Shown: positions 1 through 64,000 of the stretch, in pieces
Position numbering within the stretch: position 1 is the first letter of the stretch
How the letters are laid out: each line of letters opens with the position of its first letter
NCBI GenBank assembly: GCA_947628235.1
Contig: CANQZC010000005.1
Span: forward strand, 1,460-65,459
Reading direction: 5' to 3'
DNA length: 64,000 bases
Source: an uncultured Bacilli bacterium
GTDB lineage: Bacteria > Bacillota_I > Bacilli_A > RF39 > UBA660
The notes under the pieces: generated by a model
The model's input: only the letters and a program-made list of their open reading frames with translations
Databases searched by the model: none
Told to the model about the DNA's origin: nothing
Position numbers and translations under genes: made by a program

Positions 1-382
1 AATCAAGATAACGATATTTTAATCTCGTATCTTCTAAGGCAGTTGTTTCTTCACTAATTTCAAAAGGAAGTTCTAACGAAGTATTTAAAAGTTCCATCTC
101 TTCTAGTAAGATTTCAATTTCTCCTGTTTTTAACTTTTCATTTGGATTTTCTCTTGCGGCTACTGTTCCTACACAACGAATAACATATTCATTTCGTAAT
201 GTCTCAGCAACAGAATAGCAACTATCTTCAGGACGAACTACCAATTGGACAATCCCACTTCTATCGCGTAAATCGATAAATAATAGTCCTCCTAAATTTC
301 TTCTTTTTGCTACCCAACCATAGAGTTCTACTTTCTTTCCAATCTCTTTTTTCGATAGTGTAGCATTTTCTATTGTTTTCAT
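1..382 (-). CDS. aspS: aspartate--tRNA ligase, N-terminal part (gene runs off the window)
   Basis: My own translation from ATG at 382 (GGAG RBS at about 388-393) gives MKTIENATLSKKEIGKKVELYGWVAKRRNLGGLLFIDLRDRSGIVQLV...LPFEISEETTALEDTRLKYRYLD. This is the typical bacterial AspRS OB-fold N-terminus. It follows hisS as in B. subtilis. Confidence 0.85.
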   Translation of the reverse strand, partial: MKTIENATLSKKEIGKKVELYGWVAKRRNLGGLLFIDLRDRSGIVQLVVRPEDSCYSVAETLRNEYVIRCVGTVAARENPNEKLKTGEIEILLEEMELLNTSLELPFEISEETTALEDTRLKYRYLD

Positions 383-399
383 ATTCTCCTTCTTTCTAA

Positions 400-595
400 C
401 TAAAAAAATTCTATAAAGATAGGGACGAATCATCGCGGTACCACCCTACTTCATAGAATTTCTATGCACTTTCTTTCTTTAACGCAGAATTACGATTATT
501 TAGCGTTTAGTGTCTTCCTCTTTCTCCATTTCTGATTCGCACCAACCATCAGTTCTCTGATAAACTTCTAAAAAAGTACTCCTCTAAACAAATAT
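400..595 (-). promoter_or_regulatory. T-box riboswitch leader with Asp (GAC) specifier, between hisS and aspS
   Basis: Minus strand carries the conserved T-box sequence AGGGUGGUACCGCG (plus 434-447). AGAGA and GGUGCGA stem I elements lie at about 554-558 and 536-543. GAC followed by A sits in the specifier position (512-514). A long terminator helix (AGAAAUUCUAU...AUAGAAUUU) is followed by a U-run (plus A-run 402-408). Confidence 0.85.
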
Positions 596-619
596 TACTA
601 TTATTCTAATCCTATTTTT

Positions 620-1930
620 TTATTTTGTCAATTGCTTTAAAACTTCTTCTTTGGTAAGAAGTTCTTGGTTTCCAGTTTTTAAATCTTTGAAGGCAACTTT
701 TCCTTCTTGAACCTCGTTTTCACCAATAATTAATACATAAGGGATACCAAGACGATCAGCATATTTCATTTTCTGTTTCATGCCTTTTTCCTGATAATAT
801 ACATCTGTTTTAATTCCATTTTCACGAAGATAGTTAGCAATCTCTAAAACAAAGCCATTATTCTCTTTATCCATAGGTACAATCAATACTTGACTTAAAG
901 AATTTTCTAAAGAAGAGATTAGGCCAACTTCCTTTAACTGTGAAAATAGTCTTGTAAGTCCGATAGAAATTCCAATTCCAGGTAAGTGTTGATCGGTGTA
1001 ATACTCTGTTAAGTTTTCATATCTACCACCAGAACAAATACTTCCTAAAGACGGATAATCATCTAATCTAGTCTCATAGACTGTTCCAGTATAGTAATCT
1101 AATCCACGAGCAATCGTTAAATCTAGGGTATAGTAGTTTTCGTCGACTTGGAAATCTTTTAAGGCTCGAAAAACAATCTCTAACTCTTGTACTCCGGCTT
1201 GGAAAGTTTCTTCCTCAGATAGATTTTTTAAGGCTTCTAATTTTTCTTCCGTTGTTCCTTCTATCTTTAGGAAAGCAAGAATTTTCGTTACAGCCTCTTC
1301 CTCGACACCTAATTCTTTTAATTCTTGAGAGACAGCCTCTTCCCCTATTTTTTCAATTTTATCAATGATTCTTAAGATATCCGTTGCTTTCTCTTCTAAC
1401 GCTAAACTTTTAAAGAATCCATTTAATACTTTTCGATTATTGATACGAATCGTAAATTTTCCTAAATTTAATTTTTGAAATAAATGATAGATAACGGTTG
1501 GTATTTCTGCATCATAAATGAAATCTAGGGATTCGTTTCCGATAATATCGATATCACATTGATAAAACTCCCGAAATCTACCTTTTTGAGGTCTTTCCCC
1601 ACGGAATACTTTACTAATTTGATATCTCTTAAATGGAAATACTAAATCATTATAGTGGGCTGATACATAACGCGCTAAAGGGACAGTCAAATCAAAGCGA
1701 AGAGATAGATCGGTGTCTCCCTTTAAAAAACGATAAATCTGTTTTTCAGTTTCTCCTCCCGCTTTCGCTAATAAGACTTCTGATAATTCGATTGTTGGGG
1801 TATCTAATGGTAGAAATCCAAACTCTTCATAAGTCGTTCGAATCGTATCTACCATTCGGTTAAACAGGATTTGATCAGAAGGTAATAATTCCATAAATCC
1901 TGATAAAATTCTTGGTTCTACTTTTTTCAT
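620..1930 (-). CDS. hisS: histidine--tRNA ligase
   Basis: 436 aa. Class II HisRS motifs are present (RFREFYQCDIDIIG, LARGLDYYTG, GGRYENL) with a C-terminal anticodon-binding domain. Confidence 0.95.
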   Translation of the reverse strand: MKKVEPRILSGFMELLPSDQILFNRMVDTIRTTYEEFGFLPLDTPTIELSEVLLAKAGGETEKQIYRFLKGDTDLSLRFDLTVPLARYVSAHYNDLVFPFKRYQISKVFRGERPQKGRFREFYQCDIDIIGNESLDFIYDAEIPTVIYHLFQKLNLGKFTIRINNRKVLNGFFKSLALEEKATDILRIIDKIEKIGEEAVSQELKELGVEEEAVTKILAFLKIEGTTEEKLEALKNLSEEETFQAGVQELEIVFRALKDFQVDENYYTLDLTIARGLDYYTGTVYETRLDDYPSLGSICSGGRYENLTEYYTDQHLPGIGISIGLTRLFSQLKEVGLISSLENSLSQVLIVPMDKENNGFVLEIANYLRENGIKTDVYYQEKGMKQKMKYADRLGIPYVLIIGENEVQEGKVAFKDLKTGNQELLTKEEVLKQLTK

Positions 1931-2050
1931 ATAACTCCTTCTTTCTATTTTTTTCTAATGATTCAAAATAATCAATGTCGGAAGAAGTAATAAGGAAAAT
2001 CTTTCACCCACTCTTTAATTCCTTTTTTCATAATTCACCTCAATATATTC

Positions 2051-2079
2051 AGTATATAGTTTTTTTGAATTTTAGTCAA
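2051..2079 (-). promoter_or_regulatory. putative sigma-A promoter of hisS
   Basis: Minus strand reads TTGACT (2079-2074), 17-nt spacer, TATACT (2056-2051). The -35 overlaps the stop codon of the upstream gene. Confidence 0.5.
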
Positions 2080-2915
2080 TGAAGTTCTTTTTGTTTGGGA
2101 GGGGGCTTTAAGGCTTCCTCCACAAGAATTCCTAAAGAGGTTAAAACATCATTGCGTTCCTGATGAGAACTATACCACTTTGTTTTCGAGGTATCTTCAT
2201 TTTCATAAAAGATACCATGACGAATTGGATAATTTAAAAGATGAAACCAATTGCCACGAATTTCTCCATATGGATACATTCGTACCAATTCTCTTAAATT
2301 AGATTGATCTACCGGATAAGTATAAACTACTTTCGGAGATGTCGCATACATTCCTGTTCGCATATCTACAAAGAATTCTTCTCTTCCCATATATACTCTT
2401 TGATCTGTATTAGAAAGTGGATAAACTTGTACATTCTCCGTATCGAAAAGATATTCCATTCCGTAGTTACGATAGAAAAGTAAACGATGATTTAAAAAAT
2501 ACATCTCTTCTGCTTCTAAAAGTGCTTCATGACTAGCGGCATCTACTAAATGATAGATTCCCTCCCGGAAGTCAATGCGATACTTAAGAGTCGCTAAAAG
2601 ACCGCATCCCCCTTTCGGAAAACTCTTTTCTAAGGCTTCTACCACTCCTAGATTTTCAATCACTACTTCTCTTGTTCGATAATTAATGACACGATACATA
2701 TTGGGATTCGCAAGAAGAATTTCTAAATCTTTATTATTATTTTTTACCACAATTAAATCCTTTGCCTCATCATAAAAACCAATAAAGTGATATCCATAGT
2801 TTTGAAAGTAGGCTTCTAATTGATCTTGAGTACGAAAAATGGAGTAATGTTCAAACTCCCTTTCCGATATAATTTTATCTTTTGCTTGCAATCCAATCAC
2901 TGGTTCTATTCTCAT
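2076..2915 (-). CDS. hypothetical cytoplasmic protein (no recognisable family)
   Basis: 279-aa ORF with no TM segments. It sits in the same orientation between the AI-2E transporter gene and hisS. I see no known motifs. Confidence 0.55.
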   Translation of the reverse strand: MRIEPVIGLQAKDKIISEREFEHYSIFRTQDQLEAYFQNYGYHFIGFYDEAKDLIVVKNNNKDLEILLANPNMYRVINYRTREVVIENLGVVEALEKSFPKGGCGLLATLKYRIDFREGIYHLVDAASHEALLEAEEMYFLNHRLLFYRNYGMEYLFDTENVQVYPLSNTDQRVYMGREEFFVDMRTGMYATSPKVVYTYPVDQSNLRELVRMYPYGEIRGNWFHLLNYPIRHGIFYENEDTSKTKWYSSHQERNDVLTSLGILVEEALKPPPKQKELH

Positions 2916-2972
2916 ACGCCCTCACATTGGCCTATTATAACATAGGAAGGTAAAAATAACAAGAAAAAGGAA

Positions 2973-4067
2973 CTATGTTCCTTTGACCTCTTTATTGTTC
3001 TCTCTCATCTTTCCAATACTATCGGTAATATCATCTCGGTAGTGTTTATAGGTTGTAACAATGATAATCGCAACTGGGAAGGAAATAAAGATTCCGACAA
3101 TTCCAAATAACATACTTCCTGCTGACATAGCAAAAATCGTAAGTAATGGATGAATAGAATTTGTCTTTCCATAAACAGCTGGATTAATAACATAACTATC
3201 GACACTAGATAAGATAAAGAAAGTAATTAATGTCTTTACGAAAAGACCTGGACTTACAACAAATGCCGTAATAGCAGCAACACAGTTACAAGCAATTCCT
3301 CCAAAGTATGGAATCATATTGGCAATTCCCGCTAAGAATCCTAATAGAAGAGCATTTGGGTGTCCAATAATCTTATACGCTAAAGCATATTCTACTACAG
3401 AAATAAGCATAACTTCCACTAATCCACTAAGATAGTTTTTCATACCTGTATCAAGTGCTTTGACATAATTATAAGTTTTCTCCTTCTTAGAACGGAAGAA
3501 CTTCTTTACTTCTGCCCGAATCTTATCCATATCAATCAAGAAATAAATATAAGCAGCAAGGCCAAAGAATAGTTTTCCAATAAATCCAATAGAAGAACCA
3601 ATTAAATTAATCGCACCATCCGATACATAAGTTGTGACATCAGTAATAATCTTTTGAAATCCTTCATTAATAGTACTTTGTAACCCACTAATATTAATAT
3701 TCCAATCATGCGTAGAAATCTCTGTTAAGAAGGTATTAATACTAGAGAAAAGAGATGATAATTGTCCTACTAATACACTCGTAATTAAGTAGATTGTAAA
3801 GACAATTAAGGCAAATAGAACAAAGAGTAAAATACAAATAGCTAACCATTTTGGCAATCCTTTTTGGCGCATCTTCTCAACAATTGGAGAAGTTGCATAG
3901 GCAAGCGCAAAAGATAGTACAAAAGGAGTAATGATAGCAATAAACTTATTAACTCCATCAATCCATAAATTTCCAGTACGATAGATTAAAAAGATAATCA
4001 AAGCAATGAGCGCTAAATTCACTAATTTATAATCCACTTTTTCTTTTTTAAACATGATTTTCCTCAC
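2973..4067 (-). CDS. AI-2E family transporter (PerM/YhhT-like, UPF0118)
   Basis: 364 aa and polytopic. The motif [19 protein letters not shown] is typical of the AI-2E/UPF0118 family. Confidence 0.75.
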
Positions 4068-4497
4068 TTTCTAGAAGAATGGTAATCGGTCCATCATTGG
4101 TAATAGATACCTTCATATCCGCCCCAAAAACGCCACAAGAAACAGGAACAGAAACTCTTAATTTTTGATTGAATAGCTCATAGAGAGGATTTGCTTCCTC
4201 TCCTTTCATCGCATCGATGTAACTAGGACGATTTCCTTTTTTGGTATTGCCATAAAGGGTAAACTGAGAAATACTTAAGATCTCTCCTCCTACTTCTAAA
4301 ATCGACTTATTCATCACACCATTTTCATCATCAAAAATTCTTAAATTCAAAACTTTTTTAGCGAGAGCCTCTACTTCCTTTTCCGTATCTCCATTCTTAA
4401 ATCCTACTAATAGGACTAAGCCAGAATCAATCTTACCAACCACTTTTCCCTCAACACTTACCGAAGAGGATAAACTTCTTTGAACTACTACTCTCAT
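4048..4497 (-). CDS. dtd: D-aminoacyl-tRNA deacylase
   Basis: 149 aa with MRVVVQR...GLVLLVG...SQFTLYG...KGNRPSY. It lies immediately downstream of relA, as in Bacillus. Confidence 0.9.
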
Positions 4498-6671
4498 TAA
4501 TTAATAATCCTCTCTACTTGAATGATACTACTAATAGAAAGTAAATCATTCATAAACTTCGCTAATTTCTCCGTATTTTCTACTAAAACATTTAAAGTAA
4601 TCATATAATTAGATTCACTATTTAAGGTATTGATACTTTGAATTGTAATATCACTTCCAGATGTCTTAGAGATAATTGTTAAAAGCAAATCTTTATTTTC
4701 AGTAGCGCGTACTAAAATATCTGTAGAATATTTCTTCGTAATTTCTTCATTCCAACTCACATCAATAATTCTTTCTTCTAACTCGCTGACATTCGGGCAA
4801 ATCGAACGATGTACATTAATTCCGTTTCCTTTCGTAATATATCCAACGACACTATCGCCAGGAATTGGTTTACAACAAGAAGCAATATTTACTTTTATCT
4901 CATCGATTCCTTCAACGACAATATCGTTCTTCGCAGGAGTTTTCACTGTCTCCATTTTTGTTACTTTATCTAAAAGAATTTCTTCTTTACTACGATTCTC
5001 ACTCGTATAAAAATTTAAAATCGATAATGGTGTTACTTTTCCATTTCCAATCGAAATATAAAGTTCATTCATATCTGCCATATGAAATTCTTTTAGGATA
5101 TTATCTAAGGAATCATTCGCATAAAACTCAGCAAAAGGAATTTTTCTCTTTCGTACTTCTTTTTGTAATAATTCTGTACCTGTTTTTAAATACTCCTCTT
5201 TATCAATCTTATTATAGAAACTACGAATCTTATTCTTTGCTTGAGAAGTAAATGCCATATCGATCCATTCTCGTGAAGGACCACTCGAATTCTTATTCGT
5301 ATTAATTTTAATGATATCGCCATCGTTTAATGTATAATCGAGTGGGACGATATTTCCGTTGACTAATGCTCCTACCATCGTATCTCCGACTCCACTATGA
5401 ACACGATAAGCAAAATCAATTGGCGTAGATCCTTGAGGAAGTTCAATAACATCTCCTTTCGGAGTAAATACATAGATAGTATCTTTTAAGACATCTTCTT
5501 GAACACTTCGAACAAACTCCTCATCATTCGACTCTTCTTCTTTTAATTCCATAATTTCACGGAAGAATTGAAGTTTTTGTTCCATCGCACTTTGCATGCT
5601 TGCTTTTACATTACTTCCATGTTCCTTATAAGACCAGTGAGAAGCAATTCCTCGCTCTGCCACTTCATCCATCTCATATGTACGAATTTGAATTTCAAAG
5701 AGATATCCCTCTAATCCAAAAACTGTCGTATGAAGCGATTGATACATATTCGTCTTTGGCATCGCAATATAGTCTTTAAATCGTTTTGGAATTGGTCGAT
5801 ATTTGGAATGAACAATTCCTAAAGCTTGATAACATTCTTGCTCGGTATTGACATAAACTCTCATCGCAAGTAAATCATAGATATCACTGAAGCGTTTTCC
5901 TTTATCTAGTTTCTTATAGATACTATAAATACTCTTTGCTCGACCTTTAATTTGGTGTTCAATTCCATTCTTATGAAGTAATTCACTTACTTTTTCCATC
6001 ATTTCATTGACGATTCGATCTCTTTCTTTTCGGGTTTGATTGAGTTTTTCGACGATGGAAAAATAAACATCTGGTTTATAGTAACGAAGTGATAAATCTT
6101 CTAGTTCACTTTTAATTTGATTCATTCCTAGACGATGCGCGATAGGCGTTAAAATATCTAGTGTTTCTTTTGCTTTATCCTTTTGCTTTTTCTCAGGAAG
6201 AATCCACAGTGTTCGCATATTATGAAGACGATCCGCTAATTTAATAATTAAAATACGAACATCTTCGGAAAGCCCTACTAAGATTTTTCTGTGGTTAGCA
6301 ATCGTAGCCTCATTATCACAAGTAAATTTTAATTTATTAATTTTGGTTACTCCATTGACTAACGAAGCAATTTCCTTTCCAAACTTCTCTTCTATTTCTT
6401 CATAAGTCGCATCACAATCTTCAATCGTATCATGTAAGATAGCCGCACATATCGTTTGATAATCGGCATTGATATCGGATAAAATATAGGCAACATTTAA
6501 GGGATGGACAATATAATCCTCTCCTGTTAAACGAGTCTGTCCAAAATGTTTCTCATAAGCAAAAAGATAAGCCTTAGAAATGAGCTTACGCTCTTCCGGT
6601 TTTGTGATATAGGTACAAACTTTCTCATAAAGTTCATCGAAAGTTAACCTTGGATTATCTTTTCTCATCAT
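4497..6671 (-). CDS. relA: bifunctional (p)ppGpp synthetase/hydrolase (RelA/SpoT homolog)
   Basis: 724 aa. It has an N-terminal HD hydrolase domain (HPLNVA...LHDTIED), a synthetase domain ([27 protein letters not shown]), and TGS and ACT-like C-terminal domains. Confidence 0.95.
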
Positions 6672-6677
6672 TTCACC

Positions 6678-7634
6678 TTATTCTCTAAATATTTTTTCAA
6701 ATTGTTCTTCTCTCTCTTTTGGTAAAAGTCCTAACATTCCTAAATAATAAATCTCAGGTCTAGTGTCTTTTCCTTGAATTTCAGAAAGATAGTTTAATGT
6801 TTCAATAACACTTTCTTTTTTATCACTTCTTAAAATCACTCTTTCCCGATACTTACTAGTAATTCCTAGCACTAAAAGAACCGCTCCAACCACAGGAAGA
6901 TAAAAAGTCCATAAGGTAGGTTCCTTTAAGAAAGATAACGCTAAAAATAGATTAAAGAAAGCAAAAATCATAGAAGCCATCGTGACAAAGGCGGAAGTAG
7001 CATTCTCTACCCCAATAAAATAGTCTCCCTTAATACTTTGAACGAGTTCTCTAAAACTGGAATTATCTCGCGTATTCTCGATGCTGTATCGTAAAATTTC
7101 TTCGATAGGAAGTTTTCCTCCTTTTTGAAATTTCTCTAACTTTTCCATTCGAAGTTCTTCCTTTTGATGAAAGAAAGAAGGTTTTAAAAAGAAAAGTTTT
7201 AAAAGGTAGCGATCAGATTCCCCTAAACTAGGAAGAGAAAGTGAAGGAGAAATCGAATATTCCTCTTCCTCTTCTATCATATATCCTTTGGAAACTAGAT
7301 AATCTAGAAGAATAGAAATCTCTCTTTTACCCATCGCAAGTTGTTTATGATACCAACTGGTATAAATAACGGAAGCATCGATAGGATTTAAAGAAATACA
7401 ATCGATTTTTCGTTTGGGAATCGCTTTTTTCATTCGCGTCATAATCTTTTTGTTTTTCATAAGGTAGTAAAAATTCCAAAGAACAAAAAATCCGGTCATC
7501 CCTAAAGCAATCCATTCTAATACTAAAATATCTTTTGAAATAATGAAACTATAAAGAGTAGCAGCCCCAATTAAGAGGATTAATACAAATAACCATTTCT
7601 GATCATTTTTATCTTTCTTTTTTTCTACACTCAT
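6678..7634 (-). CDS. hypothetical membrane protein
   Basis: It has two N-terminal and two or three C-terminal TM helices around a soluble middle. I moved the start to MSVEKKK (ATG 7634) because AGGTGA lies 4 nt upstream and a TATAAT box abuts the ORF-track start at 7649. Confidence 0.55.
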   Translation of the reverse strand: MSVEKKKDKNDQKWLFVLILLIGAATLYSFIISKDILVLEWIALGMTGFFVLWNFYYLMKNKKIMTRMKKAIPKRKIDCISLNPIDASVIYTSWYHKQLAMGKREISILLDYLVSKGYMIEEEEEYSISPSLSLPSLGESDRYLLKLFFLKPSFFHQKEELRMEKLEKFQKGGKLPIEEILRYSIENTRDNSSFRELVQSIKGDYFIGVENATSAFVTMASMIFAFFNLFLALSFLKEPTLWTFYLPVVGAVLLVLGITSKYRERVILRSDKKESVIETLNYLSEIQGKDTRPEIYYLGMLGLLPKEREEQFEKIFRE

Positions 7635-7697
7635 GAAATCACCTACCATAAATTATACCATATCCAAGATTATTAATAAAGAAAAAATAAAAAGGAA

Positions 7698-10121
7698 TTA
7701 GCAATTAATTCCTTTTACTTTTAATTCTTGTACTTTATCATCATCTTCTACTTCATACCATTTTTTCTTCTCGTCTTTACCGATATTTTTTCTCTCTAAT
7801 AAATACCATAAATGAACAGCTAAGAATAAAGAAGAATAAGTACCTGCAATTAAACCAATTAATAACGCATAGTTGAAGTTAATGATTTCATGAGAGCCTA
7901 AGAAGATAAGCGCTAAAACAGGAATTAAAGTAGTAACAGAGGTAATGATACTTCTTGAGATTACTTGCTTTAAACTGGTATTTACTAAATTCTTAAGTTC
8001 TTCTTTGGTCTTTAATTTACCATGATAGATTTTCTTTTTATTTTCCCGAATTCTATCAAATGCTACAATCGTATCATTAATAGAGTATCCAATGATAGAT
8101 AAAATAGCAGCAATAAAGATACTAGTTACTTCAAAGCGGAAAATACTGAAGAAGATAACAACGATTAAACAGTCATGTAGTAAAGCAAAGATAGCCCCTA
8201 CTCCGTAACTAAAGGTAAATCGTAATGTAACATAGATAATAAGTCCTAATAAAGCAAGAACTAAAGACCAAATCGCATTCTCTAAAAGCTGTTTCTTAAC
8301 AATATTAGATACCATACCAACACTTGTCGTAGATCCTTCATAATGTTCTTTAAAGTATTCTTCTACTTTGGCATTATCTTCGGCTTCAAAGATATCTGAT
8401 AAAGTAAGATAAACATTTTTCTCATCAATTTGTTCAGCACTAGCAACATGATAATCTAACGCAGTAAGTTCCTCTTTAACAGTATCCTTATCTAGTTTTA
8501 CATCGGCTTGTAAAGAGATACTAGATCCACCCTTAAAGTCAATACCTAAATTAAATCCATGAATACCTACATAAACACATCCAGCTACTAAAATAATGAT
8601 GGTAGCGGTAAAGAAGCGTGGATTCCATTTAGTGAAGGAAATCTTTTCTACAAAACTTCTCTTCTCTAAATGACGAATTCCTAAGAAAGCTTCTAAGTGA
8701 TTATCAAAAATACCACTTTCGACAAACTTTCCTAAAAGGTAACGAACAAATAATACCATGACAGCAAAGGTAACAAAGATACTGATAAGGAGCATCGTTG
8801 CGAATCCTTTTACACTACTTTCTCCAAAGATAAATAGAATAAAAGCAGCAATTAAAGTCGTTACATTGGCATCAAAGATAGACCAGAATGAATTTTTATT
8901 TCCTCGTTTGAAGGCTTCCTCTAAAGTACTTTTTGTCCTTAATTCCTCTTTAATTCTTGAAAAACTGATAACACAGGCATCTACTGCCATACCAATTCCA
9001 ATAACAACGGCAGCAATAGATGGTAAAGTAAGTCTTCCTCCAATTAAATTAAAGATTAAGAAAACTAGAGCGGTATAAACCATAATACCAACACTCGTAA
9101 TAAATCCACTAAAACGATAAATCGCGATTAATAGTAACATAATAAGAACAATTCCAACAACGCCAGCAAAGAAAGTCTTTTGAAGAGCATCCTCGCCGAA
9201 AGAGGCATTGACCGTACGAGCTGAAATTTCCTCTAACTTGGTAGGTAAACTACCAGAATTGATAAGATCTGCTAAATCCTGAGCTTCTTCTTGCGTAAAG
9301 TTTCCTGTTAATTGTACAGATCCACCAGTAAGTTCTCCTTGAATCGTCGCATGAGAAATACATCTAGAATCTCCACTAGTACCACAATTTACCACTTCTT
9401 CAGCATAAGAGTCTACCCCTTCTTCAAAGTCTAACCAAATTACCATTTCTTTTCCAATTAATGGTTTTGTCTTTTGGTAGAAAGTATCGACATCAGAAAT
9501 ATCAATTAATAACATATAAGTTCCAACACGATCTGGATTCTGCGCTACTTTTACAGAACCAGCCTTTAGAACACTTCCGTCCATAAGGAAATTATCAGAA
9601 GTATCACGGAAGGTTAAATTCGCCATTTTACTTAATGTATTTTTTGCTTCTGATTCATCCGTAACACCCGCTAATCCAACACGAATATTATTTCCTTCAA
9701 TAGAAATTTCTGGTTCACTAACTCCTAAAATATCAATACGTTTTAAAATAATATTGTAAGTACTAGTTACCATATCTTGTGTAACTTTACTACCATCAAC
9801 ACTATCTACTTTGTATAAAATTTCAAATCCGCCTTGCAAATCTAATCCAAATTTCGTTGCTTTTAAAATTGGAAAAAGAGATGCTGATACAACTGCTAAA
9901 AGAACAATTGTTACCAAAAGAGAAGCAAGGAAAGATTTTCTTCTCGCTTTTCTAACACGAATTTCCTTTCCTAATTCTTTTGGACTTTCCTTTTTGATTT
10001 CTTTGGAAACTGTCTTTTTCACAGGTTCTTTTTCCTTCGTTTCTACTTTTTCTTCTTTCGAAGAGACTTTTCTCTCTTCTTTTTTTGTTGGTTGTAATTT
10101 TTTTCTTTTTGCCATATTCAC
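7698..10121 (-). CDS. secDF: protein translocase subunit SecDF (fused)
   Basis: 807 aa with two 6-TM SecD/SecF modules and large extracytoplasmic loops. It carries a K/E-rich N-terminal tail. Confidence 0.9.
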   Translation of the reverse strand: MNMAKRKKLQPTKKEERKVSSKEEKVETKEKEPVKKTVSKEIKKESPKELGKEIRVRKARRKSFLASLLVTIVLLAVVSASLFPILKATKFGLDLQGGFEILYKVDSVDGSKVTQDMVTSTYNIILKRIDILGVSEPEISIEGNNIRVGLAGVTDESEAKNTLSKMANLTFRDTSDNFLMDGSVLKAGSVKVAQNPDRVGTYMLLIDISDVDTFYQKTKPLIGKEMVIWLDFEEGVDSYAEEVVNCGTSGDSRCISHATIQGELTGGSVQLTGNFTQEEAQDLADLINSGSLPTKLEEISARTVNASFGEDALQKTFFAGVVGIVLIMLLLIAIYRFSGFITSVGIMVYTALVFLIFNLIGGRLTLPSIAAVVIGIGMAVDACVISFSRIKEELRTKSTLEEAFKRGNKNSFWSIFDANVTTLIAAFILFIFGESSVKGFATMLLISIFVTFAVMVLFVRYLLGKFVESGIFDNHLEAFLGIRHLEKRSFVEKISFTKWNPRFFTATIIILVAGCVYVGIHGFNLGIDFKGGSSISLQADVKLDKDTVKEELTALDYHVASAEQIDEKNVYLTLSDIFEAEDNAKVEEYFKEHYEGSTTSVGMVSNIVKKQLLENAIWSLVLALLGLIIYVTLRFTFSYGVGAIFALLHDCLIVVIFFSIFRFEVTSIFIAAILSIIGYSINDTIVAFDRIRENKKKIYHGKLKTKEELKNLVNTSLKQVISRSIITSVTTLIPVLALIFLGSHEIINFNYALLIGLIAGTYSSLFLAVHLWYLLERKNIGKDEKKKWYEVEDDDKVQELKVKGINC

Positions 10122-10363
10122 CTATCCCCATTCTTTTGCATGTATTGATATATTTCCTGATTATCGGTATGTAGAATATCTTCTACCATTTCATGAAGGA
10201 GTAAACCACTTGCGTGTTTCCACTTCGTTTCTGCTAAATAGTTCCATACTTCCTTTTCAGAAATATTCAAATAATCATTTCTTTCGAGGTCTAACACTTT
10301 ACTATTTAGTGCTGGTAATAATCGGTCGTGAAGATCTTCTAGCGTTTCAAATTCAATCTCCAT
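10118..10363 (-). CDS. ComN/YrzD-like post-transcriptional regulator (small protein upstream of secDF)
   Basis: 81 aa. The pattern ...EKEVWNYLAETKWKH...LHEMVEDIL...YQYM, together with its position between a spoVB-like gene and secDF, mirrors B. subtilis comN (yrzD). Confidence 0.5.
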   Translation of the reverse strand: MEIEFETLEDLHDRLLPALNSKVLDLERNDYLNISEKEVWNYLAETKWKHASGLLLHEMVEDILHTDNQEIYQYMQKNGDR

Positions 10364-10429
10364 TTCTAATATCCCTCGTTTTCACATACAATATTGTATA
10401 CTAAAATCTTGATTTTGAAAAGGAGAAAC

Positions 10430-11734
10430 ATGAAAAAAAGTAAATTTATTCGCTCTAGTATTTATCTTTTAATCGGTGGATTTCTGACAAAAGTACTAGG
10501 AATGGTTGCGAAAATTGTCCTCACAAGAAAAATGGGAACGATGGCAATGGGCCTATATTCCCTTTTAATGCCTACTTTTTCTCTTTTTTTATCCATTAGT
10601 GGAATGGGACTTTCAACAGCTTTAAATGTCTTAATTGCTAGTGGAAAATATGCGACTAAAAATTTGCTTTCTACCTCTCTTTTTTTAGGACTTACGATGG
10701 ATTTCTTGCTTCTTCTTGTTCTTTTTTTCGGAAAAGAGATACTTGCCAACAACTTTCTTCATGAACCAATTTTAGTTTATCCCCTTCTTTCGATTGGCTT
10801 TGTTCTTCCTTTTATTACGGTATCGAATATTTTTCGCAGTTATTTTTTTGCCAAAGAAAGAATGATTCCCCATGTGTTTTCCAATGTCTTAGAAGATGTT
10901 ATTAAACTTTTCCTCATCTATTTTGGAATTTCTTATTTTTTAGATAGCTATGAAAAAAGTCTTACTTTTTTAATGATGATTAATATTGCCTGTGAGTTTT
11001 CTTCGATTCTAATCTTTCTTGTTTGCTTTCCCAAATTTCGATGTTCCAAAAAGGAGCTTCTCCCTACTAAGAAATCCCTTCAAGCCATCTTACCGATTGC
11101 CATCCCAACTACCTTATCCAGATTAGTAGGATCAATTACTTACTTTTTAGAACCTATTATCCTCACTACCATTCTTTTAAAATTAGGATACCAAAAAGGA
11201 TTTATTATTGAACAATATGGCATTATTACTAGTTATGTCCTTCCTGTTTTAATGCTTCCTTCCTTTTTTACAAATGCGATTTCACAGGCTCTTCTTCCAA
11301 TTTTAAGTAGGCATTATCACCACCAAGAGAGGAAATCTTTTCAAAAGAAATTAAAACAAGCTATCTTTCTATCATTAGGAATTGGAATTCTTTATACTAT
11401 CTTTTGCTTCTTCTTTCATCAAGAAATCTTTTTCTTTTTATATCATACACAAGAAGGTAAAGGATACTTTTTCTTCTTACTCCCTATCTTTCTTCTTTAT
11501 TATTTAGAAGGACCTCTCAGTTCGGCTCTACAAGCGATGGGAAAAGCCAATATTCAATTAAGAATCTCCCTTATCAATTTTGGAATTCGTACTTTAGGAC
11601 TTATTTTATTAACCTCACTATCTATCGGTTTTTATGGCTTTTTAATCGCTCTTTCTATCAATATCTTCGTGGCGGTTGGATACGCTAGTAAGAAAGTTTT
11701 AGATTCTTTACAAGAAAAGAAAAGTATTATATAA
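10430..11734 (+). CDS. MOP-superfamily flippase (SpoVB/MurJ-like polysaccharide biosynthesis protein)
   Basis: About 14 TM segments. The start is set to MKKSKFIRSS (ATG 10430), preceded by AAAGGAGAAAC. It is divergent from comN-secDF as in Bacillus. Confidence 0.7.
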   Translation: MKKSKFIRSSIYLLIGGFLTKVLGMVAKIVLTRKMGTMAMGLYSLLMPTFSLFLSISGMGLSTALNVLIASGKYATKNLLSTSLFLGLTMDFLLLLVLFFGKEILANNFLHEPILVYPLLSIGFVLPFITVSNIFRSYFFAKERMIPHVFSNVLEDVIKLFLIYFGISYFLDSYEKSLTFLMMINIACEFSSILIFLVCFPKFRCSKKELLPTKKSLQAILPIAIPTTLSRLVGSITYFLEPIILTTILLKLGYQKGFIIEQYGIITSYVLPVLMLPSFFTNAISQALLPILSRHYHHQERKSFQKKLKQAIFLSLGIGILYTIFCFFFHQEIFFFLYHTQEGKGYFFFLLPIFLLYYLEGPLSSALQAMGKANIQLRISLINFGIRTLGLILLTSLSIGFYGFLIALSINIFVAVGYASKKVLDSLQEKKSII

Positions 11735-11762
11735 TGTTAATAGAAAATAATAGAGGTGAATC

Positions 11763-12512
11763 ATGAGAAAAGTATCAGAAAGAACGATTCGTCGCATTGA
11801 AAATGGAGAATTGGTCATTTATAATGCGGGAGCGTTAGAAAAATTAAAAAAATATGTCTTAGTAGCCGTTGCTACCGTAACTCTTGCCGGAGGAATTACA
11901 GGATATGCTTTAGGTACTAAAGTAGAAAGTATGAAACTTCCAGGAACTATTCCAGCAGGATGTGTTTTAACCTATATTGAAGATTCCATTGACTATGGGG
12001 GAAATGTGACTGACACTGCTCGAGATTACTATAATGAAGCCTATGATGATATGTATCATGGATTAAATACTTATGCGAAAGTTGTTGAAGAAATTAACGG
12101 ATTATATCACAATGAAACAGTTCATGTCGGAGATACGATTAAACTTCCTGTCATTGTCGATGAAACCAATCCTCACTACATTCAGATGTTAGTACTTCAA
12201 AATCAAATTCGAGCGATTGAACAAAATAATTACTGGGTTAGTTATACCGTTCAGCTTGGCGATAATATTTCCGTTTTAGCGTCAAAAGCATCTGGCAGTC
12301 ATGCTGAAACTGCTTTATTAACGAATAAAATTATCGAAAAGAATCACTTAGGAGGAATTCTTCAAGCAGGTACTACTATATGGATTGTCAATCCGGAGTT
12401 AGGTCCTTTAAAGTTATCTTTACAAGAAGAGACAAAACAATTACAAGAAGAATTAAAAGGTGACGATCAAGATACTAATCAAGATACTAATCAAGATGTA
12501 AAAAACCGCTAA
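11763..12512 (+). CDS. membrane-anchored protein with LysM-like segments
   Basis: 249 aa with one TM (VLVAVATVTLAGGITGYALG). Two LysM-like stretches are present (HVGDTIKLPV; YTVQLGDNISVLASKA). The C-terminal tail has a QDTN tandem repeat. Confidence 0.45.
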   Translation: MRKVSERTIRRIENGELVIYNAGALEKLKKYVLVAVATVTLAGGITGYALGTKVESMKLPGTIPAGCVLTYIEDSIDYGGNVTDTARDYYNEAYDDMYHGLNTYAKVVEEINGLYHNETVHVGDTIKLPVIVDETNPHYIQMLVLQNQIRAIEQNNYWVSYTVQLGDNISVLASKASGSHAETALLTNKIIEKNHLGGILQAGTTIWIVNPELGPLKLSLQEETKQLQEELKGDDQDTNQDTNQDVKNR

Positions 12513-12525
12513 AATAGCGGTTTTT
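12501..12525. terminator. bidirectional intrinsic terminator between convergent genes
   Basis: AAAAACCGCU-AAAAU-AGCGGUUUUU. The A-run/U-run symmetry serves both strands, and both stop codons lie within it. Confidence 0.8.
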
Positions 12526-13366
12526 ATTTGGTTACTGGTTTATTTTCATAACAAGTAACAATATTCTCTAGTAACATAGCGACTGTCATAGGTCCTACTC
12601 CTTTAGGAACTGGAGTAATATAAGATGCTTTCTTAGAAACTTTATCAAAATCGACATCGCCACATAATTTTCCATCCACACGATTGATTCCTACATCAAT
12701 GACAACCGCATCTTTTTTAACCATATCTTCGGTAATCATTTTAGGAACTCCTGCCGCGCAGATTAAGATATCGGCTTCTTTGGTAATAGAAGGTAAGTCT
12801 ACAGTATGGCTATGACAAACAGTTACTGTTGCATCTGCAGCTAACATCAATTGGAAAAGAGGTTTGCCGACCAATTTACTTCGTCCTACGATGACTACCC
12901 TTTTTCCCTCTAGAGGAATTTCATATTCCTTTAAAATTCTCATAACTCCTAATGGAGTACAAGGAACTAATGTCTTTCTTCCATTAATCATTCGTCCCGT
13001 ATTAATATCGGTAAGGCCATCGACATCTTTACTATTACTGATGGAATTTAAAATTCTTTTTTCATTATATCGTTCAGGAATAGGAAGTTGAACAAGAATT
13101 CCATTGACATATTCATCATTATTCAATTCTTTAATCTTATTAATAATTGTCAATTCTGGAGTATCATCTTCAAACTTAAAGTGGCGGAAATAAACCCCTA
13201 CCGCACTACAAGCCTTTTCTTTTCTCTTTATATAAGAATCACTAGCTGGGTCGCTACCAACTTGAATGACAGCCACACTAGGACGAATCATACAATTTTT
13301 TAGTTTCTGTTTTATCTCTTCTTGGATTTTTAAACTTAATGCCTCTCCATCCATTATTGTACTCAA
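12524..13366 (-). CDS. folD: bifunctional methylenetetrahydrofolate dehydrogenase/cyclohydrolase
   Basis: The sequence is FolD-like throughout (VGSDPASDSYIKRKEKA, PVPKGVGPMTVAMLLENIV). The ORF-track start at 13375 is a GTG overlapping the GAGGTG RBS. TTG at 13366, 6 nt after the RBS, fits better. Confidence 0.9.
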   Translation of the reverse strand: MSTIMDGEALSLKIQEEIKQKLKNCMIRPSVAVIQVGSDPASDSYIKRKEKACSAVGVYFRHFKFEDDTPELTIINKIKELNNDEYVNGILVQLPIPERYNEKRILNSISNSKDVDGLTDINTGRMINGRKTLVPCTPLGVMRILKEYEIPLEGKRVVIVGRSKLVGKPLFQLMLAADATVTVCHSHTVDLPSITKEADILICAAGVPKMITEDMVKKDAVVIDVGINRVDGKLCGDVDFDKVSKKASYITPVPKGVGPMTVAMLLENIVTCYENKPVTK

Positions 13367-13443
13367 ATTTATCACCTCAAATTATATTTTGTAGTGTTTC
13401 CACTACCTTCTACCTTAATTATAGCAAAAAAGAACTCATTTCC

Positions 13444-13499
13444 AACAAAAAAATGTCTATTTTACATTTTTTACAAAAAATTATGTAAAGTAGACATTT
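13444..13499 (-). terminator. intrinsic terminator after the ABC exporter genes
   Basis: A 17-bp stem (13451-13467 pairing with 13483-13499, one G.U) is followed on the minus strand by a U7 run (plus A-run 13444-13450). Confidence 0.75.
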
Positions 13500-13508
13500 T
13501 AAAAACAA

Positions 13509-14312
13509 TTAAGACTCTTTTTCGGGATCTTGTTGTCCCATGAATTCTCGATATCTTGGAAGAATTTCTTCGGCAGGACCAATCTCCATAAGATTACCAT
13601 CATTTAACCATAATACTTCATCACAAAGAGATGCGATAGTATCCAAATTATGAGATACAATTAAAACCGTCCTATTTTCATCCGAAATAAGTTCTTTCAT
13701 CTTGTTGTAACTTTTCGCTTTAAATTGAGCATCTCCAACGCTTAATACTTCATCAATTAACATGATATCTGTCTCTAATATCGCCGTAATCGCAAACGCT
13801 AATTTAGAGTACATTCCAGAAGAATAAGTTTTTACTGGTTTATACATAAACTTTCCAATATCGGCAAAATCAATAATCTCCTGTTCTTTTTCACGAATCT
13901 GTTCTTCGGAGAAACCTAATAACATTCCGGATAGATAAATGTTCTCTTTTCCGGTTAGTTTCTTATTAAATCCGACTCCAATAGAAAGAAGGGAAATTGT
14001 ATTTCCATGTAAATCAATCTTTCCTTCGTCTGGTGAAAAGATTCCGGCAATTGCTCTTAACATGGTTGATTTTCCAGATCCATTCTTTCCGATGATACCT
14101 AGAATTTTTCCTTTTTCTACTTCAAAACTAACACCTTTTAAAGCACGAAAGAGTTCTACCCTAGAACCTAGTTTCGTCCAAGAAGCACGAATAGATGTCT
14201 TTTTAAGACCACGATAAGTGACATGAAGATTCTTAACGGTAATCGCTATCTCTTTTTTAGATTTAGAAGAGACAATTTCACTATTAGTTTCCATTTCATC
14301 CTTCTTTTTCAT
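13509..14312 (-). CDS. ABC transporter ATP-binding protein, TagH/polysaccharide-export type
   Basis: Walker A GKNGSGKST, signature YSSGM, Walker B LIDEVLSVGD. It is coupled to an ABC-2 permease with overlapping stop/start at 14312. Confidence 0.85.
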   Translation of the reverse strand: MKKKDEMETNSEIVSSKSKKEIAITVKNLHVTYRGLKKTSIRASWTKLGSRVELFRALKGVSFEVEKGKILGIIGKNGSGKSTMLRAIAGIFSPDEGKIDLHGNTISLLSIGVGFNKKLTGKENIYLSGMLLGFSEEQIREKEQEIIDFADIGKFMYKPVKTYSSGMYSKLAFAITAILETDIMLIDEVLSVGDAQFKAKSYNKMKELISDENRTVLIVSHNLDTIASLCDEVLWLNDGNLMEIGPAEEILPRYREFMGQQDPEKES

Positions 14313-15130
14313 TAAATCACCTTCGCATAACTATTTTCATTCTTATGGATGACATGAACCCCTATCATACATAAGACAACACCGATAAGTCCCCAAATTC
14401 CAAGTAAGCCTAAATGAGGTAGATTTCCTTCTAGGAGAACCACTCGGAGTTCATTCATAATAAAGGCAATAGGATTTACCTTTAAAAGAAGAACTACTAA
14501 ACTTGGATGCTTCTTTAACTTCTTTTGAATATTATAGAAGACACCAGATAAATAGAAAACCATTTTAAGACCAATATTTGTCAAATTGGATAAATCATTC
14601 AAAGTAACTCCAAAATGCATCAAAATCATTCCCATACCAAATGTAAGAACATAAAGGACAACAAAGATTGGAATCGCTAATAACATCGTCCAAGAAAATG
14701 GTACTCTTTGACAAATCATTAAAACAAGACAAATGAGTAAAGAAATTCCCATTTTAAATAGATAAGTAAAAGACTTTGATAACAATAAAATATATTTTGG
14801 AATATATACTTTTGTAACCAAATCTCGATTATTAATAATGAGTTTCACACTACCCGTAATCATCCGATTAAAAAATTCCCAAGCAGTAAGTCCGATAAAT
14901 ACAAAAGAAGCAAAATACTTTTCGTTATTATCGAATACAACACCAAAAACGAATGTATAAATAAGCATAAAACAAACTGGTTCAATAATCCACCATAGCC
15001 AGTTTAAATAAGAATCAGCTACCTCGCTTTTTAATTCGGCTTTGGCTGAATAAATCGCATACTTATAATATTTTTTGATGTTATTAAAAAATTTTTTCAA
15101 GATATCCCTACTTTCCAAAATAAAATACAC
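14312..15130 (-). CDS. ABC-2 type permease, TagG/polysaccharide-export type
   Basis: 272 aa with about 6 TM. It has the typical N-terminus ...AELKSEVADSYLNWLWWIIEP. Confidence 0.8.
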   Translation of the reverse strand: MYFILESRDILKKFFNNIKKYYKYAIYSAKAELKSEVADSYLNWLWWIIEPVCFMLIYTFVFGVVFDNNEKYFASFVFIGLTAWEFFNRMITGSVKLIINNRDLVTKVYIPKYILLLSKSFTYLFKMGISLLICLVLMICQRVPFSWTMLLAIPIFVVLYVLTFGMGMILMHFGVTLNDLSNLTNIGLKMVFYLSGVFYNIQKKLKKHPSLVVLLLKVNPIAFIMNELRVVLLEGNLPHLGLLGIWGLIGVVLCMIGVHVIHKNENSYAKVI

Positions 15131-15713
15131 CTAATATTTTTGAAAATCGATTTAAAATTTCATTGCTCTTCTGCATCGCAATATTTTTCTCTAAAGCTTT
15201 CCCACCAATCGTTAAAGCGGCTACCGTTGCTGTTGTAAAAAGCGAACAAATAAGAAGAGATATTCCCCACATTTCCGAGATAGAACTAGCGATAACTACA
15301 CCTGCGGAACCAGAAATAATTCCACAGATATCACCAATGACATCTTGGCAGAAACTAGAAACTTTATTCGCATTTCTCTTTAAAAGAACAGCTACCTTTG
15401 CTGATTTAATCCCTCTAGAACTCATGGAATGGAAAGGTGCTTCACTCGCTGTTGCAACAGCCATTCCTACCATATCAAAAAGGACCCCGATAGCAACAAA
15501 CAAGAAAACAATGACACAACTAATGAGAAGATTCGCTTTCTTTAACGCTACCTCAGAAAAGAAAGAAAAGGAAAAAGAGATAGCGAACGCTAAACAAGTA
15601 AGTTCTAAAACCCACTTATAGTTTTCCCTCTTTTTTAACTTCTTTTCTCTTTTTATATCTTCTTGTTTTGTATTTTTTGGTTTCAAGTTAATCCCCCTTA
15701 TACACAATGACAT
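15108..15713 (-). CDS. hypothetical integral membrane protein
   Basis: 201 aa with a K-rich N-terminus and then about 4 TM. Family not recognised with confidence. Confidence 0.5.
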   Translation of the reverse strand: MSLCIRGINLKPKNTKQEDIKREKKLKKRENYKWVLELTCLAFAISFSFSFFSEVALKKANLLISCVIVFLFVAIGVLFDMVGMAVATASEAPFHSMSSRGIKSAKVAVLLKRNANKVSSFCQDVIGDICGIISGSAGVVIASSISEMWGISLLICSLFTTATVAALTIGGKALEKNIAMQKSNEILNRFSKILGVFYFGK

Positions 15714-15740
15714 TCTACCGGATTTTCAGAATTTTGTCAA

Positions 15741-16691
15741 TTATTTATCACAAAGGTCTTCCTCTGTCTCTTTGACGATATAGATTGGTCTTTTCTTTGC
15801 TTCTAAGTAAGTTTTTGCTAAATACTCACCCATAATTCCCGTACAGAAAAGTTGAATTCCACTAAGAAAAAAGAGAATACAAATCATCGAAGGCCAACCA
15901 GCAACAGGATCTCCCCAAATTAGTGTTTTCACAATAATCACAATAATCGCAATGAAAGAAACAAAGCAAAAGAAAATTCCTAAGATTGCGGAAATCAATA
16001 AAGGTGTCGTTGAAAATCCAACAATGCCTTCCATGGCGTATGCAAAAAGTTTTGGAAAATTAAATTTCGTTGTTCCTGCTACCCTTTCTTGGTTTTCATA
16101 TTCAATCCATTTGGTATCGAATCCGACAAAACTAAAAAGCCCTTTCGAATATCGATTATACTCTTTAGCCGATAAAATCGCATCTACCATTCTTCTTTTC
16201 ATCAAGCGATAATCTCGCGCGCCAGGTACCATCTCAACATTAGACATCTTCGCAATAATCTTGTAAAACCATCCTGTAAATATTTTTCGAAAGAAAGAAT
16301 ATCCATGTCTACTGACACTTTTTGCTGCTACACAGTCATATCCTTCTTCTTTGATAGAACGATACATTTCTTTTAAAAGAGCGGGAGGATCTTGTAAATC
16401 AACATCCATAGTAGTGACATAATCTCCCTTAGAAGCCTCTAATCCAGCATACATAGCCGCTTCTTTTCCAAAGTTTCTAGAAAAAGAAATATAGTGAACA
16501 GACTTATCTTGTCTAGCTAATTCTCGCATCTTTTCAATTGTCGTATCTTTTGATCCATCATTGACATAGATAATTTCATAATGAATATTGGAAATTTCTT
16601 TTAAAACTTTTGTTACTTCCTCATAAAATGGAAGAATATTTTCTTCCTCATTCATACAAGGAACTACAATCGATATTAATTCTTTTTTCAT
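15741..16691 (-). CDS. GT2 polyprenol-phosphate glycosyltransferase (GtrB/CsbB-like)
   Basis: ISIVVPCMNEE, VNDGSKDTT and DVDLQDPP (DXD) motifs are followed by two C-terminal TM helices. This is the classic GtrB/ArnC architecture. Confidence 0.85.
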   Translation of the reverse strand: MKKELISIVVPCMNEEENILPFYEEVTKVLKEISNIHYEIIYVNDGSKDTTIEKMRELARQDKSVHYISFSRNFGKEAAMYAGLEASKGDYVTTMDVDLQDPPALLKEMYRSIKEEGYDCVAAKSVSRHGYSFFRKIFTGWFYKIIAKMSNVEMVPGARDYRLMKRRMVDAILSAKEYNRYSKGLFSFVGFDTKWIEYENQERVAGTTKFNFPKLFAYAMEGIVGFSTTPLLISAILGIFFCFVSFIAIIVIIVKTLIWGDPVAGWPSMICILFFLSGIQLFCTGIMGEYLAKTYLEAKKRPIYIVKETEEDLCDK

Positions 16692-16692
16692 A

Positions 16693-18192
16693 CTACTCCC
16701 TCATTTGATATAAAACATATTTAAAATGGATATTTTCATACACTTGATAAACAACATCTATTACCTCATAATTCTCATGAAGATAAGGAACAGAAATGGT
16801 ATTTTCATTTATATATTCTTTCATCCGTAAGATGACAAACTGCGTATGTTTTTCTTTGATTGCTAAATCCTGAGCATCTTTATTCTCTGGATAGGCTTCA
16901 TATTTAATATTTATTTTTTCAAAATATTTCTCGGTCGGTAAAATACCTAACACAGTATAAAAACCACCATCTAGTTTGCCATAATTTAATACGGTTGGAT
17001 TCTCATAAGCAGACATAATCTCAGCAAATCGAAACTGCGCTAAAGACTCTTTTTTGGTTCCAATGAAATAGGTATTTGGACTTACTAGATAAACCATTCC
17101 CCAAAAGAAAGGAAAAAGTAAGATAACCCAATACCTAGTTGGTAATTTTGGAATGGATAAATGCGCTACAAAAATACCAAAGAAAATTGTAAAAGAAGCC
17201 ATGACATAAAAATAGTAAGCATAGTTCTTTAGTCCAATAAAGTTAAAGAGAAAAGTACTAAATAACAAGATGAAAAAAGATATCTTTTTTCCTTTTAGTA
17301 AGACTCTTTTATCTTTGAGAACACCTATCATACCAACGACGAGAGAAAAACTATATAAAGCACTCTTCTTGCCGTTCGTTACCAAAATTTCTCCTAATTT
17401 TTGAATTCTTTCGAATAATGAAACAGTAAGTTCCTGTGCAGGATAAAGAAAAATATTTAAATAAAAATAGTCTTCCCATAGATCTTTTAAAGCACCATGA
17501 ACTCCAAAATAAAGAAGAATTGGAATACTAACCGTAAGAAGTCCTAAAAAATAACAAACTCCCATTCGTAAAAATAGATTCCATTTTTTCTTTTTCAGTA
17601 ATAAAAAACTAATAATAAGGACAAACCCAATCCAAAAACCTAAGAGAATATATTTCGTCCATAGAAGAATTCCTACTAGAATTCCTTCCGTATAGAAGAG
17701 AAAATCATTTTTTTGTAAGTAAGAATCTTGATTCATTAACTTTAGAAAGTGATAGATACTAATCGCATAAAACGGTAGCATCAATTCCTCTACACTTCCC
17801 CCATGAACAAAAGATGGCATTGTCAGTAAAATCGCTATCACAAACAAAGAAGAAAGATAAAAATGTTCTTCTTTTCCATATAACTTTAAAATCTTATAAA
17901 AGAAGTAGAGGAAAATCGTAAAAGCAAGTACTTCTATTAAAAAGATGCCCAAGAATGTTCGATTGGAAATCAAGTATCCAATTCCATAAACAACATATAG
18001 AATAGGACCTTTCTGTTCAAATAGATCACGATATGGGACCATTCCATTCATAAGTCCCTTCCCCATCGTGAAGAAAGCATTCGCATCTACCCAATCATTC
18101 ATAGGATATAGTGGCGAAGATTTTGTTGCTATCCATAAAAAAAGAAACGAAATACATAATGAATAAATAATTACTTTTCTATTGTTTTTCAT
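16693..18192 (-). CDS. polytopic GT-C-like glycosyltransferase, paralog 1
   Basis: At least 11 TM with a C-terminal soluble domain. The first loop is conserved (NDWVDANAFFTMGKGLMNGMVPYRDLFEQKGPILY). The ORF-track start is GTG, so ATG 18192 (MKNNRKV) was chosen by analogy with the paralog. Confidence 0.6.
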   Translation of the reverse strand: MKNNRKVIIYSLCISFLFLWIATKSSPLYPMNDWVDANAFFTMGKGLMNGMVPYRDLFEQKGPILYVVYGIGYLISNRTFLGIFLIEVLAFTIFLYFFYKILKLYGKEEHFYLSSLFVIAILLTMPSFVHGGSVEELMLPFYAISIYHFLKLMNQDSYLQKNDFLFYTEGILVGILLWTKYILLGFWIGFVLIISFLLLKKKKWNLFLRMGVCYFLGLLTVSIPILLYFGVHGALKDLWEDYFYLNIFLYPAQELTVSLFERIQKLGEILVTNGKKSALYSFSLVVGMIGVLKDKRVLLKGKKISFFILLFSTFLFNFIGLKNYAYYFYVMASFTIFFGIFVAHLSIPKLPTRYWVILLFPFFWGMVYLVSPNTYFIGTKKESLAQFRFAEIMSAYENPTVLNYGKLDGGFYTVLGILPTEKYFEKINIKYEAYPENKDAQDLAIKEKHTQFVILRMKEYINENTISVPYLHENYEVIDVVYQVYENIHFKYVLYQMRE

Positions 18193-18254
18193 AAACTCCC
18201 ACTGCTTCAAGTATACCACATATACGCTTTCGTTTCAATCATTCCAAAAACCAC

Positions 18255-19754
18255 TCATCTATTTTTTTGAAATAAATAATAATCCGCTAATATGGTTTCA
18301 TACTTTTGTGTATGTTCCTTCACTAGATGGTAATTTTCTAAAAGAAAAGGAAGATACTGATCTGATAATTTTTCTCCATGTTCTAGTCTAAAAATAACAT
18401 AATCTACTCGTTTCGAAGCAATCGCTTCTCTTTGAGAATCTAAATTTTCAGGAAATACTTGGTAATTTATATTAATTTTAGAAAAATATTTTTCGGTCGG
18501 TAAACTTCCTGATGTGGTATAAAAACCTCCATCAATTCCTCCATAGTAAAGAAGCGTACTTCCTTCCTCCATATCTTTTAAAAATTCGTACTGAGCATAG
18601 TCCTCTTTTTTCCAAGAAAGATAAGGAATATTATCATTAACCGCATAAATATAAGAAAAAAGAAGTGGAATGATAAAAATAAGTAAACTATTTTTTTCTA
18701 AGTTTTCCTTTTCTAAGTACTCGGCAATCCATAACATACCAAAAATACAAAATGGAAAAGCTATTAAGAAATAATATCGATAACTAACACACCCTAGATA
18801 GAGAAAGAAAAGAAGAAAGAAAAACGCTAGTGGAAATATCCATTTTCTTTTCGAAGATAGAATTTTATTCTCTTTCCAAATAAAGAGTATCCCTAATAGG
18901 AGAAAAACACTATAGACAAGATGTTTTTGAAAGTTGGTAGTTATTAGCGTATAAATAATTCCTAATTTTGTTAAGAAAGATGTCTCTGCCATAGAAGAAG
19001 CATGATAAAGAAAAATATTTAAATAGAAATAATCTTCCCATAGATCTTTTAAGGCCCCATGAACTCCGAAATAAAGAAGAACGAGAAGAGTAACGAAAAA
19101 CATTCCTAGGAAAAAAGAAAGGAGAAAAGATAGTAGTTCCCTTCCCTTTTTTTCTTTGATGTAAAGACAAAAGAAGAAAAGGCCAAAGAAAATCCAAAAT
19201 CCTAAGAAAGTATATTTCATCCAAAGAATGATTCCGGCTACCAATCCTTCGATAAAAAAGATTTTGTTATTTGTTTTCAAATCATGATTATCCTTTAATA
19301 AAGAAAGAAAATGATAAATTCCTAAAAGACTGAAAGGAACCGCAAACTCCTCTACACTTCCTCCATGAAAAAAAGATCTCATAGAGAAGAAAACAGACGC
19401 AAAAAGAGGCGCTAATAAAAAGAAACTGTTTTCTTTCTGATATAATTTTAAAATTTTATAGAAAAGGCATAATGTCGTCGTAAAAGAAAATACTTCTAAT
19501 AAAAAGATGCCAAAGAAAGTTCGGTTGGAAATCAAATAACCAATTCCGTAGATGAGATAAAGAATTGGTCCTTTCTGCTCAAATAAATCACGATATGGAA
19601 CCATTCCATTCATAAGTCCCTTCCCCATCGTGAAGAAAGTATTCGCATCGCCCCAATCATTTAGGGAATAAAGAAACGAAGACTTTGTTGCAATCATTAG
19701 AAAAAGAAATGCTAAAAAGAAAGAATATCCAAAAATTAATAATTTCTTTTTCAT
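18255..19754 (-). CDS. polytopic GT-C-like glycosyltransferase, paralog 2
   Basis: 499 aa with the same architecture. Long identical stretches are shared with paralog 1 (FFTMGKGLMNGMVPYRDLFEQKGPILY; GVHGALKDLWEDYFYLNIFLY). RBS AGGTGA. Confidence 0.6.
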   Translation of the reverse strand: MKKKLLIFGYSFFLAFLFLMIATKSSFLYSLNDWGDANTFFTMGKGLMNGMVPYRDLFEQKGPILYLIYGIGYLISNRTFFGIFLLEVFSFTTTLCLFYKILKLYQKENSFFLLAPLFASVFFSMRSFFHGGSVEEFAVPFSLLGIYHFLSLLKDNHDLKTNNKIFFIEGLVAGIILWMKYTFLGFWIFFGLFFFCLYIKEKKGRELLSFLLSFFLGMFFVTLLVLLYFGVHGALKDLWEDYFYLNIFLYHASSMAETSFLTKLGIIYTLITTNFQKHLVYSVFLLLGILFIWKENKILSSKRKWIFPLAFFFLLFFLYLGCVSYRYYFLIAFPFCIFGMLWIAEYLEKENLEKNSLLIFIIPLLFSYIYAVNDNIPYLSWKKEDYAQYEFLKDMEEGSTLLYYGGIDGGFYTTSGSLPTEKYFSKININYQVFPENLDSQREAIASKRVDYVIFRLEHGEKLSDQYLPFLLENYHLVKEHTQKYETILADYYLFQKNR

Positions 19755-19770
19755 CTTATCACCTAAAAAT

Positions 19771-19800
19771 AGTATAACATGTTTCTAAAGCCTTTGACAA
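19771..19800 (-). promoter_or_regulatory. putative promoter of the GT-C/GT2 operon
   Basis: Minus strand reads TTGTCA (19800-19795), 18-nt spacer, TATACT (19776-19771). It lies directly after the ncRNA terminator. Confidence 0.5.
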
Positions 19801-19805
19801 GGCAC

Positions 19806-19827
19806 AAAAAAAAGGACAAAGTCCTTT
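19806..19827 (-). terminator. intrinsic terminator of the ncRNA unit
   Basis: Minus strand reads AAAGGAC-UUU-GUCCUUU followed by a U-run (8 T in total). Confidence 0.85.
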
Positions 19828-20409
19828 ATTCACTACTTAAATGGCTATTAATATAGTTAACTTTGCGCCATAGGTCAAGCAGAATTTCTCTAGTTTCCAC
19901 ATCACGTTACCATGGTTGCGGTTCCCCTTTAAGAAAACTAATACATCGTTTCCGAATGTATGGCTTGATTACCACTCAGTACGCACTGCAATCCTACATT
20001 ACATGACACTCTAGGAGTTTTCCTCACCAACTGTCCATTGTTAATTCTTTTTTGCAATAGGAGTTTCAAATTGCGATACTTAACTGATTCTAGCTAAAAA
20101 CCGGCTAAGTTTGTTCAATTATTCCCTCATATCACGCAAGACAAGCTACACTACCCATAACTATGCGCCACACGGTAGGTTCACGCCTTATCTGTACTCT
20201 ATCAATGGTAGAACACAACAATAAGGTCTCCATGAATGCTGGGTCATGATCGTATGCCATTACGGTTGCCCAACACTCTACCTTTCAGCATCCACCCCAA
20301 ACTGGGCGTAAGAAGCAAACACCAAAAGTTTCACAGATGTGCTCTTTAACAGCTTTTTAATTCTGTCTTCACAATAGACATTATTGACTAGAATAATGTG
20401 CCATCAACA
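19806..20409 (-). ncRNA. large (about 600 nt) structured non-coding RNA, class unassigned
   Basis: No ORF of 60 aa or more in any frame across 19755-20518. The region is visibly richer in G+C than its flanks and has its own promoter and terminator. Many stable helices are present, including a GAAA-capped stem at 19961-19941, a 10-bp helix 20295-20286/20241-20232, a 9-bp hairpin 20217-20193 and an 8-bp helix 19940-19933/19898-19891. Confidence 0.7.
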
Positions 20410-20415
20410 AGTAAC

Positions 20416-20444
20416 ATTTTAGCAAATTTAACAGAATTTGTCAA
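20416..20444 (-). promoter_or_regulatory. near-consensus sigma-A promoter driving the ncRNA
   Basis: Minus strand reads TTGACA (20444-20439), exactly 17-nt spacer, TAAAAT (20421-20416). Confidence 0.8.
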
Positions 20445-20518
20445 ATTTATACTATTCTATGCACTTCTGAAAAATATATTTCAAAAATCTTTTTCCATTC
20501 TTATCTAAAGGATGGTTT

Positions 20519-21256
20519 TTAAAATTGAAAGTCAAAGATATTCGTTTGTTTTTGATAACAGTTTTTTAATTGTTCCATAATTTCTTTCGAAGTATCTTCA
20601 CTATAGTGAAGACCATCGGCGGTTCCAAATCCATTTTCCTGTAAATAAGTATATGTGTCACAATAAAAGATATTTTCTTCTTGAATAGAATCTACAATTT
20701 CTTGATTAAAGTTTTCAATTGCTTCATTCGTAGTCGTGGCTTTTCCCTTACGAGGCCCTTTTTTATGCATTTCCAAATCTACGGGATTGACAGAGACATA
20801 AAATACATTATGATCTTGCCATTTTTCTTTTAATTTTTGAATATAAGAAGCATAGGTTTTCGCATCGCATATTTTTTTATTATCTAATTTTTGAACTCGT
20901 ATTAAATCATTTACCCCAAGATTGATAAAAATAGAAAAGTGCTCATCGGGATATTCTTGAATAAGTTTATCTACTTCTTTTTCCGCCGTTTCCCAAAGAT
21001 AATTACAAGTAACTCCATCCTTAGAAATAAAAAAGATATTAGGTTCTTCTACGACTTCACTGACATCGACAGTTCTAGAGTCCCCAATCACAATAAATTT
21101 ATCTGTTAGATAAATAGATGACTCCTCCACTTTCGCATCTACGCCTTTATCTAGAGATGGTACTTTCGAATCTTCTAGATGGAAAAAATAAGCAGCTATA
21201 CTAACTAGTAAGACAAAGAAAAAACTGCCAAGAATTCGTTTCATAAAATCATCCAC
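20519..21256 (-). CDS. secreted or membrane-anchored SGNH/GDSL-family hydrolase
   Basis: N-terminal TM, then SGNH blocks: VIGDSRT (block I), LGVNDL (block III), DGLHY (block V). Confidence 0.8.
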   Translation of the reverse strand: MDDFMKRILGSFFFVLLVSIAAYFFHLEDSKVPSLDKGVDAKVEESSIYLTDKFIVIGDSRTVDVSEVVEEPNIFFISKDGVTCNYLWETAEKEVDKLIQEYPDEHFSIFINLGVNDLIRVQKLDNKKICDAKTYASYIQKLKEKWQDHNVFYVSVNPVDLEMHKKGPRKGKATTTNEAIENFNQEIVDSIQEENIFYCDTYTYLQENGFGTADGLHYSEDTSKEIMEQLKNCYQKQTNIFDFQF

Positions 21257-21276
21257 TCTCCTAAATCACTTGTCTT

Positions 21277-21308
21277 ATTATAACGAAAAAAGTTGAACAT
21301 ATCAACTT
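21277..21308 (-). promoter_or_regulatory. overlapping terminator (gtrA-tagO unit) and promoter (SGNH gene)
   Basis: Hairpin AAGUUGA-UAUGU-UCAACUU plus U6 on the minus strand (21308-21285). TTGATA (21305-21300), 17-nt spacer and TATAAT (21282-21277) are embedded in the same sequence. Confidence 0.6.
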
Positions 21309-21429
21309 TCTTTTGAAATATTTTTTGTTTTTACATCTGTTTTCCACTTTTCCTAATCGATAAATTCTAAAGCCTAGAAGATGGAATATGATAAAAGTTA
21401 AAAAATTAAGTAGAAATTTTTTCTTTTCT

Positions 21430-21864
21430 TTAGCGTTTTTTTGAAAAAACAATAAATTTACTAAGAAGATAGTTTCCCACAATGACAACTACCTGAGCAA
21501 CAAGCGTCCAAAAAATAACTTGAATATTTCCATCTTGCTTTAAATGAGTAATAAAAAGCCAAAGAAGAAAAGATTCCATCAAAAGAGTTACTACTCGAGA
21601 AGAAACAAAAAGAGAAATTTCATGGAAAATTTTCTTACTTTTGCTTTGAAAGACAAAACTTCGATTCGTTACATACGCAAAAAGAACAGAAAGTATCCAA
21701 GAAAGAACAACAGAAATCTGTAGTTCTATAGGATTTTTCGCATCTAAAAAAGTAAATAATAAGACATATTTCGTAGCTAACGAAACTAAAGTAGTTAAAA
21801 CACCAATCACTAAATAGCGAAAAATTTCTTCGTATTTATGAATTACTTCTTTTATCCATTTCAT
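21430..21864 (-). CDS. GtrA-family membrane protein (putative lipid-linked sugar flippase)
   Basis: The start is moved to MKWIKEV (ATG 21864), giving 144 aa and 4 TM. It has FRYLVIGVLTTLVSL and NRSFVFQS motifs typical of GtrA/GtcA. Confidence 0.75.
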   Translation of the reverse strand: MKWIKEVIHKYEEIFRYLVIGVLTTLVSLATKYVLLFTFLDAKNPIELQISVVLSWILSVLFAYVTNRSFVFQSKSKKIFHEISLFVSSRVVTLLMESFLLWLFITHLKQDGNIQVIFWTLVAQVVVIVGNYLLSKFIVFSKKR

Positions 21865-21868
21865 TGTT

Positions 21869-22957
21869 TTAACCTTTCTTTTTAGGACTACTCTTTTTCT
21901 TCTTTTCTTCTTTTTCAGAAATATCATTATGATTATGATCAAATACTACATCGGTTTTAAGCGCAAAGATAAGTACACAAAAAAGTAAAATACCATAGAG
22001 AATATATCCTAATTTAGCGTCCTTTAAGACATAGACTAAAGAAGCTCCTGCAAATAAAGCCGTTGCTAAATAGATGATTAATACGGTTGCTCTTTGACTT
22101 AAATGTCTTCTCAATAATTGATGATGAATATGCATCTTATCCGGAGTAGAAATACTCTCTCCTTTTAACTTTCTTCGAATAATCGCAAATAAGGTATCAG
22201 AGATAGGAATCGTTAAAAGTAAAAGAGGTACGATGATAGAAGTCATCATGACATTCTTAAATCCTAATAAAGTAATTACGGCAATAATAAATCCTAAGAA
22301 CATGGATCCAGAATCACCCATAAAGATACTGGCAGGATAAAAATTATGAAATAAAAATCCTAAACACGAACCAACAAGGATGAAAGATAAAACAAACGCT
22401 AGTCCATATTCTCCCTTACAAGCTGCAATAATTCCAATCGTAAGAAAGAAAATCGTCGAGATTCCCCCTGCTAATCCATCTAATCCATCAATTAAATTAA
22501 TACAATTAATACATCCTAAAATAAAGAATATCGTGATTGGATAAGCAAAGTATCCAAAATCAATATAAATATGAAAAGCATCAATATTTTTTAATAAAAT
22601 GCCGCCATAAAAAACCACAATTAAAGCAGCAATCAATTGTCCAACAAACTTATGCGAAGCTTTTAACGGTTTGATATCATCCATAACTCCTACTAGTACA
22701 ATCACAAAACTTCCTATTAAAATAGAGTTCATCTGTGCTGTCGCACTACCAAATAACATATATCCTAATAAGAAACCACCATAAATTCCTAGTCCTCCTA
22801 GTCGAGGAATGGGATGAGTATGAACCTTTCTAGCATTCGGAATATCGAGGGCCCCTACATGCTCTGCTACTTTTCGAATAAAAGGAATTGTCATTGCTAC
22901 AAATAAGCAAGGAATCGCAATCATCGAAAAAATTTGTAAAATAAGTCCTTGATTCAT
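21869..22957 (-). CDS. undecaprenyl-phosphate GlcNAc-1-phosphate transferase (TagO/WecA, MraY superfamily)
   Basis: 362 aa with about 10 TM. Motifs include DIPNARKVHTHPIPRLGG, MDDIKPL, NLIDGLDGLAGG and MGDSGSMFLGF. Confidence 0.85.
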   Translation of the reverse strand: MNQGLILQIFSMIAIPCLFVAMTIPFIRKVAEHVGALDIPNARKVHTHPIPRLGGLGIYGGFLLGYMLFGSATAQMNSILIGSFVIVLVGVMDDIKPLKASHKFVGQLIAALIVVFYGGILLKNIDAFHIYIDFGYFAYPITIFFILGCINCINLIDGLDGLAGGISTIFFLTIGIIAACKGEYGLAFVLSFILVGSCLGFLFHNFYPASIFMGDSGSMFLGFIIAVITLLGFKNVMMTSIIVPLLLLTIPISDTLFAIIRRKLKGESISTPDKMHIHHQLLRRHLSQRATVLIIYLATALFAGASLVYVLKDAKLGYILYGILLFCVLIFALKTDVVFDHNHNDISEKEEKKKKSSPKKKG

Positions 22958-23083
22958 AAAATCACCAAATTCATTATATCATATTTTCTTTTGTTTTACT
23001 ATTCTTCTGTCAAGTCTAGGAAAGTGATGAGAAAAATATTTCTTTCTCTTTTATTTTTTTGTATAATGATAGTGGTGAAGTCT

Positions 23084-23986
23084 ATGAAAAGAGAAAATAG
23101 AAGACGCGATAATAGAATCACAAGAAGTGAAAGAATATCTCAAGAACAAGAAGTGGTAGAAATTCCTGCTAAAGAAATAAAAGAGGAAGAAATTACGACG
23201 ACAAATACAGCAGAAATTCAAGTAGGAGAAATTAAAGTTCAAGAAGAGAGTTTACCAGAAAATCTTCTTCCTAATATAGAGAATTCCGATGAAGAAATCT
23301 TTAAAGACGATTTCCCTTCCAAAGAAAAGAAATCCTTGAATCCCATTCCTTGGATTGCAATTCTTTTTCTAGGATGCTTAGGAATATTCCTTTATCTTAT
23401 CTTATTCCATACGGGAAATGAGAATCTATTTATGATAGATGGATTTGGACTCTTAGTTCTTCTTTTCCTTTTTGGAATTGCTACTCTATTAAAAAGAAAA
23501 GGAACTTTCGTATTCTCCTTTCTATGCTTTTTACTTTCTAGTTGTTATCTTGGTTACAACATATACTTTCTTATGACATACGAAGAAGAACAAAACAAGA
23601 TAGTAGAAGAAGAAAGCAAAAAAGGAATTGTTAAAAATTATCTTTGTACTTATGAAGAAGAAAATATGACTCAAAAAATTCAAACAGAAGATGGAAATAT
23701 GAAAAACCTTCTCATTACTTTTGAGGTAAGCGAAGAAGAGGAAGCTAAAAAATTTGTAGAATCTATCGAAATCGTAGATGGATTTCAGATTGAACAAGAA
23801 AAAGAAAAAATTACGATGACTTTTGATCTTACCAAATTAGATAGTAATCAATATAAAGTATTGATGCGTACTTACTTAGACTATCAGCGAAAAACAAGTG
23901 ATTTTACTTATCTTGAAGGAGAAAATTATCTCTATACAAAATATCTAGGAGAATTAGAAGGCTTTAATTGTACGGAAGAAAAATAG
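23084..23986 (+). CDS. hypothetical membrane protein (charged N-terminus, 3-4 TM, C-terminal soluble domain)
   Basis: The start is moved to MKRENRRRD (ATG 23084). A TATAAT box lies at 23062-23067 and GGTGAAG lies before the ATG. The ORF-track start at 22949 overlaps tagO. Confidence 0.5.
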   Translation: MKRENRRRDNRITRSERISQEQEVVEIPAKEIKEEEITTTNTAEIQVGEIKVQEESLPENLLPNIENSDEEIFKDDFPSKEKKSLNPIPWIAILFLGCLGIFLYLILFHTGNENLFMIDGFGLLVLLFLFGIATLLKRKGTFVFSFLCFLLSSCYLGYNIYFLMTYEEEQNKIVEEESKKGIVKNYLCTYEEENMTQKIQTEDGNMKNLLITFEVSEEEEAKKFVESIEIVDGFQIEQEKEKITMTFDLTKLDSNQYKVLMRTYLDYQRKTSDFTYLEGENYLYTKYLGELEGFNCTEEK

Positions 23987-24008
23987 TTTTCTTCCTTTTT
24001 TATTTTCA

Positions 24009-24036
24009 AAAAAAGAACCTTTATAGGTTCATTTTT
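24009..24036. terminator. bidirectional terminator between convergent genes
   Basis: A-run, GAACCU-UUAU-AGGUUC, then a U-rich tail. The stop codon of the minus-strand gene (24021-24023) sits in the loop. Confidence 0.6.
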
Positions 24037-25325
24037 CTTTCTATTTTTCTTTTTTTCGCAAAGAGTAAAACAAGGAAGAAGAGAAGGAAAATAACACATC
24101 CAGATAAAATCATAGTAACAAAGAAAAATCTCTTTTCTAAACTTTCTATCTCTTTCATATCTTGTACTTGAAATCTTTGAAGAGTTCTTTCTTCTTCATC
24201 ATAGGTATACCAATTTTCTTCTCCTGTTTCAATATTGATTCCATAAATTAAAGGATAGTTAGAATTACTTGAACGATAAGTGGGAATTTTTAAAGAATCG
24301 ATAGAAACTTCTCCTTTTGCTTCATAGCCTTCTGGAATTTCTTCTTTCGGTGTTAAGGTAACTATCGTAATTCCATTAAATGAAGTTTCAATGTAAGGCG
24401 TATAACTGCCATCTTCTTCCATTTTATAAAAGCCAACTTCCCCTTCTGGATTCTTTAGGGCAACTAACCGATATCCTGTAATATCCGATTCAAAAATAGG
24501 TGCTTCTTCTTCTCCAAAGAAAGTCGTTGTCTCTGTAAAAGTGGAAGGAACAGATAAGCCTTCTGTTTTTCTAACGACATTATATTCTTCTCCATCGACT
24601 GTTACGACAATAGGATTTAACTCTTTGACATGAATTCGAATTTTATATTCTTTGGTACTTCCATTTTCTGCCGTAACACGAATCGTAAACTTGTTATCTC
24701 CTTCTGATAATAGTTTCGTTCCCGTTCCCGAAATACTAGCTTTAGAATCTTCCTTAGATGCTTTGATGGTGACAGACTCTGTTCCATTTTCTACTTCTAG
24801 AGAATATTCTAAAGTATTTTTGTCAAATTTAGGAGTCAATTCATATCCTTCTACAGATAAACTCTTTAAGTTATTATTTTTAGAATAACTAGCTTCTATC
24901 TCGGCTTTGGTTTTTACATTAAAAGTATAACTACCATTCGTAACGGATAAATACTTTTCAGAATAGTTCATGACCTCAGAATTGGCAATAGATACTTTAG
25001 CGCTTCCAGATTTGATGGCTTCAAAGGTAGCTGTATATGTTTTTGTTTTAATATTTGAACCGGATGTAACTCCTACGGAGTTTGTTCTTCCCTCTAGAGT
25101 AGAACTTACAAATTTTAATCTAGCGGTATCATATTTTAAATCAAACTCCCAAGCTCCTAATGGATCTCCTGAGGAAATGGTTATCGTTACTTTTACTTTC
25201 TCTCCTACCAATACGGTTTTTGGTGATCCTGTAACGGTAATTTTAGCGCTTGCTCCGAAAACCGTATCTATCTTAAAGAAGAGACAACTAAATAAGACTA
25301 GAAAAAGAAATATATTTTTTTTCAT
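24021..25325 (-). CDS. cell-surface protein: signal peptide, cohesin-like domain, cadherin-like beta-sandwich domain, C-terminal TM anchor
   Basis: The cohesin-like segment is KITVTGSPKTVLVGEKVKVTITISSGDPLGAWEFDLKYDTARLKFVSS. The cadherin-like segment is NNLKSLSVEGYELTPKFDKNTLEYSLEV...NKFTIRVTAENGSTKEYKIRIHV. The C-terminal TM is FFFVTMILSGCVIFLLFFLVLLF, followed by basic residues. Confidence 0.7.
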   Translation of the reverse strand: MKKNIFLFLVLFSCLFFKIDTVFGASAKITVTGSPKTVLVGEKVKVTITISSGDPLGAWEFDLKYDTARLKFVSSTLEGRTNSVGVTSGSNIKTKTYTATFEAIKSGSAKVSIANSEVMNYSEKYLSVTNGSYTFNVKTKAEIEASYSKNNNLKSLSVEGYELTPKFDKNTLEYSLEVENGTESVTIKASKEDSKASISGTGTKLLSEGDNKFTIRVTAENGSTKEYKIRIHVKELNPIVVTVDGEEYNVVRKTEGLSVPSTFTETTTFFGEEEAPIFESDITGYRLVALKNPEGEVGFYKMEEDGSYTPYIETSFNGITIVTLTPKEEIPEGYEAKGEVSIDSLKIPTYRSSNSNYPLIYGINIETGEENWYTYDEEERTLQRFQVQDMKEIESLEKRFFFVTMILSGCVIFLLFFLVLLFAKKRKIERKMNL

Positions 25326-25336
25326 TTTATCACTCC

Positions 25337-27415
25337 TTATTTTTGACTAATGTTACTACTACCTAGTATATGTTTTTGAACTTTTAATAAGTCTAGGATG
25401 GTTATTTTTCCATCTTTGCTTGGATCAGCAGCTTCCATACTAGCGCCAGTTAATTTAGAAGAACCTAAGATATGTTTTTGAAGTTGTAGTAAGTCTAAAA
25501 TAGAAATTTTTCCATCTCCAGAAACATCTCCATAAAGAACAACTGTCAAAGTTTTCTTATCTTCTCCACTTTGTATCGTTACTTGATCGCCAGTAACTAA
25601 AGACTCTGTCGTTTTCTCTTTTTTATTATTGATAATGGTTACTTTCGCAGTCGCAGATACCGATAGGATTTGCGTTGTTATATCAGATGCTTTTTCACCA
25701 AATGTTAAATCTACAATATAATCATTTCTCGTTGTGATTTTTGCTGCTGCAAGAATCTCTTCGACAGTTGGATAGGTGACATCATCCTCAAATAGTTTTT
25801 CATTTCTAACAATGATTACTTCATAAGTTTTGGTATCTCCATTTTGTGCTTTTACTTTTAGGGAAATAGTATTATCCCCTACTTCTAAGGAAGTCTCTCC
25901 GGTTCCTGTTACCGTTGCAGCTGAATTAATCGTTTTAGCTGTTACTTTTACTTTTTCTACGCCATAATCGACATAAACTTTATAACTTGTGTTAGAAGAA
26001 GAGAATCCTTCTACTTTAGTACCATCAATCGCAATCTCTTTTAGTAAATTATTTGGATTTCCCTTGGAAGGAAGAGATGTTTTTTCAGGCATATTTTTAT
26101 AGACAGGAATATGAAATGTAAAAGCAGATTCAATTAATCCCGAAGCTACATACGAATGATAGGTTGTGGTTGCTTCAGAAGAAGGTGCTTGAATATTCTG
26201 CATATATTGATGCGTATAGTTTTTATGGACATTTTCAATTCCTTTTGATTCCGCATATTTCTGAACAGTATTCCATTTTTTAAAATAACTAGTATCTTGC
26301 CCTGTCGTAATATAAGTATCAGCGATAAATTCAGCTCCTCCAATAATCGCTTTTTCTTCCGATGTCCATGGACGACCAAAAGAAGCTGTTTTATTAGGAA
26401 GACCTTCCGCAGCATACACTAATCCTCTAGCAGTCGATCCTCCCACACCAGAAGTAGCGCCGATATTATAGAAGTTATAGACTCCTTCATAAGTCTTTCC
26501 ATCATAAGTAAATTTTTTTCCACTAACCGCCGCCGAAGCAGTAGTTCCTGCCCCTACTTCCTGCCTTGATAATGCCGCTAAATAAATAGGATTAACACCA
26601 GTCTTCTCTGCCGCTTTTATAAAGAGATCAGAGAATTTAGCAATATAAGCATTTCCTAATAAAGTTTGAACTCCTTCTAATGTCTGTAGTTCTTTATTGT
26701 AAGAAAGGGCTTCAAATTGGAAAATATACATATCAATTAAGAAATTTCTGGGATCCATATAATAAGCAATCGTCTCTTGATTCGCGGCATACCAATTACT
26801 TCCATCATAAACAGTAAATTTATCTTTTTCCCAATCATAGTTTTCAGATTTGGTAGAAAGATATCCTTGCGTAGAAGAAGAAGTGGATTGAATTAAACTT
26901 TTTTTACCAGAATCTTCATTATCTACAGCAGTATTAAAATCAAGTCCAGTATCAATAGCAACAAATTGCCAAGATGGATGAGCCTCTTTTAAAATGGCTA
27001 AAGACTCCCAATAACTTTCTGGAAATCCTGCTTCAGTAAATTCTTTTTGAAGTTCTTCACTGACTTCCGCAATATGAATATTATCCGTACATAGCCATCC
27101 TTTATAATTGGTATTTCTAGTTTTTACATTGACATAAGAAAAGGTTGTTTTACATTCACTACCATTTCCTTTGGTAGGTGCGGGAACTGGTTCTGTGGTC
27201 GTAATGACCGTAACAGGATCACCCGTATCTACCCAATAAACATTATCTACTAATTTTTTAAAAGTTGTATCTTTATAGAAGCAATTTCCCGTCGAACCAC
27301 TCCTTAAAGAACAGGTTCCTGTAGCAATAAATTTTCCTTCATAATTTGCTTCTAAAGAAAGTGGTGATAAAAAGAACAAAAAGAAAAGTACAAAAACTAA
27401 AAAATATCGTTTCAT
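25337..27415 (-). CDS. secreted peptidoglycan hydrolase (LytD-type N-acetylglucosaminidase) with cadherin-like domain and C-terminal dockerin
   Basis: Signal peptide. LytD/COG4193-like region (YYMDPRNFL...IFQFEALSY; YLAALSRQEVGAG; YNFYNIGA). Cadherin-like module (NNLLKEIAIDGTKVEGFSSSNTSYKVYV...). Two dockerin Ca-binding repeats (DVSGDGKISILDLLQLQKHILG and DPSKDGKITILDLLKVQKHILG). Confidence 0.75.
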   Translation of the reverse strand: MKRYFLVFVLFFLFFLSPLSLEANYEGKFIATGTCSLRSGSTGNCFYKDTTFKKLVDNVYWVDTGDPVTVITTTEPVPAPTKGNGSECKTTFSYVNVKTRNTNYKGWLCTDNIHIAEVSEELQKEFTEAGFPESYWESLAILKEAHPSWQFVAIDTGLDFNTAVDNEDSGKKSLIQSTSSSTQGYLSTKSENYDWEKDKFTVYDGSNWYAANQETIAYYMDPRNFLIDMYIFQFEALSYNKELQTLEGVQTLLGNAYIAKFSDLFIKAAEKTGVNPIYLAALSRQEVGAGTTASAAVSGKKFTYDGKTYEGVYNFYNIGATSGVGGSTARGLVYAAEGLPNKTASFGRPWTSEEKAIIGGAEFIADTYITTGQDTSYFKKWNTVQKYAESKGIENVHKNYTHQYMQNIQAPSSEATTTYHSYVASGLIESAFTFHIPVYKNMPEKTSLPSKGNPNNLLKEIAIDGTKVEGFSSSNTSYKVYVDYGVEKVKVTAKTINSAATVTGTGETSLEVGDNTISLKVKAQNGDTKTYEVIIVRNEKLFEDDVTYPTVEEILAAAKITTRNDYIVDLTFGEKASDITTQILSVSATAKVTIINNKKEKTTESLVTGDQVTIQSGEDKKTLTVVLYGDVSGDGKISILDLLQLQKHILGSSKLTGASMEAADPSKDGKITILDLLKVQKHILGSSNISQK

Positions 27416-27482
27416 TTTATCACCTTCCCTTATTATTCATTATATCAAACCTCATACAAAAAAGAAAGCAAAGCTCTCTTTT

Positions 27483-28016
27483 CTATGGCAAGTATTTGTA
27501 AATCGACACTTTCTTTTCCCCATACTGTTTTTCTTTCCATAATTGATAGCAGGAAGGAACTTTCATTTCTTCTGTTTCATATTCACAAATAAGGAGACTA
27601 TTTTCTTTTAAAATTTCTGGTAAATCATGAAGGGTTGGTGTAATTAAGTTTTCTTGATAGGGAGGATCTAGAAAGACGATATCAAAAGTTTTTCCCTCTC
27701 TTTTTAAATGATTTATAGCCTCCCGATAATCTAATGACAAGAAGTGACTCCCTTCTATTCCTTCTAAATTCTGTTTTAATATTTTGCCAATTTCTCTTCC
27801 ATGATCGATGAAGTAGCATTCTTTCGCACCATTCGATAATGCTTCGATTCCTAAAGAACCACTACCAGCAAAAAGGTCTAATACCGTCGTATCTTTTAAG
27901 TTTCCTTGAATCATCGCAAATAAAGATTCCTTTACTCGGTCCATCGTTGGTCTTGTTCCTAAAGTATGAAATCCTTCTATCTTTTTTCCTTTATATTTTC
28001 CACTTATGACACGCAT
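27483..28016 (-). CDS. rsmD: 16S rRNA (guanine966-N2)-methyltransferase
   Basis: 177 aa with MRVISGKYKGKKI..., DLFAGSGSLGIEALSNGA and FLDPPY. Confidence 0.85.
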   Translation of the reverse strand: MRVISGKYKGKKIEGFHTLGTRPTMDRVKESLFAMIQGNLKDTTVLDLFAGSGSLGIEALSNGAKECYFIDHGREIGKILKQNLEGIEGSHFLSLDYREAINHLKREGKTFDIVFLDPPYQENLITPTLHDLPEILKENSLLICEYETEEMKVPSCYQLWKEKQYGEKKVSIYKYLP

Positions 28017-28032
28017 ATCATCACCACTAACA

Positions 28033-28254
28033 TTATACCATATTCTTTAATAAATTCGTAATGATATCAAAAGTATCCATGGCCTGAGAAAAACGATCGC
28101 TTGGTCGTAGATGATAATCTCTTCTCATGGCTTCTTTAAATTCTTGAAAACTTTCTGGATGACGAATCAGGCGTTTATACCAAATACTATTTTCGCGAAG
28201 ATATTTTTTATATTTGGGATCTTCTCTTAATTTTATCTGTAATTCATAACTCAT
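28033..28254 (-). CDS. YlbE-like small protein
   Basis: 73 aa. The pattern LREDPKYKKYLRENSIWYKRLIRHPESFQEFKE, together with its position next to the ylbD-like gene and rsmD (ylbH), matches the B. subtilis ylb cluster. Confidence 0.5.
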   Translation of the reverse strand: MSYELQIKLREDPKYKKYLRENSIWYKRLIRHPESFQEFKEAMRRDYHLRPSDRFSQAMDTFDIITNLLKNMV

Positions 28255-28592
28255 TAATCATCGAAGTGTTGATAGATAGGTTTTGGTTCATAGGTATTCT
28301 TTTCTACTTCTTTCGTCGTTACTAAATCTCCTAATACGCCTAATACTCTTTGAATACTTTGAATGGATTCTTGAATCGAATCTAAATTTAAATTCTTAAA
28401 GTATTCCATCCTATCTAGTTTTCCTTTCTCTTCTTTTTTCTCTTGCGTTAGATACTCTTTCCATACTTCATTTTCTTCCCCATACATATCATACATTTCA
28501 TAAAACTTTTGCCAAGTCATCGTATCTTCTTTCACATAACGCACTAAAGAGGGATTCTTTTTGACAAACTCTTTAAAAGATTCTTTGGACAT
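28254..28592 (-). CDS. YlbD-like protein
   Basis: The start is moved to MSKESFKEFVKKNPSLV (ATG 28592, AGGTGG RBS), which removes the overlap with parC. FKEFVKKNP...TWQKFYEMYDMYGEENEVWKEY resembles the YlbD family. Confidence 0.5.
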   Translation of the reverse strand: MSKESFKEFVKKNPSLVRYVKEDTMTWQKFYEMYDMYGEENEVWKEYLTQEKKEEKGKLDRMEYFKNLNLDSIQESIQSIQRVLGVLGDLVTTKEVEKNTYEPKPIYQHFDD

Positions 28593-28635
28593 AGTACCAC
28601 CTATTTTAGTATATGAAAAAAGATAGTTTTTTGAA

Positions 28636-31167
28636 CTATCTTTCCTCAATATCAAAATTATCTAAAAAGTCATCAATGGTCATAATTCGCTCATCAACAC
28701 TACTTAAAGATACTTCCTCTTCTTCCTTTTCTACTGGTTCTTTTGATTCTTCTTCTAAAGCTGCTACTAAATAAGCATCTTCTATTTTTTCTTTGGTAAT
28801 CACAGTACCTGTAGAATAACGATCCACGATAGGAAGTTCGGTTGTCTTTACTTCTAACATATCACTTTGACATTTTAAGCCTAGTAACTGTTTTGAAGAA
28901 AGGACAAAACTCTTTAGAATATAGTAAGGGTTCGTTTTTACATCGCGAATGACTAATACTCCTTTACGAGCACGACTCGTTTTTTCAAACTCTTGTAATT
29001 TTACTCGTTTTGCAGTTCCTTTCGTAGTAACAAACGCTAAAAATTCAGCTTCTTCAAACTGCGCTAAACTAACGACAAAATCATTCTTTAGGCTAATCGC
29101 TTTTACCCCACTACTACGAAGTCCTGTAATTGGTACTTCCGCTGTTTCATACCAAAGACCATATCCACTATGTGTTGTGATAAAGATATTCTTTCCTGAA
29201 GAAAGAACCGCACCAACAACAGAATCATTCTCCTTTAACTTCATCGCTACGATTGGTTTTGTATATCTTTGTACTTTAAAATCAGAGAGTAAGGTTCTTT
29301 TAATCATACCATCATGAGTGAGTAAGGTAATCGCTAATTTCTCCGTAAATTTCTTTACAGGAATCGCTGCGATAATCGCCTCTCCAGAACTAATTTGAAT
29401 AATATTACTGATATGTTTTCCCATTTCTTTCCATTTTAAATCAGGAAGTTCATAGACAGGAACATATAGATAATTTCCAAAGTCTGTAAATAAGAGAACT
29501 GTATCTAAAGTATTTAATTCAAATAAGCCAAGGACATAGTCTCCTTCTTTTAAAGTCGTATTTTCCTCCGTAGCAGAGTAACTACGAAGAGATACTCGTT
29601 TTACATATCCTTCTTTCGTAACTACTACGACACAGTCTTCTTTGGCAATCATCGATGTCGTATCTACTTTAAAATCAGTTACCTCTTCTTGAATTTCGGT
29701 CTTTCTTGGGCTACCGTATTCATTCTTAATTTTACGAAGTTCTTCTTTCATGACACTCTTAAGACGATTTTCATCTGCTAAAATAGCTTCTAATCCTTGA
29801 ATGATGAGCGCTAAATTAGCATGTTCTTCTTTTAAGACATCGACATCCGTATTGGTTAAACGATAAAGTTGTAAGTTTACGATAGCTTCTGCTTGTTCCT
29901 CGGTGAATTCGTATTCTTTCACTAAATTTTGAATAGCATCCGCTTTGTTCTTACTAGCACGAATCGTTTGAATCACTTCATCTAGGATATCAATTGCTTT
30001 GATTAATCCTTCTACAATATGCATTCTTGCTCGTGCATGTTCTAAGTCAAATTCTGTTCTTCTTGTAATAACTTCTTTTTGGTGACGAATATAGGCATCT
30101 AAAACATCTAAAATGCCTACTACCATTGGTCTACGATTGACAATAGCGACCATATTATAATTATAATTAATTCGCAATTCTGTATTTTTAAACAAGTAAT
30201 TTAAGATATTTTCAGTATTCGCATCCTTTTTTAAATCAATAACGATACGAACAGATTCTTCCCTATCGGATTCATCCCGAATCTCGGTCATTCCCTCTAT
30301 CTTTTTATCATAGATAATATCAGATATTTTCTTAACTAAAAGAGCTTTATTTACTTCAAAAGGAATTTCATGAAAAATAATCTGTTTATTCTTTTTGTCT
30401 TCGACAATCTCATACTTCGCACGGATGACTACTTTTCCTCTTCCAGTAGCAAGGCATTCTTCAATATCTTTTTTTCCTTCTACGACTGCTCCTGTTGGAA
30501 AATCAGGTCCTTTTACAATCTCTAAGATTGAATCTAATCGACAATTTGGACTATCAATTCTTTTGATAGTGGCATCAATAATCTCGCTTAAATTATGAGG
30601 TGGAATCTCTGTTGCATATCCTGCACTAATTCCTTTCGAACCATTGACTAAAAGGTTTGGATATTTCGCTGGTAAAACGATTGGTTCATAAAGTGTATCA
30701 TCAAAGTTAGGTGCCCATTCAATCGTATTTTTATCGATATCTTTCAATAACTCACCACTAATTTTAGAAAGTCTAGCTTCCGTATAACGCATAGCGGCTG
30801 GTCCATCTCCATCCATCGAACCATTATTTCCATGCATATCGATATAACATTCATTTTGTTTCCACCATTGACTCATATGAACCATAGCTTCATAGATAGA
30901 AGAATCGCCATGAGGATGATAGTGACCCATTACATTTCCAACGGCTGTAGCCGATTTTTTATGTGCTTTATCATAGGTATTTTTATCACGGAACATCGCA
31001 TATAAAATTCTTCTTTGAACTGGCTTTAATCCATCTCTGACATCAGGAATCGCACGGTTTTGAATAATATCTTTCGCATATTGTCCAAAACGATCTCCCA
31101 TAATTTCTTCGAGAGTATAATTATAAATTTTTCCTAAAATAGTTTCTTCTTCCGGTTTCTTTTTCAT
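28636..31167 (-). CDS. parC: DNA topoisomerase IV subunit A
   Basis: 843 aa with GDRFGQYAKDIIQNRAIPDVRDGLKPVQRRILYAM and the active-site region AAMRYTEARL. No GyrA-box (QRRGGKG) is present. It is paired with a parE-like gene away from any dnaA/dnaN context. Confidence 0.8.
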   Translation of the reverse strand: MKKKPEEETILGKIYNYTLEEIMGDRFGQYAKDIIQNRAIPDVRDGLKPVQRRILYAMFRDKNTYDKAHKKSATAVGNVMGHYHPHGDSSIYEAMVHMSQWWKQNECYIDMHGNNGSMDGDGPAAMRYTEARLSKISGELLKDIDKNTIEWAPNFDDTLYEPIVLPAKYPNLLVNGSKGISAGYATEIPPHNLSEIIDATIKRIDSPNCRLDSILEIVKGPDFPTGAVVEGKKDIEECLATGRGKVVIRAKYEIVEDKKNKQIIFHEIPFEVNKALLVKKISDIIYDKKIEGMTEIRDESDREESVRIVIDLKKDANTENILNYLFKNTELRINYNYNMVAIVNRRPMVVGILDVLDAYIRHQKEVITRRTEFDLEHARARMHIVEGLIKAIDILDEVIQTIRASKNKADAIQNLVKEYEFTEEQAEAIVNLQLYRLTNTDVDVLKEEHANLALIIQGLEAILADENRLKSVMKEELRKIKNEYGSPRKTEIQEEVTDFKVDTTSMIAKEDCVVVVTKEGYVKRVSLRSYSATEENTTLKEGDYVLGLFELNTLDTVLLFTDFGNYLYVPVYELPDLKWKEMGKHISNIIQISSGEAIIAAIPVKKFTEKLAITLLTHDGMIKRTLLSDFKVQRYTKPIVAMKLKENDSVVGAVLSSGKNIFITTHSGYGLWYETAEVPITGLRSSGVKAISLKNDFVVSLAQFEEAEFLAFVTTKGTAKRVKLQEFEKTSRARKGVLVIRDVKTNPYYILKSFVLSSKQLLGLKCQSDMLEVKTTELPIVDRYSTGTVITKEKIEDAYLVAALEEESKEPVEKEEEEVSLSSVDERIMTIDDFLDNFDIEER

Positions 31168-31175
31168 ACTTCCCC

Positions 31176-33095
31176 CTAATTGATTTTATAATTATCCTCT
31201 AATGAGAATTCTACATTTTCTTCAATCCAATCTTTTCTTGGTGCGACTTTATCTCCCATTAAAACAGAGACTCTTTTTTCCGCTAAAGCCGCATCTTGGA
31301 TACTGACACGAATTAAACTTCTTGTCTTAGGATCCATGGTTGTCTCCCATAATTGAGTGGCATCCATTTCTCCTAATCCTTTATATCGTTGGGTTTTGGT
31401 TTGTTTTCCTTTATATTTTTCTAATAAGTTTTTACGATCTTCTTCCGTCCAAGCGTATTCTCCTTCTTTGCCACACTCAATTTTATAAAGTGGTGGCATA
31501 GCGATATATAAATGACCTTGTTCTATTAATGGTTTCATATATCGATAGAAGAAAGTAAGAAGAAGAATTTGAATATGAGAGCCATCAACATCGGCATCGG
31601 TCATAATAATGACTTTATCATAATTGCTGTCTTCCATCTCAAAACTACTTCCAACACCTGCCCCTATCGCATGAATCATCGTATTAATTTCTTCATTTTT
31701 ATAAGCTTCCTCTAAGGATGCTTTCTCTGTATTTAATACTTTTCCACGGAGTGGTAAAATCGCTTGATACTTTCGGTCTCTTCCTGTTTTAGCAGATCCT
31801 CCGGCAGAGTCTCCCTCGACTAAGAATAGTTCATTAATCGCAGGATTTTTTGATTGCGCTGGCGTTAATTTTCCACTTAAAACGCGTTCTTTTTTCTGTT
31901 TATCTTTGCCGTTTCTTGCCTCATCTCTAGCTTTTCTAGCGGCTTCTCTAGCCACTTTACTACGCAACATTTTATTTAATATGGTAGTAGCGGCTTCTTT
32001 ATTTTCCTCTAGGAAATACTCTAGTTGTTCAGAGGCAATCGCTTCGACAACCGTCCGCGCAATAGGCGTTCCTAATTTAGATTTCGTTTGTCCTTCAAAC
32101 TGAAGTAAATTTTCAGGAATCTTTAAACTGATGACTGCAGTTAATCCTTCTCTGGTATCAGGACCTTCTAAGTTCTTATCTTTTGCTTTTAATAGACCAT
32201 TCGTTTTCGCATAATCATTAAATACTTTCGTAAGCGCTGTTTTAAATCCAACTTCATGAGAACCACCATCCGTCGTTTTAACATTATTTACAAAAGAGAT
32301 AATACTTTCAGAATAAGAAGTATTGTATTGAAAAGCAATATCGACATCGATTTTATTTCTAACGCCAGTAAATTCTACAATATTATGAAGGCAATCTTTA
32401 TCCTCATTGATATACTCAACAAAAGATTTTAAACCATTTTCATAACAGTATGTCTCTTGTTTATGGTCTTCTTCATCGATGACTTCAATCGTTAATCCTT
32501 GAAGTAGGAAAGCACTTTCTTGCATTCTTTCACAAACCGTCGTAAAAGAAAACATCGTCGTTTGAAAAATCTCATCATCTGGTAAGAATTGAACTTTCGT
32601 TCCCGTTTTAGAAGTCTTATCTAACCGTGTTAACTTTTGGTCGACATGACCCCCGTCTTTAAAAGAGATAAAGTATTCATAACCATCTTTTTTAATCGTT
32701 ACTTTCATCCATTTCGAAAGTGCATTGACAACGGATGCTCCTACTCCATGAAGTCCTCCAGAGACACTATATCCACTCGATTCGAATTTTCCTCCTGCAT
32801 GAAGGATCGTATAGATTACTTCTGGGGTATCCATTCCATTTGCATGTTTTCCAACAGGGATTCCCCTTCCTTCATCCTCGACACTAACGCTATGATCCGC
32901 ATGGAGAATAATCCGTATTTTCTTTCCGTATCCATTGATGGCTTCATCAATAGAGTTATCTACAATCTCCCAAATTAAATGGTGTAATCCTTTTTTATCC
33001 GTAGACCCAATATACATACCAGGTCTTTTTCGAACGGCTTCTAACCCCTCTAATATTTTTATTGAGCTTTCATCATATTTTGCCATACTTTTCAC
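31176..33095 (-). CDS. parE: DNA topoisomerase IV subunit B
   Basis: 639 aa with LEGLEAVRKRPGMYIGST, the GHKL ATPase motif GLHGVGASVVNALS, and the Toprim motifs LVEGDSAGGSA and PLRGKVLN. Confidence 0.8.
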   Translation of the reverse strand: MKSMAKYDESSIKILEGLEAVRKRPGMYIGSTDKKGLHHLIWEIVDNSIDEAINGYGKKIRIILHADHSVSVEDEGRGIPVGKHANGMDTPEVIYTILHAGGKFESSGYSVSGGLHGVGASVVNALSKWMKVTIKKDGYEYFISFKDGGHVDQKLTRLDKTSKTGTKVQFLPDDEIFQTTMFSFTTVCERMQESAFLLQGLTIEVIDEEDHKQETYCYENGLKSFVEYINEDKDCLHNIVEFTGVRNKIDVDIAFQYNTSYSESIISFVNNVKTTDGGSHEVGFKTALTKVFNDYAKTNGLLKAKDKNLEGPDTREGLTAVISLKIPENLLQFEGQTKSKLGTPIARTVVEAIASEQLEYFLEENKEAATTILNKMLRSKVAREAARKARDEARNGKDKQKKERVLSGKLTPAQSKNPAINELFLVEGDSAGGSAKTGRDRKYQAILPLRGKVLNTEKASLEEAYKNEEINTMIHAIGAGVGSSFEMEDSNYDKVIIMTDADVDGSHIQILLLTFFYRYMKPLIEQGHLYIAMPPLYKIECGKEGEYAWTEEDRKNLLEKYKGKQTKTQRYKGLGEMDATQLWETTMDPKTRSLIRVSIQDAALAEKRVSVLMGDKVAPRKDWIEENVEFSLEDNYKIN

Positions 33096-33172
33096 CTTAT
33101 AACATTATATCAAAAAAAGAAAAGTTTGACAAACAAATGCGAACTTTTCTTTGATTTTCCTAAGAAAAACTT

Positions 33173-33604
33173 TTATCCAACCGTCGTACAGACATAAGTA
33201 GCACAACTACTATCCTCAACAAAAGTAAATTGATAATTTCCAAAAAACTTACTATTTTCTTTTTCCGTCTCTGGTTTGGTAGCATAATAAGTAACTGTAA
33301 TAGCATGAGAAGCATAATCTTCAATGATATTATCTCTTACAACCTCTTCTTTTACTAGTCCGGCACAGATTAATTGTTGAGCACATATCTTTTTTGGTTC
33401 TTCCGTTGTAACTGGTAAATAAGAAATATTTTGTTGCGCAAAATCATAAGCAGCATTTAATACCGTATCAATATTAACACTATCGCGGTCTTTTCTAGCA
33501 TCCCGAATACTTCTAGAAACGGATGGAAAAGTAACTAACGCAATGAGTCCTAAAAGGACTAAAACTGCTAATATCTCTACTAAAGTAAAACCATTTTCTT
33601 TCAT
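33173..33604 (-). CDS. type IV pilin-like protein (prepilin N-terminal cleavage/methylation motif)
   Basis: MKENG|FTLVEILAVLVLLGLIALV shows the class III signal peptide with Glu at +5. Two Cys pairs lie in the C-terminal half. Confidence 0.8.
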   Translation of the reverse strand: MKENGFTLVEILAVLVLLGLIALVTFPSVSRSIRDARKDRDSVNIDTVLNAAYDFAQQNISYLPVTTEEPKKICAQQLICAGLVKEEVVRDNIIEDYASHAITVTYYATKPETEKENSKFFGNYQFTFVEDSSCATYVCTTVG

Positions 33605-34077
33605 TTTTCCTCCTCAAACACTTCATAGAGACGGTAGTAATAAACCCCATCATATTCACCATGTTGATCTTGATACTTTTCTTTCATACTAGGAGTAACA
33701 TAGACGATATAGACATACGATGCATCCATATCATAGTATTGATCCAGTCTTGGATTTTTAATACGGTCTTCTAAAACTCCCTCTTCATGAAGAAAACTAA
33801 GAGACAATCTAACTTCACAAATATTGTTTCTAGCATCACTTCCTGGATAGGTAATGGTTTGACATCCATCTTCACTAACTACATCAGGCAGAGGTACTTG
33901 ACTCGTGGGTACATACGCTATCGCACTATTTAAAATACTAGAGCGTTGAACTTCTTCGGCATGTTCTTTATTTTTTCGTGTAGATACATCCATCGCTTCC
34001 ATAGAGGCAATGGCAAGTAGAGCAAGAATGGTAATGACTGCTAGTAACTCTACTAAAGTAAACCCGTTATCTTTCAT
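33601..34077 (-). CDS. type IV pilin-like protein
   Basis: MKDNG|FTLVELLAVITILALLAIA. There is a 4-nt ATGA overlap with the downstream pilin gene. Confidence 0.8.
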   Translation of the reverse strand: MKDNGFTLVELLAVITILALLAIASMEAMDVSTRKNKEHAEEVQRSSILNSAIAYVPTSQVPLPDVVSEDGCQTITYPGSDARNNICEVRLSLSFLHEEGVLEDRIKNPRLDQYYDMDASYVYIVYVTPSMKEKYQDQHGEYDGVYYYRLYEVFEEEK

Positions 34078-34147
34078 ACTATCACCAATATCATTATAAA
34101 AAATGTCCTTAGGAAAGTCAAGAAAAGAAGGAATTTCTTCCTTCCCT

Positions 34148-36691
34148 TTACATCTCTTTTTTACTTAATTCTTTTAATTCTACTAAAAGATTTAAAGCTT
34201 CCATAGGAGATACTTGCATTGGTTCAATGGCCTTTAAACGGTCTCTTAAAGCATCTTCTTTAGGAAGTAAATCATCTAGAGGAAGCGCTTCTTGAATTTG
34301 AATATCCCGTTTCTTTTCTTTCTTTTCATACACTTCTAATATCTTAGTTGCTCTATCAATTAAAGTAGGAGGAAGAGCCGCTAATTTCGCAACATGAATT
34401 CCATAACTCTTATCGACACTTCCCTCTTTGATTTTATGTAAGAAAGTAATATTACCATCTTCTTCATGAGCACTGACATGAATATTCTTTAAATGATCTA
34501 ATGTTTTTTCTAGGTCCGTTAACTCATGATAGTGAGTAGAAAACATCGTCTTCGCATGAATCTTATCATGAATATATTCAATAATCGCTTGCGCTAAAGC
34601 CATTCCATCGAAAGTAGCTGTTCCCCTGCCTAACTCATCAAAGAGAATTAAACTATTTTCCGTGGCATTAGAAACCGCATCATTAGCCTCTTTCATCTCC
34701 ACCATAAAAGTAGATTCTCCACTTACTAAATCATCACTAGCGCCAATTCTAGTATAAATCGCATCAAAGATAGGAAGCGTGGCTTCTTTGGCAGGAACAA
34801 AACAGCCGATTTGAGCCATAATAACGGTAATAGCAAACTGTCTCATATAAGTACTTTTTCCAGCCATATTAGGACCGGTAATTAAAAGAATATCTGTATT
34901 GTTATCCATCAAAATATCATTAGCTACATAGACATTCTCTAATACTTTTTCGACAACCGCATGACGATTTTCTAAAAGACGAACACATCTTTCTTCTGTG
35001 AGAGTAGGTCTTATATAATTGTTTTCTTCCGCTACTGTCGCAAAAGATTGTAAGACATCAATTTCACTAATCGTTTTAGAAATCTCTTGAATTTGTGGTA
35101 TATAAGATTTTAGTTTCTCACGGATCTCTGTAAATAATTCATATTCTAATTCAATAATTCGTTCTTCTGCATTTAAAATTAATGCTTCTTTTTCTTTTAA
35201 GATAGGACTAATATATCGTTCACAGTTCGTTAGAGTCTGTTTTCGTTCGTATCCATATTCTTCTTTTACCATTCCTATTTGTCCTTTAGATACTTCAATA
35301 TAATATCCAAAGACACGGTTATATCCTACCTTTAAAGTTTTAATTCCCGTTCGTTCTCGCTCTTCATGTTCAAATCTAGCAACAAAGTCTTTTCCTCCCT
35401 TGCGAAGATCTTTTAACTCATCTAATTCTTTCGAATATCCTTCTTTAATGAGAGAACCTTCATGAATTCCAACGGGAGGATCTTCATAGATACTCTTTTC
35501 TAGTAAGTCATATAAATCGGTCAACGGTTCAAATGTACGAAAAGATAAGGCTTTTAAGATATTAGCAATATCTGGCAATACCTTAAAACTATTCTTTAAT
35601 TGTAGTAAGTCTCTAGCATTCGCATTTCCAAAAGCAATCCGACCACTTAATCTCTCTAAATCATAAACTTCATATAGTAATCCTTTTAAATCTTCTTTTA
35701 AAAGAAATTCTTCTAATAATTTTTCAACAACATCATACCGAGCATTGATTTCATCCTTCTCTATGAGAGGGTTTTCAATATAGTTTTTAAGCATTCTAGA
35801 ACCCATCGCCGTCTTCGTTTTATCTAGTAACCAAAGAAGCGAATAATTTCTTTGTTTTAAACGAAGAGTCTCTACTAATTCGAGATTTCTTTTTGTATGC
35901 ATATCCATCTTTAAAATCTTTTGATTCTCTCGAATCATCGCCTTTTGCATGTGACTTAAAGATTTCATCTGCGTACTAGTTACATAAGTAAGTAAATGTT
36001 TTAACCCTTCTTGAAGGCGTTGATCAGGAATCTCTTCATAGACAGATAAATAATCTTCATTTTCAGAGATAGTATCATTGATAACGACTAAGATTTTAAA
36101 TTGGTTTTCTAATACCGCAATAACACTTTTATCCACCTTAGAAGAACAAACAACTTCTTTTAAATCTAAAGAAACTATTTCGCTTACTAATTTCGTTGGT
36201 TGATGAGGTACTAACATGGTATAGATAAGACCTGTCGTAATATCTGCATAACTAAGCGCATAAGCATGATCAAAATCTAAAATACTACCAATATAATTAA
36301 AGTCTTTTTCATTTAAAGATTCCCCACTCATTAAGGTTCCTTTACTGATAATTTGAGTGAGTCCCCTTTCTACTAATCCTTTCGCTTCTCTAGGGTCTTC
36401 TAACTGTTCACAAATTCCTACCCGGTATCCTTTTTCTACTAATTTTTCAATATAAATATCAACAGCATGATGAGGAACTCCACACATAGGAACGCGTTCT
36501 TCTAACCCAGCATTTCTCCCTGTTAGAGTGAGTTCTAGTTCTCTCGATACCGTAACCGCATCTTCAAAAAATACTTCGTAAAAATCTCCTAATCGGAAAA
36601 ATACAAAGATATCTGGATGCGCTCGTTTGATATCGATATACTGCCTCATCATTGGGGTAATTTTTGCTTCATCTACCTCGTTCATTTTCAT
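34148..36691 (-). CDS. mutS: DNA mismatch repair protein MutS
   Basis: ITPMMRQYIDIKRAHPD, FYEVFFEDA and Walker A GPNMAGKSTYMRQ are present. The start is moved to MKMNEV (ATG 36691, GGTGG RBS), because the 13 residues upstream in the ORF track look non-native. Confidence 0.95.
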   Translation of the reverse strand: MKMNEVDEAKITPMMRQYIDIKRAHPDIFVFFRLGDFYEVFFEDAVTVSRELELTLTGRNAGLEERVPMCGVPHHAVDIYIEKLVEKGYRVGICEQLEDPREAKGLVERGLTQIISKGTLMSGESLNEKDFNYIGSILDFDHAYALSYADITTGLIYTMLVPHQPTKLVSEIVSLDLKEVVCSSKVDKSVIAVLENQFKILVVINDTISENEDYLSVYEEIPDQRLQEGLKHLLTYVTSTQMKSLSHMQKAMIRENQKILKMDMHTKRNLELVETLRLKQRNYSLLWLLDKTKTAMGSRMLKNYIENPLIEKDEINARYDVVEKLLEEFLLKEDLKGLLYEVYDLERLSGRIAFGNANARDLLQLKNSFKVLPDIANILKALSFRTFEPLTDLYDLLEKSIYEDPPVGIHEGSLIKEGYSKELDELKDLRKGGKDFVARFEHEERERTGIKTLKVGYNRVFGYYIEVSKGQIGMVKEEYGYERKQTLTNCERYISPILKEKEALILNAEERIIELEYELFTEIREKLKSYIPQIQEISKTISEIDVLQSFATVAEENNYIRPTLTEERCVRLLENRHAVVEKVLENVYVANDILMDNNTDILLITGPNMAGKSTYMRQFAITVIMAQIGCFVPAKEATLPIFDAIYTRIGASDDLVSGESTFMVEMKEANDAVSNATENSLILFDELGRGTATFDGMALAQAIIEYIHDKIHAKTMFSTHYHELTDLEKTLDHLKNIHVSAHEEDGNITFLHKIKEGSVDKSYGIHVAKLAALPPTLIDRATKILEVYEKKEKKRDIQIQEALPLDDLLPKEDALRDRLKAIEPMQVSPMEALNLLVELKELSKKEM

Positions 36692-36713
36692 ACATACCAC
36701 CGATAATATTGTA

Positions 36714-36744
36714 ACAAAAAAATAGACCAAAGTCTATTTTTTTC
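36714..36744 (-). terminator. intrinsic terminator after the 335-aa repeat-family gene
   Basis: Minus strand reads AUAGAC-UUUG-GUCUAU followed by U8. Confidence 0.7.
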
Positions 36745-36747
36745 CTT

Positions 36748-37755
36748 TTATTCAGCTGTTTTTACTTTCTGATATCCATTTTGTAAATCAATCGATAAAG
36801 CGGCTTTTTCTGCACTAGAATATAAGAATCCGTGAGCTCCATAGAACTGTTCTTGTCTTCTTAATCCTGCATTGATGAAGTATCCTGCATTATAGATGCT
36901 TGCATAAGTTTCAAAATTGATAGCAGTTCCATAGACACCGTAGTAAACGCCATCCTTCATTCGAACGGTAGGATCTTGTCTCCAGGCTAAATACTCTTCT
37001 AACATCGTCTGATCTCTCCATACCGTACCATCACTACCTAATTCTAAATAACCAATATCCTCTAATGTAGAAGTACATTCTGGATAGGTTGGATAATTAG
37101 GATGATGTGGACGATACGCTAATTCTCTTTCAATCGCTTTATATTCTTCATAAGAATGAGCAAGAGAGCCATCGCTACATTGATATACCATCCATTGTCC
37201 ACTAGCATATTCACTATAGTTTTTCTCATCTACCCATTGTTGTCCTTCTGGAGACATAAAGATTTTTACTTTTAAATAAGCATCTACTTTATGAAATGGT
37301 CTTAAAGTAGATAATCTCTTTTTATAGATAGCAAAAGAATCTCTATCAATAATTGGTGTATCCTCTCCTTCTTCATAGATAAGACGGAAAGTAATCAAAT
37401 CATAACGAGAATCTTGAACTCTTTTCTCTCCTATGCAATCATAGATAGCCGCCAATAACTCTTTACTCGCATCCTCTTTATCTACCACACAGACACCATT
37501 TTTACCTACTCTAACTTTCTCTAAATGGTTTGCTTCTTGATTTCCCCAATTTGGATTATAAGGAACATAAGCATAAGAAACGGTAATGGCTTCTTGTGGT
37601 ACCTCGGCTGCCTTCGCCTCGATTGGAACTCCAATAAAAGAACCTAAGGTAAGAATCGCTGCAAAAGTTAAAGGAACAGCCTTCTTACTAAAGTTTTGAA
37701 TTCGTATGCTGGTCTCTTGCCGTAAATTTTCAATTCCTTTTCTATTTACTCTCAT
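36748..37755 (-). CDS. signal-anchored extracytoplasmic protein, divergent member of the DGTxW..EY repeat family
   Basis: 335 aa with a short charged N-terminus and one TM (AVPLTFAAILTLGSFIGVPI). The C-terminal half has degenerate repeats (SDGSLAHSYEEYKAI; SDGTVWRDQTMLEEYLAW). Confidence 0.6.
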   Translation of the reverse strand: MRVNRKGIENLRQETSIRIQNFSKKAVPLTFAAILTLGSFIGVPIEAKAAEVPQEAITVSYAYVPYNPNWGNQEANHLEKVRVGKNGVCVVDKEDASKELLAAIYDCIGEKRVQDSRYDLITFRLIYEEGEDTPIIDRDSFAIYKKRLSTLRPFHKVDAYLKVKIFMSPEGQQWVDEKNYSEYASGQWMVYQCSDGSLAHSYEEYKAIERELAYRPHHPNYPTYPECTSTLEDIGYLELGSDGTVWRDQTMLEEYLAWRQDPTVRMKDGVYYGVYGTAINFETYASIYNAGYFINAGLRRQEQFYGAHGFLYSSAEKAALSIDLQNGYQKVKTAE

Positions 37756-37832
37756 AAAACCCTCCTCATCATAAATTCTACAATTTATCTCTAATCGCCA
37801 TTATTCTATCATAAAAAAAAGAGGTTTGCAAA

Positions 37833-38846
37833 TTATTTCGCAAAGTCCTCTACATTTTCCCTTAAGTAGGTTAAGGCTTCTTCAAAAGTAGAAACAGGAA
37901 CAATCGTAATATCATATTTCTTTTTCTTCTTTAAAGCCATCGCTTCTTCATAATTTTCCCCGGCAGGAACAAAGAAAATATCTGCTTTTTTACTAGCGCC
38001 TTTTAGTTTGTAGTCAACTCCCCCAATTTCTCCGACATTTCCTTCTCTATCAATCGTTCCTGTACCAACGATAGTTAATCCACCTGTAATATCTTCTTCG
38101 GTAAGGGCATTATAAATGGCAAGGGCAACCATCAATCCTCCGCTAGGTCCTGATTCAGAACTACGATAAGAGATTTCTAAAGAAGGCTTTTCTTCATAGA
38201 TAGGAATGGCGGCAGGAACAATTCCGATTAACTTTATTCCTTCTACTTCGATAATCGTCGCATGTCTAATTTCTTTTTTCTCTCCATGAAGAACTTCTAA
38301 AGTAACTTCTTCTCCCACTTCTTTTTGCTGAATTAGTTTCGAAAAATCTTCTGTAGAAGTAATTTTCGTTTCGTCTAAAGTAAGAATTAAATCTCCCATT
38401 TGTAAATCCGTTTTAGCTTCTTCATAAATATAGAGAACAAAGACTTGATTTTCTACCACTTGAATTTCTTTTCCGGCTGCTTCATACGCTACTAACGCAG
38501 CATTCCCATAAGCTTCTTTTAGCCATAATTGATCTCTTAATAAAATATCTTCATAAGATTCCATTCCTTCATTTTCTTCTTTAGGATATAAATCCCAACT
38601 AGGAAGAAAAAAAGAAAGGATCGCTAAAGGAATGGTCGCTTCATATTCAGATACATAAGCAAGATTTAGACTTCCTTTAGAAGAATACCCATTCTCTACA
38701 TGGATTCTTTTTCCAATATTGATTAACCCTCCAGGAGCATCAATATAATAAGGAATCTTAAAAAAAGTAAGAAAAATTAAAAGAAGATAAAGGAAAATAA
38801 AAACTCTATGTTTCTTGATAAAATCTTTTACTTTTTGCATATTCAT
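37833..38846 (-). CDS. YlbL/SepM-type membrane-anchored PDZ plus Lon-like (S16) serine protease
   Basis: N-terminal TM, PDZ-like middle (MGDLILTLDETKI), and a Lon catalytic motif ESGPSGGLM with downstream GGVDYKLKGA. Confidence 0.8.
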   Translation of the reverse strand: MNMQKVKDFIKKHRVFIFLYLLLIFLTFFKIPYYIDAPGGLINIGKRIHVENGYSSKGSLNLAYVSEYEATIPLAILSFFLPSWDLYPKEENEGMESYEDILLRDQLWLKEAYGNAALVAYEAAGKEIQVVENQVFVLYIYEEAKTDLQMGDLILTLDETKITSTEDFSKLIQQKEVGEEVTLEVLHGEKKEIRHATIIEVEGIKLIGIVPAAIPIYEEKPSLEISYRSSESGPSGGLMVALAIYNALTEEDITGGLTIVGTGTIDREGNVGEIGGVDYKLKGASKKADIFFVPAGENYEEAMALKKKKKYDITIVPVSTFEEALTYLRENVEDFAK

Positions 38847-38872
38847 TTCCTATCCACAAAAAAAGATAAAAA

Positions 38873-39130
38873 TTATCTTTTTGATTCTAAATATCGATAC
38901 TCATTTTCCCATACGGTTCCATCGGGAGCAACATAATAATCTTGGGTATCATCATATCGTTCATAATCTTTGGCACTATCCCAAAAATTACCGTCTTTAT
39001 CCTGATATGGTTCTTCATTTCCTACATTACTAACACTCGTTCTAGAATTTTTAGGTCCTACGGTAAAAAGAACTAATACAAATAACCCCAAAATAACAAC
39101 CGAATAAGTAATCTTTCTACTTTGACTCAT
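38873..39130 (-). CDS. small membrane-anchored protein with two copies of the DGxxW..EY repeat
   Basis: 85 aa with TM YSVVILGLFVLVLFTV, then DKDGNFWDSAKDYERY and APDGTVWENEYRYLE. Confidence 0.6.
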   Translation of the reverse strand: MSQSRKITYSVVILGLFVLVLFTVGPKNSRTSVSNVGNEEPYQDKDGNFWDSAKDYERYDDTQDYYVAPDGTVWENEYRYLESKR

Positions 39131-39140
39131 AGTAACCCTC

Positions 39141-39383
39141 CTATCGTACTTTTTCTACATTCTCTGTTGTAGGCGCTAAAGCCTTAGAGATGGCTCTTTT
39201 CACTTGATTTCGAAAATCTTCTTCCCGTAATCTTTTATAGCCACTATATCCTTCTTTGGTTACTACCGTAAGTAACCACATTCCCGCAAATACTTCTTTA
39301 TTGGGATTAGCATGTTGAACACCAGAAGAAACAGCTCTACTTGAAACTAAACATGGAAAATTCACATACCTTATACTGTTCAT
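39141..39383 (-). CDS. hypothetical small protein
   Basis: 80-aa ORF with an AGGAGAG RBS upstream of its ATG. No recognisable family. Confidence 0.4.
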   Translation of the reverse strand: MNSIRYVNFPCLVSSRAVSSGVQHANPNKEVFAGMWLLTVVTKEGYSGYKRLREEDFRNQVKRAISKALAPTTENVEKVR

Positions 39384-39440
39384 ATTTTAATCTCTCCTAT
39401 TTTCAATATAATCATACCACAAATTGAAAAAATACACAAC

Positions 39441-39463
39441 AAAAAAAAAGTCTAAAATAGACT
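39441..39463 (-). terminator. intrinsic terminator after the 555-aa repeat protein gene
   Basis: Minus strand reads AGUCUA-UUU-UAGACU followed by U9. Confidence 0.8.
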
Positions 39464-39464
39464 C

Positions 39465-41132
39465 TTATAATGTTTTTCCTTCTTCCATTCCTGCTTCTGG
39501 AGCCTCTGCTTGTAAAGAAGAAATGTATAAATTGTATTCTTCTTCACTTACCCATACCGTTCCATCTGGGGCAACAAAGAAATCATCAGAAGTAGCTTCT
39601 GCTTCAGGAGTTTCTTCTGTCGTGGAAGTTGTTTCCTCTCCTGTACCAGTATCCATTGGTACTGTAACAACAGGCTCTACAGGAAGAATTGCTTCATCTC
39701 CTGGGATAACAGCATCCCCTTGATAAGAAGCTTCTTCTATGCCGATATTGGTAGTAGCTGGTTGAGCAGCTAAATAATCTTCTTCACTTACCCATACCGT
39801 TCCATCTGGGGCAATATAATAATCATCTTCTGTTGTAGTTTCTTCCGTAGTAGACGCAGAAGTCTCTTCAGCACTAACAGTTTGTGCTTCTGGTGTACTA
39901 TTTTGTAAAGAAGCTATATAATCAGATTCATTTTCCCAAATCGTTCCATCTGGAGCGGTATAGTAACTATCATCTGTCGTTGTACTAGTATAAGTAGTAT
40001 CATCGTAAGTTTCTTCATAACTTGATCCACCAAGAGAAGATAAGTAATCTTCCTCACTTTCCCAGATAGTTCCATCTGGGGCAGTATAATAATTACCATT
40101 ATCTACTTGTTGATCTTGATAATTCTCATCATTATTATCATAAGTACCATAGTTGGCATTATCCATATTAATAATATCTAGATAATCTTGTTTAGAGGCA
40201 TAGACATCGCCACCTACCCAATAATATCCATCTTCATAATATCCACCATATTCATCTAATGTATGGGTTTGTTCTTGGCTACCACCTAAAGTTTCTCCAT
40301 TATCAGTATATCCTTCCGTATAAGAAGAACTGTTAATAAACTCCTGATATTCGGCTTCAGATGTCCAATAAGTTCCGTCTGGAGCATGGTATCCTTCTCC
40401 TTGTTCAACAACTTCTCCACTACCTGGAAGAACCGTTGTTCCATTATTAGATTGTACATATTTTTGGTATTCTGCTTCAGATGTCCAAATCGTTCCATCT
40501 GGAGCAACATAGCCACTTTCTACTTCCGTTGTACCAACTTCATTTTGTCCTTGAATATATTTTTGATACTCTGCTTCAGATTCCCATACAGTACCATCTG
40601 GCGCTAAATAACCACTTTCTACGGTCGTTACAGTCGTACCAGCAGGAGCATCTTCCAAACCGACATCTACTGCTGCTTGATAATCTTCCTCACTAACCCA
40701 AGTATCTCCACCTTTTTCTGGTGTATAGGTAGGTCCTTGATAAGAATCATTACCAGCATTTAACTCAGCTTCCATCTCGGCTCTTGTCTTCATTCTGTTT
40801 TGCCAAGATAAACTATTCAATCTTCCTTGAAGTAAATCGGCAGGAAGAACATCTTCTTGTTCTTCTCCCTCAGTATCACCCGCTACAACAGGCTCTCCAT
40901 CTTGGTTTGTATCTGTCACTTCTGTTTCTGGTTGTTCTGCTTGTGGGATAGCACTCATTCCACAAGCAACAAGCGCACTTACTAAAGAAGTCCCTACAAT
41001 TGCCTTTAAAAGTTTTTCTCTTATTAAGACAAACTTTCTTTTCTTCTTTCCTGAAGACTCTCTACGAAAAGCAGCCTCATTTACATGTATATTTGTTTCA
41101 TCTAATTGAAGGTTTTCTAAACTTGAATCCAT
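39465..41132 (-). CDS. membrane-anchored surface protein with about 9 APDGTxWxSExEY repeats
   Basis: The start is moved to MDSSLENL (ATG 41132, AGAGGGAG RBS). It has a basic cytoplasmic N-terminus and a TM/lipobox-like segment (LVSALVACGMS). The ectodomain is acidic and low-complexity, with repeats such as GYLAPDGTVWESEAEYQKYI, YVAPDGTIWTSEAEYQKYV and FVAPDGTVWVSEEEYNLYI. Confidence 0.75.
   Translation of the reverse strand: MDSSLENLQLDETNIHVNEAAFRRESSGKKKRKFVLIREKLLKAIVGTSLVSALVACGMSAIPQAEQPETEVTDTNQDGEPVVAGDTEGEEQEDVLPADLLQGRLNSLSWQNRMKTRAEMEAELNAGNDSYQGPTYTPEKGGDTWVSEEDYQAAVDVGLEDAPAGTTVTTVESGYLAPDGTVWESEAEYQKYIQGQNEVGTTEVESGYVAPDGTIWTSEAEYQKYVQSNNGTTVLPGSGEVVEQGEGYHAPDGTYWTSEAEYQEFINSSSYTEGYTDNGETLGGSQEQTHTLDEYGGYYEDGYYWVGGDVYASKQDYLDIINMDNANYGTYDNNDENYQDQQVDNGNYYTAPDGTIWESEEDYLSSLGGSSYEETYDDTTYTSTTTDDSYYTAPDGTIWENESDYIASLQNSTPEAQTVSAEETSASTTEETTTEDDYYIAPDGTVWVSEEDYLAAQPATTNIGIEEASYQGDAVIPGDEAILPVEPVVTVPMDTGTGEETTSTTEETPEAEATSDDFFVAPDGTVWVSEEEYNLYISSLQAEAPEAGMEEGKTL
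40332..40850 (-). repeat. copy 1 of an approximately 520-bp near-identical block shared by the two repeat-protein genes
   Basis: Aligned by eye to 41634-42152, I estimate about 90% nucleotide identity, with long perfect runs (for example ccttctccttgttcaacaacttctccactacctggaagaaccgttgttccattattagattgtacatattttt). Confidence 0.8.
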
Positions 41133-41164
41133 TTTCTCCCTCTTCTCTTTCAAAAGACGCGGTT

Positions 41165-41193
41165 ATATTATCATTTTTTAATGATGTTGTCAA
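41165..41193 (-). promoter_or_regulatory. putative sigma-A promoter of the 555-aa repeat protein gene
   Basis: Minus strand reads TTGACA (41193-41188), 17-nt spacer, TAATAT (41170-41165). Confidence 0.6.
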
Positions 41194-41290
41194 ATCCGAC
41201 TCTTCTACTCTACTATTAAAAGCATATAATTTTTTGCTCGATTAGTCAAGTGTTTTATGAAATGTGAAAGATTTTTTTGTCAACTTTTTA

Positions 41291-41320
41291 AAATAAAAAA
41301 GATTAGCAATCGCTAATCTT
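41291..41320 (-). terminator. intrinsic terminator after the 369-aa repeat lipoprotein gene
   Basis: Minus strand reads AAGAUUAGC-GAUU-GCUAAUCUU followed by a U-rich tail. The stem overlaps the stop codon. Confidence 0.8.
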
Positions 41321-42428
41321 ATCTATGATATCCATCTCCTAGACTATTTATATAATCTAGATAGTCTTGATAACTTGCCCAAATATTTCCATCTGGATCT
41401 TGATAGTAATCTCCATCTGTCATACCGGTATCTGGAGTTTCTTGATAATCTCCTGAAGGTTGATTATAAGATTGTCCATATACTAAATCTATATAATCTT
41501 GTTTAGAGGCGTAAGCTTCTCCACCTACCCAATAAACACCATCCGCATAATATCCTCCATATTCATCTACATCATAAGAATTAGAACCAGTATCTTCATA
41601 GAAGTCTTGATTATCTTCATGGTAACTATTTCCATTTATGAATTCCCAATATTCCGCTTCAGATGTCCAATAAGTTCCATCTGGGGCACGATATCCTTCT
41701 CCTTGTTCAACAACTTCTCCACTACCTGGAAGAACCGTTGTTCCATTATTAGATTGTACATATTTTTGATATTCTGCTTCGGATGTCCAAATCGTTCCAT
41801 CTGGGGCAACATATCCACTTTCTACTTCCGTTGTACCGGTTTCTTTTTGTCCTTCCACATATTTCTTATACTCTGCTTCAGATTCCCATACAGTACCATC
41901 TGGCGCTAAATAACCACTTTCTACTGTCGTTACAGTTGTACCAGCAGGAGCATTTTCCAAACCGGCATCTACTGCTTCTTGGTAATCTTCTTTACTAACC
42001 CAAGTATCTCCACCTTTTTCTGGCGTATAGGTAGGTCCTTTGTAAGAATCACTTCCAGCATTTAATTCGGCTTCCATTTCTGCTCTTGTCTTCATGTTAT
42101 TCGTCCAAGATAAATGGGTTACTCTTCCTTGAAGTAAATCGGCAGGTAATACCATTTCCTCTTCGCTAGGTTCTGCCGCATTTGGATCTGCAGTTTGTGT
42201 TGTAGTTGGACCAATAGGTTCTTCTGTTATAGTTGTTTGTTTACTATTAGAAGCACATCCAACAAGTGATAAAGCAAGTGATAAGCCAAGAACCACTTTT
42301 AAAATTCTTTCCTTAACAACTACGGCTTTTCTCTTTTGATTCTTTTGTCTTGCAAAGAAATTTACCATCCCTGCAGCAGGACGAATATTCATCTCGTTTA
42401 TTTTTAACTCTTCCATACTTTCTCTCAT
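41319..42428 (-). CDS. putative lipoprotein with about 6 APDGTxWxSExEY repeats (paralog of 39465-41132)
   Basis: The start is moved to MRESMEEL (ATG 42428, AAGGGGGA RBS). It has a lipobox LSLVGC|ASN. About 175 aa are nearly identical to the neighbouring paralog. Confidence 0.75.
   Translation of the reverse strand: MRESMEELKINEMNIRPAAGMVNFFARQKNQKRKAVVVKERILKVVLGLSLALSLVGCASNSKQTTITEEPIGPTTTQTADPNAAEPSEEEMVLPADLLQGRVTHLSWTNNMKTRAEMEAELNAGSDSYKGPTYTPEKGGDTWVSKEDYQEAVDAGLENAPAGTTVTTVESGYLAPDGTVWESEAEYKKYVEGQKETGTTEVESGYVAPDGTIWTSEAEYQKYVQSNNGTTVLPGSGEVVEQGEGYRAPDGTYWTSEAEYWEFINGNSYHEDNQDFYEDTGSNSYDVDEYGGYYADGVYWVGGEAYASKQDYIDLVYGQSYNQPSGDYQETPDTGMTDGDYYQDPDGNIWASYQDYLDYINSLGDGYHR
41634..42152 (-). 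repeat. copy 2 of the approximately 520-bp near-identical block
   Basis: See copy 1. It encodes VLPADLLQGR...YWTSEAEY in both genes. Confidence 0.8.
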
Positions 42429-42461
42429 AATCTTTCCCCCTTCTCTCACTCAGATTGCATT

Positions 42462-42490
42462 ATCCTAGCATTTTTTTCAACTTTTGTCAA
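42462..42490 (-). promoter_or_regulatory. putative promoter of the 369-aa repeat lipoprotein gene
   Basis: Minus strand reads TTGACA (42490-42485), 17-nt spacer, TAGGAT (42467-42462), preceded by TGc (extended -10 like). Confidence 0.5.
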
Positions 42491-42560
42491 ATTCTTTTGC
42501 AAAAAAGAAGAAAAAAAACTTTTTCATGACTAATTTTTCTTTTTTCAAATAAACTATAGT

Positions 42561-43418
42561 ATGAAATCAAAACTTTATTCTATCGGTTGTTTTTTACTTA
42601 TTTTTCTAGTTTTATTCCACGGCAAGGAAGGCAGTGAGGCCCTTTTAAAAGCAGGAATTCTCTTTCAAAATAGAATCTTTCCTAGTCTCTTTCCCTTTCT
42701 TGTTCTTTCTCCCTTTTTTATCCAATATGGACTGTTCGATTTCTTAAAAGAAGTTTTTGGCCCCATCGCTAGCAAGTTTTTTCATATCTCTAAAAATGGG
42801 TGCTACCTTTTCTTTATGAGCATGTTATCCGGCTTTCCTTCTAGTGCGAATTATGCCAAGGATCTACTAGATAAAAATCTATTGGAAAAAGAGGAAGCTT
42901 TTCATATCCTTCTTTTTTCCCATTTTTCCAATCCTTTATTTATTCTTGCCATGGTTCCCACTCATCCTCTTCTTGTTTTAGGATGTCACTATATTTCTAA
43001 TTTTTTTATTGGTTTTTGCATTAGAAAACCTCTTCTAGAAGGCGAAAAAAAAGAAACCGTTATCGAAAAAGATCCTTTTTTTACGATTTTTTCAACGGCA
43101 ATTCATCATACGATGGAAAGCCTTCTTTTCATTCTAGGAGTCATCTCTTTTTTCTTTCTCATAGGTTCTTTTTTCAATCATCCACTTACTTCTCTTTTCT
43201 TAGAAGTATCGCAAGGTCTAAACTATTTAAAGACACTTTCTCTCACCCCAAAACAAAGTGCGATGTTATCCACCTTTTTACTTTCTTTTGGTGGGCTTAG
43301 TGTACATCTTCAAACATATGGAATCCTATCCCAATATCATTTTCCTTATCGTCCTTATCTTCGAATGAGAATTTTTCATGCTTTTCTTTCTAGTTTACTA
43401 GTCTTTCTTCTTTTTTAA
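42561..43418 (+). CDS. YlbJ-like integral membrane protein (nucleoside-recognition/Gate-domain type), short form
   Basis: 285 aa and polytopic. The N-terminal pattern ...GILFQNRIFPSLFPFLVLSPFF... and LSGFPSSANYA resemble the YlbJ family. No SD sequence precedes the ATG. Confidence 0.55.
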   Translation: MKSKLYSIGCFLLIFLVLFHGKEGSEALLKAGILFQNRIFPSLFPFLVLSPFFIQYGLFDFLKEVFGPIASKFFHISKNGCYLFFMSMLSGFPSSANYAKDLLDKNLLEKEEAFHILLFSHFSNPLFILAMVPTHPLLVLGCHYISNFFIGFCIRKPLLEGEKKETVIEKDPFFTIFSTAIHHTMESLLFILGVISFFFLIGSFFNHPLTSLFLEVSQGLNYLKTLSLTPKQSAMLSTFLLSFGGLSVHLQTYGILSQYHFPYRPYLRMRIFHAFLSSLLVFLLF

Positions 43419-43939
43419 GAAACATCAATTGTCGCAAAAAGTGGAGAATATAAATATACCATCTTCACCCCGAAATCTTCATTTTCTATCAATGGTGTCG
43501 TAATAGAAATATCCAAGAAAACATAGCCAATATCCATACCATCTGTCCGTTCTTTTACTTCTGATACTTCAATCACAGGATCGGCTTTATCGACAAATTG
43601 ATATTCATATGTCTTACCATTTCCAGAATAAGTAATACTAGAGGAAGTAACCATTAATTTCTTCATCACACTATTTCCAGAAGCATCTTGGAATAAAAAG
43701 TTATATTCTCCCTTTTTTCCGGACATCTGTATTAAGGTATACTCACTTGCATCATGCGCTAATTCATCACTTAGTAATCCTTGTTGAACAATGAGTTCAC
43801 TCTTGATAGATTGTGCTAAATAATTTTCTTTAATCATCATGACAATATTGAAAAGAAATACCATAACAACCATGGATAAAGAAAAGGCTGTTAAGAGTTC
43901 TACAATTGTAAATCCTTTTTGATTTTTCATTCTACGCAC
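43415..43939 (-). CDS. minor pseudopilin (prepilin-type N-terminal motif)
   Basis: MRRMKNQKG|FTIVELLTAFSLSMVVMVFLF. Confidence 0.75.
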   Translation of the reverse strand: MRRMKNQKGFTIVELLTAFSLSMVVMVFLFNIVMMIKENYLAQSIKSELIVQQGLLSDELAHDASEYTLIQMSGKKGEYNFLFQDASGNSVMKKLMVTSSSITYSGNGKTYEYQFVDKADPVIEVSEVKERTDGMDIGYVFLDISITTPLIENEDFGVKMVYLYSPLFATIDVS

Positions 43940-44474
43940 CTACCTTTGGTTTCTTAAAATGTTGTGTCGCAAAAGTATACTGATTAGCGTCATACCCAAA
44001 GCGAACGATAACTTGATAAGTATACTCTGCATCTTTTACACTAAGAGGCGCTAACGTCTTTAAAAATGGTCCAAAAGTACTATCTAAAGCCGTTATTTTA
44101 TCTTTTAACGCTTGATACTGATCAGTTGTGATTCCTTGATTTACTCTGATTACATAGACTTTCGAAATCTTTAAATCATTCCAAAGATTCGTCCAAAGAT
44201 TTCCAACATTAGAATCCTTTGTCAATTCAACGACTTCTCCATTATCTAACTTAGAGTAGAAAGAATCTCCTGAAGTAAAAATCAAATATTTTTTAATGGT
44301 TTCTACCCGATAGACATTTTCTAAGGAATTATAACGATAAAACCGTTGATAAGTATTTCCTATCGAAGAATATTGGACATACATATATACTAAAATTCCC
44401 GCAATCGTCAAGGAAACTAAAAGGGTCTCCATGAGGAGAAATCCACGATTGTCTAGGGAAAGATTTTTTTTCAT
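43932..44474 (-). CDS. pseudopilin-like protein (degenerate prepilin motif)
   Basis: The start is moved to MKKNLSLDNRG|FLLMETLLVSL (ATG 44474, AAGGAG RBS). This removes the overlap with the divergent ATPase gene. Confidence 0.6.
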   Translation of the reverse strand: MKKNLSLDNRGFLLMETLLVSLTIAGILVYMYVQYSSIGNTYQRFYRYNSLENVYRVETIKKYLIFTSGDSFYSKLDNGEVVELTKDSNVGNLWTNLWNDLKISKVYVIRVNQGITTDQYQALKDKITALDSTFGPFLKTLAPLSVKDAEYTYQVIVRFGYDANQYTFATQHFKKPKVGA

Positions 44475-44584
44475 AGAATTCACTCCTTGTATTGTAATTA
44501 TTACAAGATTATTATATAATATATTCAGGATAAATGCTAGTCCTAAAGAATAAAAGAACAAAAAATAAGAAGGGATTGACAAGG

Positions 44585-46180
44585 ATGCTTAGAACATTTG
44601 ACTATGAAAAAATACCAATTGTCGAGATTGTCAACGATATCATGCTTGATGCCTCTAAACGAGGAGCTTCTGATATTCACTTTGACCCCCATAAAGACGA
44701 TATGGTAATTCGTATTCGTATAGATGGCGCTCTTATCGATTATGCGGAAGTACCAGCATTATTTCAAAAGAACTTAGTAACTCGTGTAAAAATTATTGCT
44801 GGAATGAATATTACAGAATCTAGACTTCCTCAAGATGGTGCTATCAAAGCAAATTTAAAAGGAACAAACTTAGACATGCGTGTATCTGCTCTTCCTACCA
44901 ACCTTGGAGAGAAAATCGTTATTCGTATCATGGACTATAGTTTAAGTGGAACGGGTATTGAAAACTTAGGTTTCTCCGCTTCTAATTATGAAAAAATATT
45001 AAAGATGCTTTCCTTACCAAATGGTATTATCATGGTAACTGGTGCTACTGGTAGTGGTAAATCTACTACGGTATATGCCATGTTACAAAGATTAAATAAA
45101 GAAGATACCAATATCATTTCCGTTGAGGATCCAGTCGAAATGAATATTGAAGGAATTAACCAAGTACAGACCAATAGTGAGATTGGTCTTGACTTCGCTA
45201 CAGTTCTTCGTTCTATCTTACGTCAGGACCCTAACGTTATTATGATTGGAGAGATTCGTGATACAGAAACAGCAAAAATAGCAGTTCGTGCTTCTATTAC
45301 AGGACACTTAGTACTCTCTACTATCCACACCAACGATGCGTTAAATACCATTGAAAGACTTTTGGATATGGATGTAGAGCGATATTTATTAGCGAGTGCT
45401 CTAGAAGGAATTATTGCTCAGAAATTAGCGCGTAAACTATGTGAAAAGTGTCGAAAGAAAAGGCCCGCTAGTCAATATGAAAAAGACTTGTTTAAACAAG
45501 CCCTTCATAAAGATGTAGATTACTTATATTCTGCAGTCGGCTGTGAAGAATGTCATCATGGATATAAAGGAAGAATTCCTATTCACGAAGTTCTTTTGAT
45601 TAATACCTTAATTCGAGATGCTATTACAGCAAACATTAGAAAAGAAGAATTAAGAAAATTAGTATATTCCCAAGATGTTACTTCCCTCTTACAAGATGGT
45701 TTGATGAAAGTAGAACAAGGACTTACTACCGTAGAGGAATTATTAAAGTTAATTGATTTGGAAAACGATGAAACTAGTCAAGAATCTTCCATGGGATTAA
45801 GAGAATCTCTACGTTTAGCCCAAGAACACGAAAAAGCCTTAGAGGAAGAAGAAAAATTACGGGAGAAAGAAGAAGAGAAAAAAGAATTTGCTCAAGTAGA
45901 AACACCTAAGGAAGAAGAACCTAAAAAAGAAGTTCCTGTTGAGGAACCAAAAGAGGAAAAGAAAAATGTAACCTTCTCTGAGGAAGACGCGATTGCTGAT
46001 GCCCTTAAATCCCTTAATATTGATCCTAAACCTAGAGAAAACGTTACTCCGGAATCTCCAAAAGAGGAAGAAAAAGAAGAATTACCTGATCGTTCTGGAG
46101 AAATTGAAGATATCTTATCAAGTATTGACTTCGGTGATGATGATGCTTCTTTAGAAGCTCTAAGAGATTTATTAAAATAA
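44585..46180 (+). CDS. type IV pilus/competence assembly ATPase (GspE/PilB/ComGA family) with K/E-rich C-terminal tail
   Basis: Walker A GATGSGKST, Asp box, Walker B VIMIGEIRD, His box LVLSTIHTND, and a tetra-Cys motif CEKC...CEEC. The probable start is MLRTFDYEK (44585). Residues after about 45761 are an acidic/lysine-rich extension of about 130 aa. Confidence 0.9.
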   Translation: MLRTFDYEKIPIVEIVNDIMLDASKRGASDIHFDPHKDDMVIRIRIDGALIDYAEVPALFQKNLVTRVKIIAGMNITESRLPQDGAIKANLKGTNLDMRVSALPTNLGEKIVIRIMDYSLSGTGIENLGFSASNYEKILKMLSLPNGIIMVTGATGSGKSTTVYAMLQRLNKEDTNIISVEDPVEMNIEGINQVQTNSEIGLDFATVLRSILRQDPNVIMIGEIRDTETAKIAVRASITGHLVLSTIHTNDALNTIERLLDMDVERYLLASALEGIIAQKLARKLCEKCRKKRPASQYEKDLFKQALHKDVDYLYSAVGCEECHHGYKGRIPIHEVLLINTLIRDAITANIRKEELRKLVYSQDVTSLLQDGLMKVEQGLTTVEELLKLIDLENDETSQESSMGLRESLRLAQEHEKALEEEEKLREKEEEKKEFAQVETPKEEEPKKEVPVEEPKEEKKNVTFSEEDAIADALKSLNIDPKPRENVTPESPKEEEKEELPDRSGEIEDILSSIDFGDDDASLEALRDLLK

Positions 46181-46183
46181 AAT

Positions 46184-46208
46184 GCCATCCTTTAAGGATG
46201 GTTTTTTT
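46184..46208 (+). terminator. intrinsic terminator after the pilus ATPase gene
   Basis: GCCAUCC-UUUAA-GGAUGG followed by U7. Confidence 0.85.
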
Positions 46209-46235
46209 ATACAAGAAAAGAGTTTTCACAGACTC

Positions 46236-47039
46236 TTAAGAAAACAATAATAAAATATCTAACCAATTCCATTGTAAGAAAAAGAGAATGAGTGCGGCAA
46301 CACTTAGAAATGGTCCAAATGGAATGACATGAGTAGACTTTAGTTTCAATAAAACCAGAGCGATTGGTAATCCAATAATACTTGCTAAAAAGATAGAAAT
46401 AATAGAAAGAGGAAATCCAATCGACATTCCTATTAGGAACATCAATTTAATATCTCCACCGCCCATAGATTCTTTTTTAAAGAGGAAATCCCCAAATAAT
46501 TTCACTCCATACATTAAAAGGAAAGATAGAAATCCATTTTGGATGGAATGGAAAAGGCGAATCCATGCTCTCGTCCAAGAAAAGTGAGAGAAAGCCCCTC
46601 CCCCTTCTAAGAAAAAGCCAATTCCTAAAAGAAAAATCCCAATCACAATAATTTCATTTGGAATAATATAGTATTTATAATCACTAATGATGACAATAAC
46701 TAAGATAGAGGCAAGAACTAAAGAGATAAAACAAGAAGCAGTAAGTCCAAACCTCAAATAAGAAAAAAGAAATAAAAGTCCTGTCAATAATTCAAAAATG
46801 GTATAATACCAAGATATTTTTGCTTTACAGTGTTTGCATTTTCCACCTTGGATAAGAAAAGAAAGCACAGGAATTAACTCCAACGCTCCCAATTTATGAT
46901 TACATACCGTACAATGAGAAGAAGGAAACACTAAGGATTCCTTCTTTGGTAAACGGTACCCAACAACATTGTAAAACGATCCAAATACTAATCCAAAGAT
47001 GAAAAATACAACTGCATAATAGATAACCAACAAAATCAC
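46236..47039 (-). CDS. prepilin peptidase (A24 family, PilD/ComC)
   Basis: N-terminal CxxC...CxxC (CTVCNHKL...CKHCKAKI), about 8 TM, and catalytic Asp contexts (SDYKYYIIPNE; GGGDIKLM). Confidence 0.9.
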   Translation of the reverse strand: MILLVIYYAVVFFIFGLVFGSFYNVVGYRLPKKESLVFPSSHCTVCNHKLGALELIPVLSFLIQGGKCKHCKAKISWYYTIFELLTGLLFLFSYLRFGLTASCFISLVLASILVIVIISDYKYYIIPNEIIVIGIFLLGIGFFLEGGGAFSHFSWTRAWIRLFHSIQNGFLSFLLMYGVKLFGDFLFKKESMGGGDIKLMFLIGMSIGFPLSIISIFLASIIGLPIALVLLKLKSTHVIPFGPFLSVAALILFFLQWNWLDILLLFS

Positions 47040-48985
47040 CCCGTCATACTAGATACTTGATCGTACATACTAAACATTGGAATAACAATTGCAAGAACAA
47101 TCGTACCAACAATCGCTGTTAAGAAAACAATGATAATTGGTTCCATCAAAGATTTTACACGAGCTACCATGTTACGATGTTCATCTTGATAGTAAGATGC
47201 TACCTTCGCCATCATCTCTGCTAATTGTCCAGTTTTTTCTCCTGTAACAATCATTTCATACGCAGGTACTGGGAAAGCCCAGTGATCTTTGAAGGCTGCG
47301 GATATTTTTTCTCCCGATGCTAGATTGTTTACTGTATCTAAGATCATTAATTTATAAATTTCATTATTTGTTATCTTTTTCAAAATATTCATACTATCTG
47401 TAATAAATACATTGTGAGATAGTAAAGATGCGAATGTTTTACTAAACATCATAACTTCTTTATAGATAATAATGTTTCCCATAACTGGAATATGCATCAT
47501 TACCCATTGCATCATCGTTCTTAAAATCTTAATATTTCGATAACAATAGATAACAGCGATAATAATTGCAACTGTCCAAATAACTATCCATAATAAATTT
47601 GCTTTCAGGAAGTCACTCGTATGCATAACCCATAAAGTAAATTTTGGAATAGCGTTCGGATCTAGTGTTTCATAGATTTCAACGAACTGTGGTACGATAT
47701 ATACCATCATGAAAATAGTAACTCCAATTGCCATACCAAAGACGATAATTGGATAAGTAAGAGAACTAATCATCTCTTTATGTGTTTTCTCTAATTGTGT
47801 AAAGTATTCTGCCATATCATCTAGTGCTTCAGGAAGTTCTCCAGTAAGTTCAGAAGACTTTACCATGTTAATTAAGATAGGTGGAAAAGAATTTCCTTGG
47901 TTTTCCATTGCCTTAGAAAAGCTTTCTCCCATCGTTAAATCGTACATCATAGAACGGAACATTCTTTGATAATTCTTATTTTTAAATTGTCTTGTTAAAA
48001 TAGCCATAGATTCAACAAGTGGAATACCAGATTTTACATAAGTAGATAACTGTGTTAAGAAGAAGATTAAATCTTTTCTCTTCATCTTCGCACCATTTCC
48101 ATTGACACTACTATACATCGTCTGAATCCATTTATTGGTACGAATGCTATAAACCGTCATTCCTTCACTCATTAAGAAGGAATGTACCTCTAATCGAGAA
48201 TAAGCTGCGAAATAACCTTTGACAGTCTTTCCTTCTGGAGTCTTACAAACATACTCCCACATAACTTTCTTCTCTTCTTTTTCGGCATCTGCTCCTTCAA
48301 AGTCAATCATCAAAGCTTGGCGGTTAACATCTTTTTTATTTTTGGCTTGACGCATAATCGTAGAATTTTCAAAGGATTTTTTACCCTTTTCAATCATCCT
48401 TTTAGGAATACTGATCAATTTCTCTAAGCCATCGTTGATGACATCTCCAATTCCCCGTTTATGCTCTTCATAATCATCTGAGATATAGGCGAAATCATCT
48501 TTTGGAATGGCTTCTTTCACCGTTTCCTTCTTTTTCTCGTCTTCTTCTGTTTTCTCAGGTTTGATAATGGAATCTAAACGAAGTCCCTTTAATTTTTGCT
48601 CTTCTGCAGATAAAGGCTTTGGCTCCTTCTTTTTGAATTTTTCTGGATTCTTTGCTCTCTCTTGCGCTAAACGCTTCGCTCTTTTCTCTTGTTTTTTCTT
48701 TTCTTTTAAGTTAATCTCTTCTTCTCTTTTGACTTTTACTTTGTTTTGATAATCTAACAATTTCAAATAGATTTTACCAATCACATTAAAAATCAAAACA
48801 AAAGGCAAACTAAATCCAATGAGTACATATCTTACAAAGTGATATACTTTAATACATACCCATAGGCAACCATCCGTAATTGCTTTTCCAACACTATCAA
48901 ATCTCTTAAACATCTTGCCAATTGCTTGCACTAATGTTACTGGAAATAATAGGATGGATAATATGATATCAATAATTCTAGCCAT
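47036..48985 (-). CDS. type IV pilus platform protein (PilC/GspF/ComGB family) with a 240-aa N-terminal extension
   Basis: Two T2SSF-type repeats lie in the C-terminal 400 aa (LSTYVKSGIPLVESM...; FASLLSHNVFITDSM...). The start is moved to MARIIDII (ATG 48985, GAGGAGG RBS). The extension at 48263-48985 has 2 TM and a K/E-rich linker. Confidence 0.85.
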   Translation of the reverse strand: MARIIDIILSILLFPVTLVQAIGKMFKRFDSVGKAITDGCLWVCIKVYHFVRYVLIGFSLPFVLIFNVIGKIYLKLLDYQNKVKVKREEEINLKEKKKQEKRAKRLAQERAKNPEKFKKKEPKPLSAEEQKLKGLRLDSIIKPEKTEEDEKKKETVKEAIPKDDFAYISDDYEEHKRGIGDVINDGLEKLISIPKRMIEKGKKSFENSTIMRQAKNKKDVNRQALMIDFEGADAEKEEKKVMWEYVCKTPEGKTVKGYFAAYSRLEVHSFLMSEGMTVYSIRTNKWIQTMYSSVNGNGAKMKRKDLIFFLTQLSTYVKSGIPLVESMAILTRQFKNKNYQRMFRSMMYDLTMGESFSKAMENQGNSFPPILINMVKSSELTGELPEALDDMAEYFTQLEKTHKEMISSLTYPIIVFGMAIGVTIFMMVYIVPQFVEIYETLDPNAIPKFTLWVMHTSDFLKANLLWIVIWTVAIIIAVIYCYRNIKILRTMMQWVMMHIPVMGNIIIYKEVMMFSKTFASLLSHNVFITDSMNILKKITNNEIYKLMILDTVNNLASGEKISAAFKDHWAFPVPAYEMIVTGEKTGQLAEMMAKVASYYQDEHRNMVARVKSLMEPIIIVFLTAIVGTIVLAIVIPMFSMYDQVSSMTG

Positions 48986-49098
48986 ATTGCCTCCTCTTAT
49001 TCTTACACTATAATGATTATAGCATATTTTTTGCAAAATAGAAAACATTTTTCGACAAAAAGCATACAATATTTTGAAATGAGAAAAAGGAGGATACC

Positions 49099-49392
49099 AT
49101 GAACTTTTATAATCCTTATCTTTTCACCGCTCCTGCAACGACAGGTGGACTCTTTCGGGGAATCAGTCTAAGTGGTATTTTAAATGGTGCGACAAGAGTT
49201 TTAAATTTTGCAAATCAAGCAATCCCGATGGTAAAACAAGTCTCTCCTATGGTAAAGAACATGAAAACAATGTTTCAAGTCATGAATGAATTTAAAAAAG
49301 TGGAAACGCCTACTTCGGAAGAACACTTGATAGAATCGACAGAAACGAAGTCCCCTTCCTATTCGAATAACGGTCCTACCTTCTTTGTATAA
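49099..49392 (+). CDS. YqfQ-like small protein
   Basis: 97 aa with an AAAGGAGG RBS. The segment ILNGATRVLNFANQAIPMVKQVSPMVKNMKTMFQVMNEF resembles the conserved core of the Bacillus YqfQ family. It neighbours trmK (yqfN), as in Bacillus. Confidence 0.45.
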   Translation: MNFYNPYLFTAPATTGGLFRGISLSGILNGATRVLNFANQAIPMVKQVSPMVKNMKTMFQVMNEFKKVETPTSEEHLIESTETKSPSYSNNGPTFFV

Positions 49393-49399
49393 AAAAGAA

Positions 49400-50038
49400 C
49401 TAGACATTCTCTTTTAAATGTTCTAGTTCTTTTAATATTTTTTTCTTTCTCAATAAATCTGGGTCTTCTTTAGGAATTTGCTCCATAATCTCTAATACTT
49501 TTTCTCTTTCATTTTCAATGTAACGAAGATTATGCTTTAGAATAGGACCAAAGCGATAGTCTTCTTCCGTATAAGAAGCATCCCCTTTTTGAAAATCTAT
49601 AATAATATATGTTTTTTTCTTTTCTTCTACATATTTTTCTTCGGTAATTTTGTATCCTAAAGATACGACATATCTTCGTAAATCTTCAAAATCAGTATGC
49701 GTTCCAATAATCATACGATTGGGAAGGCTTTGATTTTCTAAAATGTGCTGAATCGTAGAAGTTCCCATACCAGAAATAACAATAATGTCTTCCGGTTGAA
49801 TAGAAATTCCCTCTAACCCATCCGCTAAAACGGGAGTTACTGTTTTTACATGAAAACGAAGAATGTTATAACGAGCTTGATCTAAAGCATTTTGATTGAT
49901 ATCTGATGCAATGCATTCACAACCCTTTTCTTGGGATAAATAAATATCTAAAAGAGCATGATCACATCCGACATCTATCACTTTACTATGTTCTGGAATA
50001 AGGTTGGCAATCGTCTCTAATCGTTTTGATATTTTCAT
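49400..50038 (-). CDS. trmK: tRNA (adenine22-N1)-methyltransferase
   Basis: 212 aa with ISKRLETIANLIP...VIDVGCDHALLDIYL and ISGMGTSTI. It lies immediately downstream of sigA, as B. subtilis yqfN does. Confidence 0.8.
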   Translation of the reverse strand: MKISKRLETIANLIPEHSKVIDVGCDHALLDIYLSQEKGCECIASDINQNALDQARYNILRFHVKTVTPVLADGLEGISIQPEDIIVISGMGTSTIQHILENQSLPNRMIIGTHTDFEDLRRYVVSLGYKITEEKYVEEKKKTYIIIDFQKGDASYTEEDYRFGPILKHNLRYIENEREKVLEIMEQIPKEDPDLLRKKKILKELEHLKENV

Positions 50039-51111
50039 TATTCTGCCATATAGTCACGTAATTTACGACTTCTTGATGGGTGACGTAACTTTCTTAAAGC
50101 TTTCGCTTCAATTTGACGAATTCTTTCACGCGTAACACCAAACATTTGGCCAACCTCTTCCAATGTTCTTGGTTTTCCGTCTTCTAGACCGAACCGTAAA
50201 CGAACCACTTTTTCTTCTCTTTCTGTAAGGGTTAATAAAACCTCACTAATTTCATCTTTTAACATTTCGTTAGTCGCAAACTCTTCTGGACTTAAGTTTC
50301 TTTCATCCTTAATAAAGTCTCCTAAGTGAGAATCATCTTCTTCCCCAATTGGGGTTTCCAAACTAACAGGGTCTTGACTAATTTTATAGATTTCACGAAT
50401 CTTATCTACACTAGTATTCATCTTTTTAGCAAGTTCTTCTTCGCTTGGTTCACGATTTAATTCCAAAGTTAATTGACGTTGAACACGCGCTAACTTATTG
50501 ATTGTTTCTACCATGTGCACAGGAACACGAATCGTTCTTGCTTGATCAGCAATTGCTCTAGTAATCGCTTGACGAATCCACCATGTCGCATAAGTAGAAA
50601 ATTTATATCCTTTGGATACATCAAACTTATCTACTGCTTTCATAAGTCCAATATTTCCTTCTTGAATTAAGTCTAGGAAAAGCATACCTCTTCCTACATA
50701 TCGCTTCGCAATACTTACTACTAAACGAAGATTTGCTTCCGCTAGAATGTTTTTTGCTTCAGGATCTCCTTCTGCAATTCGATCTGCTAAAGCAGCCTCT
50801 TCTTCTAAGGTTAACAACTTAATTTGGCCAATCTCTTTTAAATACATTCGGACAGGGTCATTGATAGTTAAATCCTTAGTAAGCGTACTATCATCTAGAA
50901 GTAGTTTATCTCCCCCATCAGAATCATCTTCTTCAGATACAACAGCAATATTATTTTCATTGAAGACATTGTATAAGTCATCCAAAGTGTCGGCGTCTAA
51001 CTCCAATCCTTTTAAAGAAGCGGCCAATTCTTCATAAGTAATAAAACCTTGTTCTTTTCCCTTTTTAACTAACTCTTCTTTTCTCTTTTCGTAGCTCTTA
51101 ATTTCTTCCAT
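50038..51111 (-). CDS. sigA: RNA polymerase primary sigma factor
   Basis: Regions 1.2 to 4.2 are present ([11 protein letters not shown]; [17 protein letters not shown]; [20 protein letters not shown]). The ORF-track start at 51123 is a GTG fused to the GAGGAG RBS, so ATG 51111 is preferred. The start is uncertain by 12 nt. Confidence 0.95.
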
Positions 51112-52855
51112 TCTCTTCTTCACTCCTCAATTTATACGATACTAACTTCTGCGCTAATTCAATTTTGCGATCATAATCTTGTGATCTTTTTAGTTCCTGC
51201 TTGTATTTATCCATTTGTAATAACTCATTATATTCTTTAATATTTCTTAAATAGTCTTCTAATTCTTCTTCCTCAAAATCCTCTTTTAATGGCAACATAG
51301 AAATTTCTCCTATCGTCGCTACGGATTCGGCATCGTCTCTCAACTCCGTTAACAAATCGGCCATATCAATATATCCATACTGACGAAAGAAAGAACTAAT
51401 TTGAAACCCTAACTTTCGATATTTATCGGTTGGCATATGTGTAATCTTCTTATCATACATCTTAATCGCCGTTGCGTTTCGTAACATATAGAATAACAAA
51501 TTCTGTTCGGATTTCTCACATTTTGTCAACTTTTTCTTTTCTTTTTTAGGATGTGGAATTTCTATTTTTTCTTTCTCACTAGTTCCTACTTTACTCCGAA
51601 TAAAGTCGATAGATAACTTGGTTTCCTCAGCTAATTTAGCAATACTAACTTCTTTTAAGGTATCATCCTGCATTTTTTTAATTTCATCAATCATCGCATT
51701 CGCATAATTAGCAATATCTAAAGTATTATTAAAATCTAATTCTTGCTTTAATTGAAATTCTTTAAATTCGACAGGATTCATGGCCTGTTCTAATTTTCTT
51801 AAGAATGCCTCTTTGCCCCTTTTTAAGATGTACTCATCGGGATCCATATCGTCTTCTAGGCGAACAATCTTCGGTTCTATTCCCAGATGTCCTAATTCTT
51901 CTAAGGCAGACTTCGTCGCTTTTAAACCGGCGGCATCTCCATCAAAACAAAGAATGACATGACCCGCTAGTTTTCGAATCAACATCGCTTGTTCTTTACC
52001 AAAAGCAGTTCCTAAAGAGGCAACAACATTCGTAACACCAATCGTATAAGCACGAATGACATCCATAGGACCTTCCATAATAATAATCTCTTTTTGAACA
52101 CGAGCAGCCTCTTTTGCCCGATGATAATTATATAACAATTCACGTTTTCGAAAGATGGGAGTTTCCTTCGAATTTACATATTTATTCGTAGCCTCGCCAT
52201 GATAGGCTCGTCCATTATAACCAATGACTCGCCCCTGAACATCCTCGAGGGGAAACATAATTCGATTCCGATACAAATCGTATAGTTCCATTCCCTTTTG
52301 CTCTTCCCCAACAAGACCACTTTCTAGCAATACTTTATCACTATAATTTTTCTTTTTTAAAAGTTTTGTCAACATATCGGGAACATTTAAGGAAAGACCG
52401 ATTCCAAAAGTTTGAATGACCTCATCGTTTAAACTTCGTCCCAATAGATAATTTTTTGCCTCTTTTGCCTCGATACTATGCATATTATTTTGATAAAACT
52501 TTTGACTAATTTCATAAATCTCATAATATTCTTGGTATTTTTCGTCTCTTTTCGAACGAGAATTAGATATCTCTAAGGGAATACCTGCTAAATCCGCACA
52601 CTTTTTCACGGCCTCTAGAAAAGAAATATTTTCATAATCCTGTAAAAACTTAAAGACATTACCTGTCGCTCCACAAGAAAAGCAAGTATAAATTTGTTTT
52701 TCCTTAGAAACACTCATACTAGGAGAGTGATCATCATGGAAAGGACAAACACCAAAATAATTTTTTCCTCGAGCAGTTAATGGAATATAATTAGAAATTA
52801 CATCAACAATATCTACGCCATTTCGAATATCATTAATGACACTGTTTTCTATCAT
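51098..52855 (-). CDS. dnaG: DNA primase
   Basis: 585 aa with a CHC2 zinc finger ([16 protein letters not shown]...YTCFSCG) and a Toprim domain ([10 protein letters not shown]; CFDGDAAG). Confidence 0.95.
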
Positions 52856-53005
52856 ATCATCACTTCCTCAAGAAACCCTACACTTATAATATACGAGGAA
52901 ACTTTTTCATTTCCTTTTTTTTGACAAAAAAATTTGAAATTTTTTCCCAATCGGTGTTTATTATATCACAAAAAGGAAAAAAGGAAAGAAAAAATCTTTC
53001 CATCT

Positions 53006-53030
53006 ATATAAAACGCTAACACGTTAGCGT
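53006..53030 (-). terminator. probable terminator after comEC
   Basis: Inverted repeat ACGCUAAC/GUUAGCGU overlaps the stop codon and is followed by UUUUAUAU on the minus strand. The U-tract is short. Confidence 0.45.
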
Positions 53031-55009
53031 GCCCTAGAAACTCGTAAAGATTGCCCTATCTCTATCTTAATAGCGCCACCTTTACTAGTAATGTAGGTAC
53101 GACAATTTTCCAATCGTTTTAAAGTCTCTTCATGAGGATGTCCATAACGGTTCTCTTGCCCAGCCGAGATGAGACAGTAAGAAGGATTGATTTGGTTTAA
53201 AAAGGACTGGCTACTACTTCCTTTCGAACCATGATGTCCTACTTTTAATATATCCACTTTTGGAAGAAGATATTCTTCTTCTAGATATTCTTCCGTCAAA
53301 AAGCCACTATCTCCCATAAATAAAAGAGAATGATTTTGAATTTGTAACAAGAGAACTAGACTATCTTCATTTTCTTCCTCTTCTCTTTTCGTATTTAAGA
53401 AAAAGAGTTCCTCTCCTCGATAGGTAATTTTTTCCTGAGATACTTTTTGATAAGGTATGTGCCTCTTTTTTAAATAATTCAGTAGTTCTTCCTCCAAGGA
53501 ATTATCGTTCCCACTATTGAGAATGACTTTGCGAACCATTCCCTGCTCTACTAAAGAAAGTGCCTCTCCAGCATGATCAAAGTCCCCATGCGTTAGGATT
53601 AAAAAATCTAAAGTATCTACTCCAAAAGCGTGTAAAGTAGGTAGAAGAACCTGTTCACTTAAAGACTTAGAATAGATTCCTCCCGTATCGATTAATAAAG
53701 AAATTTTTTGATGAGGATAAAGAACTAAAGTGCTATCTCCCTGCCCTACATCTAACATAACGACCTTTCCCTTACAAGAAAGATAGGGACTTCCTTTTAA
53801 AAGGAGAAGTAAAAGGAAAAAGACACTATAATCATATGCTTTTTTCTTCTTTTGGTGCAAGAAATAAAATAAAAAAGCATAATATCCGAATAGAAACCAC
53901 CAACTAGGATAAGGAAAGAAAAAGATACCTTTTCCATTCGCTAGGAAAAGAGATAAACTTTCTAGTTTGGTAAGAAGAAAAAAATAAAAAGAGTCGAGAA
54001 TAGGAAAAAGAAAGACAAGAAAAGAAAGCGGGAAAAGAAGAAAAGAAATAAGTGGGACAAAAAGAAGATTGAGGAAAGGTCCCTTGATAGAAAGAGAAAA
54101 ATTCGTAGCAAGCTGAATCGGAACACTACTGATAAAAGCAAGCAGACTAATCTTTCCTATCTTTTCAAAGTATCCTCCTTCTATTCGTACTTGCATGAGA
54201 AAGAAACTGATAGTAAAACTATATAAAAATCCAGGATGATAGAGAAGATAAGGATTCCAAAGTAATAAAAGGAGTGTAAAAAAAAGAAAGGCCCTTTTTC
54301 TAGAAATCAAAAACTTCTCTAGGATAGCAGCAAAGAAAGGAAAAAAACAAGCTCGTAGTAAGGAAGGAGAAAAATCGGCAAGGAAAAAATAACCCGTAAA
54401 GAAAAGAAAGGCCCAGAAACTTTTCTTTTTCTTTTTTCCTGAAAATAGCAAAAAAGAAAAAAAGCCAATATGAAGTCCTGAAAGACTAAAAAGATGACTG
54501 ATTCCATTTTCTTGATAGCTTTCTTTTACTTCAGAAGATATCTCCTCTTGATTCCCTAAGAGAAAAGTTTTTAAATAAGCTTTACTTTTTCGTTCTTCGA
54601 TTCTCCTAATCACCCAATTTTTAAAAGTATACCAAGGATTTTTATTTTCTTTTTTCTTCTGACAAGTTCCATTCATCACATAATAAATCGATTTACTCGC
54701 TAAATATTTTTCATAAGAAAATAAATAAAAATTAAAACTCTTTTGGGGTTCTTCTATCTTTCCTTCACAAGAAACCGTATCTCCTAAAGAAAAAGAGTCT
54801 TTACTATAGACTAAGACGGATCCAATCGATAATTCTACATAGTCCCCTTTTTTCTTTTGACTGTGTACTACCCCTTCTATTTGGTTTTGTCCAAAAAGAG
54901 AAGTATGGGAAACTTGCAAACGAAGTAAAATAAAAAGAAGAGAAAAGAAGACAAAACAAAAGAAAAAAGCATTAGACGGTAATATGCTCTTTAATCTTTT
55001 CAAAGACAC
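53024..55009 (-). CDS. comEC: DNA internalization competence protein ComEC/Rec2
   Basis: 661 aa with a polytopic competence domain and a C-terminal metallo-beta-lactamase domain (LILTHGDFDHAGE; VGHHGS). Confidence 0.85.
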   Translation of the reverse strand: MSLKRLKSILPSNAFFFCFVFFSLLFILLRLQVSHTSLFGQNQIEGVVHSQKKKGDYVELSIGSVLVYSKDSFSLGDTVSCEGKIEEPQKSFNFYLFSYEKYLASKSIYYVMNGTCQKKKENKNPWYTFKNWVIRRIEERKSKAYLKTFLLGNQEEISSEVKESYQENGISHLFSLSGLHIGFFSFLLFSGKKKKKSFWAFLFFTGYFFLADFSPSLLRACFFPFFAAILEKFLISRKRAFLFFTLLLLLWNPYLLYHPGFLYSFTISFFLMQVRIEGGYFEKIGKISLLAFISSVPIQLATNFSLSIKGPFLNLLFVPLISFLLFPLSFLVFLFPILDSFYFFLLTKLESLSLFLANGKGIFFFPYPSWWFLFGYYAFLFYFLHQKKKKAYDYSVFFLLLLLLKGSPYLSCKGKVVMLDVGQGDSTLVLYPHQKISLLIDTGGIYSKSLSEQVLLPTLHAFGVDTLDFLILTHGDFDHAGEALSLVEQGMVRKVILNSGNDNSLEEELLNYLKKRHIPYQKVSQEKITYRGEELFFLNTKREEEENEDSLVLLLQIQNHSLLFMGDSGFLTEEYLEEEYLLPKVDILKVGHHGSKGSSSQSFLNQINPSYCLISAGQENRYGHPHEETLKRLENCRTYITSKGGAIKIEIGQSLRVSRAR

Positions 55010-55592
55010 TATCCCCTATTCCTGATACTTTTTTGATATCTTCAATCGTTTGAAATTTCGTTTTCTTACGATAAGCTAGAATGGCTTCGGCTTTGGATTC
55101 CCCAATTCCTGATAAAGACATCAGTTCTTCCTTAGAGGCGGTATTAATATTTACCTTCGAGGAATTTGTCGTGCTTGTATCGGTGGAAAGACAAGCACTA
55201 TTTTGTACATCAGGACAGTGACAAGCTTCCTGGACATATTCAATCGTTGTTTTTCCTTCTTTTAAAGCAGCAATCTCTTTTTCTGTATAGATCCAAATAA
55301 TATCTCCGTCTTCTACTTTCCTACTTAAATTTAAAAAGTCTGTATTCGCATCTTTTTTTAATCCACCTGCTAAGGTAATCACATCTATGACACGCGTTGT
55401 CGAAGAAACTTCATAAACACCAGGTTTTTCTATTGCTCCTTTAATATCTACCATCCATTTTTCTCCCTCTTCTTTTGCTTCTGGAAAAGAAAACTCTTCT
55501 ACTGCTTCTTCCTTTTTCGTAGGGAAAAAGAAAAAACAAAGGAGAAAGAAAAGAGTAGCGCCCAATAAAAGATATTTTTTTAAATTTTTCAT
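54972..55592 (-). CDS. comEA: DNA receptor ComEA
   Basis: N-terminal TM, SLBB-like domain (VDIKGAIEKPGVYEV), and a C-terminal tandem helix-hairpin-helix (INTASKEELMSLSGIGESKAEAILAYR...IKKVSGIGDSVFEKIK). Confidence 0.85.
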   Translation of the reverse strand: MKNLKKYLLLGATLFFLLCFFFFPTKKEEAVEEFSFPEAKEEGEKWMVDIKGAIEKPGVYEVSSTTRVIDVITLAGGLKKDANTDFLNLSRKVEDGDIIWIYTEKEIAALKEGKTTIEYVQEACHCPDVQNSACLSTDTSTTNSSKVNINTASKEELMSLSGIGESKAEAILAYRKKTKFQTIEDIKKVSGIGDSVFEKIKEHITV

Positions 55593-55632
55593 ACTACCTA
55601 CCTTCTCTCTATATAATAATTAGTGATTTCTT

Positions 55633-55661
55633 TTTCATTTCCTTTTATTTTAGTGTATAAT
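55633..55661 (+). promoter_or_regulatory. putative glmS promoter with very short leader
   Basis: TATAAT lies at 55656-55661 with a weak -35 TTTCAT 17 nt upstream. RBS AGGAG lies at about 55674-55678. Confidence 0.45.
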
Positions 55662-55689
55662 GAGATTAGAAATAGGAGTGTGATACCAT

Positions 55690-57480
55690 ATGTGTGGAAT
55701 CGTTGGATATAATGGAAAGGAAAAAGCGATTGAAAAGATTGTGACAGGACTAGAAGCCTTGGAATATCGAGGATATGATTCTGCAGGAATCGCTTATTTT
55801 GAAAAGGATACCATTCAAATTCTAAAGAAAAAAGGAAGAATCTCGGCTTTAAAAGAAATTCTTCCGAAGAAAGATGCACAAGTTGGAATTGGACATACAA
55901 GATGGGCAACACACGGAGAACCGAGTGAACGAAATGCCCACCCTCATCGTTGTGGAAAGTTTACCTTAGTTCATAATGGTATCATCGAAAATTATTTAGA
56001 ATTAAAAAATATTCTACAAGAAAATGGATATTCCTTTCTCTCTGAAACGGATACCGAAGTAGCAGTTGCTTTACTAGATTATCTCTATGAGGAAGAAAAA
56101 GGCGTTTTAAAAACGCTAGAAAAAGCAATGAAAATGTTACGAGGCAGTTATGCCTTTGGAATTCTTTTTGAGGACACTCCAGATACTATCTATGCAATGA
56201 GACATTCTAGTCCATTAATTGTTGCAGAAAAAGAGGGAGAAGAATTTATTGCATCCGATGTTCCTGCTATTCTTTCCTATACACAAGAATATTATCTTTT
56301 AGATGATTTTGATATCGCTATCTTAAAACCAAATAAAATTTCTTTCTATCATGATGGAAAAGAAATTACCAAAGAAAAACTTACTTTTGAAGGAAGTTTA
56401 GAATCTTCTCAAAAAGAAGGATACGAACACTTTATGTTAAAGGAAATTCATGAACAGCCAAGAGTTATTAAAGATACGATAGAGTACTATTTTGATGGAA
56501 CAAAAAATTCTCTCTTTCAAAATTTACCAGATTTAAAAAAATATCAAAAATTTCATATTGTAGCCTGTGGTTCTGCTTATCATACAGGGCTAGTTGCAAA
56601 ATCTTGGATAGAAGAGATTGTCCATCTACCTGTTGATTGTGAAATTGCTTCTGAATATCGTTATAAACAGGTTTTTTATGATTCGAATACCCTCGTCATC
56701 GTCATCTCCCAGTCTGGAGAAACGGCAGATACCTTAGCTTCTTTAAGAAAAGCAAAGAAAGATGGAATCGATACCTTAGCGATTGTCAATGTCATTGGTT
56801 CTTCTATCGCTAGAGAAGCTGATCAAGTATTATATATTAAAGCAGGATGTGAGATTGCGGTCGCTACCACCAAAGCCTATTCTGCTCAATTAGCGCTTCT
56901 TAGTCTTCTCACTTTAAAACTAGCGTTAATTCATGAGACAATTCGGGAAGATGAATTCTTAGAGATTCGGAAACAGATAGAAACATTACCACAACAAATG
57001 GAGAAGTTAATAGCAAATCCTCAATATCAAAAAATCGCTTCGACGATTTATGAACGCGATGATATCTTCTATCTTGGTAGAAAACTAGATTACGCTATCA
57101 GTATGGAAGGTGCCTTAAAATTAAAAGAAATCTCTTATATCAATTGTGTTGCCTATCCTGCTGGGGAATTAAAACATGGAACCATCTCTCTAGTAGAACA
57201 AAAAACTCCTGTTATTGGAATTCTCACTGTTTCTGAGATTCAAGAAAAAACAATTAGTAACTTAAAAGAGACGGCTGCGCGGGGTGCGTATCTTATTCTA
57301 ATTAGTAATGAAGAAATCAAAGAAGGAAATGAACTCATTCTCCTTCCTAACATTCACCCTTTATTAGAACCAATTCTAGCGATTATCCCCCTTCAACTCC
57401 TTGCCTATGAAATTGCCAAATTACGAGGCTGTGACATTGATAAACCAAGAAATTTAGCAAAATCAGTAACTGTAGAATAA
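55690..57480 (+). CDS. glmS: glutamine--fructose-6-phosphate aminotransferase
   Basis: MCGIVGY N-terminal nucleophile, two SIS domains, and a C-terminal KPRNLAKSVTVE. Confidence 0.95.
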   Translation: MCGIVGYNGKEKAIEKIVTGLEALEYRGYDSAGIAYFEKDTIQILKKKGRISALKEILPKKDAQVGIGHTRWATHGEPSERNAHPHRCGKFTLVHNGIIENYLELKNILQENGYSFLSETDTEVAVALLDYLYEEEKGVLKTLEKAMKMLRGSYAFGILFEDTPDTIYAMRHSSPLIVAEKEGEEFIASDVPAILSYTQEYYLLDDFDIAILKPNKISFYHDGKEITKEKLTFEGSLESSQKEGYEHFMLKEIHEQPRVIKDTIEYYFDGTKNSLFQNLPDLKKYQKFHIVACGSAYHTGLVAKSWIEEIVHLPVDCEIASEYRYKQVFYDSNTLVIVISQSGETADTLASLRKAKKDGIDTLAIVNVIGSSIAREADQVLYIKAGCEIAVATTKAYSAQLALLSLLTLKLALIHETIREDEFLEIRKQIETLPQQMEKLIANPQYQKIASTIYERDDIFYLGRKLDYAISMEGALKLKEISYINCVAYPAGELKHGTISLVEQKTPVIGILTVSEIQEKTISNLKETAARGAYLILISNEEIKEGNELILLPNIHPLLEPILAIIPLQLLAYEIAKLRGCDIDKPRNLAKSVTVE

Positions 57481-57507
57481 AAAAAGATGAAAATTCATCT
57501 TTTTTCT
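57480..57507. terminator. bidirectional intrinsic terminator
   Basis: A-run, AAGAUGA-AAAU-UCAUCUU, then a U-run, between convergent glmS and the lipoprotein gene. Confidence 0.8.
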
Positions 57508-57509
57508 TT

Positions 57510-58013
57510 TTATTTTAAGTTTACAGTAAAGAATGGAGTTCCGTTGTGAAGTAAATCAGCATAAAGAGAAATACTAGATGCTGTAGTGCTTTTTGGAATT
57601 TGGAAATAAACCGTTCCACTTACAGTTTGTCCGGCTGCTAAGGTACCTGCTGATAAAGCAGAATTTGAAAGCATAACTTCTGGAATATATTGTTTTCCAT
57701 CAGATGCTACTAAAGCAAAGTTTCTACTACTATATTCTACACTAGCATTCGAAGTATTTTTAATCTCTACCGTAACAACAGCGTATTGATTTCCTTCCTC
57801 TGGAATATTGATACCACTTCCGGCATCATAAGTTAGATTAGAAAGTTTGTATTCTGCACCATTACTGGTAATTGTTTGATTTAAACTATAAGTTGACACA
57901 TTAGAACCTCCTCCACTTTGAGAACCTTCCTCGTTCTCACTCTCTTTACTTCCACAAGCAGTTACTCCTAAAATAGTAACTAAACATAAAACTAAAATCG
58001 CAAATTTTTTCAT
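57510..58013 (-). CDS. lipoprotein, DUF4352-like
   Basis: Lipobox LGVTAC|GS. A beta-sandwich-like segment YAVVTVEIKNTSNASVEYSSRNFALVASDGKQY is typical of DUF4352. Confidence 0.7.
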   Translation of the reverse strand: MKKFAILVLCLVTILGVTACGSKESENEEGSQSGGGSNVSTYSLNQTITSNGAEYKLSNLTYDAGSGINIPEEGNQYAVVTVEIKNTSNASVEYSSRNFALVASDGKQYIPEVMLSNSALSAGTLAAGQTVSGTVYFQIPKSTTASSISLYADLLHNGTPFFTVNLK

Positions 58014-58104
58014 TTTTTTCTCCTCCTATTTTTCATATTACCATAGAAATGTTAGAAAACAAGAAAATTTGCAAAAAGAAATTTTTGGAGCTGTCAAAGA
58101 GTGT

Positions 58105-58130
58105 AAAAAAGAACTCTCTTAAGAGTTCTT
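58105..58130 (-). terminator. intrinsic terminator downstream of the 320-aa gene
   Basis: Minus strand reads AAGAACUCU-UAAG-AGAGUUCUU followed by U6. Confidence 0.7.
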
Positions 58131-58251
58131 CTCTAATTCTTCTAATACTTGTCTTTTCTCTTCGATTCGTCTTTTTGTTTCTTCTACTTCTTGTTGAAGG
58201 CGAAGATTTTCTTCCTCTAAAAGTTGGAGTTCTTCTTCGACAGCTTTTTCT

Positions 58252-59214
58252 TTATTCATAAACTTTCTCCTTAATTTCCTCTAAAGTAGGAGTTTCCAAC
58301 GCTTTTAAAACTTCTTCTATCTTTTGAGAAAGTTCCCCTTCCTGCTCTTTTAAAGCAGCGAGTTCTAAAGTAAGAGATTGATACTTTCGTAACAATTCTT
58401 CTTTCCTCATTCCATAAAATTCACTCTTAGGAAGTTCTAAAGAAACTCCGATTGCAGTAGCTATTTCTTCAAATTTGATAGGAACACAATAGCCATTCAT
58501 TCTTTCTTTTCTTAAATTAGCAATCGTCTTAAAAGAACGAATCGCATGATACCAATAAATATCTTCTTGATTCATGAACCAACAAACACTGGATTGATCA
58601 ACTACTTCTTTGAAAGAAGATTCAATAATGTTTCTTCTCTCTTCTAAACTTAATTCTTCCATAAAGGAAAAACCAAGTTGATGAAACTCTGATAAAATTT
58701 TATATCTTCCTACTTCTCCTAAACGGAAATCTCCGATTCCATAACAAGATAAATCTAATAAAGTAATTACATCTTCTCTTCTTAAGGCTTGGATAGTTCT
58801 CGTATTTAAACCGATATCCCAAATTGTCATATCTCTTGCTTTTTCCTGATCTTCTTTAGAAAAAATAGAACTCATCTTCGTAAGTGGTCTTTTCTTTCTA
58901 GAAGGAATTGTATATACCATAAAACGAATATCTTCTCCTAGGGTAAGTACCATTTGACAAGCAGATTGATAAGTAATTCCAAAAGAACGAGCAATACTTT
59001 TGGCATCTTGCCATATTCCGGCATCATAAACCCCAAACATTTTTCTTAAAACTTCTGTTCTTTTTGGTGTTAATACCCCTACTTTTTCTTTGGTAGAAAA
59101 AAGATCTTCTGCTAGTTTTTCAGTCTCTTTTTGATAATACTCTAAATCTTCTACTTCTCCTACATATTTCTCTAAAAATAATTGAACTATTCTTCTCTTA
59201 TTCTCTTCTTGCAT
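58252..59214 (-). CDS. hypothetical protein with sigma-70 region-4-like HTH and RNAP alpha-CTD-like helix-hairpin-helix segment
   Basis: 320 aa. LTPKRTEVLRKMFGV...KSIARSFGITYQSACQMV resembles sigma region 4. GLNTRTIQALRREDVITLLDL resembles the alpha-CTD HhH. The C-terminus is a coiled coil. Confidence 0.5.
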   Translation of the reverse strand: MQEENKRRIVQLFLEKYVGEVEDLEYYQKETEKLAEDLFSTKEKVGVLTPKRTEVLRKMFGVYDAGIWQDAKSIARSFGITYQSACQMVLTLGEDIRFMVYTIPSRKKRPLTKMSSIFSKEDQEKARDMTIWDIGLNTRTIQALRREDVITLLDLSCYGIGDFRLGEVGRYKILSEFHQLGFSFMEELSLEERRNIIESSFKEVVDQSSVCWFMNQEDIYWYHAIRSFKTIANLRKERMNGYCVPIKFEEIATAIGVSLELPKSEFYGMRKEELLRKYQSLTLELAALKEQEGELSQKIEEVLKALETPTLEEIKEKVYE

Positions 59215-59280
59215 AAATCCCCCTTGAATTCAAACAGTTTCGATTATATCAAAGGGAAAGAAAAAAAGCAACTTCTCACT

Positions 59281-59302
59281 AAAAAAGCACCGTTTGGTGC
59301 TT
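59281..59302 (-). terminator. intrinsic terminator of the gatCAB-asnS-aspS2 operon
   Basis: Minus strand reads AAGCACC-AAAC-GGUGCUU followed by U5-6. Confidence 0.85.
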
Positions 59303-59306
59303 CTTG

Positions 59307-61049
59307 TTATCTTATCTTAATATGTACCTCTCTTAACTGTTGTTCCGTAAGTTCGCTAGGACATCCCATTAAAGCATCTTGACCACTTACACTCATTGGA
59401 AAAGCCTGTACTTCTCTTAAGTTTTTTTCATCTCTTAAAAGCATTAACATACGATCAATTCCCGGAGCCATTCCTGCATGTGGAGGAACGCCATATTGGA
59501 AAGCATGATATAAAGAACGGAATTTTTCTTCGACAACGGTATCTTCATATCCTACTAAAGAGAAGGCTTTCTTTAAAGAGTCAATGCGATGATTACGAAC
59601 AGCACCACTAGCCATCTCGTAGCCATTACATACAAAGTCATATTGATAAGCTAGAATCTCTTCGATTGGTTCTTCTTCTAAGGCTTTTAATCCCCCTTTA
59701 GGCATACTAAATGGGTTATGACAAAAGTCGTATTTCTTCGTGGTATCATCATATTCAAACATTGGAAAGTCATTGATAATACAAAATTCATAAACATTTG
59801 GATCAATCAGACCTAATTGATTTCCAAGATAAGTTCTAATGAGGCCCGCTTGTTTAGCAGCCGTCTTCTCTTGTCTATCCGCAATAAAGAAGATAACGCT
59901 TCCCTCTTTTAAAGAAGCTTTTTCTACTAAGCTCTTTCGATCCTCGGCCGTTAAGAATTTATCGATAGGTCCTTTCCAAGTGTTTTTATCAAAGATACTT
60001 AAATATCCAATTCCTGGCATACCGATAGATTTGGCATACTCTACTATCTCATTGAACCAACTATTGGGTCTATTCGCAATATTAGAAACAGCAATCGCTC
60101 TAACGAATGAGCCACGGAATGGTTTAAATTCACTAGTTAAGAAAACATCACTAACATCGATAATTTCTAGTGGGTTTCGTAAATCGGGTTTATCAGTTCC
60201 ATATTTTAACATAGCTTCTTGATAGGAAATTCTTCGAAATGGTCTTGGACTTACTTTTCTATCACTAAAATGCGTGAATGTATCATAGAAGATTTCTTCC
60301 CCTACTTCGTAGACATCTTCTTCTTCGACAAAGGCCATTTCAAAATCTAATTGATAGAATTCTAGGGTTCTATCACTCCTACAATCTTCATCCCGAAAGC
60401 AAGGCGCTATTTGATAATATTTATCAAAGCCACTTACCATAAGAAGTTCTTTATAAACTTGAGGAGCTTGTGGTAGCGCATAGAACTTTCCATGAAATTT
60501 TCGCGAAGGAATGACAAAGTCACGAGCTCCTTCAGGACTAGATGCAGTAATAATTGGTGTCTCTACTTCTGTAAATCCTAAATGATCCATTTTATTTCGC
60601 AAGTATTTTAAAAGTTCACTTCGTAATTTCATATTGCTATGAACTTTTTCATTTCGTAAATCTAAGTAACGATACTTTAGACGAATCTCTTCAGATACAC
60701 TAGGAGAAGTCATTACCTCAAAAGGGAGTTCGGAAGGAGCTGCTCCTAATACCTCTAAGGTAGTCACTAAAATTTCTACTTTTCCTGTTTTTAATCTTGG
60801 GTTATAGTCATCTTCACTTCTTTCCCGAACCGTTCCTAAAACAGTAACGGAAGATTCTTTGGTAAGATGAAGAAACATAGTATCATCATTACTTACGATT
60901 TGAACAACTCCAGATTCATCTCGAATATCTACGAAAATAACGCCACCGTGATCACGAATATTCTCTACCCATCCTGCTATTCTAACTTCTTTTGAAACTT
61001 CTTTGAAAGAAACATCTCCACAGTAAATCGTTCTATATTTCTTGTTCAT
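59307..61049 (-). CDS. aspS: aspartate--tRNA ligase, second divergent copy
   Basis: 580 aa of bacterial type. It has an N-terminal OB fold, LRLKYRYLDLR, FYALPQAPQVYKELLM, motif 2 FRDEDCRSDRTLEFYQLDFEM, a GAD-like insertion, and motif 3 GMAPGIDRMLMLL. Confidence 0.85.
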   Translation of the reverse strand: MNKKYRTIYCGDVSFKEVSKEVRIAGWVENIRDHGGVIFVDIRDESGVVQIVSNDDTMFLHLTKESSVTVLGTVRERSEDDYNPRLKTGKVEILVTTLEVLGAAPSELPFEVMTSPSVSEEIRLKYRYLDLRNEKVHSNMKLRSELLKYLRNKMDHLGFTEVETPIITASSPEGARDFVIPSRKFHGKFYALPQAPQVYKELLMVSGFDKYYQIAPCFRDEDCRSDRTLEFYQLDFEMAFVEEEDVYEVGEEIFYDTFTHFSDRKVSPRPFRRISYQEAMLKYGTDKPDLRNPLEIIDVSDVFLTSEFKPFRGSFVRAIAVSNIANRPNSWFNEIVEYAKSIGMPGIGYLSIFDKNTWKGPIDKFLTAEDRKSLVEKASLKEGSVIFFIADRQEKTAAKQAGLIRTYLGNQLGLIDPNVYEFCIINDFPMFEYDDTTKKYDFCHNPFSMPKGGLKALEEEPIEEILAYQYDFVCNGYEMASGAVRNHRIDSLKKAFSLVGYEDTVVEEKFRSLYHAFQYGVPPHAGMAPGIDRMLMLLRDEKNLREVQAFPMSVSGQDALMGCPSELTEQQLREVHIKIR

Positions 61050-61067
61050 CTTATCACCTCTTATTTT

Positions 61068-62447
61068 TTAAAATTCACAATTATTTGGCGTTCTTGGATA
61101 AGGAATAACATCGCGAATATTCTCTACTCCTGTTAAGTAGATTAATAATCTTTCAAATCCCATACCAAAGCCAGAATGAACACATCCTCCATATTTTCTT
61201 AGGTTTAAATACCATTCTAACCCTTCTCTTGACATATTCATCTCTTGCATTCTTGTTACTAACTTTTCATAATTCTCTTCTCTTTGGGATCCACCCATTA
61301 ATTCTCCTGCTCCTGGAACTTCTAAGTCAACCGCAGCGACCGTCTTTCCATCAGGATTCTGTTTCATATAAAAAGCTTTAATATCTTTTGGCCAGTTCTT
61401 AATAAATACTGGTCCGTGGAAATATTCTGTAATATATTTTTCATGTTCTTTGGCAATATCTTCGCCATATTCTGGTTCAAACTCCCATTTTACATCCGCT
61501 TCTTTTAAGATTTTAATTACCTCTTCATGATCAATTCTCGTAAAATGGCTATGGACTAAGGTAGTTAATTTTTCTTTCAATCCCTTCTCGACAAATTCAT
61601 CAAAGAAGTTCATTTCTAATGGACATTTCTCTAATACATAAGATACGATATATTTCAACATATCTTCCATAATATCCATATCTTCTTCTAGGTCACAGAA
61701 GGCAATTTCTGGTTCAATCATCCAAAATTCAGAAGCATGTGTTTTCGTATTAGAATTCTCTGCTCGGAAAGTAGGACCAAATGTATAAGTCTTTTTATAA
61801 GCAAGAGCGAATGTCTCGGCTTGTAATTGTCCAGATACAGTAAGCGCTGCTTTCTTTCCAAAGAAATCTTTTTCATAATCAACAGTACCTAAAGACGCTA
61901 CTTTCTCTAAATCTAGGGTGGTTACTTGAAACATTTCCCCTGCTCCTTCACAGTCACTAGCTGTAATTAATGGGGCATGAAAATAGACATAACCACGCTC
62001 TTGAAAGTAGGTATGGATAGCTTGCGCAGCAACACTACGAACCCGAAAGACAGCTTGGAATAAATTCGTTCTGGGACGAAGATACGCATTCTCTCGTAAA
62101 AATTCTCTCGTATGCCGTTTTGGTTGAATCGGATAATCTTCGGGAGCATCTCCCTCTAAAGTAAGAGATTGAAGTTGTAACTCCATCGCTTGCCCCTCTT
62201 TGGGAGAAGGAATCAATTTTCCTGTTGCCGTAATCGCACTTCCAATATGAAGTTTAGAAATTTCTTCAAAATTTGGTAATTGATTATCGTAGACAATTTG
62301 TAAATGTTGAAAAGAAGTTCCATCACTAAAATCAATAAATCCAAACTCTTTTTGTTTTCGATGATTTCTAATCCATCCTTGAACTGTAATCTCTTGATGG
62401 AGATATTTTTCTTCCTCTTCTACAATTTCTCTTATATCTAGTTTCAT
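61068..62447 (-). CDS. asnS: asparagine--tRNA ligase
   Basis: 459 aa with FGPTFRAENSNTKTHASEFWMIEPE and GFGMGFERLLIYLTG. Confidence 0.95.
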   Translation of the reverse strand: MKLDIREIVEEEEKYLHQEITVQGWIRNHRKQKEFGFIDFSDGTSFQHLQIVYDNQLPNFEEISKLHIGSAITATGKLIPSPKEGQAMELQLQSLTLEGDAPEDYPIQPKRHTREFLRENAYLRPRTNLFQAVFRVRSVAAQAIHTYFQERGYVYFHAPLITASDCEGAGEMFQVTTLDLEKVASLGTVDYEKDFFGKKAALTVSGQLQAETFALAYKKTYTFGPTFRAENSNTKTHASEFWMIEPEIAFCDLEEDMDIMEDMLKYIVSYVLEKCPLEMNFFDEFVEKGLKEKLTTLVHSHFTRIDHEEVIKILKEADVKWEFEPEYGEDIAKEHEKYITEYFHGPVFIKNWPKDIKAFYMKQNPDGKTVAAVDLEVPGAGELMGGSQREENYEKLVTRMQEMNMSREGLEWYLNLRKYGGCVHSGFGMGFERLLIYLTGVENIRDVIPYPRTPNNCEF

Positions 62448-62449
62448 AA

Positions 62450-63907
62450 TTACCTCTTATCTATCTCTTCATGAATAATCTGCGCTGTTAAACTTGGATT
62501 GGCTTGTCCACGAGTCGCTTTCATAACTTGTCCGACAAAGAAGTCAAATGTATTCTTTCCTTTTCTATGATCTTCAATTAAATCTGGATGCTCATCTAGT
62601 ACTTTGACAACAATATCACGAATGGTTTTATCATCAGAAATCTGAGTAAGACCTAATTTCTTAACAATCTCTTTTGGTTCTCTCTTCTCTTCTAATACCG
62701 TATTTAAAACTTCTTTACTCTGTTTCGAAGAAATTTTTCCATCACGAACCATGTCCATAATATCTACTAACATTCTAGGTGTTAAGTAGAGGTCTTTTAT
62801 CTCCATTTCCTCTTTATTTAAATATCCTAAAATGACACTCGTAATCCAGTTCGCAGCGCCTTTTGGATCTGCTCCCAAAGAAATGGTTTCTTCATAGTAA
62901 TCAGATACTGGTTTTTCTTTGATTAATACTTTCGCATCATATTCTGAAAGACTATATTCAGATTGATAAATCTCTTTTCTTTCACTCGCTAATTTGGGAA
63001 TACTTTTACGAATAGACTCTTTCCATTCTTCACTAATTCGATACTTTGGAATATTTGGTTCTACAAAGTAACGATAGTCAATCGCATCTACTTTACTTCT
63101 CATATAGATAGTCGTAAAAGTATCTTCATCCCAACGGCGTGTTTGTTGTTCCATCTCATCGTAAGTTCCCTCTTCTTTAAGAGCAATTTGACGATCAATT
63201 TCATAGTTAATCGCATCTCTAACACCACCAAAAGAGTTTACATTTTTAATTTCTACTTTGGTTCCCCAGTTTTTTGGGTCTTTTGGATCTTTTCCTTTTT
63301 CCATGATAGAGACATTGACATCACAACGGATTTGTCCTTTTCTACTATCTGCATCACTAATTTCGGCATACTGATAAATAGATCTCATCGTCTCTAAGAA
63401 CGCAACCGCTTCTTCGGCAGAATGCATATCTGGTTCAGTAACTAGTTCCAAAAGAGGAACGCCCGCACGGTTATAATCAATAGTAGAAAAACTAGGATAG
63501 TGATCTAGGCTAGCAGCATCTTCCTCAAGATGGATGTTATTGATACGAACCGTTTTCTTTTCGCCATTAAAATCATAAGTTAAAGAGCCATAAATTCCAA
63601 CAGGAATCGGTTTTGTCTCTTGGGTAATTTGAAAGTTCTTAGGCATATCTGGATAGTAGTAATTCTTTCTTTCAAAATACATGTATTCTGGTTGTTGACA
63701 TCCTAAAATCATACTTGCTTTCAGAGCCATTTCTACCGCCTTTTTATTGACAACAGGTAATGTTCCTGGAAATCCCATATCGAGTGGTCGAATAAAGGAA
63801 TTCGCTTCTTCACTATACCCATTTCTCGCGCTAGAGAAAACTTTGGTTTTGGTCTTACTAATTTCACAGTGCATTTCAAGACCGATTAATACTTGATAAT
63901 CTTCCAT
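62450..63907 (-). CDS. gatB: Asp-tRNA(Asn)/Glu-tRNA(Gln) amidotransferase subunit B
   Basis: 485 aa with IGLEMHCEI, NRAGVPLLELVTEPD, and a C-terminal YqeY/GatB domain. Confidence 0.95.
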   Translation of the reverse strand: MEDYQVLIGLEMHCEISKTKTKVFSSARNGYSEEANSFIRPLDMGFPGTLPVVNKKAVEMALKASMILGCQQPEYMYFERKNYYYPDMPKNFQITQETKPIPVGIYGSLTYDFNGEKKTVRINNIHLEEDAASLDHYPSFSTIDYNRAGVPLLELVTEPDMHSAEEAVAFLETMRSIYQYAEISDADSRKGQIRCDVNVSIMEKGKDPKDPKNWGTKVEIKNVNSFGGVRDAINYEIDRQIALKEEGTYDEMEQQTRRWDEDTFTTIYMRSKVDAIDYRYFVEPNIPKYRISEEWKESIRKSIPKLASERKEIYQSEYSLSEYDAKVLIKEKPVSDYYEETISLGADPKGAANWITSVILGYLNKEEMEIKDLYLTPRMLVDIMDMVRDGKISSKQSKEVLNTVLEEKREPKEIVKKLGLTQISDDKTIRDIVVKVLDEHPDLIEDHRKGKNTFDFFVGQVMKATRGQANPSLTAQIIHEEIDKR

Positions 63908-64000
63908 TAGTTTTCCTCCTTTGCTACTTGATTTTTATAAGGCATCGTACTTTCTAAAGCATATGCAATATTTAATACTTTCGAATCTTCATAACAGTTT
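63907..64000 (-). CDS. gatA: amidotransferase subunit A, C-terminal end (gene runs off the window)
   Basis: My own translation gives ...NCYEDSKVLNIAYALESTMPYKNQVAKEEN*. Its TAA overlaps the gatB ATG (TAATG). The assignment rests on position upstream of gatB. Confidence 0.65.
   Translation of the reverse strand, partial: NCYEDSKVLNIAYALESTMPYKNQVAKEEN

Follow-up and report, generated by a model that had tools for sequence, protein, structure and literature searches.

The question raised by this locus is whether the one long gene-free gap in a 64-kb stretch of DNA from an uncultured Bacilli bacterium (the whole stretch is hereafter called the window) encodes a new class of structured RNA, an RNA of a known family, or a former protein. 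The gene content of the window was Bacillota-like, with genes for Gram-positive-type ParC/ParE, a SpoVB-like protein and YlbD. The source organism was no obvious extremophile. A preliminary description, made from the sequence alone, had presented positions 19806-20444 as the only long gap without an ORF, richer in G+C than its flanks, and as a transcription unit complete in itself, some 600 nt long, that belonged to an unassigned and possibly novel class of large ncRNA. The gap itself was found as described. The longest ORF within 19806-20444 comprised 47 aa, and the surrounding interval of 19755-20518 (764 nt) was the longest gene-free interval of the window, whose remaining gaps had small genes or a T-box leader inside. 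The G+C content was 0.39-0.42 over 19850-20449, compared with approximately 0.27-0.33 in the flanks.

The signals that delimit the element, and the one that follows it, were located as listed here.

20416..20444, (-) strand: sigma-A-type promoter of the element (the ole promoter below), TTGACA-17-TAAAAT with an extended -10 TG; 11/12 matches
19806..19827, (-) strand: intrinsic terminator of the element (the ole terminator below), AAAGGAC-UUU-GUCCUUU plus a U-run, with the stem at 19827-19811; from the sequence
19771..19800, (-) strand: second promoter, of the downstream operon, TTGTCA-18-TATACT, TG-extended; 10/12 matches

The site at 20444-20416 was the top-ranking promoter-like site of the region, and the U-run of the terminator consisted of eight U. 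A minus-strand transcript of approximately 604 nt, starting near 20409 and ending near 19806, is predicted from these signals. Promoter, terminator and downstream promoter were all confirmed, and at the level of sequence prediction the proposed self-contained unit of ~600 nt holds. The folding energy of the sense strand was -164.6 kcal/mol (z = -2.3), versus -121.4 kcal/mol (z = -1.1) for the antisense strand.

The whole 64-kb window was scanned against Rfam 15 at the gathering threshold, and the sole matches were one T-box leader and the OLE RNA family, the latter in the gap. OLE (ornate, large, extremophilic) RNA is a large ncRNA of bacteria that associates with the membrane and has been studied in depth.

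19825..20420, (-) strand: OLE RNA gene (ole), Rfam RF01071; covariance-model match, conserved positions and covariation

The match extended from 20420 to 19825 on the minus strand (596 nt) and covered model positions 1-616 of 616, end to end and not truncated, with 384 bits (gathering score 50) and an E value of 2.8e-109. No match to ROOL, GOLLD, HEARO, raiA, RNase P, tmRNA, 6S or SRP RNA was obtained at the gathering threshold anywhere in the window. The preliminary description had found no hallmarks of RNase P, tmRNA, SRP RNA, a T-box or a group II intron, in which it was right; OLE is the only family that matches the region. It had also named OLE among the candidates, without being able to assign the element to any of them; the RF01071 match supplies that assignment and rules out the unassigned class. 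The Rfam scan that it had put forward thus returned a significant match to a well-characterised family, the result by which it would itself have considered the element known.

When the window sequence was threaded on RF01071, 137 of the 159 consensus pairs were canonical, 14 were non-canonical and 8 were gapped. Identity was found at 204 of the 249 highly conserved (upper-case) consensus positions. The other 45 (18%) deviated mostly by G-to-A and C-to-U changes, a bias as expected in a genome of ~30% G+C, and included the palindrome CAUCGAUG, which had become CAUCUGUG. Unlike characterised OLE RNAs, the window RNA lacked a small hairpin of 4 bp at model positions 424-435, and its palindrome in the P4a region was degenerate. 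Nine related loci carried closely related OLE genes with scores of 345-390 bits. The ~600-nt element is almost certainly a full-length OLE RNA gene (ole), of a known family, in an uncultured low-G+C gut-type Bacilli-like bacterium.

Conservation of the fold was assessed among relatives. At least 119 OLE loci from representative genomes were found with the conserved OLE core motif. The window RNA and its 19 nearest relatives among the matches listed (68-88% identity) were aligned with MAFFT in a structure-blind manner (alignment A1). The Rfam structure was carried over to the alignment by way of the window row and its pairs were counted; partners slid by 1-3 columns and 500 shuffles were used as the controls. 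In these 20 sequences, 86.7% of the cells were paired, compared with 39-47% in the slid controls, and both sides had changed in 95 of the 151 pairs, compared with 37-52. The covariation score was 0.409 versus 0.08-0.135 in the slid controls, and none of the 500 shuffles attained the observed pairing and covariation values. A total of 186 columns were invariant among the 20 clade members. The collection of homologs and the covariation analysis suggested earlier revealed strong covariation of the consensus OLE fold (both sides changed in those 95 pairs), and the claim of a large, highly structured ncRNA was borne out by the OLE match together with this covariation.

The six helices that had been folded by hand in the preliminary description fared unequally. 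All six can form, with every pair canonical, and four are consensus helices in exact agreement with Rfam: the GAAA-capped bulged hairpin at 19961-19941, the 9-bp hairpin at 20217-20193, the 8-bp helix of 19940-33 with 19898-91, and the closing helix of 19968-63 with 19880-75. The other two were unsupported. Neither the 10-bp helix (20295-86 with 20241-32) nor the 7-bp helix (20311-05 with 20187-81) contained a single consensus pair or showed covariation; both sides had changed in only 1 of their 17 pairs combined, no better than in the shuffles. These two long-range helices conflict with the consensus and were rejected. Long-range pairing outside the Rfam structure was found elsewhere.

20371..20405, (-) strand: 5' arms of long-range helices, paired with 20041-20001 and 19845-19840; MFE fold and covariation

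In these helices, 83% of the cells were paired (34-52% in the slid controls) and 19 of the 33 pairs had changed on both sides; in the innermost helix of 10 bp, this was true of all 10 pairs. The helices enclose domain 1, as long-range helices do in characterised OLE RNAs, and probably represent P1, P2 and P3/P3.1 of the current literature model, with P-numbers that we infer.

A new class of large ornate ncRNA would be compatible with the missing ORF, the G+C bump, the promoter and terminator of its own and the many stable helices, all of which are generic features of large structured RNAs. Considering that the OLE model is matched over its full length with 384 bits, that the consensus pairs and conserved nucleotides of OLE are kept, that the OLE partner gene oapA is present in the window and that all relatives score as OLE, we attach next to no probability to this explanation, and it was rejected on the end-to-end RF01071 match. 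Even further from likely is a decayed protein-coding gene. Nothing apart from the missing ORF speaks for a pseudogene, whereas the longest ORF is the one of 47 aa, the changes among relatives keep base pairs and not codons, and the covariance-model match spans the whole model; this candidate was rejected on the same three grounds. The gap thus contains a member of a known RNA family, one to which annotation with Rfam would give a label in any case, and no candidate new RNA class.

With the element taken as OLE RNA, the elements to which functions have been ascribed in this family were compared with the window sequence.

19941..19961, (-) strand: P13 hairpin of 5 bp, a bulged U, 3 bp and a GAAA (GNRA) loop; exact consensus pairs
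20091..20096, (-) strand: self-complementary terminal loop of P9, UAGCUA, the proposed homodimer kissing-loop contact; loop comparison

The hairpin at 19961-19941 reads AUACA-U-UCG-GAAA-CGA-UGUAU and has the predicted architecture of P13, the OapB-binding element of OLE; the GNRA loop and the single-nucleotide bulge of P13 are needed for OapB binding (PMC7936274). In cryo-EM dimers of OLE RNA, the dimer contacts of which have been listed, the symmetrical loops of two P9 stems kiss (PMC12265935). The P9 loop contained GGCC in 74 of 101 OLEs among the matches listed and AGCU/UAGCUA in the subclade of the window. The window RNA thereby differs from characterised OLE RNAs, but as UAGCUA is a different palindrome, the self-complementarity of P9 is preserved. 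Besides this loop, the window counterparts of the cryo-EM dimer contacts were an A-rich hairpin loop, AUUAAAAAG, and the loops CGCCCAG and AAUGGCAU. The latter two (GCCCA in the case of CGCCCAG) were invariant across the clade and have the P5.1/P6.1 loop sequences. The predicted loops of the window OLE match the dimerisation loops: A-rich P4, P5.1, P6.1 and self-complementary P9. The UGAA before P5 and the AG after it were joining-region nucleotides conserved in alignment A1; in the OLE family, a kink-turn near P5 is the binding site of OapC. The stems taken as P7, P8 and P9 were present, with 16, 13 and ~35 consensus pairs, respectively.

The OLE family was described in 2006, is curated in Rfam and has 2,822 hits in GTDB in Bacillota, including gut MAG clades (PMC11332333). 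The known references are OLE RNA of Halalkalibacterium halodurans and the cryo-EM structures from Clostridium acetobutylicum and C. botulinum. With these characterised OLE RNAs the window RNA shares its length of ~600 nt, the conserved sequence blocks, the consensus secondary structure, the GNRA loop and bulge of P13, the long P9 with a self-complementary loop, the P5.1/P6.1 loop sequences and, probably, a Bacillota-type host; OLE RNA hosts belong to Bacillota and are usually anaerobes or extremophiles. Two shortened forms, 'variant 1' and 'variant 2', have been reported from the uncultured gut clades TANB77 and RF39 (Fernando and Breaker 2024, PMC11332333). The window shares with them the probable type of host, an uncultured gut Bacillota/Bacilli MAG lineage, and the apparent lack of nearby OapB and OapC genes. 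Unlike these variants, the window RNA keeps the stems taken as P7, P8 and P9 and the OapB site in P13, so that it is of the full-length type and neither variant 1 nor variant 2. Three clade members in alignment A1 (L084, L041 and L096) were without P7 or the distal part of P9. ROOL, GOLLD, HEARO and raiA resemble OLE in large size and ornate fold, and ROOL and GOLLD also in homo-oligomerisation (PMC12286853), but they have no membrane partner of the OapA type, and none of them was matched in the window.

OLE RNA and OapA almost always co-occur, and oapA is the commonest immediate downstream neighbour of ole (PMC11332333, PMC12265935). Among the matches listed, an ORF of 170-240 aa from one family lay directly 3' of OLE in 96 of the 106 loci with a readable downstream ORF. 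A profile of OapA was built from these 96 ORFs, and it matched exactly one ORF of the window.

15108..15713, (-) strand: oapA, OLE-associated membrane protein A, 201 aa; 209.5 bits, E 8.4e-64

The DxxxD motif, which was invariant in 97 of 97 OapA sequences, was present as D124-V-I-G-D128. The window protein matched 22 of the 25 positions conserved in at least 90% of the sequences and, in line with the literature on OapA, had a weak match to the CNNM domain. The gene of the obligate partner of OLE RNA is therefore present and intact, and it lies on the same strand as ole; a same-strand oapA with a DxxxD motif is a further feature in common with characterised OLE loci. Its position is unusual. 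Among the matches listed, 105 of 114 loci had an oapA that started no more than 400 nt from OLE (median 55 nt), whereas in the window it was found approximately 4.1-4.17 kb downstream of the OLE 3' end, past three genes. A separation of more than 1 kb occurred, among the matches listed, only in the window, L120, L087 and L098, which belong to one clade. The OapB and OapC genes, unlike in characterised OLE systems, were not found in the 64-kb window, to which the search was confined (domain searches, and comparison of unassigned small ORFs with PDB sequences). Both genes have been reported missing from reduced gut clades (PMC11332333).

The genes between and around ole and oapA were then assigned as follows.

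18255..19754, (-) strand: GT-C-fold membrane glycosyltransferase paralog 1, 499 aa, first gene between ole and oapA; Pfam matches of its family and AF2 fold
16693..18219, (-) strand: GT-C-fold membrane glycosyltransferase paralog 2, 508 aa; Pfam matches of its family and homology to paralog 1
15741..16691, (-) strand: GT2 polyprenyl-phosphate glycosyltransferase, PgfS/ArnC-like; PF00535 108.6 bits, PgfS model 315 bits
14312-15130, (-) strand: Wzm/TagG-like ABC-2 permease; 23-nt overlap with the end of oapA
13509-14312, (-) strand: TagH-like ATPase, following the ABC-2 permease gene and followed by folD
20519-21256, (-) strand: SGNH hydrolase, upstream of ole; domain match
21430-21942, (-) strand: GtrA-like flippase, upstream of ole; domain match
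21869-22957, (-) strand: WecA/TagO-like GT4 phosphotransferase, upstream of ole; domain match

The 499- and 508-aa proteins were 48% identical to each other and had no match in Pfam or NCBIfam, even at E values up to 10, and a profile of their family searched against PDB sequences yielded only noise. Their assignment was therefore based on Pfam matches within the family, 12 of whose 32 members matched PF13231 (PMT_2), and on a fold search. The AlphaFold (AF2) model of paralog 1 had a pLDDT of 88.3 and a pTM of 0.91, and all 20 PDB matches with E <1e-3 were GT-C enzymes (ArnT, PglB/STT3, DPY19, ALG9 and AftA), with a TMq of 0.62 for ArnT. By this model, the two inserted proteins are GT-C glycosyltransferases, in which a multi-helix membrane domain precedes an extracytoplasmic one. 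The neighbours named in the preliminary description (GT-C paralogs, SGNH hydrolase, GtrA and TagO/WecA) were all recovered. Its remark that such a context was unlike that of known large ncRNAs was half right: oapA does lie 4.1 kb downstream of ole and shares its strand, and cell-wall genes are recognised neighbours of ole, dltE and yqhY having already been listed among them as cell-wall biosynthesis genes (PMC12265935).

The same region was compared in related loci. The nearest OLE loci among the matches listed, with 88% identity, were from rabbit-gut 'uncultured Bacilli' MAGs, and other near relatives were also from animal guts. One metagenome contig, L120, had exactly the split gene order of the window, with a GT-C protein 62% identical to that of the window. 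The order of oapA, ABC-2 permease, ABC ATPase and folD was common to the window, L060 and L120. In L060 this series followed OLE with no insertion, as did oapA and the ABC-2 permease gene in L115. Between OLE and oapA, L098 carried one GT2 gene, and L087 carried a gene for a 477-aa protein, a GT2 gene and genes for two small membrane proteins of the EamA type. Glycosyltransferase genes have repeatedly entered the space between ole and oapA in this clade. A GT2-TagF-like fusion was located 3' of OLE in L055. Upstream, a TagD-like cytidylyltransferase gene was found in L120, a gene of the LtaS-type sulfatase family in L087, and a WecA-like gene in L006, L014, L063 and L087. Across this uncultured gut-Bacilli clade, ole and oapA were repeatedly embedded among TagO/WecA, TagD-like, TagF-like, LtaS-like, GtrA, GT2, GT-C and TagG/TagH genes. 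As L120 shares the split order despite a GT-C identity of just 62%, this is an old arrangement that has been maintained.

The transcription signals were also compared among the relatives. All nine related loci examined had a TTGACA -35 box within the 60 nt 5' of OLE. A GGAC-nnn-GUCC hairpin with a U-run lay 3' of OLE in L120, L023, L055, L060, L098 and L115 as well, and different hairpins followed by a U-run in L087, L006 and L014. In all ten clade loci examined, a terminator-like hairpin and U-run stood directly 3' of OLE and a TTGACA box close upstream, including in loci with an adjacent oapA. In L060, a promoter-like TTGACA box was found 3' of the OLE terminator and ahead of oapA, at a position similar to that in the window. 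The promoter and the terminator are kept at the same positions in relatives, and they are therefore more than chance matches to a consensus. The terminator after OLE and the promoter of its own in the clade loci point to ole as an independent transcription unit in this lineage. In the window, ole is predicted to be such a separate promoter-to-terminator unit and not to lie within a polycistronic cluster, unlike characterised ole genes, which are placed in a polycistronic isoprenoid/DNA-repair cluster. The cassette of GT-C, GT-C and GT2 genes between ole and oapA is situated 3' of the second promoter (19800-19771), so that oapA is the probable fourth gene of a glycosylation-exporter operon that continues into the TagG/TagH-like exporter. 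Because the GT2 gene and oapA are 27 nt apart and other gene junctions overlap, we infer a common transcript of oapA, the GT-C/GT2 genes and the exporter genes; this placement behind two GT-C genes and one GT2 gene, in an exporter operon, again sets the window apart from characterised OLE loci.

Two other explanations of this layout have to be weighed. Besides its action in trans, OLE RNA might also serve as a long 5' leader, with regulated read-through of the terminator controlling the glycosylation-oapA-exporter operon. OLE and the operon lie on the same strand, with ~70 nt from the OLE 3' end to the start codon of the first GT-C gene, and in H. halodurans ole is within one polycistronic transcript of the whole cluster (PMC12265935). 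We nevertheless consider such control improbable, as a canonical terminator with eight consecutive U separates OLE from the operon, a good promoter (10/12, TG-extended) follows it, this order of terminator and promoter is kept where oapA is adjacent (clearly in L060), and no antiterminator alternative was identified. It is more improbable still, to the point of being very hard to credit, that the window carries a non-functional OLE relic, cut off from oapA by the insertion and drifting to loss. Organisms that have no OapA are reported to carry defective ole genes in some cases (PMC11332333), and the 4.1-kb distance to oapA, the 14 non-canonical and 8 gapped consensus pairs and the 18% of conserved positions that deviate from the consensus could be read in this way. 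But oapA is intact at every invariant residue checked, the bit score is on a par with relatives that have an adjacent oapA (345-390 bits), substitutions within the clade are overwhelmingly compensatory, and the promoter and terminator are conserved. The persistence of the split arrangement in L120, where the GT-C has diverged to 62% identity, argues in the same direction, namely for an old and maintained locus. On these grounds the decayed relic was rejected, and we retain the reading of ole as a gene with its own promoter and terminator beside a separate operon that contains oapA.

By analogy with OLE of Halalkalibacterium halodurans and clostridia (PMC12265935, PMC11332333, PMC7936274, PMC9723947), the RNA would form a homodimer. 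Dimers of the four-helix membrane protein OapA would bind it and recruit it to the membrane, possibly across it, and the resulting ribonucleoprotein may aid tolerance of cold, short-chain alcohols, excess Mg2+ and poor carbon sources. In the current model of OLE, the P3 helices cross the bilayer and the complex has a role in stress tolerance (PMC12265935, PMC11332333, PMC10898510). As for the gut-Bacilli clade, the gene neighbourhood raises the tentative idea, to us on the unlikely side, that the OLE-OapA particle has a functional link to a wall polymer of the teichoic-acid type, through its synthesis, its glycosylation or its export. No paper that combines 'OLE RNA' with 'teichoic' was found in the searchable literature library, whereas a general link to cell-wall genes has already been published (PMC12265935).

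The OLE RNA of the window belongs to an already-known family, and the split of ole from oapA and the teichoic-acid-type neighbourhood are lineage-specific details. Approximately 20 years after the discovery of OLE RNA, gene neighbourhood has been a main source of clues to its biochemical function, and the split locus provides a specific and testable association of OLE with teichoic-acid-type pathways. OLE RNA has recently been proposed to cross the membrane and to sense or touch the cell wall, and the linkage, if it reflects function, would back this proposal with genomic evidence.

In the OLE RNA of the window, the long P9-like stem is capped by a terminal loop (20091-20096, minus strand) that reads UAGCUA, a palindrome, and the same loop is found in the window subclade of uncultured gut-Bacilli relatives. 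Among the OLE loci listed, this loop is GGCC in 74 of 101 OLE RNAs. The loop sequence has changed in the window subclade with its self-complementarity retained, as would be expected of a homodimer kissing loop. At positions 82-89 of the Rfam model (approximately 20332-20339 of the window, minus strand), the consensus palindrome CAUCGAUG is replaced by CAUCUGUG; most clade members have this variant in common with the window, and the palindrome is lost in all of these. These positions are taken to belong to P4a. In the literature, an OapA contact has been placed at a palindrome within or close to P4a.

The gene content between ole and oapA, the gene of the OLE partner membrane protein, was compared in the window and five relatives, and it proved to be variable within this one gut-Bacilli clade. 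Outside these loci, the distance from OLE to the oapA start had a median of 55 nt among the OLE loci listed.

Genes between ole and oapA in the window and related contigs
L060 and L115: 0 genes
L098: 1 gene, GT2
L087: 4 genes, a 477-aa protein, GT2, and two EamA-type proteins
Window (15108-19754, oapA through the first GT-C) and L120: 3 genes, GT-C, GT-C, and GT2

For the first GT-C, the public gene call P0001 (480 aa) begins 19 codons within a 499-aa ORF. The longest GtrA ORF (21430-21942, minus strand) shares 74 nt with the WecA-like gene (21869-22957, minus strand). The Pfam match of this GtrA ORF starts at residue 42, and translation of GtrA probably begins at a codon inside the ORF. At 24021-27415 (minus strand), directly flanking the glycosylation cluster, a cohesin plus cadherin-like protein (434 aa) adjoins a 692-aa protein that carries a dockerin and a SagB-like glucosaminidase region; a cohesin-dockerin pair is unexpected in a small Bacilli-like genome.

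Elsewhere in the window, a T-box leader (RF00230; 418-595, minus strand) scored 112.4 bits, where the gathering score is 93. This leader directly follows hisS (620-1930) on its downstream side, and its target gene extends past the window start. The 618 nt at 38847-39464 form one of the longest intervals that lack a large gene (1-619 and 28017-28635 are 619 nt each), contain only ORFs of 80-85 aa, and gave no match in the Rfam scan at the gathering threshold. Type IV pilus or competence-pseudopilus-type genes were also present.

Pilus- and competence-type genes of the window
33173-34077 and 43415-49069: four N-terminal-methylation-motif proteins, T2SSE ATPase, T2SSF platform protein, and A24 prepilin peptidase
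53024-55592: comEA and comEC

Eight contigs with Bacilli-type ole/oapA loci (L006, L008, L055, L072, L086, L088, L096, and L115) are recorded as 'uncultured Muribaculaceae' (Bacteroidota) or 'Roseburia sp.', labels that are probably binning or taxonomy errors. These mismatches agree with the published remark that non-Bacillota OLE matches resemble assembly artefacts.

Wall-glycopolymer genes adjoining OLE in relatives
L055:5400-7997: GT2-TagF-like (Glyphos_transf) fusion
L087:5585-7096: LtaS-type sulfatase-family protein
L120:842-1249: TagD-like cytidylyltransferase
L006:2412-3524: WecA/TagO

Because these four relatives carry teichoic-acid-type genes beside OLE, the comparison suggests that ole/oapA is tied to wall-glycopolymer loci across the clade.
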